Made by a program: the position numbers and the translations under genes. This document shows positions 1 to 64,000 of a DNA stretch of 64,000 nucleotides, one piece after another. The stretch comes from an uncultured bacterium. GTDB taxonomy: Bacteria > Bacillota > CAZWXO01. The stretch lies in NCBI GenBank assembly GCA_964637885.1, contig CAZWXO010000003.1:5-64004 (forward strand). Reading direction: 5' to 3'. Numbering within the stretch: position 1 is the stretch's first letter; the number at the start of each line of letters is the position of its first letter. The notes under the pieces were generated by a model. It had not been told where the DNA came from. It searched no databases and worked only from the letters and a program-made list of their open reading frames with translations.

Positions 1-4
1 GACA

Positions 5-832
5 GTGCGCTTTATGACGGTGCGCAGTGATAAAGAGCTGCACCGGGCGGTATTGTCGGGCGGGATTTTTATCCTCTTTATGACGGGAGTCGCTTTTGTT
101 GTCGGGGCGTTGGCTAATGCCCTTTTTTATGAGTCGACGGGTAAAATTGCGATTGTGGCGTCGGAAGGAATTACGGACAAGATTATTCCGATGTTCATTA
201 AGGCGTATATGCCGCCTTGGTTCGGTGCCATTTTTCTGATTTCGATGCTGGCGGCGGCGATGAGCACTCTAAGCTCGATGTTTCATACGATGGGTTCGGC
301 TGCCGGCAGAGATTTGTACGAGGAAGTGCTGAACAGAAGGGGAAATTCGGTTTTTATTACCCGCAGCGGGGTGCTAGTCGTAATTCTTATGAGTTCGACG
401 ATTGCCTGGATGACGTCGTTGCCCCAGTTTGTCGATGTCGGCGATGCGATTATCGCCAAAGGGACAGCGCTGTTTTTTGCGCTGACGGCGGCGGCCTTTT
501 TGCCGGCTTTTGTCGGGGCGTTATTCATGCCCAAGATGCCGAAAGCTGCAGCCCTTTGGGGGATGGTGGCCGGATTTTCTGTTAGTTTTTTCTGGAATTT
601 TTTCGTCCACGCCAATGCTGCCAGCTTGCAGCTAAGCATGCTGCTGACTGGCAAAATTTCGTTGGTGGAAGGGACAGCTTTCTCTAAGTGGATGGTGGTT
701 GATTCGCTTTTTATCGCCTTGCCAACTTCGATTCTTGTCACTGCCATTGTGTGGGGGTTGATGAGGTCGAGGGGTGCTTTTGATGTGGATCCGGCTCATG
801 TGGCTAGATGCTTTGAGGGGATCAAGCGATGA
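5..832 (+). CDS. Sodium:solute symporter (SSS) family transporter, C-terminal fragment. The gene begins upstream of the window.
   Basis: The ORF is open at the window edge. It encodes multiple hydrophobic TM segments with SSS-like motifs and a C-terminal cytoplasmic tail. There is no start codon context at position 5. Confidence 0.55.
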   Translation: MRFMTVRSDKELHRAVLSGGIFILFMTGVAFVVGALANALFYESTGKIAIVASEGITDKIIPMFIKAYMPPWFGAIFLISMLAAAMSTLSSMFHTMGSAAGRDLYEEVLNRRGNSVFITRSGVLVVILMSSTIAWMTSLPQFVDVGDAIIAKGTALFFALTAAAFLPAFVGALFMPKMPKAAALWGMVAGFSVSFFWNFFVHANAASLQLSMLLTGKISLVEGTAFSKWMVVDSLFIALPTSILVTAIVWGLMRSRGAFDVDPAHVARCFEGIKR

Positions 833-985
833 CGTGCCTCTGGTGATTCTTTGATTCTGGCTTCAGGAAACATTAAGCTTAAACAGGAATCTCTTTTTCG
901 GCTCGATGTAGGGCCGGGGAAGGGATTCTTTGCATTGCGGCAGATTAAGAGGAGTGGCGCGGACAATTGTGAGGCGCTGTCAAAA

Positions 986-1591
986 TTATGGGCACAAGGA
1001 TTTAATAAGCAGGGCGCCGACTAAGGATGGCAGGGTCTCCATGGCGTTGTGGGTGGTGTTGAGGCTGTGGTTGCCCCATTGCCCGCCAAGGATTTCTTGG
1101 GAGAGGTTCTTCTGGGATATTTTTGTCACAGGGAGGAAAATGCTTTGGGTGCATTGGATAAAATCTTTGCGCAGATGTGAGATCTCGAGCGGGTTGAAGT
1201 GGAGTTTCTCAAGGTAAGGTGCCAGCGCCTCAAGGTCTGTGAATGTCAGGGGATCGACTCCAGCTTCGGCAAAGATGTCGAACAGAGACTGTCCAGGCAA
1301 GGGGACTGCCGCATCGATATAAACGATGTTATTGATTCGCGTGGGACAAAGTGCTGCAGCACCCGTAATTACCAAGCCTTCGTAGCCATGGCCGATGAGG
1401 GTGATTTTCTCATTTTCGAGGGCCAGAATTGCATCAAAAACACAATCGATGTGTTCGGATAAATCACTGGTGTGCTCATCGGGAAGGTCTACCACATAGC
1501 ATAAGTGCTCACTGTGTTCGATATTTTGGCAGACTTTATCCCAGGCGCTACCATCGCAGTTGCCGCCGCGTACTAGAACAAAAGTCGCCAT
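986..1591 (-). CDS. Alpha/beta-hydrolase fold protein of the methylesterase/SABP2-like family. The nucleophile motif reads GHGYEG instead of GHSxG.
   Basis: The N-terminal FVLVRGG...DL and the EKITLIGHGYEGLVITGA block align with the VILVGHSLGG core of plant-type methylesterases. An RBS AAGGTGAGG lies upstream of the ATG at 1591. Confidence 0.6.
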   Translation of the reverse strand: MATFVLVRGGNCDGSAWDKVCQNIEHSEHLCYVVDLPDEHTSDLSEHIDCVFDAILALENEKITLIGHGYEGLVITGAAALCPTRINNIVYIDAAVPLPGQSLFDIFAEAGVDPLTFTDLEALAPYLEKLHFNPLEISHLRKDFIQCTQSIFLPVTKISQKNLSQEILGGQWGNHSLNTTHNAMETLPSLVGALLIKSLCP

Positions 1592-1679
1592 TGCCTCACC
1601 TTCTAACGCTGAAATTGCAAATAGGTAATCTTTCCTAATGGAATTATGCCACGTTAGAGGTCAGCGACGCAAGAAAATT

Positions 1680-3443
1680 TTACATGCCTGCTCTTTCTTT
1701 GACTTGCTGGACTAGCTCGGGATGCCTGTCGAGGATTTTTTTGGCGGCTTCGTCAGGGCTGGCACCACTCTTTAATAGCAGCATCATGGCGTTGGCAACC
1801 GACGTCGGCCAACTGAAAGCAGTCATGATTTTGACTAAGGTAGGGTGATCCTGTACTAGGCTGGTCCGAGCAACAGTGCGGACTCGTCTGTAGGCATTAA
1901 AGGCGCCTTTGGGGTCATCGAGAAACCGTAAATTCCATTCTTCCATCATCCAATGAGGTTCCCAGCCGATGGCGATGACCGGTTGTTGCCGAGAAATAGC
2001 ATTGCCGAGTGTTTGAAGCATGGCCTGGGTGTCGCTCTTGGTGATGGTCATGTCGATGTTGTACTTTGCAATTGCTTGCTCGGACCACATCCGCATTTTT
2101 TCGTATTCGATGCCAACGATTTGTTTGTTGAATTCGTTTTCTCTGCTCTTTAGGTCGCTGATGCTGCGGATCGAGAGGTAGGGGGGGATGACAAAACCCA
2201 TCCTGGCTTCGGTGTGATCGGCAAGAGCGACGAGTTTGTCCGGGTATTTCGCTAGCATGTCTTCGCTGAGCCCTTCAAAATAAGAAAAGGCGGCGTCGAG
2301 GTGGCCTTCAGCAATGGCATCGAATATTTCATCATCGGCCAAGGCTTCGACTTCGACGGGTTCGATCTGCTGCCCCGTAATCTGCAGATAGATGTGCTTG
2401 AAGATAAAGGTAGTGGCAATTTCTGAATCCCATGGGGGGTAAGCGATACGGATAACGCGCTGGTCGCTGATGGCTTGATAGAGTTTGTTGACGACTTTTT
2501 CAAGTCCGCCTGCTGCGTCGCTTAGCTCTTGCGCGGTGCCGGTCTGGTCTGCAGTGGTGGCACTGACTTCTTGGCTGGCAGCGGCAGCCTGGGCGGTGAT
2601 GGTGGCGACTTCAACAAGATCTTCTCGAACTTGGCTGACGCTCTTTCCTAAATCAGCTGCAGTGAGGCGAATCGATGATACGGCTGTGGCAGATTCTTCT
2701 GCTTGGTCAGTTATCTTTCCGAAAAGTTCAAAAAGTTCCCCGAGGGCTTTTTGTTGCTCGCTGGTGGCCTCCGCAGAAGCATCGGCAGAGAGGTTGGCTT
2801 TTTCCGTTTCCCGGAGGACTTCGGAAATTAATTCTTCGATGCGTTTGGAGGAGTGCATGGTGCTTTCAGCTAACTTGCGAATCTCGTCAGCGACAACGGC
2901 GAAACCACGACCTTGCTCTCCGGCACGGGCGGCTTCGATGGCAGCGTTAAGCGCGAGTAGATTAGTTTGACCGGCAATATTCCGAATTGTGTCAACGATG
3001 CTGCGGATTTCGCTGGATTTGCCGGCGAGAGTTTCCATACCTCCCCGCATTTGTGCCACGGCTGAGTCGGTGGTTTCCATCTGCAGTCGCTGGGACTGGA
3101 CGGTGGCTTCACCCGCTTTAATCATGCTCAGTACTTGGTTGGTTATTTTTTCTGTGGTATCGATGCTTGTGTCTAGTTCGGCGAGCCTCTCGCTGGCGTG
3201 GCCGATGTTTTGTCTGGAATTCTCGGCGTGGCGGGCAATTTCAGTACTTCCCGCGGCTATTTGTTGCATAGCTGCCGCGATTTGGGTGACAGCGCTGCTG
3301 ACACTTTGAGCAGAAAATTCGAAATGGCGGACTAGGGATATGATTGTTGTGGCAAGTCCGGCTACTTTGTTGCGGATCGTGGTATCCTGCGACTCATTTT
3401 TTAAAATAACTGGGTCAGGTCGGGGATTGCGGAAGAATTTCAT
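1680..3443 (-). CDS. Soluble methyl-accepting chemotaxis protein. The MCP signalling domain is N-terminal and an OpuAC-like glycine-betaine/quaternary-amine binding domain is C-terminal.
   Basis: The highly conserved MCP signalling hairpin is present ([38 protein letters not shown]). The C-terminal ~280 aa carry the OpuAC WEPHW motif ([12 protein letters not shown]). No TM helix is evident. The likely start is the ATG at 3441-3443 (MKFFRNPRP) preceded by GAGGAG, rather than the longest ORF. Confidence 0.8.
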
Positions 3444-3632
3444 AATTAATCTCCTCATTTTAAACAAATGGTAGCATTCGGTACGCATAGTATACAATTA
3501 TTCGATACAATCTTTCAACTGATAGAGAATCGCTTTTTTCGAATAAAGATTTGTTAATAATCTGTTGCTTGGATTTATTTGTGCAAAGTCCAAGCTTCTG
3601 CTATGCTTAAACGGTGATAAAGCTATGAGGAG

Positions 3633-5411
3633 TTGGATGAGCTGATGCCAGAAAAATTGCCGGAAAAATGGGACCTTACGCATTTATTTGTTTCGCCGGA
3701 GGTGTGGCAAAAAGAGTTTGACGATTTGCAAGCACTGGTTCATAAAATGGAAGCGTGGCAGGGCCGAAAATTTGAAACTGGTGGGATTTTTTTCGCATAT
3801 CTGGAGGAGAGCGAAGCTGCCGAGCTGCGCATGGAGATTTTGTACCAATATGCCCAGTTGCTTCATACTCTGGATACCGCCGATGCGACAGCGCTGGAGA
3901 TGGTGTCCAAGGTAGAGTGGTTATTTAGCTTATATAGTCAGATTACGTCCTTCTTTTTCCCGGTTTTTAAAGAGATTGCAGTTGAAACCTTGGAGCAATG
4001 GTTAGCCGAGTCAGAGGATAAAAGCTATTACCGAAGAATGATCGAAGTGATGAATCGAAGACGTCCGTATATCTTGACGGATAAGGAGGAGCGTCTCCTG
4101 GCTCAGTCTGGTGAAGCCTTGTCGGCTGTCTCATCGACGTATAATTTATTGGTCAACGCTGACATGACTTTTAAGTCGGTGACAGACGCTAAGGGCAAGC
4201 GCTATCGGGTTGATGAGGCAGTCTTTACTCTACTGGCACGGTCGAAGGACCGGGAGTTGCGCAAAAAGGCCTTTGCTTCTTTGACTGGCAGTTATTATGC
4301 CAATCGCAACACCTTTGCCCAGTTACTGACGGGAAATGCGAAAACAGACGAGTTTGTCGCCAAGGCCAGGGGCTACGAGTCAACCATTGAAGCCAAGCTG
4401 TATCAGGACGAATTGACGACGGGTTTTTATACTGATTTGCTTGAATCAGTTGAAAAACTGCTACCGCTTTCGCGGCAATATGTCGGGATGAAACGGGACG
4501 TCTTAGGGTTGGATAGTATTGCCGCTTATGATCTGTACGCTCCGATGGTAGAAGATGTTGACAAGGAAACACTTTCTTACACTGCTGCAGTGGATCTGAT
4601 TTGCCAGGCTTTGGCACCTCTCGGAGAAGACTATGTCACAGCGATGCGGGCAGGAGTAGGGCAGGGCTGGGTCGATGTTCACCCAGGCAAGAATAAGCAA
4701 AAGGGAGCTTTTATGAGCAATGTCTGGAGCAAGCATCCCTTTGTTTTGTTAAATCATACGGACAGTTTTCAGGACGTGCTGACATTAGCCCATGAGATGG
4801 GGCACGCGATGCATTCGCACTATACTAATGATGCTCAGCTGTACACATATTCCGGGCATTCGATAATTACGGCTGAGGTAGCATCGATTACCAATGAGTT
4901 GGTTGTTTTGCGTTTTCTGATTAACAAGGCCGAGAGCAAGGTTAAAAAGCAGCGCCTGATTAATCAATTGCTGGAGGGATTTCGGACAACTGTTTTTCGT
5001 CAATCACTGTTCGCCGAGTTTGAAAAGGACACCCATGCCAAGGCGGCAGACGGGGGTACATTGACATCGGATTGGTTGATGGAAGAATGGCGGATGTTGT
5101 ATAGTAAGTATTATGGAAATGATTTGGTCTTGCCCCAGGAGTTTTTGGCGGAATGGGCTAGGATTCCGCATTTCTATAGTAGTTTTTATGTCTACAAGTA
5201 TGTTTTAGGATTTTTAGCGGCATCTTTTCTTTCTGAAAAAATAGTGCAAGGCGATGTTGAGACGATCAAGAGGTATCGCAATTTTTTATCTGCCGGTAAT
5301 AGCGCTGCGCCTTTGCAGTTGCTTCAGGATGTCGGGGTGGATTTAAAGAATCCGGCGGTAGCAAAGGCTGCCGGGCGGGGATTTGAGTTGGCTTTGCAAG
5401 ACATGTTTTAA
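3633..5411 (+). CDS. pepF: Oligoendopeptidase F, M3B family.
   Basis: The 592-aa protein carries the HEMGH zinc-binding motif (LAHEMGHAMHS) and the typical PepF length and layout. Confidence 0.85.
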   Translation: MDELMPEKLPEKWDLTHLFVSPEVWQKEFDDLQALVHKMEAWQGRKFETGGIFFAYLEESEAAELRMEILYQYAQLLHTLDTADATALEMVSKVEWLFSLYSQITSFFFPVFKEIAVETLEQWLAESEDKSYYRRMIEVMNRRRPYILTDKEERLLAQSGEALSAVSSTYNLLVNADMTFKSVTDAKGKRYRVDEAVFTLLARSKDRELRKKAFASLTGSYYANRNTFAQLLTGNAKTDEFVAKARGYESTIEAKLYQDELTTGFYTDLLESVEKLLPLSRQYVGMKRDVLGLDSIAAYDLYAPMVEDVDKETLSYTAAVDLICQALAPLGEDYVTAMRAGVGQGWVDVHPGKNKQKGAFMSNVWSKHPFVLLNHTDSFQDVLTLAHEMGHAMHSHYTNDAQLYTYSGHSIITAEVASITNELVVLRFLINKAESKVKKQRLINQLLEGFRTTVFRQSLFAEFEKDTHAKAADGGTLTSDWLMEEWRMLYSKYYGNDLVLPQEFLAEWARIPHFYSSFYVYKYVLGFLAASFLSEKIVQGDVETIKRYRNFLSAGNSAAPLQLLQDVGVDLKNPAVAKAAGRGFELALQDMF

Positions 5412-5430
5412 GATTGGGAGGTAAAGACGG

Positions 5431-5733
5431 ATGGAAATTAAAATCAGTGACGCTGCTGCCGAGCGGATTGCACTCAAGGGAAATTCAGTTACTTTGGTGA
5501 TGCTGGCAAAAATGTGTTGAGGGGGCGGTACGTCTTATATTCGGTCCGTGCGACCGGGTGCGCCTTTTCGAAATAAAGAAAGTTATCAGCTTCAGGATGT
5601 AAGCGGTGTCAGCGTATATATTGCGGAGGATTTTAAATGGCCGGATGATGGGGTAATTACCATCAAACTGGCGAATTATTTAATCTTTAAGCTGCTCTAT
5701 GTTTCACCTGAGGCCGTAGGAGTGTACCGTTAG
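5431..5733 (+). CDS. HesB/IscA-like small protein with an in-frame UGA at 5518-5520. It is a candidate selenoprotein of the HesB-like selenoprotein type.
   Basis: ATG 5431 is preceded by GGGAGGTAAAG. MEIKISDAAAERIALKG...LVMLAKMC-[TGA]-GGGTSY aligns across the UGA with IscA MSITLSDSAAARV...GVRTSGCSGMAY, with Sec at the position of the conserved Cys. The frame stays open for 71 more codons to TAG 5731-5733. The track's ORF 5548..5733 is the post-UGA portion of this gene. Confidence 0.5.
5538..5560 (+). promoter_or_regulatory. Candidate bacterial SECIS-like hairpin 17 nt downstream of the in-frame UGA.
   Basis: UAUUCGGUC-CGUGC-GACCGGGUG forms a 9-bp stem including G.U pairs, with a 5-nt loop containing GU. 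Position and size fit a bSECIS. The fold was not verified computationally. Confidence 0.3.
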
Positions 5734-6342
5734 TTGATGCAAGCTGAGGAGATTTTTGGACCGATAGCAGCAATGCGCAGTCATCTTCTCGAAGCGGTGC
5801 AAGCGTCTGGCTTTCACCACGGAGGTTTTGTCTGGGGTGAAGGTCCGCTTTCGTCGCGGATTGTTTTTGTCGGTGAGGCTCCCGGAGCTAACGAGGTTAT
5901 GTCTGGAAGGCCTTTTGTCGGGCAGGCAGGGCGCAATTTGGATGACTTTTTTGGCCTGGCGGGTTTGCGCCGAGAAGATATCTACCTGACTAACGCTGTT
6001 AAGTTTCGCCCGGTGAAATTGGGCAAGCGAGGGCTGGTCAATCGCTCGCCGTCAGTGCCGGAGATGCGTCTTTGCGCTGGATTTTTAATGGAAGAAATAA
6101 AGCGGATCGGGCCGATGCTCGTTGTAACTCTGGGTAATGTCCCTCTCAAGGTATTGGCAGGAGGGGGCGTGACAATCGGCCATGTACATGGGACAACGAT
6201 ACCACTAAATGATGGGTTGGGGTCGGGGATTTTGTTTCCTCTATATCATCCGGCGAGCATCATTTACAATAAGCTTTTGGTGCAAATTTATCAGGCGGAT
6301 TTAGCCAAGCTGGCGTCATTAGTAAAAAGTCAGCTGGGCTAA
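5734..6342 (+). CDS. Uracil-DNA glycosylase superfamily protein, family-4/SPO1-polymerase-N-domain-like.
   Basis: The GEGPxxSRIVFVGEAPGANE ... FVGQAGRNLD motif block is present. It lacks the Cys cluster of canonical family-4 UDGs. The start is TTG 5734 or ATG 5737, overlapping the upstream stop. Confidence 0.65.
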   Translation: MMQAEEIFGPIAAMRSHLLEAVQASGFHHGGFVWGEGPLSSRIVFVGEAPGANEVMSGRPFVGQAGRNLDDFFGLAGLRREDIYLTNAVKFRPVKLGKRGLVNRSPSVPEMRLCAGFLMEEIKRIGPMLVVTLGNVPLKVLAGGGVTIGHVHGTTIPLNDGLGSGILFPLYHPASIIYNKLLVQIYQADLAKLASLVKSQLG

Positions 6343-6445
6343 TTTGGGTGATAAAAGTAGATTAGCTGGGTTTTTCGTGAATTGCCAAGGTTTGCGTTTA
6401 AATATCGAGGATATAAGTGGTAAAATTATTTCGAACAATCGGGAG

Positions 6446-7492
6446 ATGAGTTTGCAGATGAATTCGGCTTTACCTTCGGGAAAACTACCCGGGAAGGTGC
6501 TTCAAGAGGAAATATTGCAAAAAGTCCGAATGGCCAGTCGTCCGGAGCTGATTGTCGGGCCGGGTCTGGGTCTGGACTGTGCGGTCCTGAAGTGCGGCAG
6601 CGGGTATTGCGTTGCTTCGATGGATCCGATCACCGGGGCGACTGCGCAGGCAGGAACCTTGGCGATTCAGGTGACGGCCAATGATGTCGCCGCCTGCGGT
6701 GTGGAACCGATGGCTATTTTTATGACTATTTTGGTGCCACCTGGAACTACGACCAATCAAATCAGTGAGATAGCCCAGCAGGCGGCGACGGAAGCCCAGC
6801 GCCTGAATTTGGCTATTGCCGGAGGGCATACCGAGGTCACCAGTGCGGTGACTCGTCCTGTTGTTGTGACTACGGGAATCGGTTATACCGAAGAGATTAT
6901 GCCCGGGAGCGCTGCGGTGCGGCCTGGTGATTGTTTGTGCATGACGAAAGCGATCGCTATGGAGGGAACGGCCATCCTGGCTGCTGATTTTGCGCCAAAG
7001 TTGCGGGAATTGGGCATAAGTGAAGCGGTGATTAAGTCTGGGCAGGCTTTGGGCGAACACTTAAGCGTTGTCCGAGAAGGAATATTGGCCCGTAAATTCG
7101 GTGCGATCGCGATGCATGATGCGACTGAGGGAGGGCTTTGGGGTGCTGTCGAGGAAATGTGTGCTGCTGGTGGTTGCGGTGTACGCGTCTGGCAGGAGCG
7201 GGTGCCGCTACGCCTGGAGAGCAGTGTTATTTGCGAGGCACTAGGAGTGGATCCGTATAGTTTGCTTTCCTCGGGGTCGATGTTGGTGGTTGTCCGCCAG
7301 GATGTCGAAGGCTTTCTGGGGCAGATGCGCGAGGCGGAGATTGAGACGACGCACATTGGGGAGTTTCTCCAAGGGGAGAGCCGGGTTATAATAAAAAATG
7401 GCGAGGAATTTCCCTTAACGGGGCCGCCTCGAGATGAGATATATCGAATCCTAGAAATACTTGCAAATGAGGAGGCTGTCGAAAATGCTTGA
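6446..7492 (+). CDS. AIR-synthase-related (PurM/HypE/ThiL-like superfamily) protein.
   Basis: PurM-like N- and C-domains are present (DCAVL...[15 protein letters not shown]). There is no HypE C-terminal PRIC motif and no SelD N-terminal Cys/Sec motif. The start is ATG 6446 or 6458, and the longest ORF begins at 6344. Confidence 0.65.
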
Positions 7493-8759
7493 CATCAGGT
7501 TTGTTCGGGACAATCCGGAAAAGGTCTTGGCGGCGATGAGGTTGCGCAATGCGGAAATTAATCTGGATGATTTTTTGGCGTGGGAGTCGGACCGTCGGGA
7601 GATAATTCGCCAGGTGGAAGAGATGAAGGCGACGCGGAACCGGGAGTCGGAAGAAGTTGCCCGGATAAAAAAAGCCAAGGGTAACGCTGAGGAAATCATT
7701 CTGGAGATGCGACGCTTAGGCGAGGCTATTGCCGGGCAGGATGACAAGCTGCGAGATGTCGAAGGCAAGATGCAGAACTTTTTGATGACGCTTCCCAATC
7801 TTCCCCATGAATCTGTTCCCCACGGAATTGATGAGAGCGACAATGTCGAGCTGCGTCGCATCGGACAGGTGCCAAAGTTAAGCTTTACTCCCAAACCACA
7901 TTGGGATATTGGCGAGGCCCTGGGGATTTTTGATTTCGAGCGCGGGAGCAAGGTTTCGGGAGCGCGTTTTACTTTTTATCGTGGTCTGGGGGCTAAATTG
8001 GAGCGGGCTCTGATTAGCTTTATGTTGGACATGCATACCAAAAAACATGGCTATGTGGAGCTGATGCCTCCATACTTGGTCAACGCCACGAGCATGATGG
8101 GCACGGGGCAGCTTCCTAAGTTTGAGGATGACGCTTTTAAGTGCGAGCGAGAGGGATTGTATCTAATTCCGACGGCTGAGGTGCCGGTTACAAATTATCA
8201 CCGGGATGAGATTCTCGAAGAGGATCAGCTGACGATTAAATATTGCGCTTATAGTGCGTGTTTTCGTGCCGAGGCTGGTGCGGCGGGTCGCGATACCAGG
8301 GGCCTGATTCGGCAGCATCAGTTTAATAAAGTGGAGCTTGTTAAGTTTGCCCGCCCAGAGGATTCGTATCAAGAGCTGGAGAAATTGACGCAGGATGCGG
8401 AGAATATTCTGCAGGCTTTGGGTCTGGCTTACCGAGTTGTGGCACTATCTTCAGGCGATATGGGTTTTGCTTCGGCAAAGACCTACGATATTGAAGTGTG
8501 GCTGCCAAGTTTCGACTGTTATCGGGAGATTTCCTCTTGTTCTAATTTCGAAGATTTTCAGGCGCGCAGGGCCAATATCAGGTATCGGCGCAATGATAAC
8601 GGGAAGACAGCGTTTTTGCATACATTAAATGGCTCCGGAGTTGCAATCGGCAGAACTGTGGCTGCCATTTTGGAAAATTATCAACAGGAGGACGGTAGCG
8701 TTCTGATTCCTAAGGCATTGCAGCATTATATGGGTAATGTGGAGCGCATGACTATTTAG
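7485..8759 (+). CDS. serS: Seryl-tRNA synthetase.
   Basis: [14 protein letters not shown] is the canonical SerS N-terminus, and class II motifs are present ([21 protein letters not shown]). An RBS GAGGAGG lies 7 nt upstream. The gene overlaps the upstream gene by 8 nt, and no T-box leader is present. Confidence 0.9.
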
Positions 8760-8862
8760 TGTTAAGTCTCCGCGATGTATGGCGGGATGATAATGCAAAA
8801 TGGCGTAAAATCGGTTTTTGTGTTCGCTGGTATGATGATTCACAGAATAAGATGGAGGTGGG

Positions 8863-9396
8863 ATGATGGCTGAATATTTAGAGGTGGTTGCTGGCCTATT
8901 CATGGTTTCGAAAATGCAACCTTTCCGCATTACTCCTGGGGTGACTTTTGATTTTTTACCTTTAGGGGACTTGCCGCGCATCGATTCCATCGAGCGGGTC
9001 ATCCACAAATTTCATGCGCTTTCGCCTGGAAAGGTCGGCAAGGTAAAGCGACCGTGGTATTGCCATCATTTTCAGGACGATCATTTGGTAGTCTTGCATG
9101 GCTGCCGGCATGTGGAGTTATTCTCTAAAGAGCATGGCAAAATTGAAAAACTAACAGTTTATTCTGACTGTATCTATCGCAACAATGTCATGTTGCACAC
9201 TGGCGGGGTGATGTTGACATGGCCCCGGGGCGTCTTCCACCGCATTGTTAGCGGAGATGAGGGGTCGGCTTCGATGAATTTTGCCTCACATTACGAAGGC
9301 TATTCTGAAGCGACTAACTATGATATTTATGATGTGGATATAGAGACTGGAGAAAGCCAGATTATCCGCAAAGGTGTTGAAGATCAAGTAATTTAA
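8863..9396 (+). CDS. Hypothetical protein, possibly a cupin-fold (FdtA/WxcM-like) protein.
   Basis: The 177-aa ORF has an RBS GGAGGTGGG. The His-rich stretch WYCHHFQDDHLVVLHG..H resembles cupin metal-binding motifs. The assignment is weak. Confidence 0.35.
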   Translation: MMAEYLEVVAGLFMVSKMQPFRITPGVTFDFLPLGDLPRIDSIERVIHKFHALSPGKVGKVKRPWYCHHFQDDHLVVLHGCRHVELFSKEHGKIEKLTVYSDCIYRNNVMLHTGGVMLTWPRGVFHRIVSGDEGSASMNFASHYEGYSEATNYDIYDVDIETGESQIIRKGVEDQVI

Positions 9397-9654
9397 TTTT
9401 TTAGCAATTGACTTGACATGGGAGCTTCAAAGTAGTAGTATCGTGGCAAGGAAGATGCGTGATACCATGTGTGGGGTCTCAATCAGGCAGCTCGACAGCT
9501 ACGCATCCGGCTGTTGGTTGATATACAGACCTAGCAGTACTGGCGGAAGTCCATGGTTGGATTAGTAGTCTAAGGATCTTTCTTGGTGTTCTCTGGTTGA
9601 TCTTAGGTGGTTTTTAGAAATTTCCAGGGGTTTTTAGGTAGATTGGTTTGGATG

Positions 9655-9709
9655 TCTAAGGTAAATCTAAGGTGAATCTCAGTTAAATCTAAGGTGATTC
9701 TATTCTTGG
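9655..9709. repeat. Five tandem 11-bp iteron-like repeats (TCTAAGGTAAA / TCTAAGGTGAA / TCTCAGTTAAA / TCTAAGGTGAT / TCTATTCTTGG).
   Basis: Read directly from the sequence. The repeats are helically phased at 11 bp, with degeneracy increasing 3'. They sit inside a 517-bp noncoding island (9397-9913) that also carries scattered TAGGT/AAGGA motifs. Confidence 0.7.
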
Positions 9710-9842
9710 TAAACCCACAGGTCCTTCAAGGTTTAAATGGTGCCTCAGGTGGCCGGTTAAGCTAGGATGGTTGGTTTTCCTAATTATTTGGTGGTGGTAG
9801 ATTGGGATCTGGTCAAATTAAGTTAATGAAATGGATGCGTGA

Positions 9843-9899
9843 ATAGTCCGCTGAAAGTGTCACCCGGGTTGGAGCACAGGATCAGCGGACTATTTCATT
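9843..9899 (+). terminator. Long perfect hairpin (12-bp stem ATAGTCCGCTGA / TCAGCGGACTAT, 27-nt loop) followed by a U-rich tail. It is a candidate terminator or processing element.
   Basis: The inverted repeat is read from the sequence. The tail UUUCAUUUGUG is only moderately U-rich. Confidence 0.4.
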
Positions 9900-9912
9900 T
9901 GTGCGGATTTTA

Positions 9913-9941
9913 TTGACATCTTATTCCTAAGCAAGTAGAAT
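9913..9941 (+). promoter_or_regulatory. Near-consensus sigma-A promoter, TTGACA-17-TAGAAT.
   Basis: TTGACA sits at 9913-9918 and TAGAAT at 9936-9941. It drives the small ORF at 9979. Confidence 0.6.
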
Positions 9942-9978
9942 GACCGCAGTGATAGAATCGGAGAGGAGATGATCAGCA

Positions 9979-10203
9979 ATGCTCGAGGAAAAAGGCAAAC
10001 TGCTGGGAAAGTCCCTGAGTGACAGTGATCTTTTATTGGCTGCCGGAGGCACCCAGGGCGGGTATTTGGAAAAAACCGAAGTCTTTTGTAGCAAATGCGG
10101 AACACTTAACATCTTCTGCGAGTACGATCCGCTTCCCGGGGATGAAGTTACTCCTTCGCCAAGGAATTGCTCTAAATGCGGAGCGATAATTTATTATTGC
10201 TAA
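9979..10203 (+). CDS. Small Cys-rich protein of 74 aa. It has a double-glycine-type leader-like N-terminus (LSDSDLLLAAGG) and a C-terminal CxxC-22-CxxC zinc-ribbon-like core.
   Basis: An RBS GGAGAGGAG lies 10 nt upstream, and the promoter above precedes it. LSxxDLxxxxGG matches the class II bacteriocin leader consensus LSxxELxxIxGG. The core contains two CSKCG motifs plus a fifth Cys. Confidence 0.5.
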   Translation: MLEEKGKLLGKSLSDSDLLLAAGGTQGGYLEKTEVFCSKCGTLNIFCEYDPLPGDEVTPSPRNCSKCGAIIYYC

Positions 10204-10329
10204 CGACATTGTAAGCACCAATGTCAGGGGTGCGATGCTAGCTCGTGTAATTGTAAATTATCCTTTACAAGACTTCGAAAACATGATAACATGTGCACAT
10301 TAATTAAATAAGATTTCACCTCGTCTCGG

Positions 10330-10525
10330 AAAGAGATGAGCCAGAGGTCGCGAGAAGTAAGAGTAATATTCGCAAGGGGAGGCACCCGATGAGCGGATAT
10401 GAAAGGACTTTTCGCCGAAGCTGAGGTTTGTGCCTTCAAACCAAGGTTGGGCATGTATCGAATAGATGCATGACTGTCGCTTACACCATTCCCAAAGAGT
10501 GTAAGGGAAGCGCTGCTCATTCAAA
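10330..10525 (+). ncRNA. Lysine riboswitch (L-box) in the lysA leader.
   Basis: Conserved L-box blocks are present: AGAGGTCGCGAGAAGTAAGAGTA, GGGGAGGCACC, CGCCGAAGC, and ATGCATGACTGTCGC near the 3' end. P1 pairs GAGATGAGC with GCTCATTC. Confidence 0.7.
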
Positions 10526-10564
10526 GGGGAGAGAAGAGGAGGACCATCCGTCGACCTTTTATGG

Positions 10565-10609
10565 GGCCGCGAGGAGTTCTCTCTTCGCGGTCTTATTTTT
10601 TTATTTTTT
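10565..10609 (+). terminator. Intrinsic terminator/attenuator of the lysine riboswitch expression platform.
   Basis: The GGCCGCGAGGAG-TTCT-CTCTTCGCGGTC hairpin is followed by TTATTTTTTTATTTTTT. Confidence 0.75.
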
Positions 10610-10641
10610 AATAAAATATTACATAAAAGGGGATGTTAGGA

Positions 10642-12015
10642 ATGCATTTACGCGGAACAATGGAGATCAATGGAGCTGGAAATCTGAGTATCGGTGGCTG
10701 TGATACGGTGATGTTGGCAAAAAAGTATGGCACGCCACTGTATGTAGTTGACGAGCAAGGCATTAGGGAAAACTGTCGGCGACTTAGTTTTGCTCTGGCA
10801 AAACTACAGGTGCCGGCGCGGATTATTTATGCCGGCAAGGCGTTTTTAACCTTGGCGGTTTGCCGTATCATGCAAGAAGAGGGGATGGGGCTGGACCTAG
10901 TCTCTGGAGGCGAGCTCCACACTGCTGTGGCGGCAAAGTTTCCCATGGAAAAGGTATGTTTTCATGGGAACAACAAGAGTTATGAAGAATTGGAGCTGGC
11001 AATCGCTTCGGGAGTTGGTCGAATCGTTGTCGATAACTATTATGAACTTGAAATGCTTGGGCGGATAGCTTCACATGCTGGAGTTATGGCGGATATTTTG
11101 ATTCGTGTCACGCCGGGGGTTTCTGCGCATACCCACGAGTATATTCAGACGGGACAAGAAGATTCCAAGTTCGGGTTCGGGCTGGGGAGCAATCAGGCCC
11201 GAGAAGCGGCGCTTAAGGCATTGTCGATGCCGGCTATCCGTTTACATGGTTTTCATTGTCATATTGGCTCGCAGATATTTAATGAGGAATCCTTTGAGCT
11301 TGCTATCGATATTATGACGGATTTTATTCGCGAGATTCAAATTGAGACCGAATTTGTCACGAGAGAGCTTAATCTGGGTGGAGGCTGGGGTATCCGCTAT
11401 GTTGAGGGGGATAATCCGATGCCTTTGGAAGATTACGTCAGCTTTTTGGCGCAGGCTACTCAGATCAATTGTCAAGAGAAAGGCCTGGAGCAACCGTTGC
11501 TTATCTTCGAACCGGGGCGCGCTTTGGTTGGGGAAATGGGTACGACCTTGTATACTGTCGGGGCGATGAAGGATGTTGTCGGGCATCGGCGGTACCTTTC
11601 CGTGGATGGTGGAATGGGGGACAATCCTCGCTATGCTCTGTATCAGGCGGAGTACGAAGCCGAGCTGGTGACCAAGATTGACCAGCCCCACGATGACAGT
11701 TTTTGTATTGTGGGCAAGTGTTGCGAGTCTGGCGACGTTGTCATTAAAGAAATATCACTGCCATGCGCTGAGGCAGGGGATATCTTAGCTGTTTTTTGTA
11801 CCGGCGCCTATAATTATTCGATGTCCAGCAATTATAACCGCTTACCGCGACCCGCCGCTGTCCTTGTCGAAGGTGGCGAGGCTTCCTTGATTGTTCGGCG
11901 GGAGACCTACGATGATTTGCTGCGGAATGATATTTTACCGGAGCGCTTAGGATTTGTTCATAACCCGGATTTGGCGATTGACTGCGAGGAAGAATTGACT
12001 GAAGTTGCCTTATAA
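10642..12015 (+). CDS. lysA: Diaminopimelate decarboxylase.
   Basis: PLP fold-III decarboxylase motifs are present (NLGGGWGI, IFEPGRALVGEMG, CESGD). An RBS AAAGGGGA lies 8 nt upstream of ATG 10642. The longest ORF starts at 10633. Confidence 0.9.
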   Translation: MHLRGTMEINGAGNLSIGGCDTVMLAKKYGTPLYVVDEQGIRENCRRLSFALAKLQVPARIIYAGKAFLTLAVCRIMQEEGMGLDLVSGGELHTAVAAKFPMEKVCFHGNNKSYEELELAIASGVGRIVVDNYYELEMLGRIASHAGVMADILIRVTPGVSAHTHEYIQTGQEDSKFGFGLGSNQAREAALKALSMPAIRLHGFHCHIGSQIFNEESFELAIDIMTDFIREIQIETEFVTRELNLGGGWGIRYVEGDNPMPLEDYVSFLAQATQINCQEKGLEQPLLIFEPGRALVGEMGTTLYTVGAMKDVVGHRRYLSVDGGMGDNPRYALYQAEYEAELVTKIDQPHDDSFCIVGKCCESGDVVIKEISLPCAEAGDILAVFCTGAYNYSMSSNYNRLPRPAAVLVEGGEASLIVRRETYDDLLRNDILPERLGFVHNPDLAIDCEEELTEVAL

Positions 12016-12164
12016 GGGTAGCGAGAACGCGACGCGACAACAGATTATCAAAATGAGGATTTGTGTTAATATTTTTTTCGTAAAACTGCACACTACTTGG
12101 TCTTAAGTATCTATTGCTGCCATTTTTCGCAGCCCTGAAGAGTATGGACGCTGGATTATTTAAA

Positions 12165-12194
12165 CCGGACCTTTAAAAAGGTCCGGTTTTTTTT
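12165..12194 (+). terminator. Intrinsic terminator after lysA.
   Basis: CCGGACC-TTTAAAAA-GGTCCGG is followed by a T8 run. Confidence 0.8.
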
Positions 12195-12240
12195 GTGTCA
12201 AGAGAGATTTCTTATGGTAATATATGCAGGTAGGAGGTGG

Positions 12241-12543
12241 ATGAGTATGGTTAAATACGGGTTTATTTTGCAAGATGAAGGTTTTTCTGTTCCGCAAACG
12301 CAGTTGATGGAGTGTCCGGGTCTGGAGATGAAAATTGTCGGGGTTAATGCTTTTCCTGAGGCATGTCGGCAAGCAAAAATACTTGTCGAGGATGGCATCG
12401 ATTTTATTGAGCTTTGCGGTGCCTTCGAGGAGGGCCATTGCCAGGAGATCATCGATGCTGTCGATGGAAAGGTACCGGTGGGTTATGTAACTTATTCCGA
12501 AGCCGAAGCGGAAAAATTTGCCAAACTTTTTCCGGAGGGATAA
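12241..12543 (+). CDS. Small conserved hypothetical protein, about 100 aa.
   Basis: An RBS AGGAGGTGG lies immediately upstream of ATG 12241 (MSMVKYGF...). An extended -10 (TGgTAATAT, 12215-12223) lies upstream. I recognised no family. Confidence 0.45.
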   Translation: MSMVKYGFILQDEGFSVPQTQLMECPGLEMKIVGVNAFPEACRQAKILVEDGIDFIELCGAFEEGHCQEIIDAVDGKVPVGYVTYSEAEAEKFAKLFPEG

Positions 12544-12611
12544 CCATGCCGACAAGACCCGCGATTTGCCAGATCAAGGTGGAATGAAGATATAGTGATG
12601 GAGTGATTTAG

Positions 12612-13859
12612 CTGTTCGATGTTTTAGTAATTGGCGGTGGCCCGGCAGGGATGATGGCTGCGGTGACAGCGGCCGAAGCGGGGGCAAAGGTTGCCCTAAT
12701 CGAAAAAAATGAGCGGCTGGGTCGAAAGCTGGGGATAACTGGCAAGGGACGGTGCAATATAACTAATGTAGCCGGATTACAGGATTATATAGCTAGTTAT
12801 CTGGTAAACGGAAAGTTTATGCATGGGCCGCTGGCTGCGTTTTCACCCGAGGATACAATGGCTTGGTTCCAAAAACGCGGAGTAGAGCTGAAGGTGGAGC
12901 GTGGCGGGAGAGTTTTTCCTGCGTCGGAGCGGGCGGCTGATGTTGTCAACGCGATGCGCAATGCGCTGGCCGCCAATAATGTCCGAGTGCTAAGACCGAT
13001 GATTGTGACTAAAGTCGAGAGCCTGGAGTCGGAGGGAAATCGCAGTTTTGTCGTCAGCACTCCCTCGGAGTCAAAGTTTTCTGCTCGGAGGGTCATTGTT
13101 GCCACTGGTGGTCTCTCGTATACGGCGACTGGATGTACCGGGGACGGCTATCGCTTTGCCAGGGATTTTGGGCATCAGGTTTTGCAGCCTCGAGGGGCTT
13201 TGGTGGCCTTGATTGCGGACTGCGATGTCAAAAACTTGGCAGGGATTACGATGAAGAATATTTCTGTCCGGTTAAAGATCGATAAAAAAGTTTCGGCGGA
13301 TGAGTTCGGAGACTTGCTGTTTACCCATCAAGGTGTCAGTGGTCCGACAATCCTCACAACCAGCTCCAAAATGTCGATGCTGTTGGCTTTGCCTTTTAAG
13401 CGGGCTGAGTTGTCGATTGATTTGAAGCCAGCGTTGTCTCGGCAACAATTAATCGACCGCATTGGTCGGGAGATCGAAGAACACCCGGGCATGCATCATC
13501 AGAATTTATTAAACTTGCTGATGCCAAAAACTTTGGCTGTCTTTTGCGCTGAATTGTGGCATCTACCGATAGGGAAGAAGATTAAACAAATGCAAAGCGG
13601 AGAAATCGGCGAGTTGGCGGATTTGCTAAAGGGCTTTGTCTTGCCTATCAAGGGGACAGCTCCGGTAGAGGAAGCCATTGTGACTGCCGGGGGCGTTAGT
13701 CTTAGAGAAATTGACCCTCGCAGTATGGAATCAAAGCTGATCGAGGGGTTGTTTTTTGCTGGCGAGGTGGTTGATGTGGACGGCTTGACGGGTGGATTTA
13801 ATTTGCAAATGTGCTATTCCACTGGTTTTTTGGCGGGGCGCATGGCTGGATCTAAGTAA
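12612..13859 (+). CDS. FAD-dependent oxidoreductase, HI0933/BaiN-like flavoprotein family.
   Basis: The Rossmann motif DVLVIGGGPAGMMAA and the family-typical GRCNITN block are present. The dinucleotide-binding motif lies upstream of the first ATG (12651) and in frame after stop TAG 12609-11, with no ATG/GTG/TTG in between. A rare start (CTG 12612 or ATT 12630) is implied. Confidence 0.75.
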   Translation: MFDVLVIGGGPAGMMAAVTAAEAGAKVALIEKNERLGRKLGITGKGRCNITNVAGLQDYIASYLVNGKFMHGPLAAFSPEDTMAWFQKRGVELKVERGGRVFPASERAADVVNAMRNALAANNVRVLRPMIVTKVESLESEGNRSFVVSTPSESKFSARRVIVATGGLSYTATGCTGDGYRFARDFGHQVLQPRGALVALIADCDVKNLAGITMKNISVRLKIDKKVSADEFGDLLFTHQGVSGPTILTTSSKMSMLLALPFKRAELSIDLKPALSRQQLIDRIGREIEEHPGMHHQNLLNLLMPKTLAVFCAELWHLPIGKKIKQMQSGEIGELADLLKGFVLPIKGTAPVEEAIVTAGGVSLREIDPRSMESKLIEGLFFAGEVVDVDGLTGGFNLQMCYSTGFLAGRMAGSK

Positions 13860-13889
13860 ATAATTGAATCGAACATTCGGAGGGATTTA

Positions 13890-14336
13890 TTGATGCCGGA
13901 AAAAACAAGCAAGGATATTGCGCGAGCAGCCATGAAAATGGCCTTTTCGATTGACCGCAGTGAGGAAGATAATTACAAAACATTGCTGTTGCGCGAAGGT
14001 ATTAAAGCGGGAGCAGTGGATTGCGGGGGCGAATTTAATTCCTCTTTACAAAAATTTATTGAGCGGGCAATAGTTGCGGCTCGGCGAGAGGGCGTCATCC
14101 TCGAAACTCATGTGGAGGAGGGCGCTGTCGCTGGAGCTGCCCATGAAGCGCTGATCCAAATCTTACCTAAGGCGACTGGTCTCAATGTCGGGGGCAAAAT
14201 TGGATTTGCCAGGCAAGGCGACCACATCAGCGTGGCGGTATTTTTTGCCATCGGGATGGGGCATCTCAATGAGGTTGGAATTGGCATGGGGCATCGAGCA
14301 GTTCCTGCGCTGGCAGAAGGGATTGAGACGCGATGA
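13890..14336 (+). CDS. HutP-family protein (RNA-binding antiterminator-like).
   Basis: The 148-aa protein aligns with B. subtilis HutP, especially at its C-terminal end (GGKIGFARQGDHISVAVFFAIGMGHLNEVGIGMGH versus GDWIAVSLYGTIGAPIKGLEHETFGVGINHI). Confidence 0.65.
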   Translation: MMPEKTSKDIARAAMKMAFSIDRSEEDNYKTLLLREGIKAGAVDCGGEFNSSLQKFIERAIVAARREGVILETHVEEGAVAGAAHEALIQILPKATGLNVGGKIGFARQGDHISVAVFFAIGMGHLNEVGIGMGHRAVPALAEGIETR

Positions 14337-14716
14337 TGCGAGGAATTCGGGGTGCTATTGTTGCTCGTGGAATCGGTAAGAATGATGTCCTTGAGGCTAC
14401 CGAGGAATTATTGTGCCAGCTTGTCAGTGACAATGATCTGGCGATCGAGGATATCGGAGCGGTTCTTTTTTCGGTGACACCGGACATTCAGGTTGCGTTT
14501 CCCGCGGCGGCGGCGCGGCGGCTGGGATGGCAATATGTGCCTTTGTTTGATTGTCTAGAAATTGGAGTCGAAGATGGTCTGGCCGCTTGTATCCGTGTTT
14601 TGGTGCTGGCAGAAATGACTGTGACGCAGAGGGATGTGCGACATGTATACCTCGGGGGGGCGCAGTGCCTTCGACCCGATTTGATATCAGGAAAAATTGC
14701 TGAAGGAGAATTTTGA
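14333..14716 (+). CDS. aroH: Monofunctional chorismate mutase, AroH type.
   Basis: MMRGIRGA...TPD...AFPA...CIRV...RHVYL...LRPDL is closely collinear with B. subtilis AroH (127 aa). An ATGA overlap joins it to the HutP-like gene. Confidence 0.8.
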   Translation: MMRGIRGAIVARGIGKNDVLEATEELLCQLVSDNDLAIEDIGAVLFSVTPDIQVAFPAAAARRLGWQYVPLFDCLEIGVEDGLAACIRVLVLAEMTVTQRDVRHVYLGGAQCLRPDLISGKIAEGEF

Positions 14717-15375
14717 TGCGCATTGCAATCGACGGGCCTTCGGGGGCTGGAAAGAGTACTATCGCTAAAGGGCTTGCAAATAGCCTTGGCTTTTTGTATA
14801 TTGACACAGGTGCGATGTATCGCGCGGTGGCTTATGGTGCTGCTTGCAATGGAATTGACTGGCACGACTGCGCTGCTGTCGAAGAATATGCCAGCAAGCA
14901 TGTCGTTGATTTAGTCAATAGCGAGAGTGGGCAAGATGTTTTGCTCGACGGAGAGCAGGTTACTGATTTAATTAGGACTCCGGAAATGAGTAGCGGTGCC
15001 TCGCTGGTGTCGGCCTATCTCGGTGTACGGAAGGTATTGGTCGAGCGCCAACAGGCTATGGCTGCCGCTAAGGATGTTGTGATGGATGGCCGGGATATCG
15101 GGACGCATGTCTTGCCGGATGCCGAATTAAAAATATTTTTAACGGCTACTCCGGAAGAAAGGTCACGGAGACGATTTCTTGAGCTGCAGGATAAAGGTGT
15201 CCAAACTACTCAGGAACAAGTTTTGCAAGACTTGATGCAGAGGGACCACGACGACTCGACTCGGCAGCACTCACCCTTGCGCCAAGCAGAGGATGCGGTG
15301 GAGCTCGATTCGACGAGTATGAGTATTCTGCAAGTAATCGAGGCTGTCGAGAAACTGGCTCTTGCTAGAAGATAG
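14716..15375 (+). CDS. cmk: Cytidylate kinase.
   Basis: MRIAIDGPSGAGKSTIAK matches the P-loop and Cmk N-terminus. An RBS AAGGAG lies 7 nt upstream. Confidence 0.9.
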   Translation: MRIAIDGPSGAGKSTIAKGLANSLGFLYIDTGAMYRAVAYGAACNGIDWHDCAAVEEYASKHVVDLVNSESGQDVLLDGEQVTDLIRTPEMSSGASLVSAYLGVRKVLVERQQAMAAAKDVVMDGRDIGTHVLPDAELKIFLTATPEERSRRRFLELQDKGVQTTQEQVLQDLMQRDHDDSTRQHSPLRQAEDAVELDSTSMSILQVIEAVEKLALARR

Positions 15376-15389
15376 AGGAGGATTTATGT

Positions 15390-16565
15390 TTGCTTAGATT
15401 GATGAAGCGATATTGCATCTTTTGTCTCATCGGTTTGTTGTCAGTCACTGCCATCGCAGGTTGCGGTAGTAATGGTGAAGAGGCGGACAGTGTTTTTTCA
15501 GGCGACAGTTTAGGCATTGCCGTTTTTTATGATAATGGTGCTGACACGGATAACTCTGATGTCAATCTTGCGGTGGCGCGGGGTGCGAAGCTGGCTGCGG
15601 GTGTTTTTGCCGACGCCGGCACCTATAGTATTGCCTTAAGCTTTGCGGGGAGGCGAGATTGGGATCAAGAAAGTTGTGTCGCTCCGGCTGAAGATTGGTT
15701 ACGACGCAAGCAAATTTCCGCGGTAATTCTTGCTCCTGGGACGGAGCTTCATTCCAAACTTAAAGTTTTTTTAAGCAAGCGAATGATTCCGATTATCTAT
15801 TTGGGTGAAACTGAGATTAAGAATTACGAGGATAACGAGATTTTCATGGGCGGTGAAGCTAAGAGCTCGTCAGCGGTGATGGCGAAATTTTTAGCTAATT
15901 ATATGAAGTACGAAAATATCGTCGTTCTTGGAAGGATTAACTCGCTTCATGCTCGACAAGAAGCGACTTTTCTTCGAAAACGCTTCAATCAGGAAAATCC
16001 GAAGGGTCAGGTTGTCGAGTTGCGTTTTTCGCAGACTACGCGGCAATTTGGGGATAAGATTAAGATCATAGCAAGGATGCAGCCCCAGGCGACATGTTTG
16101 GTGGGTGACGATGCGGAGCTGTTAGGACAATTCGCTGCCGAAGCCTTGCAGTCCGGAAAACCGCAAAATCTGGTCTTGGGATCTTCGGTGGATTTGGTGA
16201 CATTTGCCGAGGCTGCCGGTCCGGCCTCGGATCAGTGTTACGTTATCCGCGCTTATGACGGGAAAATGTCCCTTACCCGGCTTTCTAATTTGTTTAACGA
16301 AAGCTATGAGATGGTTTTTGCGAGCAAGCCTGGCAAGCTCGAGGGCCTCGCTTTCGACGCATTTATGATTATTCGTGAAGGTTGCTTAACCAAGGGGAGT
16401 ATTGATTCCAAAGATTTGCTCGACTATCTCCATAATTTGGAGGGATATTCGGGGGCTTCTGGAATATATGCCAACGACGGGAAAAGCGTTTTGTTGCGCA
16501 GCATGTTGGTAATTAAGCATGTCCATGATTTGCCGGAAGAGGTTGTGGCGGTTATCGATCCTTAA
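15390..16565 (+). CDS. Lipoprotein. It is a divergent type-I periplasmic binding protein, LivJ-like.
   Basis: A lipobox (AIAGC) is present. The PBP1-like composition shows weak similarity to the downstream Liv SBP. It is the first gene of the liv cluster. Confidence 0.5.
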   Translation: MLRLMKRYCIFCLIGLLSVTAIAGCGSNGEEADSVFSGDSLGIAVFYDNGADTDNSDVNLAVARGAKLAAGVFADAGTYSIALSFAGRRDWDQESCVAPAEDWLRRKQISAVILAPGTELHSKLKVFLSKRMIPIIYLGETEIKNYEDNEIFMGGEAKSSSAVMAKFLANYMKYENIVVLGRINSLHARQEATFLRKRFNQENPKGQVVELRFSQTTRQFGDKIKIIARMQPQATCLVGDDAELLGQFAAEALQSGKPQNLVLGSSVDLVTFAEAAGPASDQCYVIRAYDGKMSLTRLSNLFNESYEMVFASKPGKLEGLAFDAFMIIREGCLTKGSIDSKDLLDYLHNLEGYSGASGIYANDGKSVLLRSMLVIKHVHDLPEEVVAVIDP

Positions 16566-16670
16566 AGAGGGACTGGCATTGTTGTTAAGCGCTATGGCGC
16601 CTGACATAGTAGACAAGGGGATGTAGCACGGTAGCAAAGCTCAAGGAAATATGCAGGAGGGAAGAAAAAA

Positions 16671-17855
16671 ATGAAAAAATTTTTAGCTCTCATGACAACA
16701 ATTGTGATGGTTTCCGGGATGTTGCTGTCCGGTTGCGGCGGCGGTGGTGGCGATGTTGAAAGTGAAACTCCGATGGGTAATCCTGAGGGGGATGTCATCG
16801 TTGTCGGCGTTTACGAGCCATTGACAGGTGACAAGGCTGCCGGTGGTCAGATGACGGTTGACGGGATGAAACTTGCCAACGAACTATATCCTACCGTGGA
16901 AGTCAATGGTGTGGAGAAAGAAGTCAAGTTAGTCATTGTCGATAACAAGAGTGACCAAGCTGAGGCGACAACGGCTGTTGCCCGACTTATCGATCAGGAA
17001 AAAGCAAATGTTATCCTTGGTTCCTATGGCAGCGCCCTTTGCATGGCAGCTGGCGATACGATTAAAAGCGCGGGTGTCCCGGCTATTGGTTGTTCACCCA
17101 CAAACCCATTGGTAACCGAGGGTAACCCTTGGTATTTCCGAGTTTGCTTTATTGATCCTTTCCAAGGGACTGTTTTAGCTAATTACGCGACTGATACGCT
17201 GCAGGCAAAAACTGCCGCGATGCTGGTCTGTAATGGCAATGCCTACTCGGTTGGATTAGCTAATTACTTCAAAGAAGCTTTCATCGCCAACGGCGGCGAA
17301 ATCGTTGAAGAGCAGGCCTATCAGACGGGTGACCAGGATTTCACAGCTCAACTCAATACTATTAAGCAAGCTGCGCCAGATGTAATTTTATGCCCTGGTG
17401 AGTATGCTGAAGTGGGACTAGCATTGAAGCAGGCTCGTGAGCTTGGCATCGAGACGCCTTTCATGGGCGGCGATACTGTCGACGTCCCCGAGTTCTTGGA
17501 GTTTGGTAAATTAGTTGAAGGGACAACTGTCAGCACGCATTTCGATGCTAATGCAACTGTGACGGAAGAGACTACTACCTTTATTAACGCCTTTAAAGCG
17601 GCCTTCCCAGACAAAGAGCCTAGTGCTTTTGCCGCACTCGGTTACGATGCGTATTTGTTGGCCCTGGATGCGATAAAGCGCGCTGGTTCTGCCGATAGTG
17701 ATAAAATCACTGGAGCCTTGGCAATGACAGAGGGCTTTATGGGAGCGACCGGTATTATTACTCTTGATTCAGAGCGCAATGCTATTAAATCCGCTGTGAT
17801 CAAACAAGTCAAAGACGGCAAGTGGGTCTTTACTGCTACTGTCGAACCAAAATAA
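16671..17855 (+). CDS. livJ: Branched-chain amino acid ABC transporter substrate-binding lipoprotein.
   Basis: It has a lipoprotein signal (LLSGCGGGGG) and LivJ/K-type PBP1 blocks (VVGVYEPLTGDKAAGG, ILGSYGSA). Confidence 0.8.
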   Translation: MKKFLALMTTIVMVSGMLLSGCGGGGGDVESETPMGNPEGDVIVVGVYEPLTGDKAAGGQMTVDGMKLANELYPTVEVNGVEKEVKLVIVDNKSDQAEATTAVARLIDQEKANVILGSYGSALCMAAGDTIKSAGVPAIGCSPTNPLVTEGNPWYFRVCFIDPFQGTVLANYATDTLQAKTAAMLVCNGNAYSVGLANYFKEAFIANGGEIVEEQAYQTGDQDFTAQLNTIKQAAPDVILCPGEYAEVGLALKQARELGIETPFMGGDTVDVPEFLEFGKLVEGTTVSTHFDANATVTEETTTFINAFKAAFPDKEPSAFAALGYDAYLLALDAIKRAGSADSDKITGALAMTEGFMGATGIITLDSERNAIKSAVIKQVKDGKWVFTATVEPK

Positions 17856-17960
17856 GCAAATTTTTCCCCTTTGTCTTTTCTGGCATTCCCCCGTTCAAGT
17901 GAGCGGGGGAATGCATTGTTATTAATGTGACGAAATATGTTTGTAGTAAGGATGGTCTAA

Positions 17961-18851
17961 ATGAATCCTGAAATGTTTTTTACGAGCCTAGCTAACGGGA
18001 TATCGCTGGGTAGTCTCTACGCCTTGGTGGCTATCGGTTATACAATGGTCTATGGAATATTGCGCCTGATCAACTTTGCTCATGGTGACTTGTTGATGAT
18101 TGCGGCCTATTCCGTCTTTTTCATGAATGCGGCACTTTTCCCCTGGTGGGCAGCGGCGATTCTCGCAGTCCTGATTACGGGCGTGCTCGGGGTGTCAATT
18201 GAGAAAATGGCCTACCGGCCGCTGCGGACCTCGCCCCGTATTTCTGTTCTTATTTCAGCTATCGGAGTCTCATTTTTCATCGAAAATTTGGGCTTGGTCA
18301 TTTTTAGTGGGGTACCAAGGCCTTTCTATACTCCGGATTTTTTTACCAGAGAAATTGTTATCGCCGGTGTTTCTGTTACCAGTCTTACTTTTTACATCAT
18401 TATTGTCACGGCAGTGATGCTGGGACTATTAGTGTATCTCCTAAAATACACGAAGACGGGCATGGCGATGCGGGCACTGTCGGTCAGTTTTGATACTGCT
18501 AGCTTGATGGCAATTAATGTCAATAGGATTATAGCGATTACCTTTGCTATCGGCAGTATTTTGGCAGCTGTGGGCGGAATTATGTGGGCACTGAAGTATC
18601 CTCAGATACACCCGCTGATGGGGATATTGCCTGGGCTTAAATGCTTTACGGCAGCAGTGCTTGGTGGAATCGGGAATGTCACGGGAGCCGTGATTGGTGG
18701 TTTCTTGCTGGGGCTGGTCGAGATCATGGCAATTACTTTTTTGCCTGCTTTGTCCGGTTATCGCGATGCCTTCGCATTTATAATTTTAATTGTGATTCTT
18801 CTGCTGAAGCCCTCGGGTATTATGGGCAAAGAAGTGACGGAGAAGGTGTGA
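17961..18851 (+). CDS. livH: Branched-chain amino acid ABC transporter permease.
   Basis: The 296-aa polytopic protein shows LivH-type conservation. Confidence 0.85.
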   Translation: MNPEMFFTSLANGISLGSLYALVAIGYTMVYGILRLINFAHGDLLMIAAYSVFFMNAALFPWWAAAILAVLITGVLGVSIEKMAYRPLRTSPRISVLISAIGVSFFIENLGLVIFSGVPRPFYTPDFFTREIVIAGVSVTSLTFYIIIVTAVMLGLLVYLLKYTKTGMAMRALSVSFDTASLMAINVNRIIAITFAIGSILAAVGGIMWALKYPQIHPLMGILPGLKCFTAAVLGGIGNVTGAVIGGFLLGLVEIMAITFLPALSGYRDAFAFIILIVILLLKPSGIMGKEVTEKV

Positions 18852-18852
18852 A

Positions 18853-19917
18853 ATGAAAAAACAAGATTATTTTTTAGCAGGCGCTGCCTTAATCTGTCTG
18901 ATTGGTTTTTTGTTTTGGTCGGGAGGCCAGCTTGATGGTTATAAAATTCGCATTCTTAATATCTGCGCGATCAATATCGTGCTCGCGTTGGGACTTAACA
19001 TAATCAACGGGTTTACGGGTTTGTTTTCCCTTGGACATGCAGGCTTCATGGCTATCGGAGCATATACTTCGGCCTTGCTGACAATGCCGGCATCGGCTAA
19101 ACAGATTAATTTCTTTATCAAGCCGATAGTGCCGTGGCTGGCGGAAGTGGAGCTGGGATTTTTGCCGGCGATGATCATTGCGGTACTTGTAACGGTCTTT
19201 TTTGCGGCCTTGATTGGGATTCCGGTTTTGCGGCTCAGGGACGATTATCTAGCAATCGCCTCGTTGGGATTTGCCGAAATTATTCGCATCGTACTGACTA
19301 ACACCCAGGGCCTGACTAATGGGGCGCTAGGACTTAAATCGATTCCCTCCTACACCAACTTGACATGGAGTTGGGGCGTCGCGGTTGCCGCGATTATCTT
19401 TACTGTTTTGCTGATTCGTAGCTCTTATGGGATGGCTTTCAAGGCGATTCGTGAAAATGAAATCGCCGCGGAGGCAATGGGGATAAATTTGTTTCGGCAT
19501 AAACTGATGGCGTTTTTGATCGGGTCGGCGATGGCAGGCCTCGGGGGCGCTTTGTACGCTAATCTTCTTACTTCGATTGAACCGGGCATCTTTAAGTTTG
19601 GATTTACCTTTCAAATATTGCTGATTGTTGTGCTGGGAGGGCTTGGGAGCATCTCGGGCTCGATTATAGCGGCGGTTGTTATCACGATTCTTTTGGAGTG
19701 GTTGCGTTTTGTCGAGTCGCCCATGGTGATTGGATCTTTTACCATCCCGGGGATTTCAGGGATGCGGATGGTTATATTTTCGGCCTTGCTGATGATGGTG
19801 ATCATCTTTTATCAGCGGGGATTTATGGGAAGTAGAGAACTGAGTTGGCAATTTTTTAAGGAGAAATATGGTCAGCTAAAAAAATTGCTCGGTGCGGCGC
19901 CAAGGGGGGAAGCATAA
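18853..19917 (+). CDS. livM: Branched-chain amino acid ABC transporter permease.
   Basis: The 354-aa polytopic protein has the LivM arrangement. Confidence 0.85.
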   Translation: MKKQDYFLAGAALICLIGFLFWSGGQLDGYKIRILNICAINIVLALGLNIINGFTGLFSLGHAGFMAIGAYTSALLTMPASAKQINFFIKPIVPWLAEVELGFLPAMIIAVLVTVFFAALIGIPVLRLRDDYLAIASLGFAEIIRIVLTNTQGLTNGALGLKSIPSYTNLTWSWGVAVAAIIFTVLLIRSSYGMAFKAIRENEIAAEAMGINLFRHKLMAFLIGSAMAGLGGALYANLLTSIEPGIFKFGFTFQILLIVVLGGLGSISGSIIAAVVITILLEWLRFVESPMVIGSFTIPGISGMRMVIFSALLMMVIIFYQRGFMGSRELSWQFFKEKYGQLKKLLGAAPRGEA

Positions 19918-19918
19918 G

Positions 19919-20704
19919 ATGTTGATGGCGATTGAACATTTGACGATTAATTTTGGAGGACTGACGGCGGTTAATCGTTTTAGCATGGGAATTAACGAGG
20001 GGGAGATTGTTGGATTGATTGGGCCCAATGGGGCTGGGAAGACGACAATCTTTAATATGTTGACGGCTGTTTATCAACCGACTTCAGGGAGTATCACTTT
20101 TAAGGATCGAAACATTTCCAATCTGCGGGGCGGACGGCGCCTGACGCCCGATAAGATTAACCGGATGGGCATTGCCCGGACTTTTCAAAATATTCGACTT
20201 TTTGGCAGGCTGTCGGTATTCGAGAATGTCTTGATTGCGCACCATGTCCACCTGCGCTCGACATATGCGGAGGCTGTCTTGCGGCTGCCCCGGTATCGGC
20301 GGGAGATGCGGCAGTTTTACGAATCTTCAGAAAAACTGTTGCAGTCCTTGGGCTTATCCGATCTAAGAGATGAGCAGGCTGATTCTTTGCCCTATGGGCA
20401 GCAAAGGCGACTGGAGATTGCCCGAGCCCTCGCTACCCGCCCTCAATTGCTGTTGCTGGATGAACCGGCGGCTGGGATGAATCCCCACGAGGGTCAGGAC
20501 CTGATGGGCTTTATCCGGCACATCCGAGATGAGTACGATCTGACTATTTTGATGATTGAGCACGATATGAAGGTTGTCATGGGTGTCTGTGAGCGGATTT
20601 ATGTCCTCGATCATGGCATCGAGATTGCCGAGGGGCTACCAGAGGAGATTAAGAAGGATAAAAAAGTCATTGCGGCTTATTTGGGGGTGAGTGAGGATGC
20701 TTAG
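19919..20704 (+). CDS. livG: Branched-chain amino acid ABC transporter ATP-binding protein.
   Basis: Walker A (GPNGAGKTT), the LSYGQQRRLEIARAL signature and Walker B (LLLDEPAAG) are present. The start is ATG 19919 after RBS AAGGGGGGA. The longest ORF begins at 19892. Confidence 0.85.
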   Translation: MLMAIEHLTINFGGLTAVNRFSMGINEGEIVGLIGPNGAGKTTIFNMLTAVYQPTSGSITFKDRNISNLRGGRRLTPDKINRMGIARTFQNIRLFGRLSVFENVLIAHHVHLRSTYAEAVLRLPRYRREMRQFYESSEKLLQSLGLSDLRDEQADSLPYGQQRRLEIARALATRPQLLLLDEPAAGMNPHEGQDLMGFIRHIRDEYDLTILMIEHDMKVVMGVCERIYVLDHGIEIAEGLPEEIKKDKKVIAAYLGVSEDA

Positions 20705-21401
20705 AGTTGAGAATCTCCACGTGCACTACGGTGGCATCCACGCTCTGCAGGGGGTTAGCTTTGAGGTGCCGTCCGGTAAGATTGTCACCTTGATTGGCGC
20801 GAATGGCGCTGGGAAGAGCACGACTTTACGCGCAATCATCGGCTTAACCAAGGCCTCGGATGGCAAGGTTTTTTTTGGTGATGCGGAAGTGACTAACGTG
20901 CCGACGGCCGAAAAAGTCAAGAGAGGCATTACAATGGTGCCTGAGGGCAGGCGGATCTTCCCGAACTTGACTGTTTTAGAGAATTTAAAGCTGGGTGCTT
21001 TTGCTCGCAATAATCATCAGGAAATTAAAAATGATCTGGGGATGGTTATGGAAATGTTTCCGCGCCTCAAGGAGCGCGAGTGGCAGGCGGGTGGTACATT
21101 GTCAGGTGGGGAGCAGCAGATGCTGGCAGTGGGACGGGCTTTGATGTCCCGGCCGAAAGTATTGATGATGGATGAGCCGTCGCTAGGGTTGGCTCCGTTA
21201 ATTGTCCAGGAGATTTTTCGCATCATTCGCCAACTGAATGAAGAGGGGATGACAATTTTGCTAATCGAGCAAAACGCTCATGCAGCCCTCAATGTTGCGG
21301 ACTATGCCTATGTTTTGGAGACGGGGAGCATCGTCCTTGAGGGTACTGGTCATGATGTTGCCAATAATGAACTGGTCAGCAAGGCGTATCTCGGCGGGTA
21401 A
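20691..21401 (+). CDS. livF: Branched-chain amino acid ABC transporter ATP-binding protein.
   Basis: Walker A (GANGAGKST), the LSGGEQQMLAVGRAL signature and the MMDEPSLGLAP block are present. Confidence 0.85.
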   Translation: MRMLRVENLHVHYGGIHALQGVSFEVPSGKIVTLIGANGAGKSTTLRAIIGLTKASDGKVFFGDAEVTNVPTAEKVKRGITMVPEGRRIFPNLTVLENLKLGAFARNNHQEIKNDLGMVMEMFPRLKEREWQAGGTLSGGEQQMLAVGRALMSRPKVLMMDEPSLGLAPLIVQEIFRIIRQLNEEGMTILLIEQNAHAALNVADYAYVLETGSIVLEGTGHDVANNELVSKAYLGG

Positions 21402-21428
21402 AGTGTCGAATTACGAGGATGTGAGATT

Positions 21429-23201
21429 ATGTCCCGATTGTGGTCGATTAGAGTGACTGCTCAGCAAGTGGCGGAAGCGATTACGGATGTGATCGGCGTC
21501 GAGACCGAAATTGTCGACGACAATTTAAAGATTGTTGCTGGCACAGGGCGCTACAAGGCAAAGGTTGGCAGCCTCGAGGAAGAGGGCAAGCTGGACTCAG
21601 GATTAATGTATGCCAATGCTCTCTGCGACGGGCAGGAGCGCATCGTCTCGGATAAAAATTTTAGTGCTGAGTGGGGCGCAGTCGAAGGTGAGATGGCTGA
21701 AGTCTGTGCACCGGTGCGACTAGGGGAAGACATTATCGGGTTGATGGGGCTGGTGGCCTTTGATGATGAGCAAAAAACACTTTTGCTGAAAAACACGGAG
21801 CAGTTGTTGAATTTTTTACGCAGGATGGCTTTTTTGCTGGCTAGTCGAGTTTCAGAGCTGGAACTGACCGGCGAGCTGCGCTCGATTCTGGAGTCGATTA
21901 GCGAGGGCATTATTGCCGTCGACGGGCATGGCCGGATTACCAGCTGCAACTTAATGGCTGAGCAGCTGCTGGGCAAACCTAGAGAATACATTGCGGGAAG
22001 AATACTAACGGACATATGGCCGGATTCGCCTGTCAGAGAAGTAATAGCCTCCGGACAGCCTTTTCATCGGCGGGAAGAGATTTATGGGGGAAAGGATGGC
22101 ACGAGTCGGCATTTCATGGCCAATATCTCTCCGATTTTTACGACTGATCCTTTGCAAAAGGAAAGCCATCATGTCATTGGCGCGGTTGTTTCTTTTAAGG
22201 GAATCGCTGAAGTGCGGGAAATGATTTATGCTTTGGCTGAGGAAAAGCATTCATCCTCTTTTGAAGATATTCTTTCAATTTCTGAAGTGATGGATAAGTT
22301 AAAGAAAACTGCCGAGACGGTGGCTAAAGGGATGTCGACCGTTTTGATTACGGGGGAAAGCGGGACAGGCAAGGAGCTTTTTGCTCGGGCGATTCACTAT
22401 GCGTCGCCACGGGCCAGACAGCCTTTTGTGACGGTCAATTGTGGTGCTATTCCCGATACATTGCTGGAAAGTGAATTGTTCGGTTATGAGTCGGGGGCTT
22501 TTACAGGTGCTAATCGAGGAGGCAAGGCCGGCAAATTCGAGCTGGCTGATGGCGGGACTGTTTTTTTGGATGAAATTGGAGATTTGCCACTCCATCTTCA
22601 GGTCAAACTTTTGCATGTTTTACAACGGCGAGAGATGGAAAGGGTGGGTGGCAACCGAATTATTCCGGTGGATGTGCGAGTTGTTGCAGCAACCAACCGA
22701 GATCTGGAAGAGATGATGCTCGATGGCGAATTTCGCGAAGATTTATATTTTCGCCTGAACGTAATACCCCTCGTGATTCCGCCATTGCGGGAGAGGCGCG
22801 ATGATATCGAATTATTGCTGCGCAGTACGTTAATAAAGCACAACCGCATCCATGGGAAATGCATTTTAGGGTTTGATGTTGCGGCTACTGCCGTGTTATT
22901 GCAGCATTCCTGGCCTGGGAATGTCCGAGAGTTAGAGAATGCAGTTGAATACGCAGTGAACATGGAGGCCGGCTCGGTCATCCGACTTGAGAGCCTGCCG
23001 CCGCGTTTTAAGCGAAGCGAAATGAATCGAGGGCACAGCCTAGGCGCTGTGGTTGATCAGACGCAACGCGAAGCTATCGTCAAGGCGCTGCAGCAATATG
23101 GCAACGACTTGTCCGGGAAGAGGCAGGCCGCTAAACATTTAGGGATTAGCGAGACGACACTCTATCGTCGTCTCAAGGCTTTGGGCATACCAACTAGATA
23201 A
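21429..23201 (+). CDS. Sigma-54-dependent transcriptional activator with an N-terminal sensor region, a PAS domain, an AAA+ sigma-54 interaction domain and a Fis-type HTH.
   Basis: [15 protein letters not shown], the GAFTGA-like ESGAFTGA motif and the C-terminal [16 protein letters not shown] are present. Confidence 0.85.
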
Positions 23202-23216
23202 AAAGAGAGGGGCAAG

Positions 23217-24011
23217 TTGATGAGTGATCGCTTCAAAGGAAAAAGAATTGTTTTGACGGGGGCTGGCAGCCCACTGGGGATCGGGTTTGCGACGGCAAAT
23301 TTGTTTGCAAAAGAGGGGGCGGATTTGTTTGTCATTTCCACCACGGATCGGATCGAAGAACGGGCTGCAACGCTACGATCCTACGGGAACAAGGCCTTCG
23401 GTTACGCGACGGATTTATCGGTTTACAGCAATGTAGCAAAGGCGATGGAGGTGGCCCAGGAGAAACTGGGGGGAATTGATGTTTTAGTCAATAATGCTGG
23501 AATGGCGACGCTTAATCGCCAGGAAACTTTTAGTGATGTGGCGACGATGGATTTGGATGATTGGCAACATCAGCTGGGTATCACGCTCAACACTTGTTTT
23601 TTTAGTATTAAAGCGGTGTTGCCGTATATGCAGGCTGCTAAATATGGTCGGATTGTCAATACTTCCTCGGTGACTGGTCCGTTGGTGAGTAATCCAGGTG
23701 AAGCCGGCTATGCTGCAGCCAAGGCGGCCATAATGGGCTTGACGCGAACTTTGGCAATCGAGGTGGCCAAGGACGGCATTACCGTCAACTCCGTGGCACC
23801 AGGCTGGATTGAAACGGGATCTTCCACCGAGGCGGAGTTAATTGCCGGGAAAAATACTCCCATTGGCCGCTGTGGGACAGCGGAGGAAGTCGGCAAGGTG
23901 ATAACATTTTTGGCCTCCGATGACGTCAGCTATGTTACCGGTCAGATGGTGGTCATCGATGGTGGTAATACTTTGCAGGAATATAAAGGCCCTAGTGAGT
24001 TTTATTATTAA
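23217..24011 (+). CDS. Short-chain dehydrogenase/reductase (SDR) family oxidoreductase.
   Basis: TGAGSPLGIG (a Gly-rich motif), NNAG and the YAAAKAA catalytic motif are present. Confidence 0.8.
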   Translation: MMSDRFKGKRIVLTGAGSPLGIGFATANLFAKEGADLFVISTTDRIEERAATLRSYGNKAFGYATDLSVYSNVAKAMEVAQEKLGGIDVLVNNAGMATLNRQETFSDVATMDLDDWQHQLGITLNTCFFSIKAVLPYMQAAKYGRIVNTSSVTGPLVSNPGEAGYAAAKAAIMGLTRTLAIEVAKDGITVNSVAPGWIETGSSTEAELIAGKNTPIGRCGTAEEVGKVITFLASDDVSYVTGQMVVIDGGNTLQEYKGPSEFYY

Positions 24012-24033
24012 GAATTCAGGAGGTAGATTGTCG

Positions 24034-25437
24034 ATGCAGAAGCAACCATTTGTTCACCCGTATATCCCAAACTCTGTGCCCCATGTCCGGGAAGAGATGC
24101 TCCGGGAAATTGGAATCAAGGATGTAGAAGAAATATATCAGGAAATCCCCGAATCATTGCGTTTTAGAGGTGAGCTCAATCTGCCCGAGGCCATGATGGC
24201 TGAGGCTGATTTAAAGCGGCATTTGCAAAAATTGCTAAAACGCAATACTACCTGCGAGGATAATCTGTGCTTTTTGGGCGGAGGCTGCGCCCGACATCAC
24301 GTACCAGCGGTCGTTGATGAAATTATTAACCGGTCGGAATTTTTAACGGCCTATTGTGGGTCGATCTACTCTGACTCCGGAAAATATCAGGCCCGCTTCG
24401 AGTTTTACAGCATGATGGGCGAGCTGTTGGAGATGGATGTTGTCAGTGAACCCACATATGACTGGGGCTCCGCGGCGGGCAGCGCGATTCGGATGGCCAG
24501 TCGCCTGACAGGTCGACGACAGGTCTTGGTGCCTGCTAACATATCACCGGAAAGACTGGCTGTCATTCGGACATTTTGTCAACCTGAAAGCATGGCAAAT
24601 GCGGTTAAGGTAGTCATTGTGAAGGTCGATCAAGCTACTGGGCAACTAGATCTGGAGGATTACACCGCCCATCTTTCAGCAGATGTGGCAGCGGTCTATT
24701 TGGAGAATCCTAATTTTTGGGGTCAGGTCGAAGGACAGGCTGAGGAAATCTTTCGCCTGGCTCGCGCCCAGGGAGCGATAGCGATTGCCGGGGTTGACCC
24801 GCTCTCCCTTGGAGTGCTGGAAGCACCGGGGCTGTATGGGGCAGACATTGCAGTAGGTGACTTGCAGTCCTTGGGAATTCACATGAGCTATGGTGGCGGT
24901 GTGTCGGGATTTTTAGCCTTTCATGATCATAAAGAGTACGCCGAGGAGTGTCCTTTGGCCCTTTACTCGATAGCCGAAACTGTCAAAGATGAATATATCT
25001 TTGGTGAAGTGATGGCTGAACGTACATCGTATGGTACCCGGGATCAGGGCAAGGACTGGGTTGGCACGGCTTCAGGCCTTTATACTATCGGCGCTGCCGT
25101 TTATCTTGCCTTGATGGGCCCCCAGGGGATGCAGGAGATCGGAGAGACGATTATTCAGCGGGCGCATTACGCAGCGCAGGCGCTTGCCGCTGTCGACAAA
25201 GTACAGGTTGCTTTTACCGACAGTTTTTTCAAAGAATTTGTTGTGGATTTTTCCGCCACGGGCAAATCTGTTGCCGAGATTAATCACGCTTTGCTCCAGA
25301 AGGGTATTTTTGGCGGCATTGATTTGGGCAAAGCTGACGCTTTGATGCAGGGTAAATCCTTGTACTGCGTCACGGAAATGTGTAGCAAAGAGGATATAGA
25401 TTGCTTGGTGAAGTCTGTGCGGGAGGTGCTGAAATGA
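24034..25437 (+). CDS. gcvPA: Glycine dehydrogenase (decarboxylating) subunit 1.
   Basis: MQKQPFVHPYIPNS... is the typical GcvPA N-terminus. An RBS AGGAGG lies 9 nt upstream. The longest ORF starts at 23920, inside the SDR gene. Confidence 0.85.
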   Translation: MQKQPFVHPYIPNSVPHVREEMLREIGIKDVEEIYQEIPESLRFRGELNLPEAMMAEADLKRHLQKLLKRNTTCEDNLCFLGGGCARHHVPAVVDEIINRSEFLTAYCGSIYSDSGKYQARFEFYSMMGELLEMDVVSEPTYDWGSAAGSAIRMASRLTGRRQVLVPANISPERLAVIRTFCQPESMANAVKVVIVKVDQATGQLDLEDYTAHLSADVAAVYLENPNFWGQVEGQAEEIFRLARAQGAIAIAGVDPLSLGVLEAPGLYGADIAVGDLQSLGIHMSYGGGVSGFLAFHDHKEYAEECPLALYSIAETVKDEYIFGEVMAERTSYGTRDQGKDWVGTASGLYTIGAAVYLALMGPQGMQEIGETIIQRAHYAAQALAAVDKVQVAFTDSFFKEFVVDFSATGKSVAEINHALLQKGIFGGIDLGKADALMQGKSLYCVTEMCSKEDIDCLVKSVREVLK

Positions 25438-27002
25438 AAGATGTCAAGCTGATGAATTACCATAGTGCCAAGTGGGATGAGCCGGTTATCATGACGTTGG
25501 GGGAAAAAGGCGAGCGGGGGATTATCCCGGCGGCTGCGGAAAAAGCGGTGCAAGAAAAAGTGGGCAATTGGCGACAATTTGTTCCTGCCGGGATGCAGCG
25601 CAAGGCGGCTCCTAAATTACCTGAGCTGTCCCAGTACCATGTCTTGAGGCATTTTCTTCGCTTATCGCAGATGACTGTAGGCATGGAGACAGGTATCGAT
25701 ATCAGTGAGGGTACTTGTACGATGAAATACAGCCCCAAACTGCATGAAGAGATGGTTCGTTCGCCGCAGATGTGTGAGCTCCACCCGTATCAGGACGAGA
25801 GCACTGTTCAGGGCATTCTTGAAATTGTCTATCGGTTTGGTGGTTTTTTGCATGAGATATCCGGGATGGATGAGTTTTCCTTCCAGCCTGGAGGTGGATC
25901 TGATGCGGTCTTTACAAATGCCTGTATTGTGCGGAAGTATCATGAAGAGCGTGGCGAGTTGGCGCAACGACGAGAGATAATTACGACTATTTTTTCCCAT
26001 CCTTGCGACTCGGCAACCCCTGCCACAGCTGGATTTGATGTTATTAACCTGATGCCCAACGAGAATGGCTATCCGGACATTGAGGCTCTTAAGACGATAG
26101 TTTCGGAGCGGACCGCGGGAATAATGATTACAAACCCGGAAGACACGGGGATTTACAACCCCCAAATCGCAGAAATAGTTAAAATGGTGCATGATGTGGG
26201 AGGACTTTGCTTTTACGATCAAGCAAATTCGAATGGAATTTTGGGGATTGCGCGGGCAAAAGAAGCTGGGTTTGATTCTTGTCACTTTAATCTGCATAAG
26301 ACTTTTTCTTCGCCTCATGGTTGCGAGGGTCCAGCAGGCGGTGTTTTGTGTGTTCGCGAGCATTTGGCGAAGTATTTGCCTGTGCCGACAGTTGGCTTTG
26401 ATGGGGAAAAGTATTTTCTGGATTATCAGCGCCCCGATTCGATCGGTAAAATCCGATCCTTCATGGGCAACTGGCAAGTGGTGATGCGGGGCTATGCCTG
26501 GGTTATGAGTATGGGGGCCGAGGGTCTGCGGATGGTTGCGGAGACCGCAGTCATTAATAATAATTATCTGACCAAAAAGCTGCTTGAAATTCCCGGGGTG
26601 ACTTTGCCTTACGCTGAGGGACATCGTCGCCTGGATCAGGGGCGGTTTTCATTGGAAAGACTAAAAGAAGCAACTGGATTTGGGACGGAAGATATCCAGC
26701 GACGCTTCGTTGATTTTGGCATTCAGAGCTATTGGCTCAGCCATCATCCGTGGGTGGTGCCCGAACCTTTTACCCCAGAGCCGTGCGAAACATATTCGCG
26801 AGAGGACTGTGATTATTGGGCAAAAGCTTTGGCACAGGCCTGTGAGGAAGCTCACAGTGCCCCAGAGATGATTGAAAACGCACCTTTTTGTCAGTCTAAA
26901 TCCAAACTCAAAGATCACGATGTCTTTGAGGTTCATGGAAAATGGTCATCGACATGGCGGTCTCATTTGCGCAAGCAAAATTTAGCGGCTGACGCTGAAT
27001 AA
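25434..27002 (+). CDS. gcvPB: Glycine dehydrogenase (decarboxylating) subunit 2.
   Basis: The PLP-lysine motif NLHKTFSSPHGCEGPAGG is present. An ATGA overlap joins it to gcvPA. Confidence 0.85.
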   Translation: MKDVKLMNYHSAKWDEPVIMTLGEKGERGIIPAAAEKAVQEKVGNWRQFVPAGMQRKAAPKLPELSQYHVLRHFLRLSQMTVGMETGIDISEGTCTMKYSPKLHEEMVRSPQMCELHPYQDESTVQGILEIVYRFGGFLHEISGMDEFSFQPGGGSDAVFTNACIVRKYHEERGELAQRREIITTIFSHPCDSATPATAGFDVINLMPNENGYPDIEALKTIVSERTAGIMITNPEDTGIYNPQIAEIVKMVHDVGGLCFYDQANSNGILGIARAKEAGFDSCHFNLHKTFSSPHGCEGPAGGVLCVREHLAKYLPVPTVGFDGEKYFLDYQRPDSIGKIRSFMGNWQVVMRGYAWVMSMGAEGLRMVAETAVINNNYLTKKLLEIPGVTLPYAEGHRRLDQGRFSLERLKEATGFGTEDIQRRFVDFGIQSYWLSHHPWVVPEPFTPEPCETYSREDCDYWAKALAQACEEAHSAPEMIENAPFCQSKSKLKDHDVFEVHGKWSSTWRSHLRKQNLAADAE

Positions 27003-27012
27003 AGGCAAGAAG

Positions 27013-28140
27013 ATGCGACGAATTGGATTAATTATCAATCCTTTGGCTGGCATCGGCGGCAGCGTCGGTTTGAAGGGGAGCGACGGAGCAGAAATTGTTT
27101 CCCAGGCGTTAGCGATGGGTGCTGTTGCGCAAGCAAGCGCAAGGGTCAGCCATTGTTTGCTTCGGTGTACCCGTTTGGCGCCCGAGTTGTGCTTTTCTAC
27201 CTTTGGCGGAGAAATGGGAGCCGACGTTTTGCAGGCGACTGAATTTGATTTTAAGACGGTCGGTCACCCAGTCAAAGCTGTGTCGACGGCTGAGGATACC
27301 AAAGCTGCTGCTGCGGCGCTGTTGCAGCAGCAGATTGAATTATTGATTTTTGCTGGAGGCGATGGCACTGCCAGGGATATCATGGATGTCGTCGGACAGA
27401 ATCTCCCGGTAATCGGGATTCCCTCCGGTGTAAAAATGCATTCGGCGGTTTACGCAACTACTCCGTCAGCCGCCGGTGACTTGCTAGTACGTTTTTTGCA
27501 GGCTGGCCAAGCATTGCCCTTACGGGAAGCCGAAGTCATGGATATCGACGAGGAGGCATTTCGCAGTAATCGATTGTCAGCCAGTCTGTACGGCTACATG
27601 CAGGTTCCGGTATATCGGAATTTGTTGCAAAGTGCGAAAGCCGGCAGTACAGCGGGAGAGCTAGCGGCCCTCGATTCACTAGCGGGCCAGATCGTTAAAA
27701 TGATGGAGCCGGATAAGTATTATTTTTTAGGGCCGGGCACGACTTTGCGCGCTGTTGCTCAGTGGCTGGGGGTTGAAAAAACTCTTTTAGGAGTGGATAT
27801 CGTTAGGGACGGACATTTGGTCTGTGCTGATGCCACCGAAAAAGATTTGTTGGCTGCCCTGGATACGGGTCCGGCTGTCGCTGTTGTGACAGTTATTGGC
27901 GGGCAAGGTCACGTCTTTGGTCGGGGTAATCAACAGCTGAGTCATCGGGTGCTCTGTCGGGTGGGGCAGGACAATATTATAGTCGCCGCAACGGAAAGCA
28001 AAATCCTATCCTTAGGAGGAAAGCCACTGACCGCCGATACAGGCGATCCCGCGATGGACGCCGCGCTCTCGGGCTATGTGCGGGTGCAAACCGCCCTTGG
28101 CCGCTCGTTGGTTTATCCTTTGGGCGAGGCATCTATTTAA
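27013..28140 (+). CDS. ATP-NAD kinase / diacylglycerol-kinase-catalytic-domain family protein.
   Basis: IINPLAGIGGSVGLKG and the FAGGDGTARD motif are typical of the NAD-kinase-like fold. Confidence 0.55.
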   Translation: MRRIGLIINPLAGIGGSVGLKGSDGAEIVSQALAMGAVAQASARVSHCLLRCTRLAPELCFSTFGGEMGADVLQATEFDFKTVGHPVKAVSTAEDTKAAAAALLQQQIELLIFAGGDGTARDIMDVVGQNLPVIGIPSGVKMHSAVYATTPSAAGDLLVRFLQAGQALPLREAEVMDIDEEAFRSNRLSASLYGYMQVPVYRNLLQSAKAGSTAGELAALDSLAGQIVKMMEPDKYYFLGPGTTLRAVAQWLGVEKTLLGVDIVRDGHLVCADATEKDLLAALDTGPAVAVVTVIGGQGHVFGRGNQQLSHRVLCRVGQDNIIVAATESKILSLGGKPLTADTGDPAMDAALSGYVRVQTALGRSLVYPLGEASI

Positions 28141-28678
28141 TGATGGCTGAAATGGTTTTAAAGCAAGGGTTGCGGGAGCTTTGCAGCAGTTCAAAGAGAA
28201 ACATTTCGCTGCTGCCGATACGACAACCCATGTGCGTCATGCTGGCAAGAGCTAGTTTGTAATCGCCTTTTGCTCTGCTGCCACAGGCATCGGCGGCCAG
28301 AAAAACTTGATAGTCGGCTGCGAGCAACTGTTGGACGGTTTGATGAACGCAGATGTGAGCTTCGATGCCGCAGACGATGATTTGCTTTTTTCCACTTTGG
28401 AATAGATGCTCCTGAAATGCGCATTCCGCCAAACACCCGAAAGATGTTTTTTCGAAGCGCGCATAGTCCCCGGCGGCTTTGATTAATACCGGGCTGGTGG
28501 GGCCAAGTCCCTTTGGGTACTGCTCAGTGATGATAACAGGAATCCCCAAACTGGCAATCCCGCCGGTTAGTTGCGTGGCTTTGTCGAGCAGACGGTTTTT
28601 GTTGGCCATGACCGACAATAGTTTCTCCTGAATATCAATAACCACCAAAAGACTTTCTTTGACTGAAAGTATATCCAT
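28133..28678 (-). CDS. Isochorismatase-family cysteine hydrolase.
   Basis: The LLVIDIQ ... IVCGIEAHICV catalytic Cys context is present. It is convergent with the upstream gene, overlapping by 8 nt. Confidence 0.8.
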   Translation of the reverse strand: MDILSVKESLLVVIDIQEKLLSVMANKNRLLDKATQLTGGIASLGIPVIITEQYPKGLGPTSPVLIKAAGDYARFEKTSFGCLAECAFQEHLFQSGKKQIIVCGIEAHICVHQTVQQLLAADYQVFLAADACGSRAKGDYKLALASMTHMGCRIGSSEMFLFELLQSSRNPCFKTISAIIK

Positions 28679-28764
28679 CTTAATCCTCTTTTCTCTTATT
28701 TTCTTCCCCTTATGATTTTAAGTTTTTTTTATCCCCGAGACAAGCGACTGCAGGAGGAAACTTA

Positions 28765-30291
28765 ATGCTAGCAAAAATAATGAGCTGTGCCTTGGAGGGT
28801 GTCGATGGATACCCGGTTCAGGTGGAAGTTAACGTTGCGGCGAACACAATGCCGGGATTTGAATTGGTTGGTTTGCCGGACATTTCTGTCAGGGAGGCTA
28901 AGGAAAGGGTGCGGGCTGCTGTCGGCAATTCCGGGTATAAGTTTCCGGCCCGACGGGTTACAGTTAATCTTGCTCCTGGAGATCGGCGCAAGGAAGGACC
29001 ACTCTATGATTTGCCGATGGCGATGGCCTTGATTTTAGCGGCTCTGGAGATCGATACACAATTCACAGAGTGTTATGTCTTTGGAGAATTAGGGCTTGAT
29101 GGCAGCGTCCGGCCGATTCGCGGTGTTTTGGCCCTGGTTTTGGCGGCACGTAATCATGGGGCCAAGATAGTGATGGTGCCGGAGGCAAATGCTGACGAAG
29201 CAGGCTTGGTTTCGGGGATCGAGATAATTCCGGTGAGCAGTCTAGCTGATAGCGTGGGTTTTCTGCTGGGGACAAATGAGATTCCACCGTATCAGCGACA
29301 GGCCTTAGCGGCAGGTTCGATAAATCAGCCAGATGAGTTGGATTTTTCCGAGGTGCGGGGTCAAGAACAAGCCAAGCGGGCAATTTTAATTGCTGCAGCC
29401 GGTTTTCACAATGTTTTGTTGATGGGACCGCCTGGTTCGGGAAAAACTATGCTGGCTAAACGCATTCCGACAGTGATGCCATTGCTGGGCGAAGACGAAC
29501 TCCTGGAAATTTCAAAAATATATAGCATCGCCGGGGAAATATCCCGTGGCGGGCTTATTCGTTCGCGTCCCTTTCGTTCGCCGCATCACAGCATCTCGCT
29601 GGCTGGAATGGTGGGAGGCGGCTCTAACCCCCGTCCTGGCGAGGTCAGCTTATCCCACAATGGTGTTTTGTTTTTAGACGAGCTGGCTGAGTATCGCCGC
29701 GATGTTTTGGAAGTGTTGCGGCAACCTCTGGAGGACCGTCACGTCACTATTTCAAGGGCAGCCGGGAGTCTGAGGTTTCCTGCGGACATAATGCTGGTGG
29801 CGGCGAGTAATCCTTGTCCTTGTGGATATTTAGGTGATAGTCGACAAAGCTGTCAGTGTACCCCCTTGATGGTCAGCCGGTACCGACGCAAATTTTCGGG
29901 ACCGGTGATGGATCGGATCGACATTCAACTAACTGTTCCGCGGACAGCCTACGAGGATTTAAATTCGTCTCGGTCGGCGCTCTCATCTGAGGAAATGCGC
30001 CGGCAGGTCGAGAGTGCTGTCGGGTTGCAAGATTTAAGATTTAAACGTTCTTTGTGCAACAGAAACGGGCGAATGAATAATCAGCAACTGAAAAAATATT
30101 GCGGCCTGTCACGGGAGAGTCAACAATTAATGGAAGCGGCTTTTAAGCAGATGAATCTTTCAGCGAGGGCTCATGACCGTATTTTAAAGGTGGCCAGGAC
30201 AATTGCAGATCTGGTAATGAGTGAAAATATCGAAGAAGAACATTTAGCGGAGGCAATTGGGTATCGGGCTCTGGATCGCTCGATTATTTAA
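28765..30291 (+). CDS. comM: YifB/ComM-family Mg-chelatase-like AAA+ ATPase.
   Basis: An N-terminal Lon-like domain is followed by MGPPGSGKTMLAKR (Walker A) and a C-terminal ChlI-like domain. Confidence 0.85.
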   Translation: MLAKIMSCALEGVDGYPVQVEVNVAANTMPGFELVGLPDISVREAKERVRAAVGNSGYKFPARRVTVNLAPGDRRKEGPLYDLPMAMALILAALEIDTQFTECYVFGELGLDGSVRPIRGVLALVLAARNHGAKIVMVPEANADEAGLVSGIEIIPVSSLADSVGFLLGTNEIPPYQRQALAAGSINQPDELDFSEVRGQEQAKRAILIAAAGFHNVLLMGPPGSGKTMLAKRIPTVMPLLGEDELLEISKIYSIAGEISRGGLIRSRPFRSPHHSISLAGMVGGGSNPRPGEVSLSHNGVLFLDELAEYRRDVLEVLRQPLEDRHVTISRAAGSLRFPADIMLVAASNPCPCGYLGDSRQSCQCTPLMVSRYRRKFSGPVMDRIDIQLTVPRTAYEDLNSSRSALSSEEMRRQVESAVGLQDLRFKRSLCNRNGRMNNQQLKKYCGLSRESQQLMEAAFKQMNLSARAHDRILKVARTIADLVMSENIEEEHLAEAIGYRALDRSII

Positions 30292-30311
30292 CTGACGATG
30301 GGAGAAAGACG

Positions 30312-31394
30312 ATGATATCTGATAAAGACGCTGCTGTTGGCCTTTCATATTTGGATTGTGTCGGACCTAAGAGTATGATGCGGATGGAATTTTTTTTTGG
30401 TTGCCTGTCTGAGGCATGGAGCGGTTCTCCGGCAGCACTTCGGGAGGCCTTAGGGGTCAAGCTAGGGGAAAAGGTTTACCAGCATTGCCGAAACTTTTCG
30501 CTGCAACAGGCCTACGAGGACATTTATAAGGCGGGAATTCGGGTCATTGAGCTAAACGAAGCGGATTACCCGGCCCGGATTCGCGCTATCTTTGATCCGC
30601 CACGCATTTTGTACCTTAAGGGGAAGGTGCCTTCAGAGGAGTTTTCAGTTGCTATCGGAATGGTCGGGGCCCGTAATTGCACAACTTATGGCCGGACTGT
30701 CGCATATAATTTGGCTAAAGAGCTGGGTGAAGCGGGTGTTTTGATTGTAAGTGGGCTTGCCCGGGGCATCGACACCGAGTCGCATAAGGGCGCTGTGGCA
30801 GGGGGGTCGACCACTTGGGCAGTGCTTGGTTGTGGGGTGGATATTTGCTATCCGGCGGAAAATAAGTTATTGTATGACCAAATTGCCTCAGCTGGTGCAA
30901 TCTGGTCGGAGTTTCCCCTGGGAAAACCGCCACTGCCTTTTAATTTTCCTCGGCGCAACCGGCTAATCAGCGGTTTGGTTGACGGAGTGGTCGTTGTGGA
31001 GGCGGCCGAGAAAAGCGGCACTTTGATTACGGTGGATTTTGCGCTGGAGCAAGGCCGGGATGTCTATGCAGTTCCAGGCAATATCACCAGCCCTGTCAGC
31101 AAGGGGACCAATCGTCTGTTGCAGCAGGGCGCCAAGCTGATGACCCGGGCCTCTGATATCTTGGAGGATTATGGGATGGCTTTTTCGATTGTTAAGCCGG
31201 GAGAGATGGCTGATTTGACAGAGATAGAGCGTAGCGTTGTCGATGGGGTGGTTGTGCAAAGTACGATTGATGATATAATTGCGACAACTGGTTTGCCAGC
31301 TGAAAGCGTCAGAGCGACTTTGGTCAGGCTAGAGTTGAAGGGTTTGTTGCGGATGGTGCCGGACGGGCATTACGTCAAAATAGCTAATATTTAG
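30312..31394 (+). CDS. dprA: DNA-processing protein A (Smf).
   Basis: GLARGIDTESHKGA and a Rossmann-like DprA core are present, and the gene sits immediately upstream of topA as in Bacillus. Confidence 0.85.
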   Translation: MISDKDAAVGLSYLDCVGPKSMMRMEFFFGCLSEAWSGSPAALREALGVKLGEKVYQHCRNFSLQQAYEDIYKAGIRVIELNEADYPARIRAIFDPPRILYLKGKVPSEEFSVAIGMVGARNCTTYGRTVAYNLAKELGEAGVLIVSGLARGIDTESHKGAVAGGSTTWAVLGCGVDICYPAENKLLYDQIASAGAIWSEFPLGKPPLPFNFPRRNRLISGLVDGVVVVEAAEKSGTLITVDFALEQGRDVYAVPGNITSPVSKGTNRLLQQGAKLMTRASDILEDYGMAFSIVKPGEMADLTEIERSVVDGVVVQSTIDDIIATTGLPAESVRATLVRLELKGLLRMVPDGHYVKIANI

Positions 31395-31409
31395 GATAGG
31401 AGAATAATC

Positions 31410-33539
31410 TTGACAAAAAACGTTGTTATTGTTGAGTCACCTGCCAAATCAAAAACAATTGGAAAATTTTTGGGCAAGAATTACGTGATTGTGGCCTCGA
31501 AAGGACATATTCGTGATCTTCCCAAGAGTCGTTTTGGTGTCGATACGGAGAATAACTTTGAACCAAAGTACATCGCTATTCGTGGAAAGGGCGATGTGAT
31601 TAAGGAGCTGCGTAAAACTGTCAAGGATGCGGATAAAATATTCCTCGCGACTGACCCTGACCGCGAAGGGGAAGCCATTTCCTGGCACATATCGCAGATG
31701 CTTAAAAGTAATCCGGAGAAAATTACCCGGGTCGAGTTTAATGAAATAACCAAACAGGCTGTCACTGACGCCATTAAAAACCCGCGACCGATCAATATGA
31801 ATCTTGTTGACGCACAGCAGGCCAGAAGAATTCTGGATCGTATTGTCGGATACAAGCTCAGCCCGTTGTTGTGGCGTAAAATCCGCAAGGGGCTTTCAGC
31901 CGGGAGAGTTCAATCAGCAGCCTTGCGTTTGATTTGCGATCGTGATGAAGCAATTCGTAATTTTGTCGAGGAAGAGTATTGGACTGTTTCGGTTGCGCTC
32001 CATAAGGATGGCAAAAAAGAAACCTTTGAGGCAAAATTGCTAAAATATGCCGGGAAAAAAGCGGAATTAAAAGATGAAAAATCGGCTGACAGTATTTTAG
32101 CTGATTGTAGTAAAAATGATTTTAAGGTGGAGCAGCTTAAATACAGCACAAAGATTCGCAATACTGCTCCGCCATTTATCACTAGCACATTGCAGCAAGA
32201 GGCTTCGAGGAAACTTAATTTTACGGCTAAGAAGACGATGTCGGTAGCGCAGCAGCTTTATGAAGGTTTAGCCGTCGGCAAGCATGGGACGATCGGTCTG
32301 ATTACGTATATGAGGACGGATTCGACCCGAATTTCGGAACTGGCAGCCGGAGAGGCGAAGGATTACATCGTCGGGAAGTATGGCGCGGAATACTATCCGG
32401 CAAAACCAAACAAGTATGCAACAAAAAAAGGGGCTCAGGATGCTCATGAAGCGATTCGGCCTTCCCTCGTCGTCATTGAACCAGGCGAAGCGGAAAAATT
32501 TCTGACGAAGGATCAGTTTCGTCTCTACAAATTGATTTGGGACCGCTATGTCGCCAGTCAAATGAAAGCAGCTGTTTTCGATACGGTTGCGGCGGATATT
32601 GTTTGCGGAAATTGTCTGTTCCGCGCCACCGGGAGCAAGGTGAAGTTTAAAGGTTTTACCATTTTGTATACAGAAGGCGCGGACGAGAAGGATGGAGAGG
32701 CGCAAAAGAAACTCCCTGTGCTGGAAGAGGGGGAGTTGCTGGTCCTGGCTGATGATGGCGTTGTCAAAAAGCAGCATTTCACTGAGCCTCCCCCGCTGTT
32801 CACCGAGGCGACTTTAGTTAAAACCTTGGAAGAGCAGGGGATAGGCCGCCCCAGTACATACGCACCTATCGTGGATACCTTGGTGCAGCGTGGCTATATC
32901 GTCAAGGCCCAAAAGCGCTTTGCATCAACTGATCTTGGTCAAATGGTCGTCAATATGCTGAAGGAATTTTTCCCGGAGATTATTGATATTACCTTTACTG
33001 CCCAGATGGAAGCGAAGCTGGATATGATCGAAGAGGGCAATCAAGTATGGACAAACGTCCTGGCGGAATTTTATGGTCCGTTTGAAACGAAAATGACTGT
33101 GGCGGAAGAAAAAATTCCCAAGCTTTCGTTGGAACCGGTGGTGACAGAAGAAATTTGTCCGAATTGCGGAAAAAATTTAATTATTCGCAGTGGCCGTTTT
33201 GGGGATTTTTTAGCCTGCCCAGGCTATCCGGAGTGCCGCTTCACAAAGCCGATAGTTAAAGAGGTGGCGGCTGAGTGCCCGATATGCAAGCGACGTATGG
33301 TTGAGAAGAAGAGTAAGCGCAAGAAAACTTTCTGGGGCTGCCAGAATTATCCCGACTGTAATTTTATTTTATGGGATCGCCCCCTTGAAGAGAACTGGAA
33401 GTGCACCCAATGCGATGATGGAATTCTCGTCCATAAATGGGGCCGCGGCAAAGAACAAGTGATTTGCAATAACGAAAATTGTCCTTCGCGCAAAAAGCCT
33501 GAAGGAAAAGAAAAGAGTCAAGAAAATGCCGGAGATTAA
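31410..33539 (+). CDS. topA: DNA topoisomerase I.
   Basis: The Toprim N-terminus VVIVESPAKSKTIGKFLG, the active-site Tyr region and C-terminal Zn-ribbon repeats (CPNCGKNL, CPICKRRM) are present. The start is TTG 31410 after RBS GGAGAATAA. Confidence 0.9.
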   Translation: MTKNVVIVESPAKSKTIGKFLGKNYVIVASKGHIRDLPKSRFGVDTENNFEPKYIAIRGKGDVIKELRKTVKDADKIFLATDPDREGEAISWHISQMLKSNPEKITRVEFNEITKQAVTDAIKNPRPINMNLVDAQQARRILDRIVGYKLSPLLWRKIRKGLSAGRVQSAALRLICDRDEAIRNFVEEEYWTVSVALHKDGKKETFEAKLLKYAGKKAELKDEKSADSILADCSKNDFKVEQLKYSTKIRNTAPPFITSTLQQEASRKLNFTAKKTMSVAQQLYEGLAVGKHGTIGLITYMRTDSTRISELAAGEAKDYIVGKYGAEYYPAKPNKYATKKGAQDAHEAIRPSLVVIEPGEAEKFLTKDQFRLYKLIWDRYVASQMKAAVFDTVAADIVCGNCLFRATGSKVKFKGFTILYTEGADEKDGEAQKKLPVLEEGELLVLADDGVVKKQHFTEPPPLFTEATLVKTLEEQGIGRPSTYAPIVDTLVQRGYIVKAQKRFASTDLGQMVVNMLKEFFPEIIDITFTAQMEAKLDMIEEGNQVWTNVLAEFYGPFETKMTVAEEKIPKLSLEPVVTEEICPNCGKNLIIRSGRFGDFLACPGYPECRFTKPIVKEVAAECPICKRRMVEKKSKRKKTFWGCQNYPDCNFILWDRPLEENWKCTQCDDGILVHKWGRGKEQVICNNENCPSRKKPEGKEKSQENAGD

Positions 33540-34830
33540 TGTTGTCGGGGCAGGTCTGGCTGGTTGCGAAGCAGCGTGGCAGCTAGCAAAGCGGGGTTGT
33601 AGTGTCAACCTATTTGAAATGCGGCCGGAGAAAATGACGCCAGCACACACCACTGGAGATTTTGCCGAACTGGTGTGTAGCAATTCTTTGCGCTCGGATC
33701 AGCTTGGCAACGCAGTCGGTGTTTTGAAAGAAGAGATGCGGATGTTGGATTCGCTGATTATGCATTGTGCCGACGCCTGTCGGGTTCCGGCCGGGAGTGC
33801 CTTGGCTGTTGACCGGGATTTATTCGCCAAAAAGGTGACTGAAATGGTTGCCGGACACCCCTTGATAAATGTGTGTCGCCAGGAGGTTGTTGATTTTTCC
33901 AGCGATGATTATTGGATTATTGCCAGTGGACCACTGACTTCCGAAGCCCTGACGCAGCGGCTTGCTGGCTTGCTTGGCGCCGAATATTTGCATTTTTATG
34001 ATGCCCTTGCTCCTATTGTCAGTTGTGACAGCATCGATATGGAGAATGCATTCTGGGGATCCCGCTACGGTAAGGGGGATGACGACTATCTCAATTGTCC
34101 GATGGATGAAGGGACGTACAATGCTTTTTGGCAGGAGCTGATCGCTGCTGAGAGGTTTGCATTGCGGGATTTTGAAAAACCAATCTACTTTGAGGGGTGC
34201 ATGCCTGTTGAAGAAATGGCCAGCCGCGGCAAGCAGACTTTGCTTTTTGGACCGCTTAAGCCTGTGGGGCTAGAAGACCCAGCTACTGGCAAGCGCTTCC
34301 ATGGTGTAGTGCAGCTGCGCAAAGAAAACCAAGCCTCGACGATGATGAATCTGGTTGGATTTCAGACGAGTCTTCTCCGCAAGGAACAGGAGCGGGTTTT
34401 TCGCATGATTCCAGCCTTGGCCCGAGCTGAGTTTTTGCGCTATGGAATGATTCATCGCAATACTTTTATCGATGCTCCTAAATTTCTCACCGAGACTTGG
34501 CAATTCAAGGATTCTCCCAAGATATTTATGGCGGGTCAGGTCGCGGGGGTCGAGGGTTATGTTGAGTCGGCGGCCTCAGGGATGATGGCAGGGATTCAGG
34601 GGGCAATGCTTGTGAGGAATCTGCCTCTGATTAAATTTCCGACCGAAACCGCGATGGGGGCCTTGGCGCGCCATATCTCGACGCCAAACAAAGACTTCCA
34701 GCCGATGAATATAAATTTTGGTTTATTTCCGGACCTTGATTGCCGTGTTAAAAGCAGTCGAGAGAAAAAAGAAATGCAAGCCAAAAGGGCAATTGAGAAT
34801 ATTCAGACAATTAAGAAAATAATCCTTTAA
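33526..34830 (+). CDS. trmFO: Methylenetetrahydrofolate--tRNA-(uracil-5-)-methyltransferase TrmFO (Gid).
   Basis: INVVGAGLAGCEAAWQLA is the FAD-binding N-terminus, and the length and synteny match TrmFO. Confidence 0.9.
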   Translation: MPEINVVGAGLAGCEAAWQLAKRGCSVNLFEMRPEKMTPAHTTGDFAELVCSNSLRSDQLGNAVGVLKEEMRMLDSLIMHCADACRVPAGSALAVDRDLFAKKVTEMVAGHPLINVCRQEVVDFSSDDYWIIASGPLTSEALTQRLAGLLGAEYLHFYDALAPIVSCDSIDMENAFWGSRYGKGDDDYLNCPMDEGTYNAFWQELIAAERFALRDFEKPIYFEGCMPVEEMASRGKQTLLFGPLKPVGLEDPATGKRFHGVVQLRKENQASTMMNLVGFQTSLLRKEQERVFRMIPALARAEFLRYGMIHRNTFIDAPKFLTETWQFKDSPKIFMAGQVAGVEGYVESAASGMMAGIQGAMLVRNLPLIKFPTETAMGALARHISTPNKDFQPMNINFGLFPDLDCRVKSSREKKEMQAKRAIENIQTIKKIIL

Positions 34831-34891
34831 ATCTATTGTTGTCCTAGAAGCTTTATGCTAACATACCCTTAGCCATCATAATTGACAGGAG

Positions 34892-35800
34892 GTGGGAAGG
34901 GTGGAGGCTGAAGTTTCTTTTTTTCGTTATTTAGAGGCAGAAAGGAATGCTTCAGTTCACACTGTGACCGCCTACCGCACGGATTTGCAGCAGTTCTTTG
35001 CTTGGGTAGCTTCGCGCCGCAGAGTCCTTAACCCGCAAGAAATCGATCCGCTGGATGTCAGGGCCTGGATGGGGCAATTACAGCGTGATGGCTATGCTCG
35101 GCGCAGTGTGGCGCGGAAGGTGGTTGCGGTACGCAGCTATTTTCGCTACCTCTGTCACGAAGGTGAGCTGGTCAGCAATCCGCTGGAGGCGGTGTCTTCA
35201 CCTAAGCTTGACAAAAAGCTGCCACGATTCTTAATGGAATCTGAAATTAATACGCTCCTGGATGCAGCGAACAAGAATACCCCGTTAGGGAAGCGTGATG
35301 CTGCCATTCTGGAGCTTTTGTATGCGACAGGCATGCGAGTCGGTGAGTTGGTCGGCCTTGACGTCGGAGACCTTAATTATATGGGTGAGTACGTCTTGGT
35401 GCACGGCAAGGGTCAAAAGGACCGGATCATTCCCCTGGGAGAGCCGGCGATCGCAGCGATTGAGGAATACTGTCGTTCGGCTCGCCTCGTTTTACTACAG
35501 CAACGTGGACAGGGCACTCCTGAGGCGGCGCTTTTTTTGAATCGTTTTGGCGGTCGATTGACGGCCCGGAGTGTGCGGCGCATGTTGGACGATGTAGTCA
35601 AGCGAGCGGCGCTGGGACGGCATGTCAGCCCCCATATGCTTCGGCATTCTTTTGCCACGCATTTACTAAATGCCGGGGCTGATCTGCGCAGCGTTCAGGA
35701 ATTGCTGGGACATGTGGAAATTTCGACGACGCAGATTTATACTCACGTATCTCACGAAAAAATGCGCCAGGTATATAATGATGCCCACCCTAGGGCTTAA
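34892..35800 (+). CDS. xerC: Tyrosine recombinase XerC (CodV).
   Basis: The R..HxxR..Y catalytic pattern is present ([18 protein letters not shown]). The start is GTG 34892 or GTG 34901 after AGGAGGTG. Confidence 0.85.
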
Positions 35801-35813
35801 GGAGGATTATCAA

Positions 35814-36350
35814 TTGGAAGCTACAACGATTGTTGCCGTTCGCAAAAACGGGCAGGCTGCTATGGCGGGCGACGGACAGGTGACTTTGGGTAACACGATT
35901 ATGAAGTCCAGTGCCAAGAAGGTCCGGCGACTCTACAAGGATCAAGTGGTGGCAGGTTTTGCCGGGTCGGTGGCCGATGCCTTTACTCTATTTGATAAGT
36001 TTGAATCGAAGCTGGAGGAATACAACGGTAATTTGGTGCGCTCTGCCGTGGAACTCGCCAAGGAATGGCGAACAAACAAAATATTACAGCGGCTTGAGGC
36101 GATGCTATTGGCGATGGACGCCGAACACACGCTTTTAATTTCGGGGAATGGTGAAGTAATCGAGCCGGACGATGAGGTAATTGCAATTGGATCGGGAGGT
36201 TCATATGCTATCGCGGCAGCCAAGGCGATGCACCGACACACAGAGATGACGGCGGCGGAAATAGCGGTGGAATCGATGCACATCGCAGCCTCAATTTGTA
36301 TCTACACTAACGATAATATTTCTCTAGAAGAATTAACAGGAGGCAAGTGA
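35814..36350 (+). CDS. hslV: ATP-dependent protease subunit HslV (ClpQ/CodW).
   Basis: [12 protein letters not shown]...GDGQVT...[13 protein letters not shown] is near-identical in pattern to B. subtilis CodW. The likely start is TTG 35814, 8 nt after GGAGG. The longest ORF (35670) begins inside xerC. Confidence 0.85.
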
Positions 36351-36351
36351 C

Positions 36352-37741
36352 GTGGAAGGATTAACACCAAGTCAGGTTGTTGCCGAGCTTGACAAGTATA
36401 TCATCGGGCAAAAACAAGCCAAAAAAGCCGTGGCGATTGCTCTCCGCAATCGGATTCGCCGCAAGATGCTGGATGAAACAATTCGGGATGAGGTCTTCCC
36501 CAAAAATATTTTGATGATCGGGCCGACAGGGGTGGGGAAGACGGAGATTGCCCGACGCTTGGCCAAGCTTGATAAGGCTCCGTTTCTCAAGATTGAAGCG
36601 ACCAAGTTTACCGAGGTTGGTTATGTCGGAAGAGACGTCGAGTCGATTGTCCGGGATTTAGTCGAGTCGGCTATTCGGGGCGTTCGTTTGGAAAAAGAGA
36701 CGGAAGTTGAGGAGCGGGCGTATCGGATGGCTGAGGAACGGGTCATCAGTCTATTGATCCGCGGTCCGAAAAAAATAGAAAAGCCGAGCAATCCTTTTGC
36801 CTCGCTTTTCGGTGGACAGGCCTCCGCACCGCCAGAAGACCATTCAGTCAAAGAAGAAAGCAGTGACGAGGGGGAGAAGAGAGAAAAGATGCTGCAGCTT
36901 CTCCGCGCGGGCAAACTGGATAACAATACGGTGGAAGTAGATATCGAGGAGAGCAGCAATCCCTTTATGGGCGCCTTTTTAGGGGCCAATGAGGAAATCG
37001 GGATGAATTTGAATGAAATGTTTGGCAGCATGATGCCTAAGAAGCATCGCCGCAAAAAAATAACAGTCAAGGATGCGATGAAGATTCTGGCTCACGAGGA
37101 AGCAGAGAAATTAATCGACATCGATGCCGTGCAGAGTGAAGCTCTGGAGCGGGTTGAGCAAACGGGCATCGTCTTTCTTGATGAGATTGATAAAATTGCC
37201 AGCCGAGGCGATATGCACGGACCGGATGTTTCCCGGGAGGGAGTGCAGCGGGACATATTGCCGCTGATCGAGGGCTCGACTGTCAATACCAAGTATGGGC
37301 CGGTCAAGACAGATCATGTTTTATTTATCGCCGCCGGAGCTTTTCACGTATCCAAGCCATCGGACCTGATTCCTGAGCTGCAGGGCAGATTTCCGATTCG
37401 CGTCCATCTGGAGAGCTTAGGTAGTAAAGAATTTAAAATGATTCTGACGCAGCCCAAAAATGCTCTGATCAAACAGTATTCCGCGCTTTTAGAAACAGAG
37501 GGCGTGGAGCTGGAGTTTACCGAGGATGCGATTGATGCCATTGCTGATTATGCCGATAAAGTAGGAGACGGAAAATATCGGAGCGCGACGGCTGCACACA
37601 ATTTTAGAGAAATTGCTGGAGGATCTTTCCTTTAGTGCTCCGGACATGGGGATGGGCCGAGTTGTAATCAACGAGGCATATGTGCGGGAGCAATTGGGAG
37701 ATATTATTTCGGACAACGATTTGAGCCGGTATATCCTCTAG
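36352..37741 (+). pseudogene. hslU: hslU (clpY/codX) disrupted by a frameshift near 37564. The in-frame product stops at 37635 (427 aa), and the conserved C-terminal 58 aa are encoded in the +1 frame up to TAG 37739-37741.
   Basis: In frame the sequence reads ...[27 protein letters not shown]. In the +1 frame from 37565 it reads [58 protein letters not shown], which is the canonical HslU C-terminus. A 1-nt insertion or 2-nt deletion sits in gtaGgagacg. Confidence 0.6.
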
Positions 37742-37745
37742 GCAG

Positions 37746-38432
37746 GTGGAGAATAATTTGATTAACGAGATGCTCGCAAAAACTAAAGAAATTGCAACCC
37801 TGGCCAAAATGAGTCCTGTTGGGACTGAGCCGCTTAGCGGTTTTTTGCAGGGGTTTTCTTCGGTGATGAATTGTCACGTTTGTCTGTGCGATTTGGACGG
37901 GAGCATTTTGTTTCAATTCGAGGAAGGTGCAATTGCTGCTGTAGTTGACCAGAAACTTGAGGCGGTAGCTGTGGATGACGATGAGCTGTCCCATGTTACC
38001 TTGCCGGTAGTGTGCAAGGGGACGCAATGTGGCACGATGCTGATGAAGAAGAAAGATGCCCTGACGGTCTGTGATGCTGTCTTGGCTGATTTGGCCACAG
38101 TTTTTATCGCTCAAGAGCTACAGCACGATAGCGAGAAAGAAAAGGAGCTGGCGGTACGACTGCGCAAGGCTGTCCACCACTCGCTGGAGTCCCTGTCCTA
38201 CTCGGAAAAAGCAGCCTTTGCCAAGGTCGCTAAAGAATTGGCAGGGAGTGAAGGAGTTCTGGTCGCTAGCAAGATTGCCGAACAAAGCGGGGTCAAGCGC
38301 TCGGCGATTGTCAATGCGATCCGAAAGCTCGAATCTGCTGGTATCATCGAATCGAGGTCACTTGGGGTCAAGGGAACTTTTATTCGCATCTTGAACCCTG
38401 AAATAGTCTTAGCACTGAAAATGGAAGCTTAG
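37746..38432 (+). CDS. codY: Global transcriptional regulator CodY.
   Basis: The C-terminal half (LSYSEKAAFAKVAKELAGSEGVLVASKIAEQSGVKRSAIVNAIRKLESAGIIESRSLGVKGTFI) is highly similar to the B. subtilis CodY wHTH region. The start is GTG 37746 or TTG 37758 (RBS AGGTGGAG). Confidence 0.8.
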   Translation: MENNLINEMLAKTKEIATLAKMSPVGTEPLSGFLQGFSSVMNCHVCLCDLDGSILFQFEEGAIAAVVDQKLEAVAVDDDELSHVTLPVVCKGTQCGTMLMKKKDALTVCDAVLADLATVFIAQELQHDSEKEKELAVRLRKAVHHSLESLSYSEKAAFAKVAKELAGSEGVLVASKIAEQSGVKRSAIVNAIRKLESAGIIESRSLGVKGTFIRILNPEIVLALKMEA

Positions 38433-38474
38433 TTCACGCAAGGATGCTCCAAACTATTTTTGGAGGTGGTTTAA

Positions 38475-38864
38475 ATGGGAGATTTTTTGTTTACCAGTCA
38501 GGTGTATAACGTTTTGCAGCGAGGGATGGATGCCTCGGCAGTTAAGCACCAGATAATCTCGAATAATGTTGCAAATGTCGACACGCCAGGCTTTAAAAGA
38601 TCTGAAGTGGTTTTTGAAGAGTTGCTGAAGGGGGCGGCTTGGCGGATTGAAAACAAGACAGCTCCGCTTCTTGAGCCGCCAGAGGATTTGCGGGCGCACG
38701 TTTATCGCGTCTACGATACCTCGCAGCGCCTCGACGGCAACAATGTGGATATCGACGCGGAAATGTCGAAACTGGCGCAAAACACGCTGTACTATCAAGG
38801 CCTGACTCAATTGCTGTCGGGTAAATTTACCGGCATGAGAAATGCTATTAGAGAAGGGAGGTAA
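38475..38864 (+). CDS. flgB: Flagellar basal-body rod protein FlgB.
   Basis: The N-terminal rod motif and the ...NNVANVDTPGFK block are present. Confidence 0.9.
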   Translation: MGDFLFTSQVYNVLQRGMDASAVKHQIISNNVANVDTPGFKRSEVVFEELLKGAAWRIENKTAPLLEPPEDLRAHVYRVYDTSQRLDGNNVDIDAEMSKLAQNTLYYQGLTQLLSGKFTGMRNAIREGR

Positions 38865-38870
38865 TGAGTA

Positions 38871-39317
38871 ATGGGTATGTTTCGCTCAATTGATATCAGT
38901 TCTTCAGGACTGACGGCGCAACGCATGCGCATGGATCTTATTGCCAATAATATCGCTAATGTTAACTCGACGCGGACTCAGGCCGGGGGAGCATATCGGA
39001 GGCAGATGCCAATATTTCAAGCGCGGGAAAATCGGGATTTTGCTTACGCGCTGCAAAACTCAACATTTGGTCGCAATACCGCAGGTGGTGGCGTCAGAGT
39101 TGCTAGAATTGTCGAGGATCCGAGTCCCTTGCTGACGGTTTACGATCCTAATCATCCGGATGCCGATGCCAACGGTTACGTGCAAATGCCGAATGTCAAC
39201 ATTGTTAACGAAATGGTGGACATGATTTCGGCAACACGGGCGTATGAGGCTAATGCGACATCCGTCGATTCGGCTAAGAAAATGTTTAGCCGTGCCTTGG
39301 AAATCGGAAGAGGTTAG
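38871..39317 (+). CDS. flgC: Flagellar basal-body rod protein FlgC.
   Basis: SGLTAQRMRMDLIANNIANVNST and the C-terminal TRAYEAN motif are present. Confidence 0.9.
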   Translation: MGMFRSIDISSSGLTAQRMRMDLIANNIANVNSTRTQAGGAYRRQMPIFQARENRDFAYALQNSTFGRNTAGGGVRVARIVEDPSPLLTVYDPNHPDADANGYVQMPNVNIVNEMVDMISATRAYEANATSVDSAKKMFSRALEIGRG

Positions 39318-39335
39318 GGCGAGGGGGTGCTTTAA

Positions 39336-39623
39336 ATGATTGAACGCTTAAGTAGCGCGGTGGGAGCGACAGGTGGTAGCAGCAATCGTTTATGGAATAA
39401 GGACGAGAGTTTCGGTAAGATAATCACCGATATGCTTAAAGATACCAATCAGCAGATGTTGGATGCGGATAAAGCTATTGAGGCTTTTGCCGCTGGCAAG
39501 ATCGAAAACGTTCATGATGTGATGATTGCCACGGAAAAAGCTTCGCTGTCGTTTCAGCTGACATTGCAGGTGCGAAATAAGGTAATCGAAGCATATCAGG
39601 AGCTGATGCGGATGCAGGTCTGA
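39336..39623 (+). CDS. fliE: Flagellar hook-basal body protein FliE.
   Basis: The 95-aa size and the position between flgC and fliF match FliE. Confidence 0.85.
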   Translation: MIERLSSAVGATGGSSNRLWNKDESFGKIITDMLKDTNQQMLDADKAIEAFAAGKIENVHDVMIATEKASLSFQLTLQVRNKVIEAYQELMRMQV

Positions 39624-39667
39624 TCTAGCTAGGATCAACATCGAATTAATTTCAGGGAGGAATCAGG

Positions 39668-41227
39668 TTGCAGCAACTGCTAAAACAATTGCTTGAAATA
39701 TGGATGAAGCTGACGCGGGTTCAGCGCGTTGTCATTATTGGTGCTCTAGTATTTTTAATGGCTGCTATTCTGATATTGGCTCGCTGGGCGAGCACTCCTG
39801 AATATGTGCCGATTGCCACGGGGCAGACAATTGAACAGGCAGCGCTGATCAGCACTCAGCTTGATGAAATGGGGATAAAGTATCAGATTAGTCAAGACGA
39901 GACCACTGTCAGCGTTCCAGAAAAAGATAAACACCAGGCCCGCATGGCATTGGTCACAGAAGGTATTCTCGGAGGGAAGAATGCTGGTTGGGAGATTTTT
40001 GATGAGAGTAAGCTTGGAACGACGGATTTTGAGCGTCGGGTCAATTATCTCCGGGCACTGCAAGGCGAGCTGGAATTGACAATCTCCCAGCTTAACGGGG
40101 TCAAAGCTGCCCGGGTGCACATTACGATTCCGGAAGAAAAATTCTTTGAAAAAGATCAGAAGCCATCCAAAGCTTCGATAACCTTGATGCTGCAACCCGG
40201 CGAGACCTTAGAAGAAGAGCAGGTCTTGGGAATCATTAACCTAATTGTGGGTGCGGTGGATGGCCTCGATGTCAGGAACGTCGTCATTATCGATACCAAC
40301 GGGAACATATTGTCGACAGATACTCTCGGAGCTGATGGATTTTCGATTGGGTCCGGGACTGTTAAGACCCTGGAGATTCAAGATGCCTTTAACAAGAAGT
40401 TAGGGGCAGAGTTACAGAGTATGCTCGAGCAGGTTTTAGGCATCGGCAAGGTGGTTGTCCGGGTCAATGCCGCCCTTGATTTTGATCAAAAGACGATTGA
40501 AAGAGATATTTATCAGCCAGTGGTCGATGGCGAGGGGATTGCACGAAGTGTGCAAAATTTGCAAGAGTTTTTTGAGGGGGCAAATTCTGGGGCTGGTGTG
40601 CCGGGGACAACGTCCAACCCACCAACGTATCCGATTGACGCGACGGGGCAGGATGTAGTCAGCGAACGCTATCAGACCTCGACAACTTACGAAATTACGA
40701 ATATCAAAGAGTATCAGGAGGTGGCCCCTGGGACCGTTAAGCGGATGACAGTTGCAGTAGTCGTCGATGATGAGTTGACACAGCCTCAGATCACAGCTAT
40801 CGAGCAAACGGTGTCGGCGGCTATCGGACTAGATGTTACCCGTGGTGATGCCGTCATCGTGCAAGGAATACCATATGATAAGACGTTTCAAGATGCTGCT
40901 GCCGAAGATTTCTTGCCAGTGGAGGATGTTCAACCATGGTACATTTATCTGATTCAAATATTGGCGATTTTGTTTGCTTTTTTCTTGATTTACCGGGGGT
41001 TATTTCGACGAAAACGTCGTAGTGATGACGAGGATGAGGGGCTGGATATCGTTGTGGGTGATGAAATGGCGATCGGCTCCGATGGGATGACCTATAAGCT
41101 CGGGAGTTTATCACCGGATGAGATGGAGAGACAAAAGATGATCGAACAGATTCAAAGTATGGCTCGTAAGCAACCCGACGATGTGGCGAATCTGATTCGC
41201 ACCTGGCTTTCAGAGGACGATGAGTGA
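39668..41227 (+). CDS. fliF: Flagellar M-ring protein FliF.
   Basis: The 519-aa protein has an N-terminal TM segment, the RBM domains, a C-terminal TM segment and a cytoplasmic tail. The start is TTG. Confidence 0.9.
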   Translation: MQQLLKQLLEIWMKLTRVQRVVIIGALVFLMAAILILARWASTPEYVPIATGQTIEQAALISTQLDEMGIKYQISQDETTVSVPEKDKHQARMALVTEGILGGKNAGWEIFDESKLGTTDFERRVNYLRALQGELELTISQLNGVKAARVHITIPEEKFFEKDQKPSKASITLMLQPGETLEEEQVLGIINLIVGAVDGLDVRNVVIIDTNGNILSTDTLGADGFSIGSGTVKTLEIQDAFNKKLGAELQSMLEQVLGIGKVVVRVNAALDFDQKTIERDIYQPVVDGEGIARSVQNLQEFFEGANSGAGVPGTTSNPPTYPIDATGQDVVSERYQTSTTYEITNIKEYQEVAPGTVKRMTVAVVVDDELTQPQITAIEQTVSAAIGLDVTRGDAVIVQGIPYDKTFQDAAAEDFLPVEDVQPWYIYLIQILAILFAFFLIYRGLFRRKRRSDDEDEGLDIVVGDEMAIGSDGMTYKLGSLSPDEMERQKMIEQIQSMARKQPDDVANLIRTWLSEDDE

Positions 41228-42237
41228 TGGCAAAACATTCTGATTTAACGGGAAAAGAAAAAGCGGCGGTATTGCTGATAGCCTTGGGGCCAGAAGTTTC
41301 ATCCCAGGTTTTTAAGCATCTTTCCGATGAAGAAATCGAGGATTTGACCCTCGAGATTGCGAATGTGCGTAAAATTGATTCGCAGATAAAAAACGATATA
41401 CTTTTTGAATTTCATCAGCTTGCCTTGGCCCAGGATTTCATTTCTCAGGGCGGAATAAATTTTGCAAAAGATATTTTGGAGAAGGCCTTGGGGCCGCAAA
41501 AGGCTGCTGAGATTATCGCCAAGCTAACTTCATCACTGCAGGTGAAGCCCTTTGATTTTGTGCGGAAAACTGATCCACAGCAATTGCTTTCTTTTATTCA
41601 AAACGAACATCCGCAAACAATTGCACTAATTTTGGCGTATTTAAAGCCGGAACAGTCGGCGATGCTGCTGTCAGGTTTGCCGGCCGACAAGCAAGCGGAA
41701 ATAACGCGCCGGATAGCTGTCATGAGTCAGACCTCGCCTGATGTTATTCGCGATGTCGAGCGGGTGCTTGAACGTAAAGTTTCGTCTTTGGTCACTCAGG
41801 ATTATACCAATGTTGGCGGCGTTGAGACGGTGGTAAAAATTATTAACCGGGTTGATCGGACCAGTGAAAAAAATATTATGGAGAATTTGGAGCTTAATTA
41901 TCCCGATCTCGCTGAAGAAATTAAGCTGAAAATGTTTGTTTTCGAGGATCTCGTTATGTTGGACGACCGCTCTGTACAGAGAGTATTGCGGGAAGTGGAT
42001 TCCAAGGATTTGGCTCTTGCTCTCAAGTCTTCCAGCGAGGAAGTGCAGGAGCTTATATTCCGCAATGTTTCCAAGCGGGCTGCTGAAACTCTCAAAGAGG
42101 ACATGGAGTATATGGGACCGGTCCGCCTGCGTGATGTTGAGGAAGCCCAGCAGAAGATTGTAAATATTGTCCGCCGTCTGGAGGACAATGGTGAAATCAT
42201 CATCAGTCGGGGTGGAGAGGATGATCTAGTTGTCTAG
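41224..42237 (+). CDS. fliG: Flagellar motor switch protein FliG.
   Basis: The 337-aa protein has the EHPQTIALIL motif. Confidence 0.9.
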   Translation: MMAKHSDLTGKEKAAVLLIALGPEVSSQVFKHLSDEEIEDLTLEIANVRKIDSQIKNDILFEFHQLALAQDFISQGGINFAKDILEKALGPQKAAEIIAKLTSSLQVKPFDFVRKTDPQQLLSFIQNEHPQTIALILAYLKPEQSAMLLSGLPADKQAEITRRIAVMSQTSPDVIRDVERVLERKVSSLVTQDYTNVGGVETVVKIINRVDRTSEKNIMENLELNYPDLAEEIKLKMFVFEDLVMLDDRSVQRVLREVDSKDLALALKSSSEEVQELIFRNVSKRAAETLKEDMEYMGPVRLRDVEEAQQKIVNIVRRLEDNGEIIISRGGEDDLVV

Positions 42238-43000
42238 GGTAATCAAATCCTTTCGGACCGAGGATGATAAGGATTATATCTTAAATCCCTTTGCCGTTAT
42301 CAGTGAGCGCGTCAAAGTAAATTCCGATGCTTTTGTTTTAGACGAGGATCGAAAAAAAGGCAAAAATGATGATCGTCACCATAAGTCTGCATCTTTGTCT
42401 GCTGTCGAAGACGCCCAATCTCAGGCTGACGCGATTCTGGCGCAAGCGCAGCAGCAAGCGGCCCAAATCGTATCCCAAGCCCAAGCCGAGGCGCAGCAGC
42501 TAAAAAGCGAAGCTGTAGCTAGCGGGCAAGTGCAGGGTGTAAGGGAAGGTACGGAAAAAGGCTTAGGCAATTTTAAGACGGCGATACAGCAGGCAGAGGA
42601 TTTAATGCAGGAAGTTCGACAAAATGTGCAGCTATTCTTTGATGAGGCCGAAGGGGCAATTTACGCGATGGCCCTAGCCATGGCTGAGCAGATTATTAAT
42701 CATAAAATTGATAGCGACAATGAGATTGTGGTGGATATAGCGAAGCGGCTCGTTGAAAAAGCCCGCAATGGCAAGCGTTTTACCTTGAAATGCAATCCTT
42801 TGGATGTGCCGATACTCACCGAATCGATGGATGTACTGACAGCTGCTACCGGAGGTAAAGAAATTGAGCTTGACGACGATCGCAATGTATCAAGGGGAGG
42901 CTGCCGCTTAGAGACGGATTACGGTGTCTTGGACGGGACGATGGAGAGCCAGCTGGAGCAATTGCGACGCTTGGTCGAGGACACATTTGATGAAGGTTGA
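42230..43000 (+). CDS. fliH: Flagellar assembly protein FliH.
   Basis: Its position and FliH-like coiled-coil N-terminal region with the Ala/Gln-rich tract fit FliH. Confidence 0.8.
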   Translation: MSRVIKSFRTEDDKDYILNPFAVISERVKVNSDAFVLDEDRKKGKNDDRHHKSASLSAVEDAQSQADAILAQAQQQAAQIVSQAQAEAQQLKSEAVASGQVQGVREGTEKGLGNFKTAIQQAEDLMQEVRQNVQLFFDEAEGAIYAMALAMAEQIINHKIDSDNEIVVDIAKRLVEKARNGKRFTLKCNPLDVPILTESMDVLTAATGGKEIELDDDRNVSRGGCRLETDYGVLDGTMESQLEQLRRLVEDTFDEG

Positions 43001-44312
43001 CATTGAGGCGCTTCAGGAGCGGTTATTGCGCCGTTTGGGAGAAAAGGATTGTATTCGCAGTATCGGCAAGGTAGAGCAGATTATCGGTCTGGCAATCGAA
43101 TCTTCAGGGCCGCCTGATGCCAATTTAGGCGAACTGTGCAAAATTGCCCGGCCTGACGGCGATTTTGTTTTAGCGGAGGTTGTCGGCTTCAGGGACAAAA
43201 AGGTTGTTTTAATGGTTCTAGGTGAGATGCGGGGGATTGGGCCCGGCTGCAATGTCATTGCCACGGGGAGGGTCTTGCGGGCCGCCGTCGGACAAGAGCT
43301 ATTGGGGCGCATTCTCGATGGATTAGGCAACCCGATTGACGGAAAAGGCATGCCTGATGATCTTGTCGCCCACAACATTTTTGCTGAACCGATCAATCCC
43401 TTAGAGCGGCCTAGAATCGATAAACCACTACCCGTTGGTGTCAAAGCGATTGATGGTTTAATTACTTTTGGCCGCGGCCAGCGTGTTGGAATTTTTGCCG
43501 GCAGTGGTGTCGGTAAGAGCACTTTGATGGGAATGATTGCTAAAAATACTGAGGCTGAGGTCAATGTTATCGCCTTGATTGGTGAGCGTGGCCGGGAAGT
43601 CAAGGAGTTTATCGAGAGGGATCTTGGCCCCGAGGGCCTGGAGCGCTCAGTGGTAATTGTGGCGACATCCGATCAGCCGGCACTGGTTCGTATTCGAGGA
43701 GCTTTTGTCGCCACGGCGATAGCAGAGTATTTTCGCGATTGCGGCAACGACGTTTTATTGATGATGGATTCATTAACACGATTTTCCATGGCCCAGCGTG
43801 AGGTCGGATTGTCAGCCGGGGAACCTCCGACCACTAAGGGCTATACACCTTCGGTTTTTGCGTTGATGCCTAAATTACTGGAGCGATGTGGCCGCACTAA
43901 TCAAGGTTCAATTACTGGCATATATACGGTCTTGGTGGATGGTGATGATTTGGATGAGCCAATTGCTGACGCGGCTCGTGGGATTCTCGATGGGCACGTT
44001 GTTTTGTCGAGAAAGCTGGCCAACCGCAATCATTTCCCTTCACTGGATATTTTGGCGTCGATTAGTCGGGTTATGCCCCAGGTTGTCGAGAAGGATCATG
44101 CGGAATTGATTCAAAAATGTAAAAATTTAATGGCGGTTTATCGTGATTCGGAGGATTTGATTAACATCGGCGCTTATGTTAGCGGGAGCAATCGCAATAT
44201 CGATGAAGCAATCGATTATATGCCTCGGATTAACGCGTTCTTGCGCCAGAGCGTCGACGATCATTTTGATTATGCCCGGGTTATCAAAGAATTGGCGGGG
44301 GTATTTTCATGA
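42990..44312 (+). CDS. fliI: Flagellum-specific ATP synthase FliI.
   Basis: The Walker A motif GIFAGSGVGKSTLMGMI and an F1-ATPase-like core are present. The start at ATG 42990 overlaps the fliH stop. The longest ORF begins at 42924. Confidence 0.9.
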   Translation: MKVDIEALQERLLRRLGEKDCIRSIGKVEQIIGLAIESSGPPDANLGELCKIARPDGDFVLAEVVGFRDKKVVLMVLGEMRGIGPGCNVIATGRVLRAAVGQELLGRILDGLGNPIDGKGMPDDLVAHNIFAEPINPLERPRIDKPLPVGVKAIDGLITFGRGQRVGIFAGSGVGKSTLMGMIAKNTEAEVNVIALIGERGREVKEFIERDLGPEGLERSVVIVATSDQPALVRIRGAFVATAIAEYFRDCGNDVLLMMDSLTRFSMAQREVGLSAGEPPTTKGYTPSVFALMPKLLERCGRTNQGSITGIYTVLVDGDDLDEPIADAARGILDGHVVLSRKLANRNHFPSLDILASISRVMPQVVEKDHAELIQKCKNLMAVYRDSEDLINIGAYVSGSNRNIDEAIDYMPRINAFLRQSVDDHFDYARVIKELAGVFS

Positions 44313-44327
44313 AAAAGGTAGGATGGG

Positions 44328-44777
44328 ATGAAAAAATTTATTTTTCGACCGCAAGTATTGATAGATATCCAGAAAAGCAAGGTTGAGCAGTTGCAGGGCG
44401 ACTTGGCTGACGCACTAAGGCATCGCCAGGGAATACTGGGCGAGATTTCGAAAATACTAGGGAAAATGGCAGATAACTTAAAAGCGAGAAATCACAAGAT
44501 GGAGGAAGGGATGTCCGTCTTTGACCTGCTGATGTTTAATGAATTTGAGGATTTCTTAACTATTAAGCGGGTTGAAAAGGAAGCTGAGCTAGTTGAAGTG
44601 GAAAGCTTGATAGAAAAAATCCGGAGTGATTTGGCTATCGCTTTCAAGAGACAGAAAACTTTAGAAAAGTTTAAGGAAATCCGATATAACGAGTATAAGT
44701 TTGAAAAAAATCGCATCGATAATCGACGCATGGATGAGATTGGTATTGGTGGGTTTGTTCGGAACACACAGTTGTAG
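44328..44777 (+). CDS. fliJ: Flagellar export chaperone FliJ.
   Basis: The 149-aa coiled-coil protein sits between fliI and ylxF-like/fliK. Confidence 0.8.
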   Translation: MKKFIFRPQVLIDIQKSKVEQLQGDLADALRHRQGILGEISKILGKMADNLKARNHKMEEGMSVFDLLMFNEFEDFLTIKRVEKEAELVEVESLIEKIRSDLAIAFKRQKTLEKFKEIRYNEYKFEKNRIDNRRMDEIGIGGFVRNTQL

Positions 44778-44791
44778 TTCAGGAGAGATAG

Positions 44792-45376
44792 ATGGCTGAT
44801 AGGAAAGATTCGACGGGGAGTAGGGAAAGTAACGATGCTCAGGAAAGCAGCGTTAAAAAATCTCCCGCAAAAAAAGGTAATAAAAGTAAAGTTAATCGCG
44901 GCAAAGAGCAGAAAAAGCGCAAGAAAGCAGGCCCTAATACTTTTCTGCTGTTGATTGCCGTTATTCTCTTAGCTGTTGTCATGCTTTGGGTGACAGGGGC
45001 AATCAATTTTGCCACGCTGCTCGGACAGGATGCTCCAGAGCAAGAAACCGAAGACATTGCCAATGCTCAGCCTACCGGTAGCGCACCGGTAACTTTTGCC
45101 GCAATTCAGCCGGATGAGATCGTATATACCGCTAACCCTGATGCCGTCAAGCTAGCCAAGATTTATTCGGAGATGCGCCCGGAGAAAGCTGCTGAAGCTT
45201 TGTCCCAGATGCCGGTTGAGGAAGCGATGCCAATCATGGCCGCAATGGATGAGTGGCGGGCGGGCATCATTATGAGCAAGATGGAAGCCGCAAAAGCGGT
45301 AGAGATAAGTCAGTTAATGGCCGAAACCTATCGGACGGGTGAGGCTGATGCTGGCGAAGTGCAAGTGCTTCCATAG
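44792..45376 (+). CDS. YlxF-like flagellar operon protein. It has a Lys-rich N-terminus, one TM helix and a MgtE-N-like domain.
   Basis: Position is the main argument: it sits between fliJ and fliK, as ylxF does in Bacillus. It has a basic disordered N-terminus followed by a hydrophobic helix. Confidence 0.5.
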   Translation: MADRKDSTGSRESNDAQESSVKKSPAKKGNKSKVNRGKEQKKRKKAGPNTFLLLIAVILLAVVMLWVTGAINFATLLGQDAPEQETEDIANAQPTGSAPVTFAAIQPDEIVYTANPDAVKLAKIYSEMRPEKAAEALSQMPVEEAMPIMAAMDEWRAGIIMSKMEAAKAVEISQLMAETYRTGEADAGEVQVLP

Positions 45377-45435
45377 TAAGATTGAAGGGAGGATAGCAGT
45401 CGTTCTCTGAAAAGTTGACATAAGGAGGTGAGGCA

Positions 45436-46884
45436 ATGGATCTTTTCGTGTCATTTTCTGCTCCTAACACCTCTGAAGGCCCGAAAAGTTTTCTTCAACC
45501 TGCCAGGAAGGTGGGTAGTGGCGATGCTTTTCGTAAGTCCTTGGATGACTCGGTGCAAAATGGTTTGCAAGCTAAAGATTCGCGGGATCTAGCAACCGAG
45601 GGAGGACTAGCTTCAGAAAGAAAGGGTCAGAATGGCATGGAGGCCGAAAAAAACAAAAACACGGATGTCAAAGCGAAGGCGACCGAAAAGAAAGACGAGG
45701 AAAGCCAGGCAATTCAGGGTGAAGAGCCAGGCGAAAACCCGGAAAAGGAACTGGAGCTACAAGAAGAGACACAAGGGACGGATGCGCAGGCAATGTCTAG
45801 TGTGGTCGTCTTGGTAGCCGAGCAGGCAGCGGTCATTAATGAAACCGCTGGAGTCGCATCCGCTGTTCAGGCAGGTGTTAATGTGACTCAGGCGACATCA
45901 GTTGCGTCGGCCACTCAGGAAATTGACCCGGAGCTGATTAAATTGATGGAACAAAAACTCGCCAGCATGGCGGATCTCAAGTCGGAAGCAGAGGGGAAAG
46001 CGACCAAGCAACAGATAGAGATTAGCGTCAAGGGACAGGTCGTGACAACAAGCGAAGGAGAAGCCTTTGCGATTGAAAAACTCAAAGAAGGTAAAATTTT
46101 TCACGATCTCAAGGTGGTGGATAATACAGATACCAAGACTCCCAAGACCGATATTGAGCTAAAGAACGGCAAATTGCTTTGGGACGGAGATTCAGATGGT
46201 GAGGCACTCAAGGTTGACGGCCTTAAAAAATCAGCCGGACAACAGGATGCAAATTTATCGGAGCACAAAGGCAACAAGGATGAGGGACTGAAGCTGGTGG
46301 ATACACTACAATCTAAAGAAGTGGAAAAACCGGTGGCACCTCGTTCGTTTTCGGAGCATTTGAATCTATTGAGTAACGAGAGGCAAGGGATTGCTGAAAA
46401 GGGAGCACCACTGGCGGCGAAGGTTAGTGTCAGTGAATTCATCAATATGAAAAACCCCTTTGAACAAATTGCCGAGAAACTTGATTTCAAATTAAGTAAT
46501 GGGCGTCACGAAGTACTGATGCAGCTCAAACCAGAAAATCTTGGGCAGGTCAGAGTAATGCTGCAGGTGCACGAGGGTAAACTCGAGGGTAAATTCCTCG
46601 CCGAAAACCAGCAAGTCAAGCAGACCCTTGAGGGAAACATGGACCAATTGAAACGACAATTTGAAGAGCAAGGTTTGCAGGTGAGCAAACTCAGTGTCAG
46701 TATCGGAGGCTCGATGGATCAGCAACAGTGGGCCGGGCAAAGTGACGACGAGGCGCAAAGATTGCGCAATCGCAATTTCATGCAGGATGGGATTGACGGG
46801 ATTGATGAAATGGATGCTGTGATTAGCAAGGATCGCGATGACTTGCATCGAGAAGCCGGCGGCAACGTCAGCTACGCAATTTAG
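45436..46884 (+). CDS. fliK: Flagellar hook-length control protein FliK.
   Basis: It is acidic and low-complexity. The C-terminal Flg_hook domain reads LKPENLGQVRVMLQVHEGKLEGKFLAENQQVKQTLEGNMDQLKRQFEEQGLQV. Confidence 0.75.
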   Translation: MDLFVSFSAPNTSEGPKSFLQPARKVGSGDAFRKSLDDSVQNGLQAKDSRDLATEGGLASERKGQNGMEAEKNKNTDVKAKATEKKDEESQAIQGEEPGENPEKELELQEETQGTDAQAMSSVVVLVAEQAAVINETAGVASAVQAGVNVTQATSVASATQEIDPELIKLMEQKLASMADLKSEAEGKATKQQIEISVKGQVVTTSEGEAFAIEKLKEGKIFHDLKVVDNTDTKTPKTDIELKNGKLLWDGDSDGEALKVDGLKKSAGQQDANLSEHKGNKDEGLKLVDTLQSKEVEKPVAPRSFSEHLNLLSNERQGIAEKGAPLAAKVSVSEFINMKNPFEQIAEKLDFKLSNGRHEVLMQLKPENLGQVRVMLQVHEGKLEGKFLAENQQVKQTLEGNMDQLKRQFEEQGLQVSKLSVSIGGSMDQQQWAGQSDDEAQRLRNRNFMQDGIDGIDEMDAVISKDRDDLHREAGGNVSYAI

Positions 46885-46901
46885 CGAGGGGAGGGACAGT
46901 A

Positions 46902-47369
46902 ATGGAGGCTTCAGGTATTAACGCCGCGACTAATTCGACTGCGGTTACCGCTGCGGTGAAAAAAGAATTGGACAAAGATGCATTTGTTAAGCTTTTATTG
47001 GCGGAACTGAAGTACCAGGATCCGATGGAACCGATGAAGGACAAGGATTTCATCGCTCAGATGGCGCAGTTTTCGGCGCTGGAACAGACGCAAAATTTGG
47101 CGACTAGCATGAATGGTTTTATCACACAACAAAAAAATCTGCTGGAAGTAATCTATGAATCATCGATGATTTCTCAGGCAGGTACTTTTCTCGGAAAAAT
47201 GGTTGAAGCTAAGATTGATGGAGACGTGGTTACAGGTAGGGTTGATGCGATTAGCATCGAGAATGGTGTGCCGACACTTAGCATTATGGGTCGGAAGGTT
47301 GCTATCGTCGATGTATCGACAATTTTAGCGGACACTTTGCCCGCAAATGAAGAAGCCACCGATATTTAG
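46902..47369 (+). CDS. flgD: Flagellar hook capping/assembly protein FlgD.
   Basis: FVKLLLAELKYQDPMEPMKDKDFIAQMAQFSALEQ is the canonical FlgD motif. Confidence 0.85.
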   Translation: MEASGINAATNSTAVTAAVKKELDKDAFVKLLLAELKYQDPMEPMKDKDFIAQMAQFSALEQTQNLATSMNGFITQQKNLLEVIYESSMISQAGTFLGKMVEAKIDGDVVTGRVDAISIENGVPTLSIMGRKVAIVDVSTILADTLPANEEATDI

Positions 47370-47387
47370 TCGGGAAGAGGGGATACG

Positions 47388-47789
47388 ATGAACGCAGGCA
47401 ATTTCGAAATCGGGCGTCCTCTACAGCCTGCTGGAAGCAGACCACTGAGCCCAGCTACTAAAGATCGTCTTCAGCAAGACAAGGTCGGATCTGAAAGTTT
47501 TCAACAGGCCCTGATTAAGGCGTCAGATAGTAATGGATTGAAATTTTCCAAGCATGCGATGGAGCGCATTGAAGCACGGAAGCTAAGCCTAAGTGATCAG
47601 CGACTCAGCTCGATCAGTGAGGCTGTTGCCAAGGCAGATGCTAAAGGATCTCGAGAATCGTTAATCATTATGAAGGATATGGCCTTAGTGGTCAGTGTCC
47701 GCAACAGAACAGTGATTACAGCGATGGATCCTGAAGGCATGAAAGGCAATATATTTACTAACATCGACAGTGCGGTAGTCATGGATTGA
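47388..47789 (+). CDS. Small flagellar-operon protein of unknown function, of the type found between flgD and flgE in Firmicutes and Spirochaetes.
   Basis: The call rests on position and size (133 aa). My recollection of a TIGR02530-like family is uncertain. Confidence 0.45.
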   Translation: MNAGNFEIGRPLQPAGSRPLSPATKDRLQQDKVGSESFQQALIKASDSNGLKFSKHAMERIEARKLSLSDQRLSSISEAVAKADAKGSRESLIIMKDMALVVSVRNRTVITAMDPEGMKGNIFTNIDSAVVMD

Positions 47790-47879
47790 CTCCGAGGCCG
47801 GACCTCATGGAGGAAGCCTCAAGAACGTGGACTGACAGAAGCGTTCTTACGAATTTGCACCATAAGGAGGTCATGAGCT

Positions 47880-49481
47880 ATGATGCGCTCACTTTTTTCC
47901 GGTGTCTCTGGACTCCGGAATCATCAAACGCGGATGGACGTTATCGGCAACAATATTGCCAACGTCAATACCGTTGGTTTTAAACGCTCAAGAGTTAATT
48001 TTCAGGATATGCTTTCCCAGAATTTTCGCAGCGCTACCCGACCCCAGGACAATCGGGGTGGCACCAATCCAATGCAGGTAGGTCTGGGGATGAGCGTTGC
48101 CAGTATCGATACAATTCATACACCAGGTAGTGCCCAGAACACAGGGAAGGAAACGGATTTAACGATTCAGGGGGATGGCTTTTTCGTCGTTAAGAACGGC
48201 AACACCCCATACTACACCCGTAACGGAGCCTTTGACTTTGATACGGATGGCAATCTGGTTTCCACGTCTAACGGGTTTTTTGTCCAGGGATGGATGAAGG
48301 ATGCCGCTGGGGTTATCGACACCACCCAGCCGACTAACAACCTCAAACTCGTGGTCGGGCAGCCGATGCCTGCCCAGAAGACAACCGAGTTCAATCTGGA
48401 GAAGAATCTGCAGGTGTGGAACAACGATATGTTGACGATGGAGGAAATAGGCGTTGATGGAACTACGCCTCCAACTACGCCCGATTCTTCGATAAAATTG
48501 GTCCCCACTGGGACTGCAAACCAATTTAGAGTTGTTTTCACGAATACTGGTGCACAAACAGATGGCCCAGATGGACCTCTATTGATTACATTACGTGAAA
48601 ATGGGCGTATTGCCTCAATTACTAACTCAACTATTGTTGGAGGGAGTACGATAGAAATTAATCCTGCATTCGATCCCGATGATGATACTGACCCTTTATA
48701 TGATTTGACAATCGCTCAATTAAATTTTAGTCAAATTTTAGAATCGTCTAATGATGCTGCTGTCACATTATCTACCTCAACAGACATGATAGCTGTTACT
48801 CACCCTTATTCTGTCAAGCAACGGATTTTTGACTCGTTAGGGCGGGATTATGACGCGGTTTTGACTTTTACGCCGGTCAATGATACAACATGGACGACAT
48901 CAATGACGATTGATGGATTGCCTCCAAATGAACCAGCGACTCCTGCGGACTTCCCCGCTCTGACTTTTACTAGCAATGGTTTGTACAGTTCGGGCAATTT
49001 TAGTGTTGAATTTCGCGTTGGGCCGACGACTAACGATGTTATCACCTTTGATGTCAACTTTGATAAAGTCACCCAGTACAACACCGACTTCACTATTTAT
49101 GCCAACCAGGACGGTTATGAGCCAGGCTCGCTGGACAGCTTCAATATCGATGGCAACGGCCTGATCACCGGGGAGTTTTCTAACGGCGTCAATACTCCCA
49201 TTGGGAAAATTGCGATGTCGGTCTTTAATAACCCGGGGGGTCTCCGCAAAGAAGGTGACTCGCTGTACTACCCCTCAAATAATTCCGGCGATCCCCAGGT
49301 GGGGACGGCGGGGACCGGGGGCCGGGGGCTGATGATTTCCAGCTCCCTGGAGATGTCCAATGTGGATTTGTCGGAAGAATTCACGAACATGATTATTACA
49401 CAGAGAGGTTTTCAGGCTAATTCGAGAATCATTACCACCTCCGATGAAATGTTACAAGAACTTGTCAATTTGAAACGGTAA
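47880..49481 (+). CDS. flgE: Flagellar hook protein FlgE.
   Basis: The N-terminal FSGVSGL..H....DVIGNNIANVNTVGFK and the C-terminal GFQANSRIITTSDEMLQELVNLKR motif are present. Confidence 0.9.
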   Translation: MMRSLFSGVSGLRNHQTRMDVIGNNIANVNTVGFKRSRVNFQDMLSQNFRSATRPQDNRGGTNPMQVGLGMSVASIDTIHTPGSAQNTGKETDLTIQGDGFFVVKNGNTPYYTRNGAFDFDTDGNLVSTSNGFFVQGWMKDAAGVIDTTQPTNNLKLVVGQPMPAQKTTEFNLEKNLQVWNNDMLTMEEIGVDGTTPPTTPDSSIKLVPTGTANQFRVVFTNTGAQTDGPDGPLLITLRENGRIASITNSTIVGGSTIEINPAFDPDDDTDPLYDLTIAQLNFSQILESSNDAAVTLSTSTDMIAVTHPYSVKQRIFDSLGRDYDAVLTFTPVNDTTWTTSMTIDGLPPNEPATPADFPALTFTSNGLYSSGNFSVEFRVGPTTNDVITFDVNFDKVTQYNTDFTIYANQDGYEPGSLDSFNIDGNGLITGEFSNGVNTPIGKIAMSVFNNPGGLRKEGDSLYYPSNNSGDPQVGTAGTGGRGLMISSSLEMSNVDLSEEFTNMIITQRGFQANSRIITTSDEMLQELVNLKR

Positions 49482-49493
49482 TTAAATAATCAC

Positions 49494-49541
49494 CCCGGGT
49501 GTGGCGCTCGAATAATTTTTCAAGCCATGCCCGGGATTTTG
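49494..49541 (+). terminator. Stem-loop plus U-tract directly after flgE. It is a candidate intra-operon attenuator.
   Basis: CCCGGGTGTGGC ... GCCATGCCCGGG forms a 12-bp stem with two G.U pairs and an 18-nt loop, followed by AUUUUGUG. Confidence 0.35.
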
Positions 49542-49641
49542 TGCTAAAAAAGATGCAGGAATTTCCGTAAAATTAGGAGTATAATAGTAGCGAGCTATGC
49601 CGCCTTGGCTAGCAACAATATCAGCAAAGGAGAATCCAAGG

Positions 49642-50094
49642 ATGGATAATAGAGGCTTCGCCAAAATTTTAATAATAGTCATCATTGTGTTGGTGCTTCT
49701 AATCGTTATTGGAGGAGCAGCGGCGGTTTATTTTCTCTTTTTTCGGTCGGGAGAAGAATCACCGATTGAGAAAAGACCCGATCCGATGATAGTTCATCAA
49801 CTAAGGAAGGGTAGCAATTTCCGTGTCAATGTCGCGGAATCAAACTATTCTGTATTTCTTTTAGCATCTGTCAGCCTTGGTTATTCGGAGAAAAAGCTGG
49901 GCAAAGAACTTGTCAGCCGTCAGGTGCAAATCGAAGACATTGTTGAAAGCGTCCTTTCATCATGGACTTTAGAAGAGTTTGCTGAGGATGCGGAGCGGAG
50001 CAATTTAAAAAAAGAAATAGTGGATAAGGTGAACGGGGTCTTGAAAAAGGGAGAAATAGAGGATGTCTATATAACTGAATTTATCATACAATAG
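49642..50094 (+). CDS. fliL: Flagellar basal body-associated protein FliL.
   Basis: It has a single N-terminal TM helix (ILIIVIIVLVLLIVIGGAAAVYFLFF) and the FliL size. The start is ATG 49642 after AAGGAGAAT. The longest ORF begins at 49597. Confidence 0.8.
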   Translation: MDNRGFAKILIIVIIVLVLLIVIGGAAAVYFLFFRSGEESPIEKRPDPMIVHQLRKGSNFRVNVAESNYSVFLLASVSLGYSEKKLGKELVSRQVQIEDIVESVLSSWTLEEFAEDAERSNLKKEIVDKVNGVLKKGEIEDVYITEFIIQ

Positions 50095-50131
50095 TGCTTA
50101 GAAGTATTGACACACAAGGAGGTGATGCCGG

Positions 50132-51139
50132 TTGGCCGAAATTCTGACCCAGGAAGAGATTGATACTCTATTACAAGCTCTGTCCAGTGGTGAAATCATG
50201 GCAGAGACGATGCAGCAGGAAGAAGAGGAGCGGCGGGTCAAGAGTTACGATTTCCGGCGTCCTGATAAGTTTTCTAAAGAGCAGATCCGCACTTTGAGTA
50301 TGATTCATGATAATTTCTCTCGCAGCGTCAGCACGACCTTGGCGACGAAATTGCGTTCGATGGTGGAAGCCAGGGTGGCGTCTGTCGACCAGATGCCTTA
50401 TGCTGAATTTACGCGCTCGATGCCTAATCCGACAAGTCTGTGTATCTTTGAGGTACCACCGCTTGAAGGTAATGCGGCGATTGAGTTAAACCCGAACCTT
50501 GTCTTTACGATTATTGATCGTTTACTTGGGGGAACAGGGTCGTCAGCTATTAAGAATCGTCCGCTGACTGAAATCGAGCTTTCAGTTATTGAGAAGATAG
50601 TGCAAAGTTTTCTTGGTAGCTTGAAAGATGCATGGGAAAACGTTGTTTCATTTAAACCGAAGCTAAAAATGGTCGAGGCCAATCCCTTGTTTGCTCAGCT
50701 AGTGCCTCCCAATGACATGGTTGTTTTGATCACTATCATTTCCCGGATCGGGGATGTCGAGGGCATGATTAACGTCTGTATTCCCTATAGTGTTCTCGAG
50801 CCTGTTATCAATAAGTTGACGGCGCAGTTTTGGTTTTCCACGGATGTTAAAGAATCTTCGCCGGAGCATCTTTTAAAGATCCAAAAACGGCTGGAGAAAG
50901 CGCAGGTCCCTGTTATTGTGCATCTAGGAAATGCGCGGATAACTGTGCGAGAGCTCATTGAGTTACAGCCTAAGGATGTCATTCAGCTGGAAAAAACTGC
51001 CGAAGATGACTTGGATGTTATGGTTGGAACTCACGTCAAATTTAGGGGACGACCTGGTGTTTTTGGTAATAAAATGTCTGTCCAGATAACGGAAAACTAT
51101 CTGGAAGAGGTTATGGGAAAGGAGGAAGATGATGGGTAA
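50132..51139 (+). CDS. fliM: Flagellar motor switch protein FliM.
   Basis: The N-terminal CheY-P binding peptide LTQEEIDTLL and a CheC-like middle domain are present. The start is TTG 50132 after AAGGAGGTG. Confidence 0.9.
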   Translation: MAEILTQEEIDTLLQALSSGEIMAETMQQEEEERRVKSYDFRRPDKFSKEQIRTLSMIHDNFSRSVSTTLATKLRSMVEARVASVDQMPYAEFTRSMPNPTSLCIFEVPPLEGNAAIELNPNLVFTIIDRLLGGTGSSAIKNRPLTEIELSVIEKIVQSFLGSLKDAWENVVSFKPKLKMVEANPLFAQLVPPNDMVVLITIISRIGDVEGMINVCIPYSVLEPVINKLTAQFWFSTDVKESSPEHLLKIQKRLEKAQVPVIVHLGNARITVRELIELQPKDVIQLEKTAEDDLDVMVGTHVKFRGRPGVFGNKMSVQITENYLEEVMGKEEDDG

Positions 51140-52388
51140 GGGCATGCTTTCGCAAGAAGAAATAGATGCTTTATTAAATCCTGATTCGGCAGCGGATAAT
51201 ACAACCTTTCCCGAAGCTGAGATCCCGATGGATTTGATGACGGAGAATTTACCCGGATCTGGTGGAGGTGGAGGTGGATCTTCGTCTGACGTTTTAACTC
51301 CACAAGAGATCGATGTTTTGGGCGAGATTGGCAATATGTCAATGGGGAGCTCAGCAACGGTGCTTTCCCAGTTAGTTAACGACAAGGTGCAGATTACAAC
51401 GCCCCAGGTAAGTACGATTACCATGGGTGAATTGCGCGAAATGTACTCAACTCCTTATCTAGCTGTGGTCGTCGAGTACGTTCATGGCCTTGAAGGTCAA
51501 AATTTGCTAATCATGGATATGACCGATGCTGCCAGGATTGTTGACTTACTGATGGGTGGGGACGGTCAAGACGTTTCTATCGAGTTTGACGAAGTCAGGA
51601 CAAGCGCAATTAGTGAGATTATGAATCAGATGATGGGGTCGGCGGCTACCTCGATGTCAACTTTGTTTTCGAGGCGCATCGATATCTCACCACCTTATGT
51701 GCGGGTTTTTAATTTCGGTAGCGAAGATATCAACGAGCTTCTCAAGGATCCGCAGGAAATTGTCGCCCGGATTAAATTTGACATGCATGTCGGTGATTTG
51801 GTGCATAATGATATCATGCTTTTATTGCCGATTCATTTTGCCAAAGATATGGTGCAGTACTTTGTCCAGGGTAGTCAGCCAGCTCCACAGGCAGCAGCGC
51901 CTCCGCCAACTGCTCCGGCGGTTCCGCCGCCGGCTCCGCCTCAGGCTGCAGCCCCACCTCAGGCTGCGATACCGCAGCAGCAGGCACCACCTCCGGGTAT
52001 GCCTCCACCTGGAGCTTATCAGCAGCAGCCCCAGGCTTATGGCGCACCCTCCGGCTATTACGATGCCAGTGTGCCAGTGCAACCGGTGCAGTTTCAAAAT
52101 TTGCAGGTTTCTGGAGGAGTCGCTCTTCCGAAGAATATCGACATGATTTTAGATGTCCCGATGCAAGTGACGGTTGAACTTGGGAGAACCAGAAAATATA
52201 TTCGAGAAATACTTGAGTTTAACAAGGGTTCTATAATAGAATTAGATAAGCTTGCTGGCGAGCCGGTAGATATTTTAGTAAACGGCAAACTTATCGCCAA
52301 GGGTGAGGTTGTTGTCATTGATGAGAACTTTGGCGTCAGAGTAACTGAAATCATCAGTACGGTTGAACGGGTGGCAAATTTGCAATGA
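51129..52388 (+). CDS. fliY: Flagellar motor switch phosphatase FliY (a CheC-like plus FliN fusion).
   Basis: It has an N-terminal LSQEEIDALL peptide, CheC-like repeats and the C-terminal FliN SpoA domain (VELGRTRKYIREILEFNKGSIIELDKLAGEPVDILVNGKLIAKGEVVVIDENFGVRV). A Pro/Ala/Gln-rich linker of about 75 aa joins the domains. Confidence 0.85.
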   Translation: MMGKGMLSQEEIDALLNPDSAADNTTFPEAEIPMDLMTENLPGSGGGGGGSSSDVLTPQEIDVLGEIGNMSMGSSATVLSQLVNDKVQITTPQVSTITMGELREMYSTPYLAVVVEYVHGLEGQNLLIMDMTDAARIVDLLMGGDGQDVSIEFDEVRTSAISEIMNQMMGSAATSMSTLFSRRIDISPPYVRVFNFGSEDINELLKDPQEIVARIKFDMHVGDLVHNDIMLLLPIHFAKDMVQYFVQGSQPAPQAAAPPPTAPAVPPPAPPQAAAPPQAAIPQQQAPPPGMPPPGAYQQQPQAYGAPSGYYDASVPVQPVQFQNLQVSGGVALPKNIDMILDVPMQVTVELGRTRKYIREILEFNKGSIIELDKLAGEPVDILVNGKLIAKGEVVVIDENFGVRVTEIISTVERVANLQ

Positions 52389-52406
52389 TAGACAGGAGGT
52401 CATAGA

Positions 52407-52772
52407 ATGGCATCTAAAATCCTTATCACAGATGATGCAGCCTTTATGAGGATGATGCTCAAGGACATTCTATCCAAGAATGGATACGAGATTGTCGGGG
52501 AGGCGGCGAATGGTTCAGAAGCCGTCTTAAAGTATCAAGAATTAGCGCCGGATTTAGTCACAATGGACATCACAATGCCTGAAATGGATGGAATCAGCGC
52601 CGTAAAGGAGATTAAAAAACAGGATCCTAAGGCAGTGATAGTGATGTGTTCGGCGATGGGGCAGCAGTCAATGGTTATTGAGGCAATTCAATCAGGAGCG
52701 AAGGACTTTATTGTTAAGCCATTTCAGCCAGAACGGGTAATAGATGCTGTGCAAAGGGCGTTGACGTCGTGA
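52407..52772 (+). CDS. cheY: Chemotaxis response regulator CheY.
   Basis: The 121-aa receiver domain carries the DD...D...T...K pattern (ILITDDAAFMR, VTMDITMP). Confidence 0.9.
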   Translation: MASKILITDDAAFMRMMLKDILSKNGYEIVGEAANGSEAVLKYQELAPDLVTMDITMPEMDGISAVKEIKKQDPKAVIVMCSAMGQQSMVIEAIQSGAKDFIVKPFQPERVIDAVQRALTS

Positions 52773-53410
52773 GTTCCGACGGGAAGACCTGGCAGCGGGT
52801 TTTTCTGTTGGGGGCGTTATTTTTTGTTTTTTGTTTGTTTATGGCTCCAGAGTTATGTTGGGCGGTTCCTGGTGAGGCAACTCCCGGGGCGGTTATAGTA
52901 TCTGAATACGAAAATCCGGTTTCTAATCGTCCCAGCTTGTTCATGGACTTTGTCAAGCTGGTTTTTTCGTTGGTTATTGTTATTTTGCTGGCATACATTT
53001 TAGTTCGCGTCTTGGGAAAAAAGATTAAAAGAATACAGCAGGGAGATCATATTGAGATTATTGACTCGATGCCCCTCGGTGTCAACCGTGGCATCCATAT
53101 TATTTATGCTGCTAATAAATATCTGATTGTCGGAATAACAGAGCATAGCATCAACTTGCTGGGGGAAGTCGAGGATGAGGAGCAGCTAGAAGAATTGGCG
53201 GGGAAACGAATGATGGCACAGGGGGAAATGGATTTTCGTTTATCTCCTATCAATTGGCAGCGTTTTTATCCTTTAAACCAAAAAGGTTTGAGCGCAGACA
53301 AAAAAGAAGAGGGGGACATCGTGGAAGAAATGGAATCCACCTTTAATCAGCAGTACAATAGTTTGCAGTCAATTCGAAAACGTATCGGTAAGGGGGATCG
53401 TCATGAGTAA
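52769..53410 (+). CDS. fliO: Flagellar biosynthesis protein FliO (FliZ in Bacillus nomenclature).
   Basis: Position is the main argument: it lies between cheY and fliP. It has TM helices and a FliO-like core. Confidence 0.65.
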   Translation: MSSDGKTWQRVFLLGALFFVFCLFMAPELCWAVPGEATPGAVIVSEYENPVSNRPSLFMDFVKLVFSLVIVILLAYILVRVLGKKIKRIQQGDHIEIIDSMPLGVNRGIHIIYAANKYLIVGITEHSINLLGEVEDEEQLEELAGKRMMAQGEMDFRLSPINWQRFYPLNQKGLSADKKEEGDIVEEMESTFNQQYNSLQSIRKRIGKGDRHE

Positions 53411-54170
53411 GGTGTACATGCGCAGCCTTACCGTGCTGATTGTAGGTGCGGTTTTTTTTATTACAATCCATGTCGCGGAGGCCGCCCCATTTGTTTTTCC
53501 GCAGATAACAGTGGGTGCAGAGCAAGTCGATTCCCCAACAGAGACTGCGACCTCGATGCAAATTTTATTTCTTTTGACAATTTTATCTCTCGCTCCGGCC
53601 ATAATGATTATGGTGACCTCTTTCACACGAATTATTATTGTCTTGTCGTTTGTCCGAAGTGGTCTCGCTACACAACAGATGCCACCGAATCAAGTTTTAG
53701 TAGGCTTGGCATTGTTTATGACCTTCTTTATCATGATGCCTGTTTATCAGGAGGTGGACGAGACCGCTATCAAGCCCTATATGGCAGGTGAGATTGCCCA
53801 GGCGGAAGCCTTTGAAAAAGGGATCAAGCCGCTCCGGGATTTTATGTATCTGCAGACCCGGGAAAAAGACATTGCGCTTTTTGCAAGTTTTGCTAATATA
53901 ACCAATCCTGAATCTATCGATGATATTCCAACTCACGTATTAATTCCATCCTTTATTATCAGTGAGCTGAAGACAGCTTTTGAAATGGGTTTTTTAATTT
54001 TTATCCCCTTTATTGTTGTGGATATGGTCGTCGCCAGTGTATTGATGTCGATGGGGATGATGATGTTGCCGCCTGTCATGATATCGTTGCCCTTTAAAAT
54101 TTTACTTTTTATCATGGTCGATGGATGGCATTTGGTTGTGCGCGCTTTGCTGATGAGTTTCGGGATGTGA
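53403..54170 (+). CDS. fliP: Flagellar export apparatus protein FliP.
   Basis: The conserved FliP block ILSLAPAIMIMVTSFTRIIIVLSFVR is present. Confidence 0.9.
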   Translation: MSKVYMRSLTVLIVGAVFFITIHVAEAAPFVFPQITVGAEQVDSPTETATSMQILFLLTILSLAPAIMIMVTSFTRIIIVLSFVRSGLATQQMPPNQVLVGLALFMTFFIMMPVYQEVDETAIKPYMAGEIAQAEAFEKGIKPLRDFMYLQTREKDIALFASFANITNPESIDDIPTHVLIPSFIISELKTAFEMGFLIFIPFIVVDMVVASVLMSMGMMMLPPVMISLPFKILLFIMVDGWHLVVRALLMSFGM

Positions 54171-54174
54171 TGAG

Positions 54175-54444
54175 ATGACACAAGAATTTGTACTTTCCCT
54201 GGGGCGAGATGCTTTGCTGACCGTACTGCTGGTGTCTGCTCCGATGCTAGGACTAGGCTTGGTTGTTGGGTTAGCAGTCAGCATTTTTCAAGCGACGACG
54301 CAAATACAGGAGCAAACCCTATCTTTCATTCCCAAGATAATCGCGATTCTCTTTGCTATTATTTTTTTCGGTGCCTGGATGCTAAATATTTTAACGGATT
54401 TTACCAGTTATTTGCTGATAAATTTGCCTTCCTTTATCAGTTAG
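54175..54444 (+). CDS. fliQ: Flagellar export apparatus protein FliQ.
   Basis: It is an 89-aa protein with two TM helices. Confidence 0.9.
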   Translation: MTQEFVLSLGRDALLTVLLVSAPMLGLGLVVGLAVSIFQATTQIQEQTLSFIPKIIAILFAIIFFGAWMLNILTDFTSYLLINLPSFIS

Positions 54445-54453
54445 GAGGCAGGA

Positions 54454-55239
54454 ATGAATGCAGAATCTGCTTTAAATTTGTTTGCTTATTTGCCATTTTT
54501 CTTACTTATTTTTGGGCGTTTGATGGGCCTTTTGTATGCCGCCCCTTTCTTTGGAAGCAGAAATATTCCTAATATGGCTCGCATCGGGTTGGCTTTTTTG
54601 GCAGCTTTCATTTTTATCCCGGTATTGATGCCATTCCGTGCTGAGCCGCCTGATATTTTCACGTGGGTCTTTTTGTTTTTGTTAGAGATTTTAGTTGGTC
54701 TGGCGATGGGATTTGTCAGCAGTCTGCTATTTTACGCAATTCAGGTAGCGGGCCAGTTTATTGATATGCAGCTAGGCTTTGGTTTTGCCAATGTTGTCGA
54801 TCCACAGTCAGGGATACAAGTGCCGGTTTTGGGTAACTATCTGCAAATCATCGCCATGCTGATTTTTTTGCTGATCAATGGCCATCACTGGCTGATTGAA
54901 GCGGTTTTTTATAGTTACCAGGCCGTGCCTTTGGGAGGAGCAACCGTTAATGGTTCGATGCCGGAAGTTATCAGTTATCTGTTTATAAATTTTTTTATTA
55001 TGGCTATTCGTATTAGCATTCCAGTAATCGGAGCGGTGATGCTGGCTGATGTCTCCTTGGGAATAATATCGCGGACAGTTCCTCAAATGAATGTTTTTAT
55101 GGTTGGGATGCCACTAAAAATAATCGTCGGTTTTTTTGTGGTGGCCCTCTCAATTCCCTTGTTTGGGCAAATCATTATCATTGGCTTTGAAGGAGTGATA
55201 GAGGATGTGTTCAGGATTTTGGGGGCACTGTCCCGATAG
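54454..55239 (+). CDS. fliR: Flagellar export apparatus protein FliR.
   Basis: The 261-aa polytopic protein has FliR-like conservation. Confidence 0.9.
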   Translation: MNAESALNLFAYLPFFLLIFGRLMGLLYAAPFFGSRNIPNMARIGLAFLAAFIFIPVLMPFRAEPPDIFTWVFLFLLEILVGLAMGFVSSLLFYAIQVAGQFIDMQLGFGFANVVDPQSGIQVPVLGNYLQIIAMLIFLLINGHHWLIEAVFYSYQAVPLGGATVNGSMPEVISYLFINFFIMAIRISIPVIGAVMLADVSLGIISRTVPQMNVFMVGMPLKIIVGFFVVALSIPLFGQIIIIGFEGVIEDVFRILGALSR

Positions 55240-55240
55240 C

Positions 55241-56365
55241 ATGGCCGCCAATGAGATTAATATAACTAGAAAATTTGTTTTTTCCTTTGATTTACAGCTT
55301 TTCGGTGGTGGCGGCGGTGAGAAAACTGAGCTTCCGACTCCAAAGCGCAAACAGGAGGCTCGCAAAAAGGGCCAAGTCCCCCACAGCAAGGAGATTAACA
55401 GCGCCGTAGTATTATTGGCAGCCTTTTTTACGTTGCGGTTTTATGGTCCTACGATGTTTGCCAATTTAAAAGACCTTTTTTATCTTTTTTATGCTGAGGC
55501 GAGTCATCCGGATGTGGCTGGGTCGTTGTGGGTGATAGTTCGAGAAGTCGTCTATTCTTTTTTAATTATTATATTGCCATTGTTAGTAGTAGTCGCCATC
55601 ACTGGTGTTTTAGTCAATGTCTTGCAGGTGGGCCCAATATTTTCAACTGAGTCACTGAGCCCCAAATTGAGTAAACTGAATCCCTTGGAGGGTTTTAAAA
55701 GGATATTTTCCAAACGCACATTAGTTGAATTGGTCAAGTCCTTGTTGAAAATTTCGATGATAATTTATATGCTTTATACTAGCATCAGGGATGAGTACCG
55801 TCTTTTTCCGGATTTGATGTTGATGGATGTTCCAACTGCAGTTTCGACTTTGGCGATGTTTATTTTCACATTGGCGGTCAAGGTAGCTGTCATGCTTTTA
55901 ATCTTGGCTGTTTTTGATCTTTTCTTCCAACGTTGGCAACACACCCAGGATTTAAAAATGTCCAAAAAGGAAATCAAGGATGAGTACAAACAAATGGAAG
56001 GCGATCCGCAGATTAAATCAAAAATAAGAGAAAAGCAGCGGCAGCTTGCTATGGGACGGATGATGCAAAATGTGCCAGGTGCAGACGTTGTTATTACCAA
56101 TCCGACCCATCTGGCGATAGCATTGTTGTTTCAGAATAAAAAGATGTCGGCTCCAATGGTTGTGGCAAAGGGTCAGGATCGAACTGCTCTCAGGATAAAA
56201 GAAATTGCCAAGGAAAACGATGTTCCCATAGTGGAAAACAAACCTTTGGCTCAAGCACTCTATAAAACCACAGAACTTGGGCAAATGATTCCGACTGAGT
56301 TATATAACGCCGTGGCTGAGGTTTTGGCTTTTGTTTACCGCTTGAAAAAGAAAAATGTAGGATGA
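55241..56365 (+). CDS. flhB: Flagellar export apparatus switch protein FlhB.
   Basis: The N-terminal EKTE.PTPKR motif and the NPTH autocleavage site (VVITNPTHLAIAL) are present. The start is ATG 55241. The longest ORF begins at 55205. Confidence 0.9.
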   Translation: MAANEINITRKFVFSFDLQLFGGGGGEKTELPTPKRKQEARKKGQVPHSKEINSAVVLLAAFFTLRFYGPTMFANLKDLFYLFYAEASHPDVAGSLWVIVREVVYSFLIIILPLLVVVAITGVLVNVLQVGPIFSTESLSPKLSKLNPLEGFKRIFSKRTLVELVKSLLKISMIIYMLYTSIRDEYRLFPDLMLMDVPTAVSTLAMFIFTLAVKVAVMLLILAVFDLFFQRWQHTQDLKMSKKEIKDEYKQMEGDPQIKSKIREKQRQLAMGRMMQNVPGADVVITNPTHLAIALLFQNKKMSAPMVVAKGQDRTALRIKEIAKENDVPIVENKPLAQALYKTTELGQMIPTELYNAVAEVLAFVYRLKKKNVG

Positions 56366-56382
56366 GAAGAGGATAATCATTA

Positions 56383-58464
56383 ATGGCGCCAGCTAAGAGA
56401 ACCGGAATAATCGATCGCATTATGGATAATAGAGAAGTAATATTGATTATGGCTGTTATTGCGATAGTGTTCATGATGGTTATTCCATTGCCTACTTTCG
56501 TATTGGATGTTTTGCTAGCACTTAATCTGAGTGTTGCTTTAATTATATTAGTTTTGGCAATCTATACAGAGGATACTCTAAGCTTTTCTACTTTTCCGTC
56601 TCTGTTGTTGGTGGTGACTTTGTTCCGACTTGCTCTAAACATTTCGGGGACAAGGCTCATTTTGCTCCATGGTTTTGCAGGGCATGTCATTGAAGCTTTT
56701 GGTAATTTTGTCATCGGCGGGAACGCTGTTGTCGGATTCATTGTCTTTTTTATCCTAGTGATAGTTCAATTCATCGTTATCACCAAAGGGGCCGAGCGCG
56801 TCGCGGAGGTTGCTGCTAGATTTACCTTGGACGCGATGCCTGGGAAGCAGATGAGCATTGATGCTGATCTCAATGCCGGTATCATCACAGATTTAGAAGC
56901 CAAAGAGCGCCGGCAAAAGATTCAGCGGGAAGCTGATTTTTACGGTGCGATGGATGGTGCTAGTAAGTTTGTCAAGGGTGATGCGATTGCCAGCATCGTA
57001 ATTGTATTTATCAATGTCACCGGCGGTTTTATTGTAGGGATGTTGCAATTGGGAATGTCTGCCGGAGAAGCATTGAGTCGCTTTACCCTCCTTACTGTTG
57101 GGGAGGGACTTGTGAATCAGATGCCTGCTCTGTTAATCAGTACGGCGACGGGCTTGATTGTGACGCGGGCGGCATCAGATTCTAATCTTGGTAAAGATTT
57201 GATTCGCCAGATTTTTTCCCGACCTAAGCCTCTTATCATCGCTGCGATTGTTTTGACAGCGATGGCTTTTTTGCCGGGAATGCCTACCTTCTCTTTTCTT
57301 GGTTTAGCAGGATTTTTTGCCGGAGTTGTGGTGATTATGCGCAGGATGCCGCAAATTGCCTTGGAGGACGAGGGGGAAGACGAAGAACCGGATTACGAAA
57401 AGGAGGCCGAAGAACTGAAAAAACCTGAAAACGTCTTAGGGCTGTTGCAGGTAGAACCGATTGAATTTGAGTTTGGTTACGGCTTGTTGCCTTTTGCTGA
57501 TCCGGCTCAAGGAGGTCCTTTAATGGATCGCATCGTCATGATTCGTCGGCAGTGCGCTCTGGAACTTGGAGTTGTGGTCCCGACTGTGCGGATTCGCGAC
57601 AATATGCAACTAAAACCTAATATATATGTATTAAAAATCAAGGGAATTGAGGTCGCGCAATACGAACTGCTTTTAGGTCATTATCTCGCACTCGATACAG
57701 GTGGAACCAGCGGTCCCCTGAATGGGTTGGAGACGGTAGAGCCGGCGTTTAACCTTAAAGCGTTTTGGATTACCGAGGAAGAGAGGGAAATGGCAGAAAC
57801 GACGGGCTATACTGTTGTCGACATTCCTACTGTCGTTAGCACTCACATCACTGAAATTATCAAAAAATATGCCCACGAATTAATCGGTCGTCAAGAAGTA
57901 AAAAAATTGTTGGATAATGTTCAAAAAGAGTATCCGGCGGTCGTCGATGATTTGGTGCCCAATGTTTTGAGTTTAGGAGAGCTGCAGAAAGTAATGCAAA
58001 ATCTTTTAAAGGAGCGCATCTCGATTAGAGATCTCGTTTCGATTTTAGAAACTCTTGCTGACTATGGTAATATGACTAGGGATACCGATGTTTTAACAGA
58101 ATATGTCCGGCAGACTTTGGCCCGACAAATAACACAGCAATTTAGCCAGGGCCAGCGTAAAATATCGGTGATTACCATCGATGCATCGGTTGAATCAGCA
58201 ATTAATGATGCGATTCGTCGCACTGACCAAGGCGCGTATTTGTCGATAGATCCACAATTAGCAGCCAAAATTGTGCAAAACCTCTCTTCATTGGCAGAAA
58301 AAACTTTGTCGCAGGGGATATCGCCGATTGTTATATGTGCACCAGTTGTCCGGGTTTGGTTCCGGAGATTAATTGAAAGGTCATTACCACATGTGACGGT
58401 TTTATCATATAATGAGATAGATCAGGATGTAGAAGTACAGTCGATTGGGACGGTGAGTATGTAA
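56383..58464 (+). CDS. flhA: Flagellar export apparatus protein FlhA.
   Basis: The 693-aa protein has an N-terminal TM domain, the FHIPEP motif region and a large cytoplasmic domain. Confidence 0.9.
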   Translation: MAPAKRTGIIDRIMDNREVILIMAVIAIVFMMVIPLPTFVLDVLLALNLSVALIILVLAIYTEDTLSFSTFPSLLLVVTLFRLALNISGTRLILLHGFAGHVIEAFGNFVIGGNAVVGFIVFFILVIVQFIVITKGAERVAEVAARFTLDAMPGKQMSIDADLNAGIITDLEAKERRQKIQREADFYGAMDGASKFVKGDAIASIVIVFINVTGGFIVGMLQLGMSAGEALSRFTLLTVGEGLVNQMPALLISTATGLIVTRAASDSNLGKDLIRQIFSRPKPLIIAAIVLTAMAFLPGMPTFSFLGLAGFFAGVVVIMRRMPQIALEDEGEDEEPDYEKEAEELKKPENVLGLLQVEPIEFEFGYGLLPFADPAQGGPLMDRIVMIRRQCALELGVVVPTVRIRDNMQLKPNIYVLKIKGIEVAQYELLLGHYLALDTGGTSGPLNGLETVEPAFNLKAFWITEEEREMAETTGYTVVDIPTVVSTHITEIIKKYAHELIGRQEVKKLLDNVQKEYPAVVDDLVPNVLSLGELQKVMQNLLKERISIRDLVSILETLADYGNMTRDTDVLTEYVRQTLARQITQQFSQGQRKISVITIDASVESAINDAIRRTDQGAYLSIDPQLAAKIVQNLSSLAEKTLSQGISPIVICAPVVRVWFRRLIERSLPHVTVLSYNEIDQDVEVQSIGTVSM

Positions 58465-59588
58465 TGCTGACAAAGAAATACAGGGCGACATCGTCGCATG
58501 AAGCGATTAAAATGGCACGCAAAGAGCTGGGGGCAGAGGCTATCATCATGCATGAGAAAAAAGTTCGCCCCAAGGGATTTTTGGGTGTTTTTCGCAAACC
58601 AGTTGTCGAGGTTCTTGTTGGAATCGAAGAAAAAAGTGAGCGGCGTGGTAGGCCTTCTTTAAATGAATTGAAGGGACAAGACGAGTCCCTCGGCAAAATT
58701 CTCAGCGAGTTAAATCAGATGAAGGAATTTATGCTGCAACTTTCACAGAACAATGACAAAGTTGCCGGAAGTGTTTCAAAAGAATTGGAAATGGCATATG
58801 TTGAGCTGAGTCGTATCCAAGAGGGCCTGATTGGGCAAGATGTCGGCAATGATATTGTCAAGAAAGTCATCAAATCATTGCTGGAAAGCTTGAGTGAAGC
58901 TGAATTGCACGATTCAGAGTGTATTGCAATGGCGGCAGAGCGCGAGCTGGCAAATATGTTAGGCAATGCGAGTCCGATATCCCGCAAAGATCATTCAGGG
59001 CCAAAGGTTGTCGCTTTGGTTGGGCCCACAGGAGTCGGAAAGACAACGACGATTGCAAAACTGGCCGCCAATTTTGCCCTGGTAGAGAAGCTAAATGTGA
59101 TGCTAGTCACAGCTGATACATATCGCATCGCTGCTCCAGAGCAACTCAGGACCTATGCTGGAATCATGAATGTGCCTCTTGAGGTAGTATTGTCTCCTCA
59201 GGAACTGGCCCATGTTGTGGAAGAAAATAAGCATATGGACATTATTTTCCTCGATACTGCTGGGAGAAGCCAGCGCAACATGATGCAAGTCAACGAGATT
59301 AAAAATTTTCTTGATGCAGTTCCAGACGTTGAAACATACTTATGCATCAGTATGAACACGAAGCCCAGCGACATCGAAGAGATTCTGGCAAATTTCAGGC
59401 AGACCAAATACTCAAAGTATATTTTGACAAAACTAGATGAGACTAATTCCTTTGGAACAGCCCTAAATATGGTGATTAGAACCGATAAGCCTCTATCTTA
59501 TATCACTAACGGGCAAGACGTACCGGACTTCATTGAAGTTGCGGACGCACGAAAGTTGGCAAAAATGATGCTCAGGGGTACAGAATAA
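58464..59588 (+). CDS. flhF: Flagellar biosynthesis SRP-type GTPase FlhF.
   Basis: The G1 motif [16 protein letters not shown] and the DTAGR G3 motif are present. Confidence 0.9.
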   Translation: MLTKKYRATSSHEAIKMARKELGAEAIIMHEKKVRPKGFLGVFRKPVVEVLVGIEEKSERRGRPSLNELKGQDESLGKILSELNQMKEFMLQLSQNNDKVAGSVSKELEMAYVELSRIQEGLIGQDVGNDIVKKVIKSLLESLSEAELHDSECIAMAAERELANMLGNASPISRKDHSGPKVVALVGPTGVGKTTTIAKLAANFALVEKLNVMLVTADTYRIAAPEQLRTYAGIMNVPLEVVLSPQELAHVVEENKHMDIIFLDTAGRSQRNMMQVNEIKNFLDAVPDVETYLCISMNTKPSDIEEILANFRQTKYSKYILTKLDETNSFGTALNMVIRTDKPLSYITNGQDVPDFIEVADARKLAKMMLRGTE

Positions 59589-60457
59589 TGATTGATCAGG
59601 CAGATAAATTGAGGCGTTTATCCGGGAGTAGCGTTTTTCGGAGTGCTGCATCAGTTGATCGCAAGGCGAGAGTTGTTGCCATAACCAGTGGCAAGGGCGG
59701 GGTCGGCAAGACAAATATTGCTGTTAATATAACGATGGCCTTGGCAGCAAAAGGGAAACGGGCAATTATTATCGATGCCGATATTGGTCTGGCTAACGTC
59801 GATGTAATTATGGGTGTTTCGCCTAAATTCGATTTGAGTACTGTTTTAAGAGGAGAAAAAAGCATTCATGATATTATAACCAGAGGCCCTGGTGGAGTCG
59901 GTTTCATCGCGGGTGGAGTGGTGAACAAGGATTTATTAGACATTAGAGACTGGCAAATCGATAAGCTGGCGGCTGGTTTTGCTGAGCTTGACAATATGTA
60001 CGATGTTATAATAATTGACACAGGAGCAGGTGTTTCTCAACATGTCATGTCGTTTGTTTTGGCAGCTCCGGAAGTAATAGTCGTTACGACACAAGAGCCG
60101 ACTTCCATTGCCGATGCCTATCGAATGTTAAAAGCAATTTCGCTTAAAGAGTCGGGTAGCATCAACCGTTTGGTTGTTAACCGTGCGTCGTCGGCCCAGG
60201 ATGCGAAAAATACTTTCAACAGGCTAAATCGCGTTTCAAATCAGTACTTAGGGATGCCTCTAAACTATTTGGGTTATATTCGGGATGACACTGCTGTCTC
60301 AACATCTGTGATGCGGCAGGCACCCTTCATTATAGAATTCCCCGAATCAATGGCTGCGGTTGACATTCAGCGTTTGGCGGACAACTTATCGATGGGCGCA
60401 CCTGATGGCGGTGGGTTTAGGGGTTTTTTCAGTAAAATGACCAAAATGTTTAATTAA
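59588..60457 (+). CDS. flhG: MinD-type ATPase FlhG (YlxH/FleN).
   Basis: The N-terminal activator motif DQADKLRRL (DQAxxLR) and the deviant Walker A SGKGGVGKT are present. Confidence 0.85.
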   Translation: MIDQADKLRRLSGSSVFRSAASVDRKARVVAITSGKGGVGKTNIAVNITMALAAKGKRAIIIDADIGLANVDVIMGVSPKFDLSTVLRGEKSIHDIITRGPGGVGFIAGGVVNKDLLDIRDWQIDKLAAGFAELDNMYDVIIIDTGAGVSQHVMSFVLAAPEVIVVTTQEPTSIADAYRMLKAISLKESGSINRLVVNRASSAQDAKNTFNRLNRVSNQYLGMPLNYLGYIRDDTAVSTSVMRQAPFIIEFPESMAAVDIQRLADNLSMGAPDGGGFRGFFSKMTKMFN

Positions 60458-60478
60458 TTTTCAACATTAGAAGGGAGG

Positions 60479-61606
60479 ATGTACTTGAATAGCGAATTAG
60501 ATATTAGCGACAACTCCCGCAACTTGATAATCGATGTGTTAAATGGTTTCCATCATGGGCGCTATCAGTGCGTCGTCTTATCAACTGATGCAAATTCTGT
60601 CCGCGTAGCGATGCCCAGTAAGAATGGACTGCCTTTACCGCTGGCAGTTGGACAGCAAGTCAGGGTGACTTCACCCCAGGATGGTGGTTTTTCTTTCACT
60701 AGTTCGGTTGTCGCCCGAAGTATGGCTGATGTGCCCTATATTGAGATTTCCAAGCCTAATAATGGACAGGGAGTGCAAAAATTCGCCCGGATAATTGCCG
60801 TCACCAGCGGCAAAGGCGGAGTTGGTAAAACCAATTTTACCGTTGCGCTGGCCATGGCACTGGCAGATATGGGGAAAAGTGTTTTGATTATCGATGCCGA
60901 CATGGGGTTGGCTAATGTGGACGTGTTGCTAGGGGTGCGACCGAAATACGACCTGACCGATGTTTTTTCAGGGGAGAAACAGTTCCATGAAATTTTGAGT
61001 GACGGCCCTGGCGGGATTAAATTTATTGCTGGAGGAAGTGGAATTGAGGACCTGGCAAATTTAGATGAGAAGCAGTTATTAAAAATTATTGAGAGCTTTG
61101 ACGATTTAGAAAAATTAGCTGATATCATTTTGATCGATACAGGTGCGGGCATTGCAAAAAATGTGACAAGTTTTGTCCTCGCTTCTGATTCAGCACTTTT
61201 GATTACTACTCCAGAACGGACGTCCGTCGCTGATGCGTATGCGATGGTGAAGGTAGTGCTCCTCAGCAATAAGAAAGCAAAGGTCTCGTTAGTGGTTAAT
61301 CGCGCTGAAACTACCGGCGAGGCCGAGGGTGCATATAGGCGCCTTGCAGGTGTTTCTAAAAATTATCTAGATTATGAGCTTGGGTTTGCCGGGCTTGTTC
61401 ACGACGATAGTAATGTTACTCACTCGGTAAAAAAACAGATGTCTTTTTATCGCTGTTATCCTGGCAGTGTGGCTAGCAGGTGTGTTCGGAAAATTGCTAT
61501 TAAAATATGCGAGGACACGAATCCGACGCAAGACCAGAATAACACTGGAGTGAAGGGGTTCTTGGCAAAGCTGAGAAATCATTTTGGCGTTACTTCATCG
61601 AGGTAA
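60479..61606 (+). CDS. Second MinD/FlhG-family P-loop ATPase. It has an N-terminal extension of about 100 aa of unknown, possibly beta-rich, fold.
   Basis: The deviant Walker A TSGKGGVGKTNF, IIDADMGLANVD and ILIDTGAG are present. It lacks the DQAxxLR motif. Residues 1-100 are VVLSTDANSVRVAMPSKNGLPLPLAVGQQVRVTSP.... Confidence 0.7.
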   Translation: MYLNSELDISDNSRNLIIDVLNGFHHGRYQCVVLSTDANSVRVAMPSKNGLPLPLAVGQQVRVTSPQDGGFSFTSSVVARSMADVPYIEISKPNNGQGVQKFARIIAVTSGKGGVGKTNFTVALAMALADMGKSVLIIDADMGLANVDVLLGVRPKYDLTDVFSGEKQFHEILSDGPGGIKFIAGGSGIEDLANLDEKQLLKIIESFDDLEKLADIILIDTGAGIAKNVTSFVLASDSALLITTPERTSVADAYAMVKVVLLSNKKAKVSLVVNRAETTGEAEGAYRRLAGVSKNYLDYELGFAGLVHDDSNVTHSVKKQMSFYRCYPGSVASRCVRKIAIKICEDTNPTQDQNNTGVKGFLAKLRNHFGVTSSR

Positions 61607-61609
61607 GAA

Positions 61610-62290
61610 ATGAATTTAAAAATAAATCAAAGAGTTGAAATAATTGTCCATGATGAACCATACAAGGGTTCTTACCTTAGTCGCGTGGAGAATTATGATA
61701 AAAAGCAGATTGTCTTAGCAATGCCGATGAGCCATGGTGGCTTAGTGCCCGTTCGTTCGGGTACGCTGGTATCAGTTGTTTTCTTTGATGAATTGGCCGT
61801 ATACGAATTTCAGGCTCCTGTCGTGCGGTTGCAGCAGGATAATATTGCTCTTCTCAAGTTAAATCTGCCTGAAAACATTAAAAGGATTCAACGTCGAGCG
61901 TATGTGCGGCTTGAAGTCAGTTTGCCGGTCAACATTTTTATTGAAATGGAAAATGAAACGCAGATGTCGTTAAGTGGGGAAACTGCGGACATCAGCGGTG
62001 GTGGAATTAGGATTGTTTTGAACCGAATGGATTTTGCTAAGATGGCGGAAAAACTTCAATTAGAAAATATGGCTGGAATGAAATTAAAGATGGCGATACA
62101 TTTGCAGCCGTATTCACACGACAAAACGGAGATGGTGGATTTTATTGGAGAAATTATTCGTCACGGGGAGAGTGGAACTTCATTTTGGCTTGCGGTAAAT
62201 TTTGCGGTAGTTAGTGAAAAAAACCGTGATAAAATTGTTAGTTTTATCTTTCGAAAACAACTTGAACTTCGTAATAAAGGCTTGATGTGA
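61610..62290 (+). CDS. PilZ-domain protein, a YcgR/MotI-like c-di-GMP-dependent flagellar brake.
   Basis: The PilZ signature motifs RxxxR (QRRAYVRLEV) and D/NxSxGG (DISGGGIRIV) are present, with an N-terminal PilZN-like beta domain. Confidence 0.75.
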   Translation: MNLKINQRVEIIVHDEPYKGSYLSRVENYDKKQIVLAMPMSHGGLVPVRSGTLVSVVFFDELAVYEFQAPVVRLQQDNIALLKLNLPENIKRIQRRAYVRLEVSLPVNIFIEMENETQMSLSGETADISGGGIRIVLNRMDFAKMAEKLQLENMAGMKLKMAIHLQPYSHDKTEMVDFIGEIIRHGESGTSFWLAVNFAVVSEKNRDKIVSFIFRKQLELRNKGLM

Positions 62291-62300
62291 GGTTGATGCG

Positions 62301-63365
62301 ATGATGGCAGAGAAAATTAAAGTACTTGTAGTGGATGATTCTGCTTTTATGCGCCGTGTGATCAGCGATATGGTGGCAACGGATAGTGGTATGGAAGTGG
62401 TCGGGATTGCTAGGGATGGCTTAGATGCAATTGATAAAGCCAAAAAACTTCATCCGGATGTAATTACACTCGATATCGAGATGCCACGCATGAATGGGCT
62501 TGAAGCCTTGGAGATTTTAACCGGCCAAATGAGGATACCAACGATAATGTTCAGCAGCCATACCAAGGAGGGCGCTGAAATAACATTGACTGCATTAGAA
62601 AAGGGTGCTTTTGATTTTCTGCCGAAGCCAGATAACGCATATTTTGCGCCGCTTGACCAAGTTCAGCGTGATCTAATTGACCGAATTCGCGGGATTAAAA
62701 AAGTAAACCTTGGCAATCTTGTCGCTCATAAGCCGATGGAGAGGAAGATTGTCCATGAAGATTTCAAGAGAGATGTTTTCACTGCTCCTAAAAACTTTAA
62801 AAAATTAGTCGCGATAGGAACCTCCACGGGAGGGCCACGAGCCTTGCAGGAAGTTGTGCCCTACATAAGTGGCAATATTGACGCATCGTTTTTAATTGTG
62901 CAGCACATGCCGCCTAATTTTACTAAATCTCTAGCGGAGCGTTTGAACGGCTTATCATCTCTTCAGGTAAAAGAAGCAGAGGATGGAGACGATATTATCC
63001 GAGGGAGAGTCTTGATTGCGCCAGGAAATTATCATATGCTAGCCGTAAAGAAATCTGATGGAGTGTACCAAGTTCGACTGGAGCAATCGCCCACGGTGGA
63101 AGGCCACCGTCCGTCGGCAACGGTAATGATGGATTCTGTCGCCAGGACTTTTGGTCCGGCAGCCATAGGAGTTATTCTGACCGGAATGGGTGGAGACGGC
63201 TCCGATGGCATGGTCAGCATCAAGAAAGCCGGCGGGCAAACTATCGCCGAGGATGAGTCGACGTGCGTAGTATTTGGTATGCCAGAAGTAGCAATTAAAA
63301 AGCAGGCTGTAGATTATATTGTTCCATTGCCCAAGGTTTCAGAAAAAATCAGCGGACTCGTATAG
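62301..63365 (+). CDS. cheB: Chemotaxis response regulator protein-glutamate methylesterase CheB.
   Basis: The receiver domain (VLVVDDSAFMRR) is followed by the methylesterase domain (GTSTGGPRAL, the catalytic Ser context). Confidence 0.9.
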   Translation: MMAEKIKVLVVDDSAFMRRVISDMVATDSGMEVVGIARDGLDAIDKAKKLHPDVITLDIEMPRMNGLEALEILTGQMRIPTIMFSSHTKEGAEITLTALEKGAFDFLPKPDNAYFAPLDQVQRDLIDRIRGIKKVNLGNLVAHKPMERKIVHEDFKRDVFTAPKNFKKLVAIGTSTGGPRALQEVVPYISGNIDASFLIVQHMPPNFTKSLAERLNGLSSLQVKEAEDGDDIIRGRVLIAPGNYHMLAVKKSDGVYQVRLEQSPTVEGHRPSATVMMDSVARTFGPAAIGVILTGMGGDGSDGMVSIKKAGGQTIAEDESTCVVFGMPEVAIKKQAVDYIVPLPKVSEKISGLV

Positions 63366-63382
63366 TATGCGGAGGTGGATTC

Positions 63383-64000
63383 ATGGACTTATCACAATAC
63401 ATTGGCGTTTTTTTGGAAGAATCTGAGGAACATTTGCAATCCTTGAACGAGCATTTGTTAGAGCTGGAGAAATCTCCATCTTTGGAGACATTAGACGAAA
63501 TTTTTCGGTCAGCACATACTTTAAAAGGGATGGCTGCCACAATGGGCTTTGACGATGTCGCTAAGTTGACGCATCAGATGGAAAATGTTTTGCAAAAATT
63601 AAAAACCGGTGAAGTCGTCGTTACTTCTCAAGTTGTCGACGTTCTCTTTAAGTGTTTGGATAACTTGGAGAGCATGGTTCAACTAATCGCAAGTGGGTCT
63701 GAGGAAAAGACTGATATTAAAAGCTTAATGGATGCTTTGGCACTGATCGAAACCAACCAATCTCCAGCGGGTGTCGCGGTGGAAGTTGAGGAGGTGTCTG
63801 CTGGCGTTGCTCGCAATGAAGGTATTGACGAAAATCCTGCAACAGATGAGGCATTTGAGATTGATACAGCGGTGCTGGTTCTGAATCAGTATGAAGAGAA
63901 CATTATCTTTAAGGCTAAGCACAAGGGATTTAGAGCTTATCAGATAGCTGTTCGCCTGCAAGAAGGCTGTCTTTTAAAACAAGCTCGCGCTTTTATGGTG
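63383..64000 (+). CDS. cheA: Chemotaxis histidine kinase CheA, N-terminal part. It continues past the window end.
   Basis: The HPt domain carries the phosphorylatable His context FRSAHTLKGMAATMGF. An RBS GGAGGTGG lies 6 nt upstream. The frame is open to the window end. Confidence 0.85.
   Translation, partial: MDLSQYIGVFLEESEEHLQSLNEHLLELEKSPSLETLDEIFRSAHTLKGMAATMGFDDVAKLTHQMENVLQKLKTGEVVVTSQVVDVLFKCLDNLESMVQLIASGSEEKTDIKSLMDALALIETNQSPAGVAVEVEEVSAGVARNEGIDENPATDEAFEIDTAVLVLNQYEENIIFKAKHKGFRAYQIAVRLQEGCLLKQARAFMV

What the first reader, a model, noticed from the sequence alone, without database searches (positions are those of the whole stretch)
1680..3443. Cytoplasmic chemoreceptor with inverted architecture: MCP signalling domain first, OpuAC-type quaternary-amine binding domain last
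Most MCPs place the sensor N-terminal to the signalling hairpin and span the membrane. This protein starts with the signalling domain and ends in an OpuAC/ProX-like domain carrying the WEPHW motif, and no TM helix is apparent. That predicts a soluble sensor for betaine, choline, carnitine or a related compound that feeds the che cluster found later in the window. An ABC-transporter SBP domain used as a C-terminal chemoreceptor module is uncommon.
Basis: partly seen in the sequence, partly recalled or inferred. Interest (0 to 1): 0.55.

Follow-up and report, generated by a model that had tools for sequence, protein, structure and literature searches.

The report
Soluble chemoreceptor with C-terminal OpuAC sensor
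This gene encodes a membrane-free chemotaxis receptor with a binding domain at its tail that normally sits outside the cell on betaine/choline importers, so this uncultured bacterium probably steers its swimming by sensing such a compound inside its own cytoplasm; the layout is rare and unstudied but built from familiar parts.

Summary
Window 1680-3443 (- strand) is one 587-aa gene with a good ribosome-binding site. It has a Pfam MCPsignal domain (1.4e-37) followed by an OpuAC domain (8.8e-41). No hydrophobic segment could span a membrane and there is no signal peptide. AlphaFold2 models give a 308-residue helical hairpin (44 heptads), a six-residue linker, then a two-lobed fold matching Lactococcus OpuAC (TM 0.84). 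Two of the three cage tryptophans are kept and the third is Tyr (W338/Y388/W494). The His and the Pro-Gly-x-Gly loop that hold glycine betaine's carboxylate are replaced, so an onium-type ligand is likely but probably not classical high-affinity glycine betaine. Both halves are under strong purifying selection (dN/dS 0.06-0.08). The window also carries the fla/che operon (CheY, CheB, start of CheA).

The architecture is rare but not unique. There are 3 close clusters among 5.8 billion proteins, and at least 16 distant 50%-identity representatives, some in cultured Clostridia, soluble or anchored by two TM helices. None is characterised. In 16 of 17 fusion representatives the OpuAC domain starts exactly 160 residues after the hairpin tip, just past where ordinary receptors end. 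Verdict: a real, uncharacterised variant of a known kind, of moderate interest.

The parts
1680..3443 (-). Whole CDS, 587 aa: soluble MCP with a C-terminal OpuAC domain (stop codon included)
   Evidence: ORF list and sequence; Pfam MCPsignal + OpuAC; identical protein P0001/P0292 in public assemblies
3489..3518 (-). Sigma-70-like promoter candidate TTGAAA-N18-TATACT upstream of the gene
   Evidence: Consensus scan, 10 of 12 matches. The number of such sites in the region is no higher than in shuffles, so this is only a candidate
3451..3456 (-). Shine-Dalgarno GAGGAG, 7 nt before the ATG at 3443
   Evidence: Read directly from the sequence
2469..3395 (-). MCP signalling hairpin, aa 17-325: helix 17-173, turn at 174, helix 175-325 (308 residues = 44 heptads)
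   Evidence: AF2 full-length model, pLDDT 85.6; MCPsignal HMM; no net length difference in 96 of 208 long alignments to other MCPs
2901..2918 (-). Hairpin tip E176-Q-G-R-G-F181, within [32 protein letters not shown] (kinase/CheW-contact region)
   Evidence: Motif position; near-identical to the tips of T. maritima TM1143 and Tsr in PDB alignments
3249..3275 (-). N-arm methylation/deamidation consensus AAMQQIAAG (aa 57-65)
   Evidence: Pattern [ASTG]xx[EQ][EQ]xxA[ASTG]; invariant in the three orthologues
2556..2582 (-). C-arm methylation consensus AASQEVSAT (aa 288-296), 116 residues after the tip motif
2451..2468 (-). Six-residue linker S326-DQRV-I331 between the last helix and beta-strand 1 of OpuAC
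   Evidence: AF2 model; beta1 lies at tip+160 in 16 of 17 fusion representatives
1692..2450 (-). OpuAC-fold two-lobed binding domain, aa 332-584
   Evidence: Pfam OpuAC 8.8e-41; PDB 3L6G 2.2e-34; AF2 domain model pLDDT 91.8; Foldseek TM 0.84, rmsd 2.4 A to open L. lactis OpuAC
2430..2432 (-). Cage residue W338 (= W330 of L. lactis OpuAC, in YPPWDSE)
   Evidence: HMMER alignment to 7AHC/3L6G; conserved in SBP relatives
2280..2282 (-). Cage residue Y388 (aligned with W377 of L. lactis OpuAC); the following FEGLS replaces LPNTH, so the carboxylate-binding His becomes Ser393
1962..1964 (-). Cage residue W494 (= W484 of L. lactis OpuAC), first W of GWEPHW
   Evidence: role of W484 from PMC2861598
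2088..2114 (-). Loop G444-IEYEKMR-M452, replacing the GIEPGAG(V/I)M loop whose backbone amides bind the betaine carboxylate; one residue shorter and invariant in the three orthologues
   Evidence: role of G437/V438 from PMC2861598
52407..52772 (+). CheY-type single-domain response regulator inside the fla/che operon (presumed downstream pathway)
   Evidence: Pfam Response_reg 6.5e-32, next to FliY (CheC + FliN domains)
62301..63365 (+). CheB methylesterase (presumed adaptation enzyme for the receptor)
   Evidence: Pfam CheB_methylest 1.3e-63 + Response_reg
63383..64000 (+). 5' part of cheA (Hpt/P1 domain with the FRSAHTLKG motif), running off the window
   Evidence: Translation. The identification rests on the motif and the gene order, not on an HMM

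Best explanation
The gene encodes a soluble, cytoplasmic methyl-accepting chemotaxis protein.

Residues 17-325 form a complete 44-heptad antiparallel coiled-coil hairpin. By analogy with all MCPs, this dimerises into a four-helix bundle. Its tip (E176-F181) binds CheA/CheW, and its QQ (60-61) and QE (291-292) sites are deamidated, methylated and demethylated for adaptation.

A six-residue linker joins the end of the last helix to an OpuAC-type Venus-flytrap domain. This domain sits at the tip-distal end of the bundle, beside the free N-terminus. It keeps an aromatic cage (W338, Y388, W494) suited to a trimethylammonium or related onium head group. It has lost the His and the Pro-Gly-x-Gly loop that give classical OpuAC its tight grip on the glycine betaine carboxylate.

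I infer the following chain of events. A quaternary-amine-type compound that has been imported or made in the cytoplasm binds the cage and closes the two lobes. Lobe 1 is fixed to the C-terminal helix in a strictly conserved register, so closure changes helix packing at the top of the bundle. That change travels to the tip and alters CheA kinase activity, CheY phosphorylation and flagellar rotation through the fla/che operon in the same window.

Shown here: the architecture, the absence of a membrane anchor, the fold, the cage residues, the selective constraint, the conserved junction, and che/fla genes in the genome. Inferred: the ligand class, the direction of signalling, and incorporation into the receptor array.
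For: - Domains and order.
- No TM segment or signal peptide; the N-terminal 16 residues are disordered and a helix follows.
- Hairpin of 157 + 151 = 308 residues. Alignments to ordinary Bacillota-type MCPs run from just after their HAMP domain to 5 residues before their C-terminus with no net length change.
- Two methylation-consensus sites.
- OpuAC fold: pLDDT 91.8, TM 0.84 to 3L6G.
- W338/Y388/W494 align with the L. lactis Trp prism W330/W377/W484 (PMC2861598).
- OpuAC-family structures overwhelmingly bind quaternary amines (PMC10443332). Foldseek hits bind betaine, choline, TMAO, ergothioneine, DMSP and carnitine.
- Purifying selection on both halves, and pocket motifs invariant across orthologues down to 60% identity.
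- Beta1 of OpuAC lies at tip+160 in 16 of 17 fusion representatives, while 139 of 198 ordinary MCPs end at tip+159.
- CheY, FliY, CheB and CheA lie in a canonical dprA-topA-trmFO-xerC-hslVU-codY-fla/che arrangement.
- From established knowledge (Wuichet & Zhulin 2010), F1-type fla/che systems of Bacillota pair with 44H receptors.
Against:
- The carboxylate-binding His is Ser393, and the GIEPGAG loop is YEK-MRM, one residue shorter. The domain could therefore have moved to a different ligand class.
- Gene neighbourhoods of this protein and of distant fusions show no conserved betaine, choline or carnitine transport or catabolism genes.
- The 44H class was assigned from lengths and the model, not from class-specific HMMs.
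- Only one che locus is visible, so coupling to it is an assumption.
- The organism is uncultured.
Confidence: 0.6

Rival explanations
1. Same receptor and same signalling route, but the OpuAC-fold domain now recognises something other than a quaternary amine, such as an amino acid, a sulfonate or another cytoplasmic metabolite. The aromatic residues would be kept for structural reasons or for a different cation.
For: The His and the Gly-rich loop of the betaine site are replaced. New charged or aromatic residues (Y447, E448, K449, R451, W453) appear in that loop and are invariant in the orthologues. Other fusion clades have different pocket changes (first W to Y/F, His lost, loop QRRT). The OpuAC Pfam family also contains binders of amino acids and taurine according to PMC10443332 and PMC8050422.
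Against: All three cage positions remain aromatic and are invariant. The closest sequence and fold relatives are all onium-compound binders.
Confidence: 0.22
2. The OpuAC domain no longer binds a small molecule. It acts as a dimerisation, localisation or protein-docking module, for example docking to a transporter or a polar landmark, and the receptor serves as an array-building or signal-relay component.
For: Soluble receptors can depend on their C-terminus for polar localisation (TlpD, PMC13001251). Some distant fusions (P0273, P0173) have lost the aromatic cage altogether, and P0273 no longer matches MCPsignal. This shows the scaffold can persist without a canonical pocket.
Against: In this clade the cage and neighbouring pocket motifs are invariant at 60% overall identity, and dN/dS is as low as in the signalling domain. 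The domain is modelled as an intact two-lobed flytrap in the open form.
Confidence: 0.1
3. The protein is a genuine ligand-sensing MCP, but it feeds a chemosensory pathway other than flagellar chemotaxis (an alternative Che-like system elsewhere in the genome).
For: The gene lies about 49 kb from the nearest che gene (cheY at 52407) and about 59 kb from cheB/cheA, on the opposite strand, and is not in any che operon. Only 64 kb of the genome is visible.
Against: Its length class matches the F1-type fla/che system present in the window. MCP genes are normally scattered, and no second che cluster was seen.
Confidence: 0.07
4. Artefact: two adjacent genes (an MCP and a lipoprotein SBP) were joined by a frameshift or by MAG mis-assembly.
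For: None found. The idea was considered only because the window comes from a metagenome-assembled contig.
Against: The same uninterrupted ORF occurs in independent JGI, NCBI, ENA and Logan assemblies at 100, 84 and 60% identity. There is no remnant of a signal peptide or lipobox at the junction, whereas every standalone relative has one. The junction register is identical in 16 of 17 fusion representatives, including isolates. Both halves are under purifying selection.
Confidence: 0.01

Closest known systems
Helicobacter pylori TlpD (soluble MCP with a C-terminal CZB zinc-binding sensor)
   Same: No membrane segment. The signalling hairpin comes first and the sensor domain is attached to the C-terminal helix at the tip-distal end. 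Signalling runs the length of the coiled coil to the kinase interface (bioRxiv 10.64898/2026.01.16.699579; PMC13001251).
   Different: The sensor is a four-helix CZB domain that binds Zn and senses oxidants, not a two-lobed SBP fold. TlpD belongs to a different receptor lineage in Epsilonproteobacteria. No CZB match was found here.
Halobacterium salinarum CosT/CosB (binding-protein-dependent taxis to compatible osmolytes)
   Same: An OpuAC-family binding protein supplies the ligand specificity (glycine betaine, choline, carnitine) for a chemotaxis transducer (table in PMC8050422).
   Different: CosB is a separate extracellular lipoprotein that acts in trans on a transmembrane transducer. Here the OpuAC domain is covalently fused, cytoplasmic and C-terminal.
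OpuAC substrate-binding domains of the OpuA ABC importer (Lactococcus lactis 3L6G/3L6H; Bacillus subtilis 2B4L)
   Same: Best sequence and fold match (2e-34; TM 0.84). Same lobe order as the L. lactis domain. Cage positions W330/W377/W484 correspond to W338/Y388/W494, and the GW(x)PHW motif is shared.
   Different: No signal peptide or lipobox, and no permease partner. His becomes Ser and the PGAG loop is replaced. The location is cytoplasmic and the output is a kinase-control module, not transport.
dCache-type quaternary-amine chemoreceptors (S. meliloti McpX, P. aeruginosa PctD)
   Same: The predicted physiological output is the same: taxis governed by choline/betaine-type compounds (PMC10443332).
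   Different: Those are transmembrane receptors with periplasmic dCache sensors that read external concentrations. The folds are unrelated.
Uncharacterised MCPsignal-OpuAC fusion proteins of Clostridia (e.g. Geosporobacter subterraneus WP_110941632.1, Wukongibacter baidiensis WP_432664291.1)
   Same: Same domain order and exactly the same tip-to-OpuAC spacing (160 residues). Some are also soluble (P0158, P0159, P0177).
   Different: Only 24-33% identical. Most carry two N-terminal TM helices. Their pocket residues differ: first W to Y/F in one clade, W/W/W plus His kept in another. RefSeq names some of them 'glycine betaine ABC transporter substrate-binding protein', which their architecture contradicts.
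Thermotoga maritima soluble receptor Tm14 and TM1143 (44H-type signalling modules, PDB 3G67, 2CH7)
   Same: Same kind of long signalling hairpin, and the tip sequence is almost identical. Tm14 is also soluble.
   Different: Tm14 has no dedicated sensor domain.

Membership tests
Methyl-accepting chemotaxis proteins (Pfam PF00015 MCPsignal) | Match to the MCPsignal HMM above the gathering score | tested here: met
   129.7 bits against a cut-off of 34.6, aa 121-282
Methyl-accepting chemotaxis proteins (Pfam PF00015 MCPsignal) | Conserved hairpin-tip sequence (…[20 protein letters not shown]…) | tested here: met
   [32 protein letters not shown] at aa 162-193; near-identical to TM1143 and Tsr in PDB alignments
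Methyl-accepting chemotaxis proteins (Pfam PF00015 MCPsignal) | Long antiparallel coiled-coil hairpin with arms of matching length | tested here: met
   AF2 model: helix 17-173, turn, helix 175-325. This is a monomer model; the dimer was not modelled
Methyl-accepting chemotaxis proteins (Pfam PF00015 MCPsignal) | Methylation-site consensus on both arms | tested here: met
   AAMQQIAAG (57-65) and AASQEVSAT (288-296). Actual methylation was not testable
Methyl-accepting chemotaxis proteins (Pfam PF00015 MCPsignal) | Control of a CheA kinase through CheW | not testable with these tools
   CheA, CheB and CheY genes are in the window, but no interaction can be tested
44H length class of MCP signalling domains (Alexander & Zhulin 2007) | 44 heptads (308 residues) arranged symmetrically about the tip | tested here: inconclusive
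   Helix lengths 157 + 151 = 308. There is zero net length difference to 96 of 208 MCP hits, with most other differences clustering at multiples of 7 (-7: 42, -14: 18). The tip-to-end distance matches the 159 seen in 139 of 198 MCPs. Class-specific HMMs were not available
OpuAC/ProX-type substrate-binding proteins (Pfam PF04069) | Match to the OpuAC HMM above the gathering score, over its full length | tested here: met
   140.6 bits against a cut-off of 21.2, profile positions 3-256 of 257
OpuAC/ProX-type substrate-binding proteins (Pfam PF04069) | Two-lobed type II periplasmic-binding-protein fold | tested here: met
   pLDDT 91.8; Foldseek 3L6G TM 0.84, rmsd 2.4 A; the listed top hits are OpuAC-family structures or sensor-precursor binding proteins of the same fold
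OpuAC/ProX-type substrate-binding proteins (Pfam PF04069) | Aromatic cage for the onium head group | tested here: met
   W338, Y388 and W494 align with W330, W377 and W484 of L. lactis OpuAC. One Trp is replaced by Tyr. The geometry was not measured
Glycine-betaine-specific OpuAC (B. subtilis / L. lactis type) | His side chain and Gly-(Val/Ile) backbone amides of the GI(E/D)PG(A/S)G loop hydrogen-bonding the carboxylate | tested here: not met
   The His of WLPNTH is Ser393. The loop is GIEYEK-MRM, one residue shorter. Roles are taken from PMC2861598
ABC-transporter substrate-binding protein (functional class) | Signal peptide or lipobox, extracytoplasmic location, and a cognate permease/ATPase | tested here: not met
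   There is no signal sequence; the domain follows a cytoplasmic coiled coil. Nearly all standalone relatives in the alignment show an N-terminal hydrophobic leader, most with a Cys lipobox. There are no opu permease or ATPase genes nearby
Cytoplasmic (soluble) chemoreceptors with a C-terminal sensor (Collins, Lacal & Ottemann 2014; e.g. TlpD) | No TM helix, and the sensor domain lies C-terminal to the signalling domain | tested here: met
TlpD/CZB family | CZB zinc-binding domain | tested here: not met
   No CZB match in the Pfam scan down to E = 1. This is an analogue, not a member

The most novel reading that the evidence does not exclude
The receptor is a low-affinity internal gauge of the cell's own pool of a compatible solute or methyl donor (a betaine-type compound). 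The pool would be filled by transporters or by metabolism. Taxis would then follow what the cell has actually accumulated rather than the outside concentration. This would be transport- or metabolism-dependent chemotaxis (or osmotaxis) read by a direct metabolite sensor. Loss of the carboxylate-clamping residues would be an adaptation to millimolar cytoplasmic concentrations. The invariant 160-residue tip-to-domain register would define a new, rigid way of coupling a Venus-flytrap closure to the C-terminal helix of a chemoreceptor.
Probability: 0.25. Interest if true: 0.7.

Novelty: new variant of a known kind. Interest (0 to 1): 0.45.

Why it matters
Nearly all characterised chemoreceptors read the outside of the cell. 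The few well-studied soluble receptors sense redox state, oxygen, metals or oxidants. A cytoplasmic receptor with an SBP-type flytrap for an onium compound would add a new sensor class to internal chemosensing. It would link compatible-solute or methylated-amine physiology directly to motility.

The fusion family also offers a natural system for asking how lobe closure is converted into a coiled-coil signal. Its junction is conserved to the residue, and it has both soluble and membrane-tethered members.

OpuAC-family binding proteins are already the basis of engineered acetylcholine and nicotine sensors (PDB entries seen), so naturally cytoplasmic versions may be useful scaffolds.

On the practical side, RefSeq labels some members 'glycine betaine ABC transporter substrate-binding protein'. 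That name is misleading for a protein with this architecture.

Tried and rejected
- **GTDB species-representative scan.** Only the MCP half matched. No orthologue of the fusion was recovered in the scanned species-representative genomes, so the organism could not be named this way.
- **Taxonomy from SerRS.** The best named relatives are only 64-71% identical (Dehalobacterium, Formimonas, Desulfitobacteriaceae, Negativicutes). The source is an uncultured Bacillota lineage and cannot be placed more precisely.
- **Guilt by association.** Five fusion loci show no shared betaine, choline or carnitine genes. An SSF symporter, a class-III aminotransferase and a sigma-54 activator recur near the close orthologues. 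However, the aminotransferase/activator block is a 5.8-kb indel absent from the window, so I did not treat it as functionally linked.
- **Literature.** Searches for chemoreceptor + OpuAC, PF04069 + chemotaxis and MCPsignal + OpuAC found no paper describing the fusion. The review of cytoplasmic chemoreceptors (PMC4248653) is not held, so it is cited from memory only.
- **AFDB fold search.** This library was unavailable for the full-length model.
- **Single versus multiple origin of the fusion.** A neighbour-joining tree of OpuAC domains puts the three fusion clades outside the standalone SBP clade, but it is too crude to decide. The identical junction register favours one origin or a strict mechanical constraint.
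- **TM1143 alignment.** HMMER placed 14 residues of gaps in low-similarity coiled coil. I did not take this as evidence for a longer class, because full-length alignments to many MCPs are gap-neutral.
- **His numbering.** PMC2861598 calls the carboxylate-binding His 'H392', but my count of the 7AHC chain puts the His of WLPNTH at 382. I rely on the motif, not the number.
- **Assembly artefact.** Rejected; see the rival explanations.
Full report
**1. What is there**

The - strand carries an ORF from 3497 to 1680. The first in-frame ATG is at 3443, 7 nt downstream of GAGGAG, and gives a 587-aa protein. A sigma-70-like TTGAAA-N18-TATACT lies at 3518-3489. It is only a candidate, since such matches are no more frequent there than in shuffled sequence.

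Pfam finds MCPsignal at aa 121-282 (E 1.4e-37) and OpuAC at aa 331-572 (E 8.8e-41), both far above the gathering scores. NCBIfam gives only partial matches, to MCP equivalogs for the first half and to a choline-binding SBP subfamily for the second. The 'WEPHW' motif is G493-WEPHW498.

**2. No membrane anchor and no export signal**

The most hydrophobic 19-residue window scores 1.32 on the Kyte-Doolittle scale. It lies inside the globular OpuAC domain. The N-terminal region peaks at 1.13. The same scan finds one or two clear TM helices (2.0-2.7) in distant relatives, so the method can detect them.

The full-length AlphaFold2 model (pLDDT 85.6) has 16 disordered N-terminal residues. It then has helix 17-173, a turn at 174, helix 175-325, a six-residue linker, and an alpha/beta domain at 332-584.

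**3. The signalling half is a complete, ordinary module**

The two helices total 308 residues, which is 44 heptads. In the exhaustive search, Bacillus-type 562-aa receptors align to query residues 23-325 at their residues 255-557. That stretch runs from just after their HAMP domain to five residues before their end, with no net length difference. Locally, 96 of 208 long alignments have zero net length difference, and most of the other differences cluster at multiples of seven.

The tip sequence ([32 protein letters not shown]) is nearly identical to those of TM1143 and Tsr. Two methylation-consensus sites are present, AAMQQIAAG and AASQEVSAT. I call it 44H-like on length. Class HMMs were not available.

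**4. The sensor half is an OpuAC fold with a partly remodelled pocket**

The best solved relatives are L. lactis OpuAC (3L6G, 2.2e-34) and B. subtilis OpuAC (2B4L, circularly permuted). The domain model (pLDDT 91.8) superposes on open L. lactis OpuAC with TM 0.84 and rmsd 2.4 A. The following hits bind glycine betaine, choline, TMAO, ergothioneine, DMSP and carnitine.

According to PMC2861598, L. lactis OpuAC holds the trimethylammonium group in a prism that includes W377 and W484. It holds the carboxylate with a His and the backbone of G437/V438. The third prism Trp is assigned to W330 from my recollection of the homologous B. subtilis prism (Trp72/Trp178/Trp225) mapped through the alignment.

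In the alignment the query compares with L. lactis OpuAC as follows:

| L. lactis OpuAC | Query | Change |
|---|---|---|
| W330 | W338 | kept |
| W377 | Y388 | Trp to Tyr |
| W484 | W494 | kept |
| His of AWLPNTH | Ser393 (motif SYFEGLS) | lost |
| GIEPGAGVM loop | GIEYEK-MRM | replaced, one residue shorter |

All 28 standalone relatives found in the 5.8-billion-protein database keep a Gly-rich GI(E/D)-x-x-G-(I/V/M)-M loop here (GIEPGAG in most). Nearly all show an N-terminal hydrophobic leader, most with a Cys lipobox. The three fused orthologues keep the altered motifs invariant.

My reading is that an onium head group is still the most likely ligand feature, but the rest of the ligand, or the affinity, has changed. 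This is inference. No binding was tested, and I had no coordinates to measure.

**5. It is real and constrained**

The protein occurs at 100% identity in JGI and NCBI assemblies, the latter on a 64,015-bp contig that is evidently the window's source. It occurs at 84% identity on a 244-kb JGI contig and at 60% in ENA/Logan assemblies. Against the 84% orthologue, dN/dS is 0.079 for the MCP part and 0.062 for the OpuAC part.

**6. How common the architecture is**

The word-indexed search found only those three clusters with both domains. No GTDB species representative has an orthologue. The exhaustive HMMER scan of 1.84 billion representatives found further proteins that align in a single stretch across both domains at 24-33% identity. 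These are P0149-P0159 (excluding P0004), P0161, P0173, P0177, P0188 and P0273.

Nine of ten tested carry both Pfam domains above threshold, and P0158 does so in precomputed data. Most have two N-terminal TM helices separated by a very short loop. Since both termini of such a hairpin lie on the same side as the signalling domain, their OpuAC domain is inferred to be cytoplasmic too. P0158, P0159 and P0177 are soluble.

Members occur in cultured Clostridia, namely Geosporobacter subterraneus and Wukongibacter baidiensis. There RefSeq names them either MCP or 'glycine betaine ABC transporter substrate-binding protein'. The count of about 17 representatives at 50% identity is a lower bound. Only the top 150 hits are listed, and weaker fusions would rank below single-domain MCPs.

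I found no paper that describes the fusion.

**7. A conserved junction**

In 16 of 17 fusion representatives the C-arm methylation motif lies 116 residues after the tip motif. The first beta-strand of OpuAC lies 44 residues after that, at tip+160. This holds whatever the clade or membrane anchoring. Among ordinary MCPs in the hit set, 139 of 198 end at tip+159.

The flytrap is therefore welded, without a spare linker, onto the exact end of a full 44-heptad module, and the register has not drifted at 25% sequence identity. That points to one old fusion event, to a strict mechanical requirement for coupling, or to both. It argues against a passively tethered domain. P0188 is the exception, about 21 residues shorter.

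Pocket residues differ between the fusion clades:
- One clade keeps W/W/W plus His.
- One has Y/F at the first position and has lost the His.
- Two sequences (P0273, P0173) have lost the cage altogether.

**8. Context**

The organism is an uncultured member of Bacillota. Its SerRS is at most 71% identical to anything other than the sister MAG, and the named neighbours are Dehalobacterium, Formimonas, Desulfitobacteriaceae and Negativicutes.

From about 30 kb onward the window holds the classic dprA-topA-trmFO-xerC-hslVU-codY-fla/che arrangement. It includes FlgB, FliF, FliG, FliI, FlgE, FliY (CheC + FliN domains), CheY, FliO/P/R, FlhB, FlhA, FlhF, FlhG, PilZ proteins and CheB. The Hpt domain of CheA runs off the end. 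So 'feeds the che cluster' is plausible. From established knowledge, F1-type fla/che systems use 44H receptors.

The immediate neighbours give no hint about the ligand:
- an SSF symporter;
- a 201-aa alpha/beta-hydrolase-like protein;
- oligoendopeptidase F;
- a uracil-DNA glycosylase family protein.

**9. Mechanism proposed**

The protein dimerises into a four-helix bundle. The tip engages CheA/CheW, probably within or beside the array of membrane receptors. The OpuAC domains sit at the opposite end, next to the N-termini. Binding of a cytoplasmic onium compound closes the lobes. Lobe 1 continues directly from the C-terminal helix, so closure changes helix packing or register, and this propagates to the tip. 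TlpD is now known structurally to signal from its C-terminal CZB domain over about 140 A in this way (bioRxiv 10.64898/2026.01.16.699579). Adaptation would use CheB (present in the window) and, presumably, CheR and CheD elsewhere.

The anatomy is shown. The ligand class, the sign of the response and array membership are inferred.

**10. Comparison and verdict**

The protein is a member of the MCP family, and its sensor belongs to the OpuAC fold family. It is not an ABC-transporter SBP, because it has no signal sequence and no permease partner. It does not meet the glycine-betaine-specific pocket definition.

- In layout it works like TlpD-type soluble receptors.
- In ligand logic it resembles CosB/CosT osmolyte taxis, where an OpuAC protein acts in trans from outside the cell (PMC8050422).
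- It combines the two in a way that has not been described experimentally.

It is therefore a new variant of a known kind. It is real, rare, conserved and testable, but assembled from well-understood modules and already visible, unremarked, in public databases. Interest is moderate at 0.45. The residue-exact junction conservation and the possibility of an internal solute-pool gauge are the points most worth following.

Noticed in passing
window 1680-3443 and proteins P0149-P0161, P0177: In 16 of 17 MCP-OpuAC fusion representatives the first beta-strand of OpuAC starts exactly 160 residues after the hairpin-tip motif. Most ordinary MCPs in the hit set end at tip+159. The junction register is conserved to the residue at about 25% sequence identity.
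   Followed up: partly
proteins P0298 (WP_110941632.1, Geosporobacter subterraneus), P0303 (WP_432664291.1, Wukongibacter baidiensis), P0154: RefSeq/GenBank name these MCPsignal + OpuAC fusion proteins 'glycine betaine ABC transporter substrate-binding protein'. Their architecture (cytoplasmic, fused to a signalling hairpin) contradicts that name.
   Followed up: partly
proteins P0273 and P0173 (distant fusion relatives): These have two TM helices and an OpuAC-like domain, but all cage aromatics are lost (E/G, R, A/K at the three positions) and the MCP tip motif is degenerate. P0273 no longer matches MCPsignal. They may be decayed or repurposed receptors.
   Followed up: no
window 986-1591 (-): A 201-aa alpha/beta-hydrolase-like ORF lies 88 nt downstream of the receptor gene on the same strand and is conserved in the 84% sister contig. 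It is short, matches BioH/esterase models only weakly, and has GHGYEG where the GxSxG nucleophile motif is expected. It may be a non-catalytic relative, and it could be co-transcribed with the receptor.
   Followed up: partly
window 832-986 versus L021 12458-18248: The sister contig has a 5.8-kb block between the SSF symporter and the hydrolase that is absent from the window. The block holds a bPH_7 protein, an NhaC-type antiporter, a class-III aminotransferase and a sigma-54 activator with a KDD_N domain. This is an indel between two otherwise collinear genomes (about 80% nt identity).
   Followed up: partly
window 10334-10523 (+) and 10633-12015 (+): A lysine riboswitch (106 bits) lies upstream of diaminopimelate decarboxylase lysA (TIGR01048, 473 bits). 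This is an ordinary arrangement.
   Followed up: yes
window 5548-5733, 6344-7492, 7485-8759 (+): A 61-aa CC/Se-motif family (seleno)protein relative lies near an AIR-synthase-fold protein. The latter matches HypE, SelD and ThiL models only below their cut-offs. Seryl-tRNA synthetase follows. This may be a selenium-related neighbourhood.
   Followed up: no
window 60479-61606 and 61610-62290 (+): Directly after flhF/flhG in the fla/che operon there is a second MinD/ParA-type ATPase carrying an N-terminal PilZN (YcgR-N) domain. A YcgR-like PilZN + PilZ protein follows. This suggests c-di-GMP input to flagellar placement or braking.
   Followed up: no
window 15390-27002 (+): This stretch holds two Peripla_BP_6 binding proteins and a branched-chain-amino-acid-type ABC transporter. 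It also holds a PAS + sigma-54 activator, an SDR, and the two subunits of the glycine-cleavage P-protein. It looks like an amino-acid uptake and catabolism block between the receptor gene and the flagellar region.
   Followed up: no
PMC2861598 versus PDB 7AHC chain numbering: The paper names the carboxylate-binding histidine H392. In the 7AHC sequence as aligned here, the His of the conserved WLPNTH motif counts as 382 and residue 392 is Ser. W377, G437, V438 and W484 agree with the paper. This is possibly a typo in the paper.
   Followed up: partly

What the first reader, a model, noticed from the sequence alone, without database searches (positions are those of the whole stretch)
9913..10203. 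Orphan small Cys-rich peptide with a double-glycine-type leader motif and a zinc-ribbon-like core, driven by a textbook promoter
A TTGACA-17-TAGAAT promoter and a strong RBS precede a 74-codon ORF. Residues 12-24 (KSLSDSDLLLAAGG) match the class II bacteriocin / double-glycine leader consensus LSxxELxxIxGG at every key position. The remaining 50 aa contain two CSKCG motifs 22 residues apart plus a fifth Cys, a zinc-ribbon-like arrangement. No C39-peptidase ABC exporter, LanM/LanB or radical SAM gene is adjacent. Either this is a stand-alone zinc-ribbon protein whose N-terminus fortuitously mimics a GG-leader, or it is a RiPP/bacteriocin-like precursor processed by machinery encoded elsewhere. 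The strong promoter argues that it is really expressed.
Basis: partly seen in the sequence, partly recalled or inferred. Interest (0 to 1): 0.55.

Follow-up and report, generated by a model that had tools for sequence, protein, structure and literature searches.

The report
Double-glycine leader fused to zinc ribbon
This is a real, strongly promoted gene for a 74-residue protein from a very rare family that joins an export-type "double-glycine" leader to a small zinc-binding domain, an unusual pairing whose function and processing machinery are still unknown.

Summary
The 74-codon ORF (9979..10203), an 11/12 sigma-70-type promoter (9913..9941) and a GGAGG ribosome-binding site are all present. 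The ORF is under purifying selection (dN/dS about 0.23 against a syntenic ortholog).

Exhaustive searches found only seven proteins of this kind worldwide, all from metagenomes, in a long (72-74 aa) and a short (64-65 aa) form. All seven keep L(-12), S(-11), D/E(-8), L(-7), A(-4), G(-2) and G(-1), and all keep four Cys in two CxxC knuckles. The fifth and sixth Cys of this copy are not conserved.

AlphaFold gives a floppy N-terminus with a helix at -10..-4, a disordered GG hinge, and a confident zinc ribbon. So the leader resemblance is conserved, not fortuitous.

No C39/PCAT transporter, LanM or radical-SAM gene lies in the 64-kb window or beside any homolog. The cores are acidic, and the short form's core is more conserved than its leader. 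This fits a classical bacteriocin or RiPP poorly.

Best reading (about 45%): an orphan PCAT-type cargo that is a small zinc-ribbon peptide. Main rival (about 35%): an uncleaved cytosolic zinc-ribbon protein. It is a new variant of a known kind and of moderate interest.

The parts
9845..9897 (+). Hairpin plus U-tract (AGUCCGCUGA...UCAGCGGACU AUUUCAUUU). It ends the upstream transcript and marks the 5' border of the peptide gene unit.
   Evidence: Read directly. Forms the terminal stem in the fold. Conserved in L006.
9913..9941 (+). Sigma-70 (SigA)-type promoter, TTGACA-17-TAGAAT.
   Evidence: Matches 11/12. Such sites are rare in the window. The same TTGAC-N17-TAGnAT architecture lies upstream of all homologs.
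9960..9968 (+). Ribosome-binding site GGAGAGGAG, 10 nt before the ATG.
   Evidence: Read directly. GGAGATGAT is conserved at all loci.
9979..10203 (+). Coding sequence of the 74-aa protein, including the stop codon.
   Evidence: dN/dS is 0.23 against L006.
9979..10050 (+). Codons 1-24: double-glycine-type leader. L13, S14, D17, L18, A21, G23 and G24 correspond to positions -12, -11, -8, -7, -4, -2 and -1. The putative cleavage site lies after G24.
   Evidence: These columns are invariant in 7/7 homologs, apart from D/E at -8. AlphaFold predicts a helix at residues 15-21 with low pLDDT elsewhere. The consensus is taken from PMC6363468 and PMC6959990.
10051..10065 (+). Codons 25-29: variable, low-confidence linker after the GG. 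It would be the N-terminus of the putative mature peptide.
   Evidence: Most length- and sequence-variable part of the alignment. pLDDT is 55 for residues 21-30.
10066..10200 (+). Codons 30-74: Cys4 zinc-ribbon core.
   Evidence: AlphaFold gives strands at 30-36 and 43-49, with block pLDDT 83-92 at the knuckle and hairpin parts and a dip to 64 in the inter-knuckle loop. Profile matches to the TFIIS/Rpb9 and TFIIB zinc ribbons at E about 0.002-0.003. Sub-threshold match to Pfam Zn_Ribbon_1.
10087..10101 (+). First zinc knuckle, C37-S-K-C40-G41.
   Evidence: C, K, C and G are invariant in the family.
10168..10182 (+). Second zinc knuckle, C64-S-K-C67-G68.
   Evidence: Both Cys are invariant in the family.

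Best explanation
The locus is a monocistronic, strongly promoted gene. It belongs to a very small, lineage-restricted protein family built from three modules:
1. A 24-residue double-glycine-type leader.
2. A short variable linker.
3. A 40-45-residue Cys4 zinc ribbon.

Most likely mechanism (inferred, not shown):
- The leader helix (residues 15-21, positions -10 to -4) docks through L-12, L-7 and A-4 into the groove of a C39 cysteine peptidase domain. That domain would belong to a peptidase-containing ABC transporter, or a stand-alone C39 peptidase plus exporter, encoded elsewhere in the genome.
- The chain is cut after G23-G24.
- The 50-residue product (Thr25-Cys74, about 5.5 kDa apo; 40-41 residues in the short paralogs) is exported.

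The cargo is not a typical cationic pore-forming bacteriocin or a heavily modified RiPP core. It is a small acidic zinc-ribbon domain. In an anoxic habitat it could keep its metal-thiolate site outside the cell. Its extracellular role (signal, metal handling or antagonism) is unknown.

Shown here: the gene is real and constrained; the promoter and ribosome-binding site are conserved; the leader-consensus positions and the four Cys are conserved; and the predicted modular fold is consistent across both forms.

Inferred only: cleavage, export and zinc binding.
For: - The family has only seven members, and all keep L-12, S-11, D/E-8, L-7, A-4, G-2 and G-1. Positions -3, -5, -6 and -9 vary. This mirrors the published recognition rule Leu(-12)-x3-Glu(-8)-Leu(-7)...Gly-Gly, with -4 as the specificity position (PMC6363468; PMC6959990; PMC12184118).
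- The leader is 24 residues with G23 and G24, the same as CtA, the PCAT1 substrate from a clostridial organism.
- Two independent AlphaFold models (long and short form) give a helix at residues 15-21. This equals positions -10..-4, the segment that is helical in the PCAT1-CtA complex. Both models give low confidence around the GG and a confident zinc ribbon after it.
- The stretch just after the GG is the most variable in sequence and length.
- Window and L001a leaders are 22/24 identical at protein level although synonymous sites are saturated (dN/dS 0.03), while their cores differ.
- Genomes appear to carry more than one paralog, and one contig has two in tandem. This is common for GG-leader peptides.
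- A pattern built only from the leader found, in 185,579 species genomes, one other locus. It is a tandem set of GG-leader peptides next to an ABC exporter in Oscillibacter, with the same A at -4 (ALSDEELDNASGG).
- PCAT cargo can be small proteins with non-bacteriocin roles (CtA, MAM).
- The PCAT1 cavity is about 15,000 cubic angstroms and does not bind cargo specifically. A 5.5-kDa cargo would fit; this last step is inference.
Against: - No C39/PCAT gene lies in the 64-kb window, in its extension on the JGI contig, or within +/-10 kb of any homolog.
- The two ABC exporters beside the short paralog P0013 have no C39 domain.
- No curated GG-leader or bacteriocin profile in Pfam or NCBIfam matches the protein or its leader. 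A leader profile does not find CtA or LahA leaders in the PDB.
- Position -4 is Ala rather than Val/Ile/Leu/Met.
- The core resembles ordinary cytosolic zinc ribbons of the TFIIB/TFIIS type. I know of no exported zinc ribbon.
- In the short form the core is more conserved than the leader (dN 0.08-0.11 against 0.25-0.35). P0013 is 100% identical between organisms whose flanking proteins are 89-94% identical. This pattern is more usual for a housekeeping partner protein than for a secreted antagonist.
- PCAT1 cargo was seen unstructured in the cavity. A pre-folded, metal-loaded domain may be a poor substrate.
Confidence: 0.45

Rival explanations
1. An uncleaved, cytosolic small zinc-ribbon protein. 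The conserved N-terminal LSxxDLxxAAGG helix would be a short docking motif for an intracellular partner, for example part of the transcription, translation or proteolysis machinery. The zinc ribbon would bind nucleic acid or protein. On this reading the likeness to a GG leader is convergent.
For: - The core is a canonical zinc ribbon. Its best, weak, profile matches are to TFIIS/Rpb9 and TFIIB ribbons and to ribosomal S27e-type folds.
- No exporter or peptidase lies near any family member.
- The promoter looks strong and constitutive, and the gene sits among housekeeping genes.
- The short paralog is extremely conserved: 100% protein and 99% nucleotide identity, against 82-90% nucleotide identity in flanking genes.
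- The proteins are acidic and not amphipathic.
- No curated bacteriocin or leader profile matches.
Against: - The conserved positions coincide one for one with the C39 recognition rule, and the variable ones with its 'x' positions.
- The N-terminal 29 residues do not pack on the domain in either model, and the GG region is the least confident part.
- The family is absent from 185,579 species genomes and numbers seven proteins in 5.8 billion clusters. That is odd for a partner of conserved core machinery.
- Several divergent paralogs per genome, including a tandem pair, are unusual for such a factor.
Confidence: 0.35
2. A true RiPP precursor. After leader-guided recognition, the Cys residues would be modified (thioether, sactionine or ranthionine links, or similar) by a radical-SAM or other maturase encoded elsewhere. 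The peptide would then be cleaved at the GG and exported.
For: - It has a GG-type leader followed by a Cys-rich core.
- This copy and its ortholog carry two extra Cys, C47 and C74.
- Cys-rich GG peptides with radical-SAM maturases are common in Clostridia (own knowledge: SCIFF and ranthipeptides).
Against: - No maturase gene lies beside any of six distinct contexts, whereas RiPP precursors are almost always clustered with their enzymes.
- There is no significant hit to SCIFF or any other Cys-rich RiPP precursor model in NCBIfam; the only RiPP-type Cys-rich model listed, TIGR04165, reaches E = 1.6 (9.1 bits against a cut-off of 60).
- The four conserved Cys lie in CxKCG / CxxC[GN] knuckles on predicted beta-hairpins, as in metal-binding ribbons.
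- The short form's core is more conserved than its leader, opposite to the usual RiPP pattern.
Confidence: 0.1
3. An unmodified class II bacteriocin that kills competitors, secreted through a remote PCAT, with two (or three) disulfides instead of zinc.
For: It has a GG leader and small size, there are multiple paralogs including a tandem pair, and the long form evolves faster than most neighbouring genes (76% identity against 81-97%).
Against: - The predicted mature peptides have net charge -2 in five of seven members and +1 in two, and no amphipathic or hydrophobic segment.
- No immunity, accessory or transporter gene is adjacent anywhere.
- The short form is invariant between species, which is not the diversifying pattern of antagonistic peptides.
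- CxxC pairs are poorly suited to intramolecular disulfide staples of the known bacteriocin types (own knowledge).
Confidence: 0.07
4. A chance ORF behind a chance promoter that is not a gene.
For: It has no Pfam or NCBIfam assignment above threshold and it is very short.
Against: - dN/dS is 0.2-0.3 with saturated synonymous change between homologs.
- Seven homologs share the same start, frame, promoter and ribosome-binding site.
- The fold prediction is confident.
Confidence: 0.02

Closest known systems
CtA, the 90-residue substrate of the peptidase-containing ABC transporter PCAT1 of Clostridium (Acetivibrio) thermocellum (PMC6959990)
   Same: - A small protein from a Firmicute with a 24-residue leader ending in G23-G24.
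- A leader helix at positions -10..-4, with hydrophobic residues at -12 and -7.
- Cargo of a few kDa with no known bacteriocin activity.
   Different: - CtA is encoded next to its transporter, whereas this family never is in the contexts seen.
- No sequence similarity was detectable.
- CtA cargo was described as unstructured, while this cargo is a predicted zinc ribbon.
- Position -4 is Met in CtA and Ala here.
Class II bacteriocin and competence-pheromone precursors with double-glycine leaders (ComC/ComA and similar; consensus LSxxELxxIxGG)
   Same: The consensus positions L-12, S-11, acidic -8, L-7, G-2 and G-1 are all present and conserved. The leader length falls in the usual 15-30 residue range.
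   Different: - Position -4 is Ala.
- The mature part is acidic and lacks an amphipathic helix or a YGNGV-type motif.
- No immunity gene, transporter or two-component genes are adjacent.
- No curated profile matches.
MAM of Faecalibacterium (PMC12184118)
   Same: It is a precedent in Clostridia for a very highly expressed small protein with a GG leader, proposed to be cut and exported by a PCAT for a non-antibiotic role.
   Different: MAM is 135 aa and helical, is encoded beside its PCAT, and is not Cys-rich. There is no sequence relationship.
Canonical Cys4 zinc ribbons (TFIIB N-terminal ribbon 1PFT, TFIIS/Rpb9 C-terminal ribbon 1QYP, ribosomal protein S27e; Pfam Zn_Ribbon_1 PF13240)
   Same: Two CxxC knuckles on beta-hairpins. 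The sequence context around the first knuckle (E-[IV]-x-C-x-K-C-G) is like TFIIB/TFIIS. The predicted fold is a zinc ribbon.
   Different: - The matches are weak: E about 0.002-0.003 against the PDB, and Pfam 21.4 bits against a cut-off of 25.
- Those proteins are cytosolic parts of transcription or translation machinery.
- None carries a GG-type leader.
SCIFF and ranthipeptide-type Cys-rich precursors of Clostridia
   Same: Small Cys-rich peptides of anaerobic Firmicutes with a Gly-Gly before the Cys-rich part.
   Different: Those are always adjacent to a radical-SAM/SPASM maturase and have different Cys spacing. No significant NCBIfam match to such a precursor model (best, TIGR04165, E = 1.6, far below its cut-off) and no adjacent maturase were found.

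Membership tests
Double-glycine leader peptides (substrates of C39 peptidase / PCAT exporters) | An N-terminal extension of about 15-30 residues ending in Gly-Gly (or Gly-Ala, Gly-Ser). | tested here: met
   G23-G24 follow a 24-residue N-terminus and are invariant in 7/7 homologs.
Double-glycine leader peptides (substrates of C39 peptidase / PCAT exporters) | The recognition pattern Leu/Ile/Val(-12)-x3-Glu/Asp(-8)-Leu(-7). | tested here: met
   L13, D/E17 and L18 are conserved in 7/7 homologs while the x positions vary. The rule is as stated in PMC6363468 and PMC6959990.
Double-glycine leader peptides (substrates of C39 peptidase / PCAT exporters) | A hydrophobic residue at -4 (Val/Ile/Leu/Met), the specificity position. 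| tested here: inconclusive
   Ala is invariant at -4. It is small but apolar. The same Ala(-4) occurs in the Oscillibacter GG peptides that sit next to an ABC exporter.
Double-glycine leader peptides (substrates of C39 peptidase / PCAT exporters) | The leader forms a short helix over -10..-4 and is otherwise flexible and separate from the cargo. | tested here: met
   AlphaFold predicts a helix at residues 15-21 in both the long and short form. pLDDT is below 65 for residues 1-29, and below 50 at residues 23-26 in the short form. This is a prediction only.
Double-glycine leader peptides (substrates of C39 peptidase / PCAT exporters) | A cognate C39 peptidase-containing ABC transporter encoded next to the peptide. 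| tested here: not met
   None is present in the 64-kb window or in +/-10 kb of L001, L006, L007, L008 or L010. The neighbouring ABC exporters in L007 and L008 lack a C39 domain.
Double-glycine leader peptides (substrates of C39 peptidase / PCAT exporters) | A C39 peptidase somewhere in the same genome. | not testable with these tools
   Only about 100 kb of the host genome could be reached. The host is not among the GTDB species representatives searched.
Double-glycine leader peptides (substrates of C39 peptidase / PCAT exporters) | Demonstrated cleavage after the GG, and export. | not testable with these tools
   This needs biochemistry or proteomics.
Curated bacteriocin / GG-leader precursor families (Pfam, NCBIfam) | A score above the curated cut-off of any such profile. 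| tested here: not met
   No hit for the whole protein or for the leaders alone. The best is E = 0.22 to NF046113, for one homolog only.
Zinc ribbon (Cys4) | Two CxxC knuckles separated by a beta-hairpin-forming spacer, with the Cys conserved. | tested here: met
   C37, C40, C64 and C67 are invariant in 7/7 homologs, and K39 and G41 are also invariant.
Zinc ribbon (Cys4) | A zinc-ribbon fold. | tested here: met
   AlphaFold gives beta-hairpins with pLDDT 83-92 and about 89-90. Foldseek and profile hits are all zinc ribbons, though individually weak.
Zinc ribbon (Cys4) | A score above the gathering threshold of a Pfam zinc-ribbon model. | tested here: not met
   PF13240 scores 21.4 bits against a cut-off of 25. 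Five of seven members match it at E of 0.01 or better.
Zinc ribbon (Cys4) | Stoichiometric zinc binding. | not testable with these tools
   This needs metal analysis of purified protein.
RiPP precursors (lanthipeptide, sactipeptide, ranthipeptide/SCIFF) | A modifying enzyme (LanM/LanB/LanC, radical-SAM/SPASM, YcaO) in the same gene cluster. | tested here: not met
   None is in the precomputed Pfam annotation of any context. There is no CxxxCxxC motif in any ORF of 150 aa or more in any locus.
RiPP precursors (lanthipeptide, sactipeptide, ranthipeptide/SCIFF) | A leader more conserved than the core among homologs. | tested here: inconclusive
   This holds between the long and short forms, where leaders are nearly identical and cores differ. 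The opposite holds within the short form (core dN 0.08-0.11, leader dN 0.25-0.35).
Class II (unmodified) bacteriocins | A cationic, amphiphilic or hydrophobic mature peptide with an adjacent immunity gene. | tested here: not met
   Core net charge is -2 in five of seven members and +1 in two. No small hydrophobic immunity-like gene or transporter is adjacent.

The most novel reading that the evidence does not exclude
The family could be the first example of a zinc ribbon used as extracellular cargo. On this reading a ribosomally made, metal-thiolate peptide is released through the double-glycine/C39 route by anaerobic Firmicutes. It would serve as a secreted metal-binding agent (zinc or another thiophilic metal scavenger or buffer in sulfidic habitats) or as a folded peptide signal. 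One short paralog lies immediately downstream of a metal-uptake ABC operon with its Fur-family regulator. That is the only contextual hint, and it is anecdotal.
Probability: 0.12. Interest if true: 0.8.

Novelty: new variant of a known kind. Interest (0 to 1): 0.5.

Why it matters
Double-glycine leaders are known as export and processing tags for bacteriocins, pheromones, RiPPs and a few small proteins. Zinc ribbons are known as intracellular domains that bind nucleic acids or proteins. A conserved fusion of the two, expressed from a strong promoter and never clustered with a transporter or maturase, belongs to neither catalogue.

If the leader is functional, the range of PCAT cargo would extend to a folded metal-binding domain, and this would point to an unrecognised class of secreted metallopeptides in anaerobes. 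If the leader is not cleaved, it would show that the C39 recognition pattern can arise and be maintained for another purpose. That matters for genome-mining pipelines that call GG-leader peptides from motif alone.

Either way, the family is absent from Pfam and NCBIfam and is annotated only as hypothetical.

Tried and rejected
- **Curated profiles.** Pfam and NCBIfam scans of the whole protein and of the leaders alone gave nothing above threshold.
- **Homolog searches.** Three word-index searches and one exhaustive phmmer search saturate at seven proteins. The other phmmer hits (P0005-P0007, P0009-P0011) are low-complexity repeat proteins, not relatives. P0014 is a leaderless phage-like zinc ribbon at E = 0.18 and was not counted.
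- **Collection scans.**
  - The search for related loci with the alignment failed because there was no stretch conserved enough.
  - A degenerate leader pattern found only an unrelated Oscillibacter GG-peptide cluster in 185,579 species genomes.
  - Two patterns found nothing in metagenome contigs, and one found nothing in viral contigs.
- **ABC exporters beside P0013.** One of them is 721 aa, the size of a PCAT, so I checked for a C39 domain. It has none, only an 83-residue N-terminal extension.
- **Zinc-regulation idea.** The Fur-family regulator upstream of P0012 cannot be assigned to Zur, since all NCBIfam matches are below cut-off. No palindromic operator was evident in the promoters (by eye). 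This was kept only as an anecdote.
- **Terminator.** No intrinsic terminator was found downstream of the window gene, although the other loci have clear ones.
- **Host and sample.** Looking for the taxonomy or sample description through cluster names and the literature led nowhere.
- **Extending past the window.** Two attempts to extend the context past the right end of the window failed because the start-codon calls differ.
- **Literature.** Searches for an exported or GG-leader zinc ribbon found no precedent.
Full report
**1. What is in the sequence**

The plus strand carries a 74-codon ORF at 9979..10203. It encodes MLEEKGKLLGKSLSDSDLLLAAGGTQGGYLEKTEVFCSKCGTLNIFCEYDPLPGDEVTPSPRNCSKCGAIIYYC.

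- A TTGACA-17-TAGAAT site lies at 9913..9941 and matches 11 of 12 consensus positions.
- Only three sites this good exist in the whole window on both strands, against 0.68 +/- 0.76 in Markov simulations. This is the only one placed in an intergenic gap in front of an ORF.
- GGAGAGGAG lies 10 nt before the ATG.
- A strong hairpin plus U-tract at 9845..9897 closes the upstream transcript.
- Downstream there is no convincing intrinsic terminator.
- The next features are a weaker promoter-like site at 10264..10292 and a lysine riboswitch at 10334..10523 (106 bits), in front of lysA at 10633..12015.

The motif spans residues 11-24, not 12-24. Position -4 is Ala. The protein has six cysteines, not five.

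**2. It is a real gene**

A syntenic ortholog (P0003, 76% identical) sits at the same place, between the serS/177-aa ORF pair and the lysine riboswitch and lysA, on a 244-kb JGI contig.

- Between the two copies dN/dS is 0.23, with dS 0.55.
- Flanking proteins are 81-97% identical, and one (UDG) is 71%. The small protein therefore evolves somewhat faster than most neighbours, but clearly under constraint.

**3. The family**

Two word-index searches of 5.8 billion protein clusters, a third with a 7-sequence profile, and one exhaustive phmmer scan of 1.84 billion representatives all converge on seven proteins.

- Long form, 72-74 aa: P0001 (this gene), P0003, P0004.
- Short form, 64-65 aa: P0002, P0012, P0013, P0008.
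- All are from metagenome assemblies and are unnamed or 'hypothetical'.
- A degenerate DNA pattern for the leader found no member among 185,579 species-representative genomes.
- Nothing was found in the metagenome or viral contig collections available here.
- Two JGI samples each hold one long-form and one short-form gene.
- One 2.3-kb contig carries a short and a long form 400 bp apart.

Genomes therefore probably hold two or more paralogs.

**4. Conservation pattern**

The first 24 columns align without gaps.

- Invariant in the leader: M1, K5, L13, S14, L18, A21, G23, G24. Position 15 is always D/E, position 17 is always D/E, and position 22 is A/S.
- Counted back from the GG, the conserved set is L-12, S-11, acidic -10 and -8, L-7, A-4, G-2, G-1. 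Positions -3, -5, -6 and -9 vary.
- This matches the published recognition rule for C39 peptidase domains: Leu(-12)-x3-Glu(-8)-Leu(-7) before Gly-Gly (PMC6363468). Positions -12 and -7 form the 'hydrophobic knot', and -4 acts as the specificity position (PMC6959990; PMC12184118).
- Leader length (24, with G23 and G24) equals that of CtA, the PCAT1 substrate.
- The segment just after the GG is the most variable in sequence and length.
- In the core, only C37, K39, C40, G41, C64 and C67 are invariant. C47 and C74 occur only in this protein and its ortholog.
- The loose consensus occurs 4 times in 128,000 six-frame positions of the window. It falls at the right distance from a start codon in only 1 of 436 ORFs, this one.
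- A stricter version hit only family members and the Oscillibacter peptides across all loci fetched.

**5. Predicted structure**

AlphaFold2 was run on the 7-sequence alignment, once with the long form first and once with the short form first. Both runs gave the same picture:

- an N-terminus of low confidence, with a single helix at residues 15-21;
- a disordered GG region, with pLDDT below 50 at residues 23-26 in the short form;
- a beta-hairpin zinc ribbon with pLDDT 83-92.

Residues 15-21 are positions -10 to -4, the segment seen as a helix in the PCAT1-CtA complex.

The family profile finds the TFIIS/Rpb9 ribbon (1QYP, E = 0.002) and the TFIIB ribbon (1PFT, E = 0.003) in the PDB. Foldseek returns only zinc ribbons, none significant. 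Pfam Zn_Ribbon_1 is matched below threshold by five of seven members. The core is therefore an ordinary-looking Cys4 zinc ribbon.

**6. Genomic context**

The window is housekeeping DNA of a flagellated Firmicute-like organism with 48% G+C. The taxon assignment is my inference from gene order.

- Genes present include pepF, udg, serS, lysA, hutP, aroH-type chorismate mutase, cmk, a branched-chain amino-acid ABC importer, the glycine cleavage system, comM, dprA, topA, trmFO, xerC, hslVU and codY, followed by the flagellar operon.
- There is no C39 peptidase, LanM/LanB, YcaO or radical-SAM gene.

The contexts of the paralogs all differ:

- P0013 lies upstream of MarR plus two ABC half-transporters that have no C39 domain.
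- P0012 lies 100 bp downstream of a metal-uptake ABC operon (ZnuA-family binding protein, ATPase, permease) and its Fur-family regulator. That regulator cannot be assigned to Zur.
- P0008 lies upstream of a flavodoxin-like gene.
- P0002 and P0004 lie after an amidohydrolase-like gene.

Every copy has its own TTGAC-N17-TAGnAT promoter and GGAGATGAT ribosome-binding site. Most have a clear terminator. The genes are therefore autonomous, probably highly expressed units with no conserved neighbour.

**7. Points that argue against a classical bacteriocin or RiPP**

- Predicted mature peptides have net charge -2 in five members and +1 in two. They have no hydrophobic or amphipathic segment.
- Within the short form, the core is more conserved than the leader (dN 0.08-0.11 against 0.25-0.35).
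- P0013 is 100% identical in protein and 99% in DNA between two organisms whose adjacent genes are 82-90% identical in DNA.
- No curated leader, bacteriocin, SCIFF or Cys-rich RiPP profile matches significantly.

**8. Interpretation**

The comparative data remove the 'fortuitous mimic' option, because the leader-like motif is the most tightly conserved part of the N-terminus. They also show that the Cys4 ribbon is the functional core.

Two readings remain.

- **Preferred, about 0.45.** The N-terminus is a true double-glycine leader. It is read by a C39 peptidase or PCAT encoded elsewhere, and the zinc-ribbon peptide (Thr25-Cys74, about 5.5 kDa) is exported. Orphan GG peptides served by a distant transporter are known (own knowledge). 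PCAT cargo need not be a bacteriocin (CtA, MAM). The PCAT1 cavity is cargo-unspecific and large enough for 5-6 kDa (plus inference).
- **Main rival, about 0.35.** The protein stays intact in the cytosol, and the motif is a docking helix for another partner. In favour are the ordinary zinc-ribbon core, the total lack of linked export genes, and the extreme conservation of the short form.
- **Less likely.** A remote-maturase RiPP (about 0.1) and an unmodified bacteriocin (about 0.07).

Cleavage, export and metal binding are all inferred. None is shown.

**9. Novelty and score**

I found no precedent in Pfam, NCBIfam, the PDB or the searchable literature for a GG-type leader fused to a zinc ribbon.

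I rate it a new variant of a known kind: a GG-leader peptide with an unprecedented cargo and an orphan genomic habit. Interest is about 0.5. The architecture is truly unusual and the family is undescribed. However, it is tiny, comes from uncultured organisms, and its mechanism cannot be settled without a whole-genome C39 search and biochemistry.

Noticed in passing
window 9397..9900 (+): A stretch of about 450-500 nt lies between the 177-aa ORF and the peptide promoter. It has its own promoter-like site (TTGACA-17-TAGTAT, 9413..9441) and a strong terminal hairpin plus U-tract (9845..9897). It is 91% identical in DNA to the syntenic stretch of L006. It contains 11-nt tandem units UCUAAGGURAA (9655..9695) and many GGU-rich motifs. 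No Rfam family matches, and the fold z-score is -2.0. It is a candidate undescribed non-coding RNA or a long leader.
   Followed up: partly
window 10204..10633 (+): A lysine riboswitch (10334..10523, 106 bits) lies in front of lysA. No intrinsic terminator lies between the strongly promoted peptide gene and the riboswitch. Read-through transcripts from the peptide promoter may therefore enter the riboswitch-controlled lysA leader.
   Followed up: partly
L007 10001..10198 and L008 206..403: The short paralog P0013 is 99% identical in DNA (2 synonymous changes in 198 nt) between two organisms whose flanking genes are 82-90% identical and whose flanking non-coding DNA is 75-88% identical. Possible causes are very strong constraint (including on synonymous sites), very high expression, or recent exchange.
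   Followed up: partly
L010 2746..6025 (also L011): The short paralog P0012 sits about 100 bp downstream of a metal-uptake operon (ZnuA-family binding protein, ABC ATPase, ABC-3 permease, Fur-family regulator). This is the only contextual hint of a link to metal homeostasis. The regulator could not be assigned to Zur.
   Followed up: partly
L012 1..2700 (Oscillibacter MAG JALCRR010000001.1): An unrelated cluster holds three tandem GG-leader peptides (MKENKRFPQGNALSDEELDNASGG followed by a Pro-rich core). They lie directly after an ABC exporter whose N-terminus is cut off by the locus edge, and before a Cys-rich (SPASM-like?) ORF. It looks like a RiPP or bacteriocin cluster and shares Ala at -4 with the family studied here.
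   Followed up: no
L001 1208..2037: A short-form gene (P0002) and a long-form gene (P0004) lie in tandem about 400 bp apart. Each has its own promoter, and their leaders differ.
   Followed up: yes
window 8863..9396 (+): A 177-aa ORF directly after serS has no Pfam or NCBIfam match, yet it is 89% identical to its L006 ortholog. It is a conserved protein of unknown family.
   Followed up: partly
window 5548..5733 (+): A 61-aa ORF is syntenic with an L006 gene that carries PF28096 (CC_Se_fam). It lies next to an AIRS-domain gene (6344..7492) and was not examined further.
   Followed up: no

Follow-up and report, generated by a model that had tools for sequence, protein, structure and literature searches.

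Does the hslU (clpY) gene carried by this Bacillota contig still encode a working HslU, and if its reading frame is broken, does the break belong to the organism or to its assembly? The question arises within the window, by which we mean the whole 64,000-nucleotide stretch of DNA analyzed here, at a locus spanning positions 36352 to 37741 of the + strand, where the native frame of hslU is broken after Val404 (37561 to 37563). The gene order around it, trmFO-xerC-hslV-hslU-codY-flgB, is the standard Bacillota arrangement. The gene for the peptidase partner, hslV (clpQ; 35814 to 36350, + strand), lies directly adjacent and is intact; it scored 287 bits against NCBIfam NF003964 (cut-off, 137 bits), and its stop is separated from the hslU start (36352) by a single nucleotide (36351). 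The start of hslV itself is ambiguous. The probable start is a TTG at 35814, with a Shine-Dalgarno sequence (AAGGAGG) at 35799 to 35805, from which M-E-A precedes the catalytic Thr-Thr (TTIVAV), a short extension that would need processing; processing of an N-terminal extension has been reported for Firmicute CodW. With the alternative ATG (35778), the gene would begin within the end of xerC and its product would be 12 residues longer, and the gene calls of relatives are of 178 and 190 amino acids.

Two reading frames for one hslU

The open reading frame that begins at the hslU start codon (36352 to 37635) opens with GTG, encodes 427 amino acids, and ends with a TAG at 37633 to 37635. Codons 1 to 404 (36352 to 37563, + strand) are in the native frame, as delimited by the match to NCBIfam TIGR00390 and by alignment to E. 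coli and S. aureus HslU; the remainder (37564 to 37635) consists of 23 nonhomologous codons followed by the stop. The canonical HslU C-terminus, native residues 407 to 464, is instead encoded in the +1 frame from 37565 to a TAG at 37739 to 37741, as identified both by TIGR00390 and by DNA identity to two contigs of the same species. Another +1-frame TAG (37562 to 37564) lies directly upstream of this displaced segment, and the third frame across the 3' region is closed. Frames and model matches together bear out the initial annotation, which had described a frameshifted hslU with these limits and had placed the HslV-activating C-terminus out of frame.

Despite the break, the 427-residue product scored 550.3 bits against TIGR00390, the hslU equivalog model (cut-off, 362.45 bits), and thereby reached the equivalog threshold. 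Its residues 4 to 404 matched model positions 1 to 381 of 441, the last 42 codons of the +1 frame matched positions 400 to 441 (E = 6e-9), and the intact HslU of the same species matched positions 1 to 441; the frame break is not a chance juxtaposition, since both halves match this model. Positions 382 to 441 are lost from the in-frame product, and the Pfam lid domain ClpB_D2-small, found at residues 359 to 426 of the intact conspecific protein, had no match in the 427-residue reading frame. What remains in frame is the AAA+ core, including the I-domain. Walker A (GPTGVGKT), Walker B (FLDEID), and ELQGRFP with its arginine finger align with E. coli K63, D256/E257, and R325, respectively, whose roles we take to be those given by Song et al. 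(2000).

The displaced 3' end carries the sensor-2 motif GARRL, the last helices of the lid, and the HslV-docking tail DLSRYIL (consensus, D-L-S-R-[FY]-I-L), the last of these encoded at 37718 to 37738, out of frame with the hslU start codon. GARRL is read in the +1 frame only, and the 0-frame product has GDGKYRSAT. Alignment to the chain in structure 1G4A put the loss of frame after the equivalent of E. coli V383, so that the lost segment corresponds to E. coli residues of about 384 to 443, a stretch that contains GARRL (R393/R394) and ends in EDLSRFIL; here we assume that R393 is the sensor-2 arginine and R325 the arginine finger, a numbering that agrees with the alignment. The window gene is thus like known HslU/ClpY (CodX; structures 1G4A, 1DO0, 1G3I, and 6KWW) in its core motifs and in its hslV-adjacent xerC-hslV-hslU-codY order, and once repaired, it can be aligned over its full length with HslU of S. 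aureus and E. coli. It differs in that the frame breaks after residue 404 of 464, leaving the sensor-2 arginine, the distal lid helices, and the docking tail out of frame.

A five-nucleotide deletion relative to all relatives found

A protein search with the repaired HslU returned one close cluster (P0001, 95% identity, 464 amino acids), all other proteins being at most 65% identical. Contigs of the same species were retrieved by exact look-up of the FlgB and FlgC proteins of the window; they include two from independent assemblies, a 103.6-kb contig of JGI metagenome 3300020048 (L082/L086) and a contig of ENA ERZ27262925 (L083). These two conspecific metagenome contigs were 99.8% and 99.4% identical to the window, L082 being 99.84% identical over 20.4 kb. 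Two further contigs, L001 and L090 (the latter from JGI 3300034314), represent a sister species.

Relative to every relative found, the lesion is a deletion of 5 nucleotides, AAACA or, equivalently, AACAA. Where relatives read GTA AAC AAG GAG, the window reads GTA G GAG, with five nucleotides missing between GT(A) and (A)GG (37562 to 37564, + strand); the codons for Asn405 and Lys406 are destroyed, and the junction falls at 37562/37563 or 37563/37564. Around this site, L082 and L083 match the window base for base except that they carry GTAAACAAGGAG, and the DNA of the +1-frame segment is 100% identical in both; the sister-species contig L001 has GTAAATAAGGAG where the window has GTAGGAG. All four related contigs (L082, L083, L001, and L090) encode DKVNKETENIG within a single frame of 464 amino acids, and the V-x-x-x-T spacing before ENIGARRL was constant in all homologs examined (P0001 to P0004, P0006, and the S. 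aureus and E. coli structures). The comparison with strains of the same species that the initial annotation had called for therefore found both L082 and L083 intact, and it led to a correction: the lesion had been proposed to be one extra nucleotide or a loss of two, with removal of one base (giving DKVETENIG) as the wild type, where the relatives have DKVNKETENIG. Changes of +1, -2, and -5 nucleotides are indistinguishable modulo 3, so the lesion size could not have been told at that stage.

The sequence at the site and a repeat search around it confirmed that the lesion does not lie in a homopolymer, as had been noted before. The repeat search found no flanking direct repeats, the junction has 1 nucleotide of microhomology, and a search of the site flanks for a hairpin that might explain the deletion returned only 6-nucleotide inverted repeats at chance level. 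A loss of 5 nucleotides in nonrepetitive, nonhomopolymer sequence is not a typical sequencing error.

To place the lesion against the background of the assembly, the JGI contig was tiled over window positions 9387 to 64000 (54.6 kb) using L088, L082, and L089. The three overlapping alignments had identities of 99.80 to 99.84%, with 34, 27, and 33 mismatches (~90 substitutions). In the central 20.4 kb, 23 of the 27 substitutions were at third codon positions, a bias characteristic of strains that have truly diverged under purifying selection. Over the entire 54.6 kb, the gap in hslU was the only net indel relative to this conspecific contig, which argues that the window assembly is not generally indel-prone. 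The only other indel signal was a +1/-1 nucleotide pair, 4 nucleotides apart, in the fliL-fliM spacer (50097 to 50101).

Among the sequences retrieved, this assembly alone carries the allele, the gene being intact in the other conspecific sequences and in the sister species. The truncated 427-residue protein (P0129; NCBI, one contig of 64,015 nt, nearly all of which is the window) occurred once among about 15 billion proteins, and exact look-up in the contig index gave no record of it. A scan of genome contigs with the repaired HslU yielded no conspecifics among the matches listed, in which relatives were at most 62% identical. Metagenome contigs scanned with a gapped pattern covering both hslU alleles gave 0 matches, and a scan with the lineage-specific I-domain gave only relatives of at most 47% identity; the gapped pattern does work on related local sequences, so the scanned collection simply lacks this lineage. 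Look-up of CodY, with an L or an M start, returned no record of further contigs spanning the hslU site.

The lineage as a whole is poorly sampled, with TopA at most 60% and HslU at most 65% identical to proteins outside its own genus-level cluster. Its close relatives are all metagenomic (JGI 3300020048, 3300037045, and 3300034314; ENA ERZ27262924 and ERZ27262925; and two SRA runs). From this remoteness of TopA and HslU and the metagenomic origin of all close relatives, the window contig is very probably part of a metagenome-assembled genome (MAG) from an uncultured, deep-branching lineage of Bacillota.

In kind, the locus is like the ordinary frameshifted pseudogenes and assembly frameshifts of draft genomes and MAGs (labeled "frameshifted; pseudo" by NCBI PGAP): it has a single small indel, both of its halves match one family model, and its close relatives have intact orthologs. 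Nothing sets it apart from these, although a 5-nucleotide lesion outside a homopolymer makes a base-calling error somewhat less likely. Neither the element nor the mechanism is new: this is an ordinary frameshifting deletion in a usual Bacillota operon.

Origin of the frameshift

Selection on the gene bears on the age of the lesion. Between the repaired window gene and that of its congener L001, dS was 1.57 and dN 0.021 (dN/dS, 0.013); for the 60 displaced or destroyed codons, there were 25 synonymous differences and 1 nonsynonymous difference (dN/dS, 0.006). The C-terminus of HslU is thus strongly constrained in its canonical frame in this genus. Compared with conspecific L082, the window hslU has one amino acid change (Q221N) and one synonymous change, none of them downstream of the deletion, and the proteins encoded by hslV and codY are identical. 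With no other decay in hslU and with the HslV and CodY proteins unchanged, the lesion is either evolutionarily very young or not real.

Between these two options, which are also the ones that the initial annotation had offered (a genuine inactivating mutation or an assembly error), we lean toward the former, that is, toward a contig carrying a very recent, genuine loss-of-function allele of hslU. Favoring it are the standing of the gap as the sole net indel against an independent assembly and the nature of the lesion, 5 nucleotides lost without a homopolymer or a flanking repeat. Against it, hslU shows no secondary decay and hslV is intact, the strong purifying selection on hslU makes a fixed null allele unlikely a priori, and the truncated product was found that single time in the protein collections. 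It is quite possible, if short of probable, that the gap instead arose locally in assembly, polishing, or binning and that the organism has an intact hslU of 464 amino acids; possible causes would be a bubble from strain variation or, in the A-rich stretch AAAGTAAACAAGG, a consensus error from long reads. Such an artifact would fit a site that is intact in every other sequence of the species and genus, flanks identical to the conspecific contigs outside the gap, a strongly constrained gene, and a source contig that is probably from a MAG of an uncultured lineage. It would also fit hslU and hslV being otherwise undecayed, but absence of further decay suits an error and a very young mutation alike. 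An error-prone consensus should, however, have left more than one net indel in 54.6 kb, and the site is neither a homopolymer nor flanked by a repeat. Moreover, De Bruijn assemblers output only k-mers present in reads, so that if the assembly was made from short reads, the allele would be present in at least some molecules.

Two further readings would preserve function despite the frameshift, and we reject both. Programmed +1 ribosomal frameshifting, or some other recoding that restores full-length HslU, draws on the overlap of the two frames, so that shifting at GTA|G GAG would yield a product close to the native one, minus two residues, and on a Shine-Dalgarno-like AGGAG at the site. We consider its chances negligible: the shift is absent from all relatives, the conspecific and congeneric genes being single-frame, and there is no slippery codon, since UAG offers tRNA-Val no pairing after a slip from GUA, and a ribosome slipping by +1 at AAA-G would meet the +1-frame TAG at 37562 to 37564. 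Neither a 0-frame stop nor a rare codon is present for pausing, and no run of A or T is present for transcriptional slippage; even the shifted product would be two residues short of a linker that is constant in the homologs examined. With genes of the prfB type, the window hslU has in common only the 0-to-+1 frame geometry, lacking their slippery site, the in-frame stop at the shift site, and the conservation of the shift in relatives. Very improbable as well is a split gene, in which the 427-residue N-terminal fragment would cooperate with a separately translated C-terminal peptide of 42 amino acids (37613 to 37741, ending in DLSRYIL) or the peptide would activate HslV in trans. An open reading frame with a TTG start does exist at 37613, and free C-terminal HslU peptides of 8 to 12 residues activate the HslV peptidase in vitro (PMC6429459). 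Yet that activation needs about 0.5 mM to millimolar peptide and extends to the peptidase only, without degradation of proteins (PMC6429459); in addition, no Shine-Dalgarno sequence precedes the TTG, the 42-residue product would not supply the sensor-2 arginine, and the arrangement is unique to this contig.

A more demanding form of the reading that we prefer, that of a genuine allele, is that the deletion is not only genuine but predominates in nature, in a population of an uncultured, deep-branching Bacillota lineage that lives without HslUV activity while hslV is still intact. We regard this as rather unlikely. If true, the population would show a strongly conserved protease at an early stage of being lost, and the loss might be adaptive, as it has been in some laboratory evolution experiments.

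Predicted consequences and neighboring features

If hslU is translated as written, the 5-bp deletion would make translation leave the native frame after Val404, append 23 unrelated residues, and stop 106 nucleotides early. The 427-residue product would keep both Walker motifs, the I-domain, and the arginine finger. It would lose the sensor-2 arginine, the distal half of the alpha-helical lid, and the C-terminal tail, which switches on the peptidase by inserting between HslV subunits. Binding to HslV and its activation depend on the C-terminal end of HslU, where five of the last six residues are essential (PMC6429459). In AAA+ proteins, nucleotide binding and hydrolysis require sensor 2, which a review places at the beginning of lid helix alpha-7 (PMC5039278). 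By the biochemistry of HslU, and because sensor-2 arginine, lid half, and docking tail would all be missing, the product should not hydrolyze ATP, assemble properly, or activate HslV; it should be misassembled and ATPase-defective, and the allele should be null. The earlier description of the product as a defective protease activator was right about the docking tail but too mild: the sensor-2 arginine and about half of the lid domain go with it, and as the frameshift lies upstream of GARRL, a null ATPase is to be expected rather than merely an activator that does not dock.

The cell would then be functionally HslUV-null, a loss that the literature suggests would be tolerable, the protease being individually dispensable. 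In B. subtilis, clpQ and clpP are individually nonessential and synthetically lethal together (bioRxiv 10.1101/2024.10.15.618472), and swarming is impaired in clpQ and clpY mutants (PMC8767453). A real allele would accordingly be a knockout of HslU that arose naturally in an uncultured lineage of Bacillota, in keeping with the known dispensability of HslUV and involving no new mechanism. The main value of the case is in annotation hygiene. A gene caller yields from this locus a plausible "HslU" of 427 amino acids (stored as P0129), from which presence/absence or metabolic inference would score HslUV as functional by mistake; should the gap be an error, on the other hand, the sequence would suggest a loss of the protease that never took place. 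A fitting label is "hslU, frameshifted (5-nt deletion relative to conspecifics)" and not a short HslU.

Downstream, the codY homolog (37758 to 38432, + strand) is intact, with a TTG start at 37758 and its own Shine-Dalgarno sequence (GGTGGAG) at 37745 to 37751; a promoter and terminator scan between hslU and codY found nothing above shuffled expectation. A polar effect of the frameshift on codY is unlikely because termination is only 106 nucleotides early and codY has its own ribosome-binding signal and start. The suggestion that the lesion has implications for proteostasis in the CodY region is likewise unsupported, codY being intact, separately equipped for translation, and unchanged in protein sequence from its conspecific counterpart. 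The CodY homolog itself is short (224 amino acids) and scored below both NCBIfam CodY cut-offs (167 versus 255 bits); only its C-terminal half and HTH_CodY match well, the GAF-like ligand-binding domain falling below the Pfam threshold, and it may sense effectors other than those of B. subtilis CodY.

Other features of the window lie farther from hslU. A full-length lysine riboswitch (Rfam RF00168, 106 bits) is found at 10334 to 10523 (+ strand), upstream of an open reading frame (10633 to 12015) that is diaminopimelate-decarboxylase-like, with Orn_DAP_Arg_deC domains. Directly after flhF and flhG, a gene at 60479 to 61606 (+ strand) encodes a 375-residue protein in which PilZNR (YcgR N-terminal) is fused to a MinD/ParA-type ATPase, and it is followed by a gene for a PilZNR+PilZ protein (61610 to 62290, + strand); the pairing of these two within a flagellar operon is unusual.
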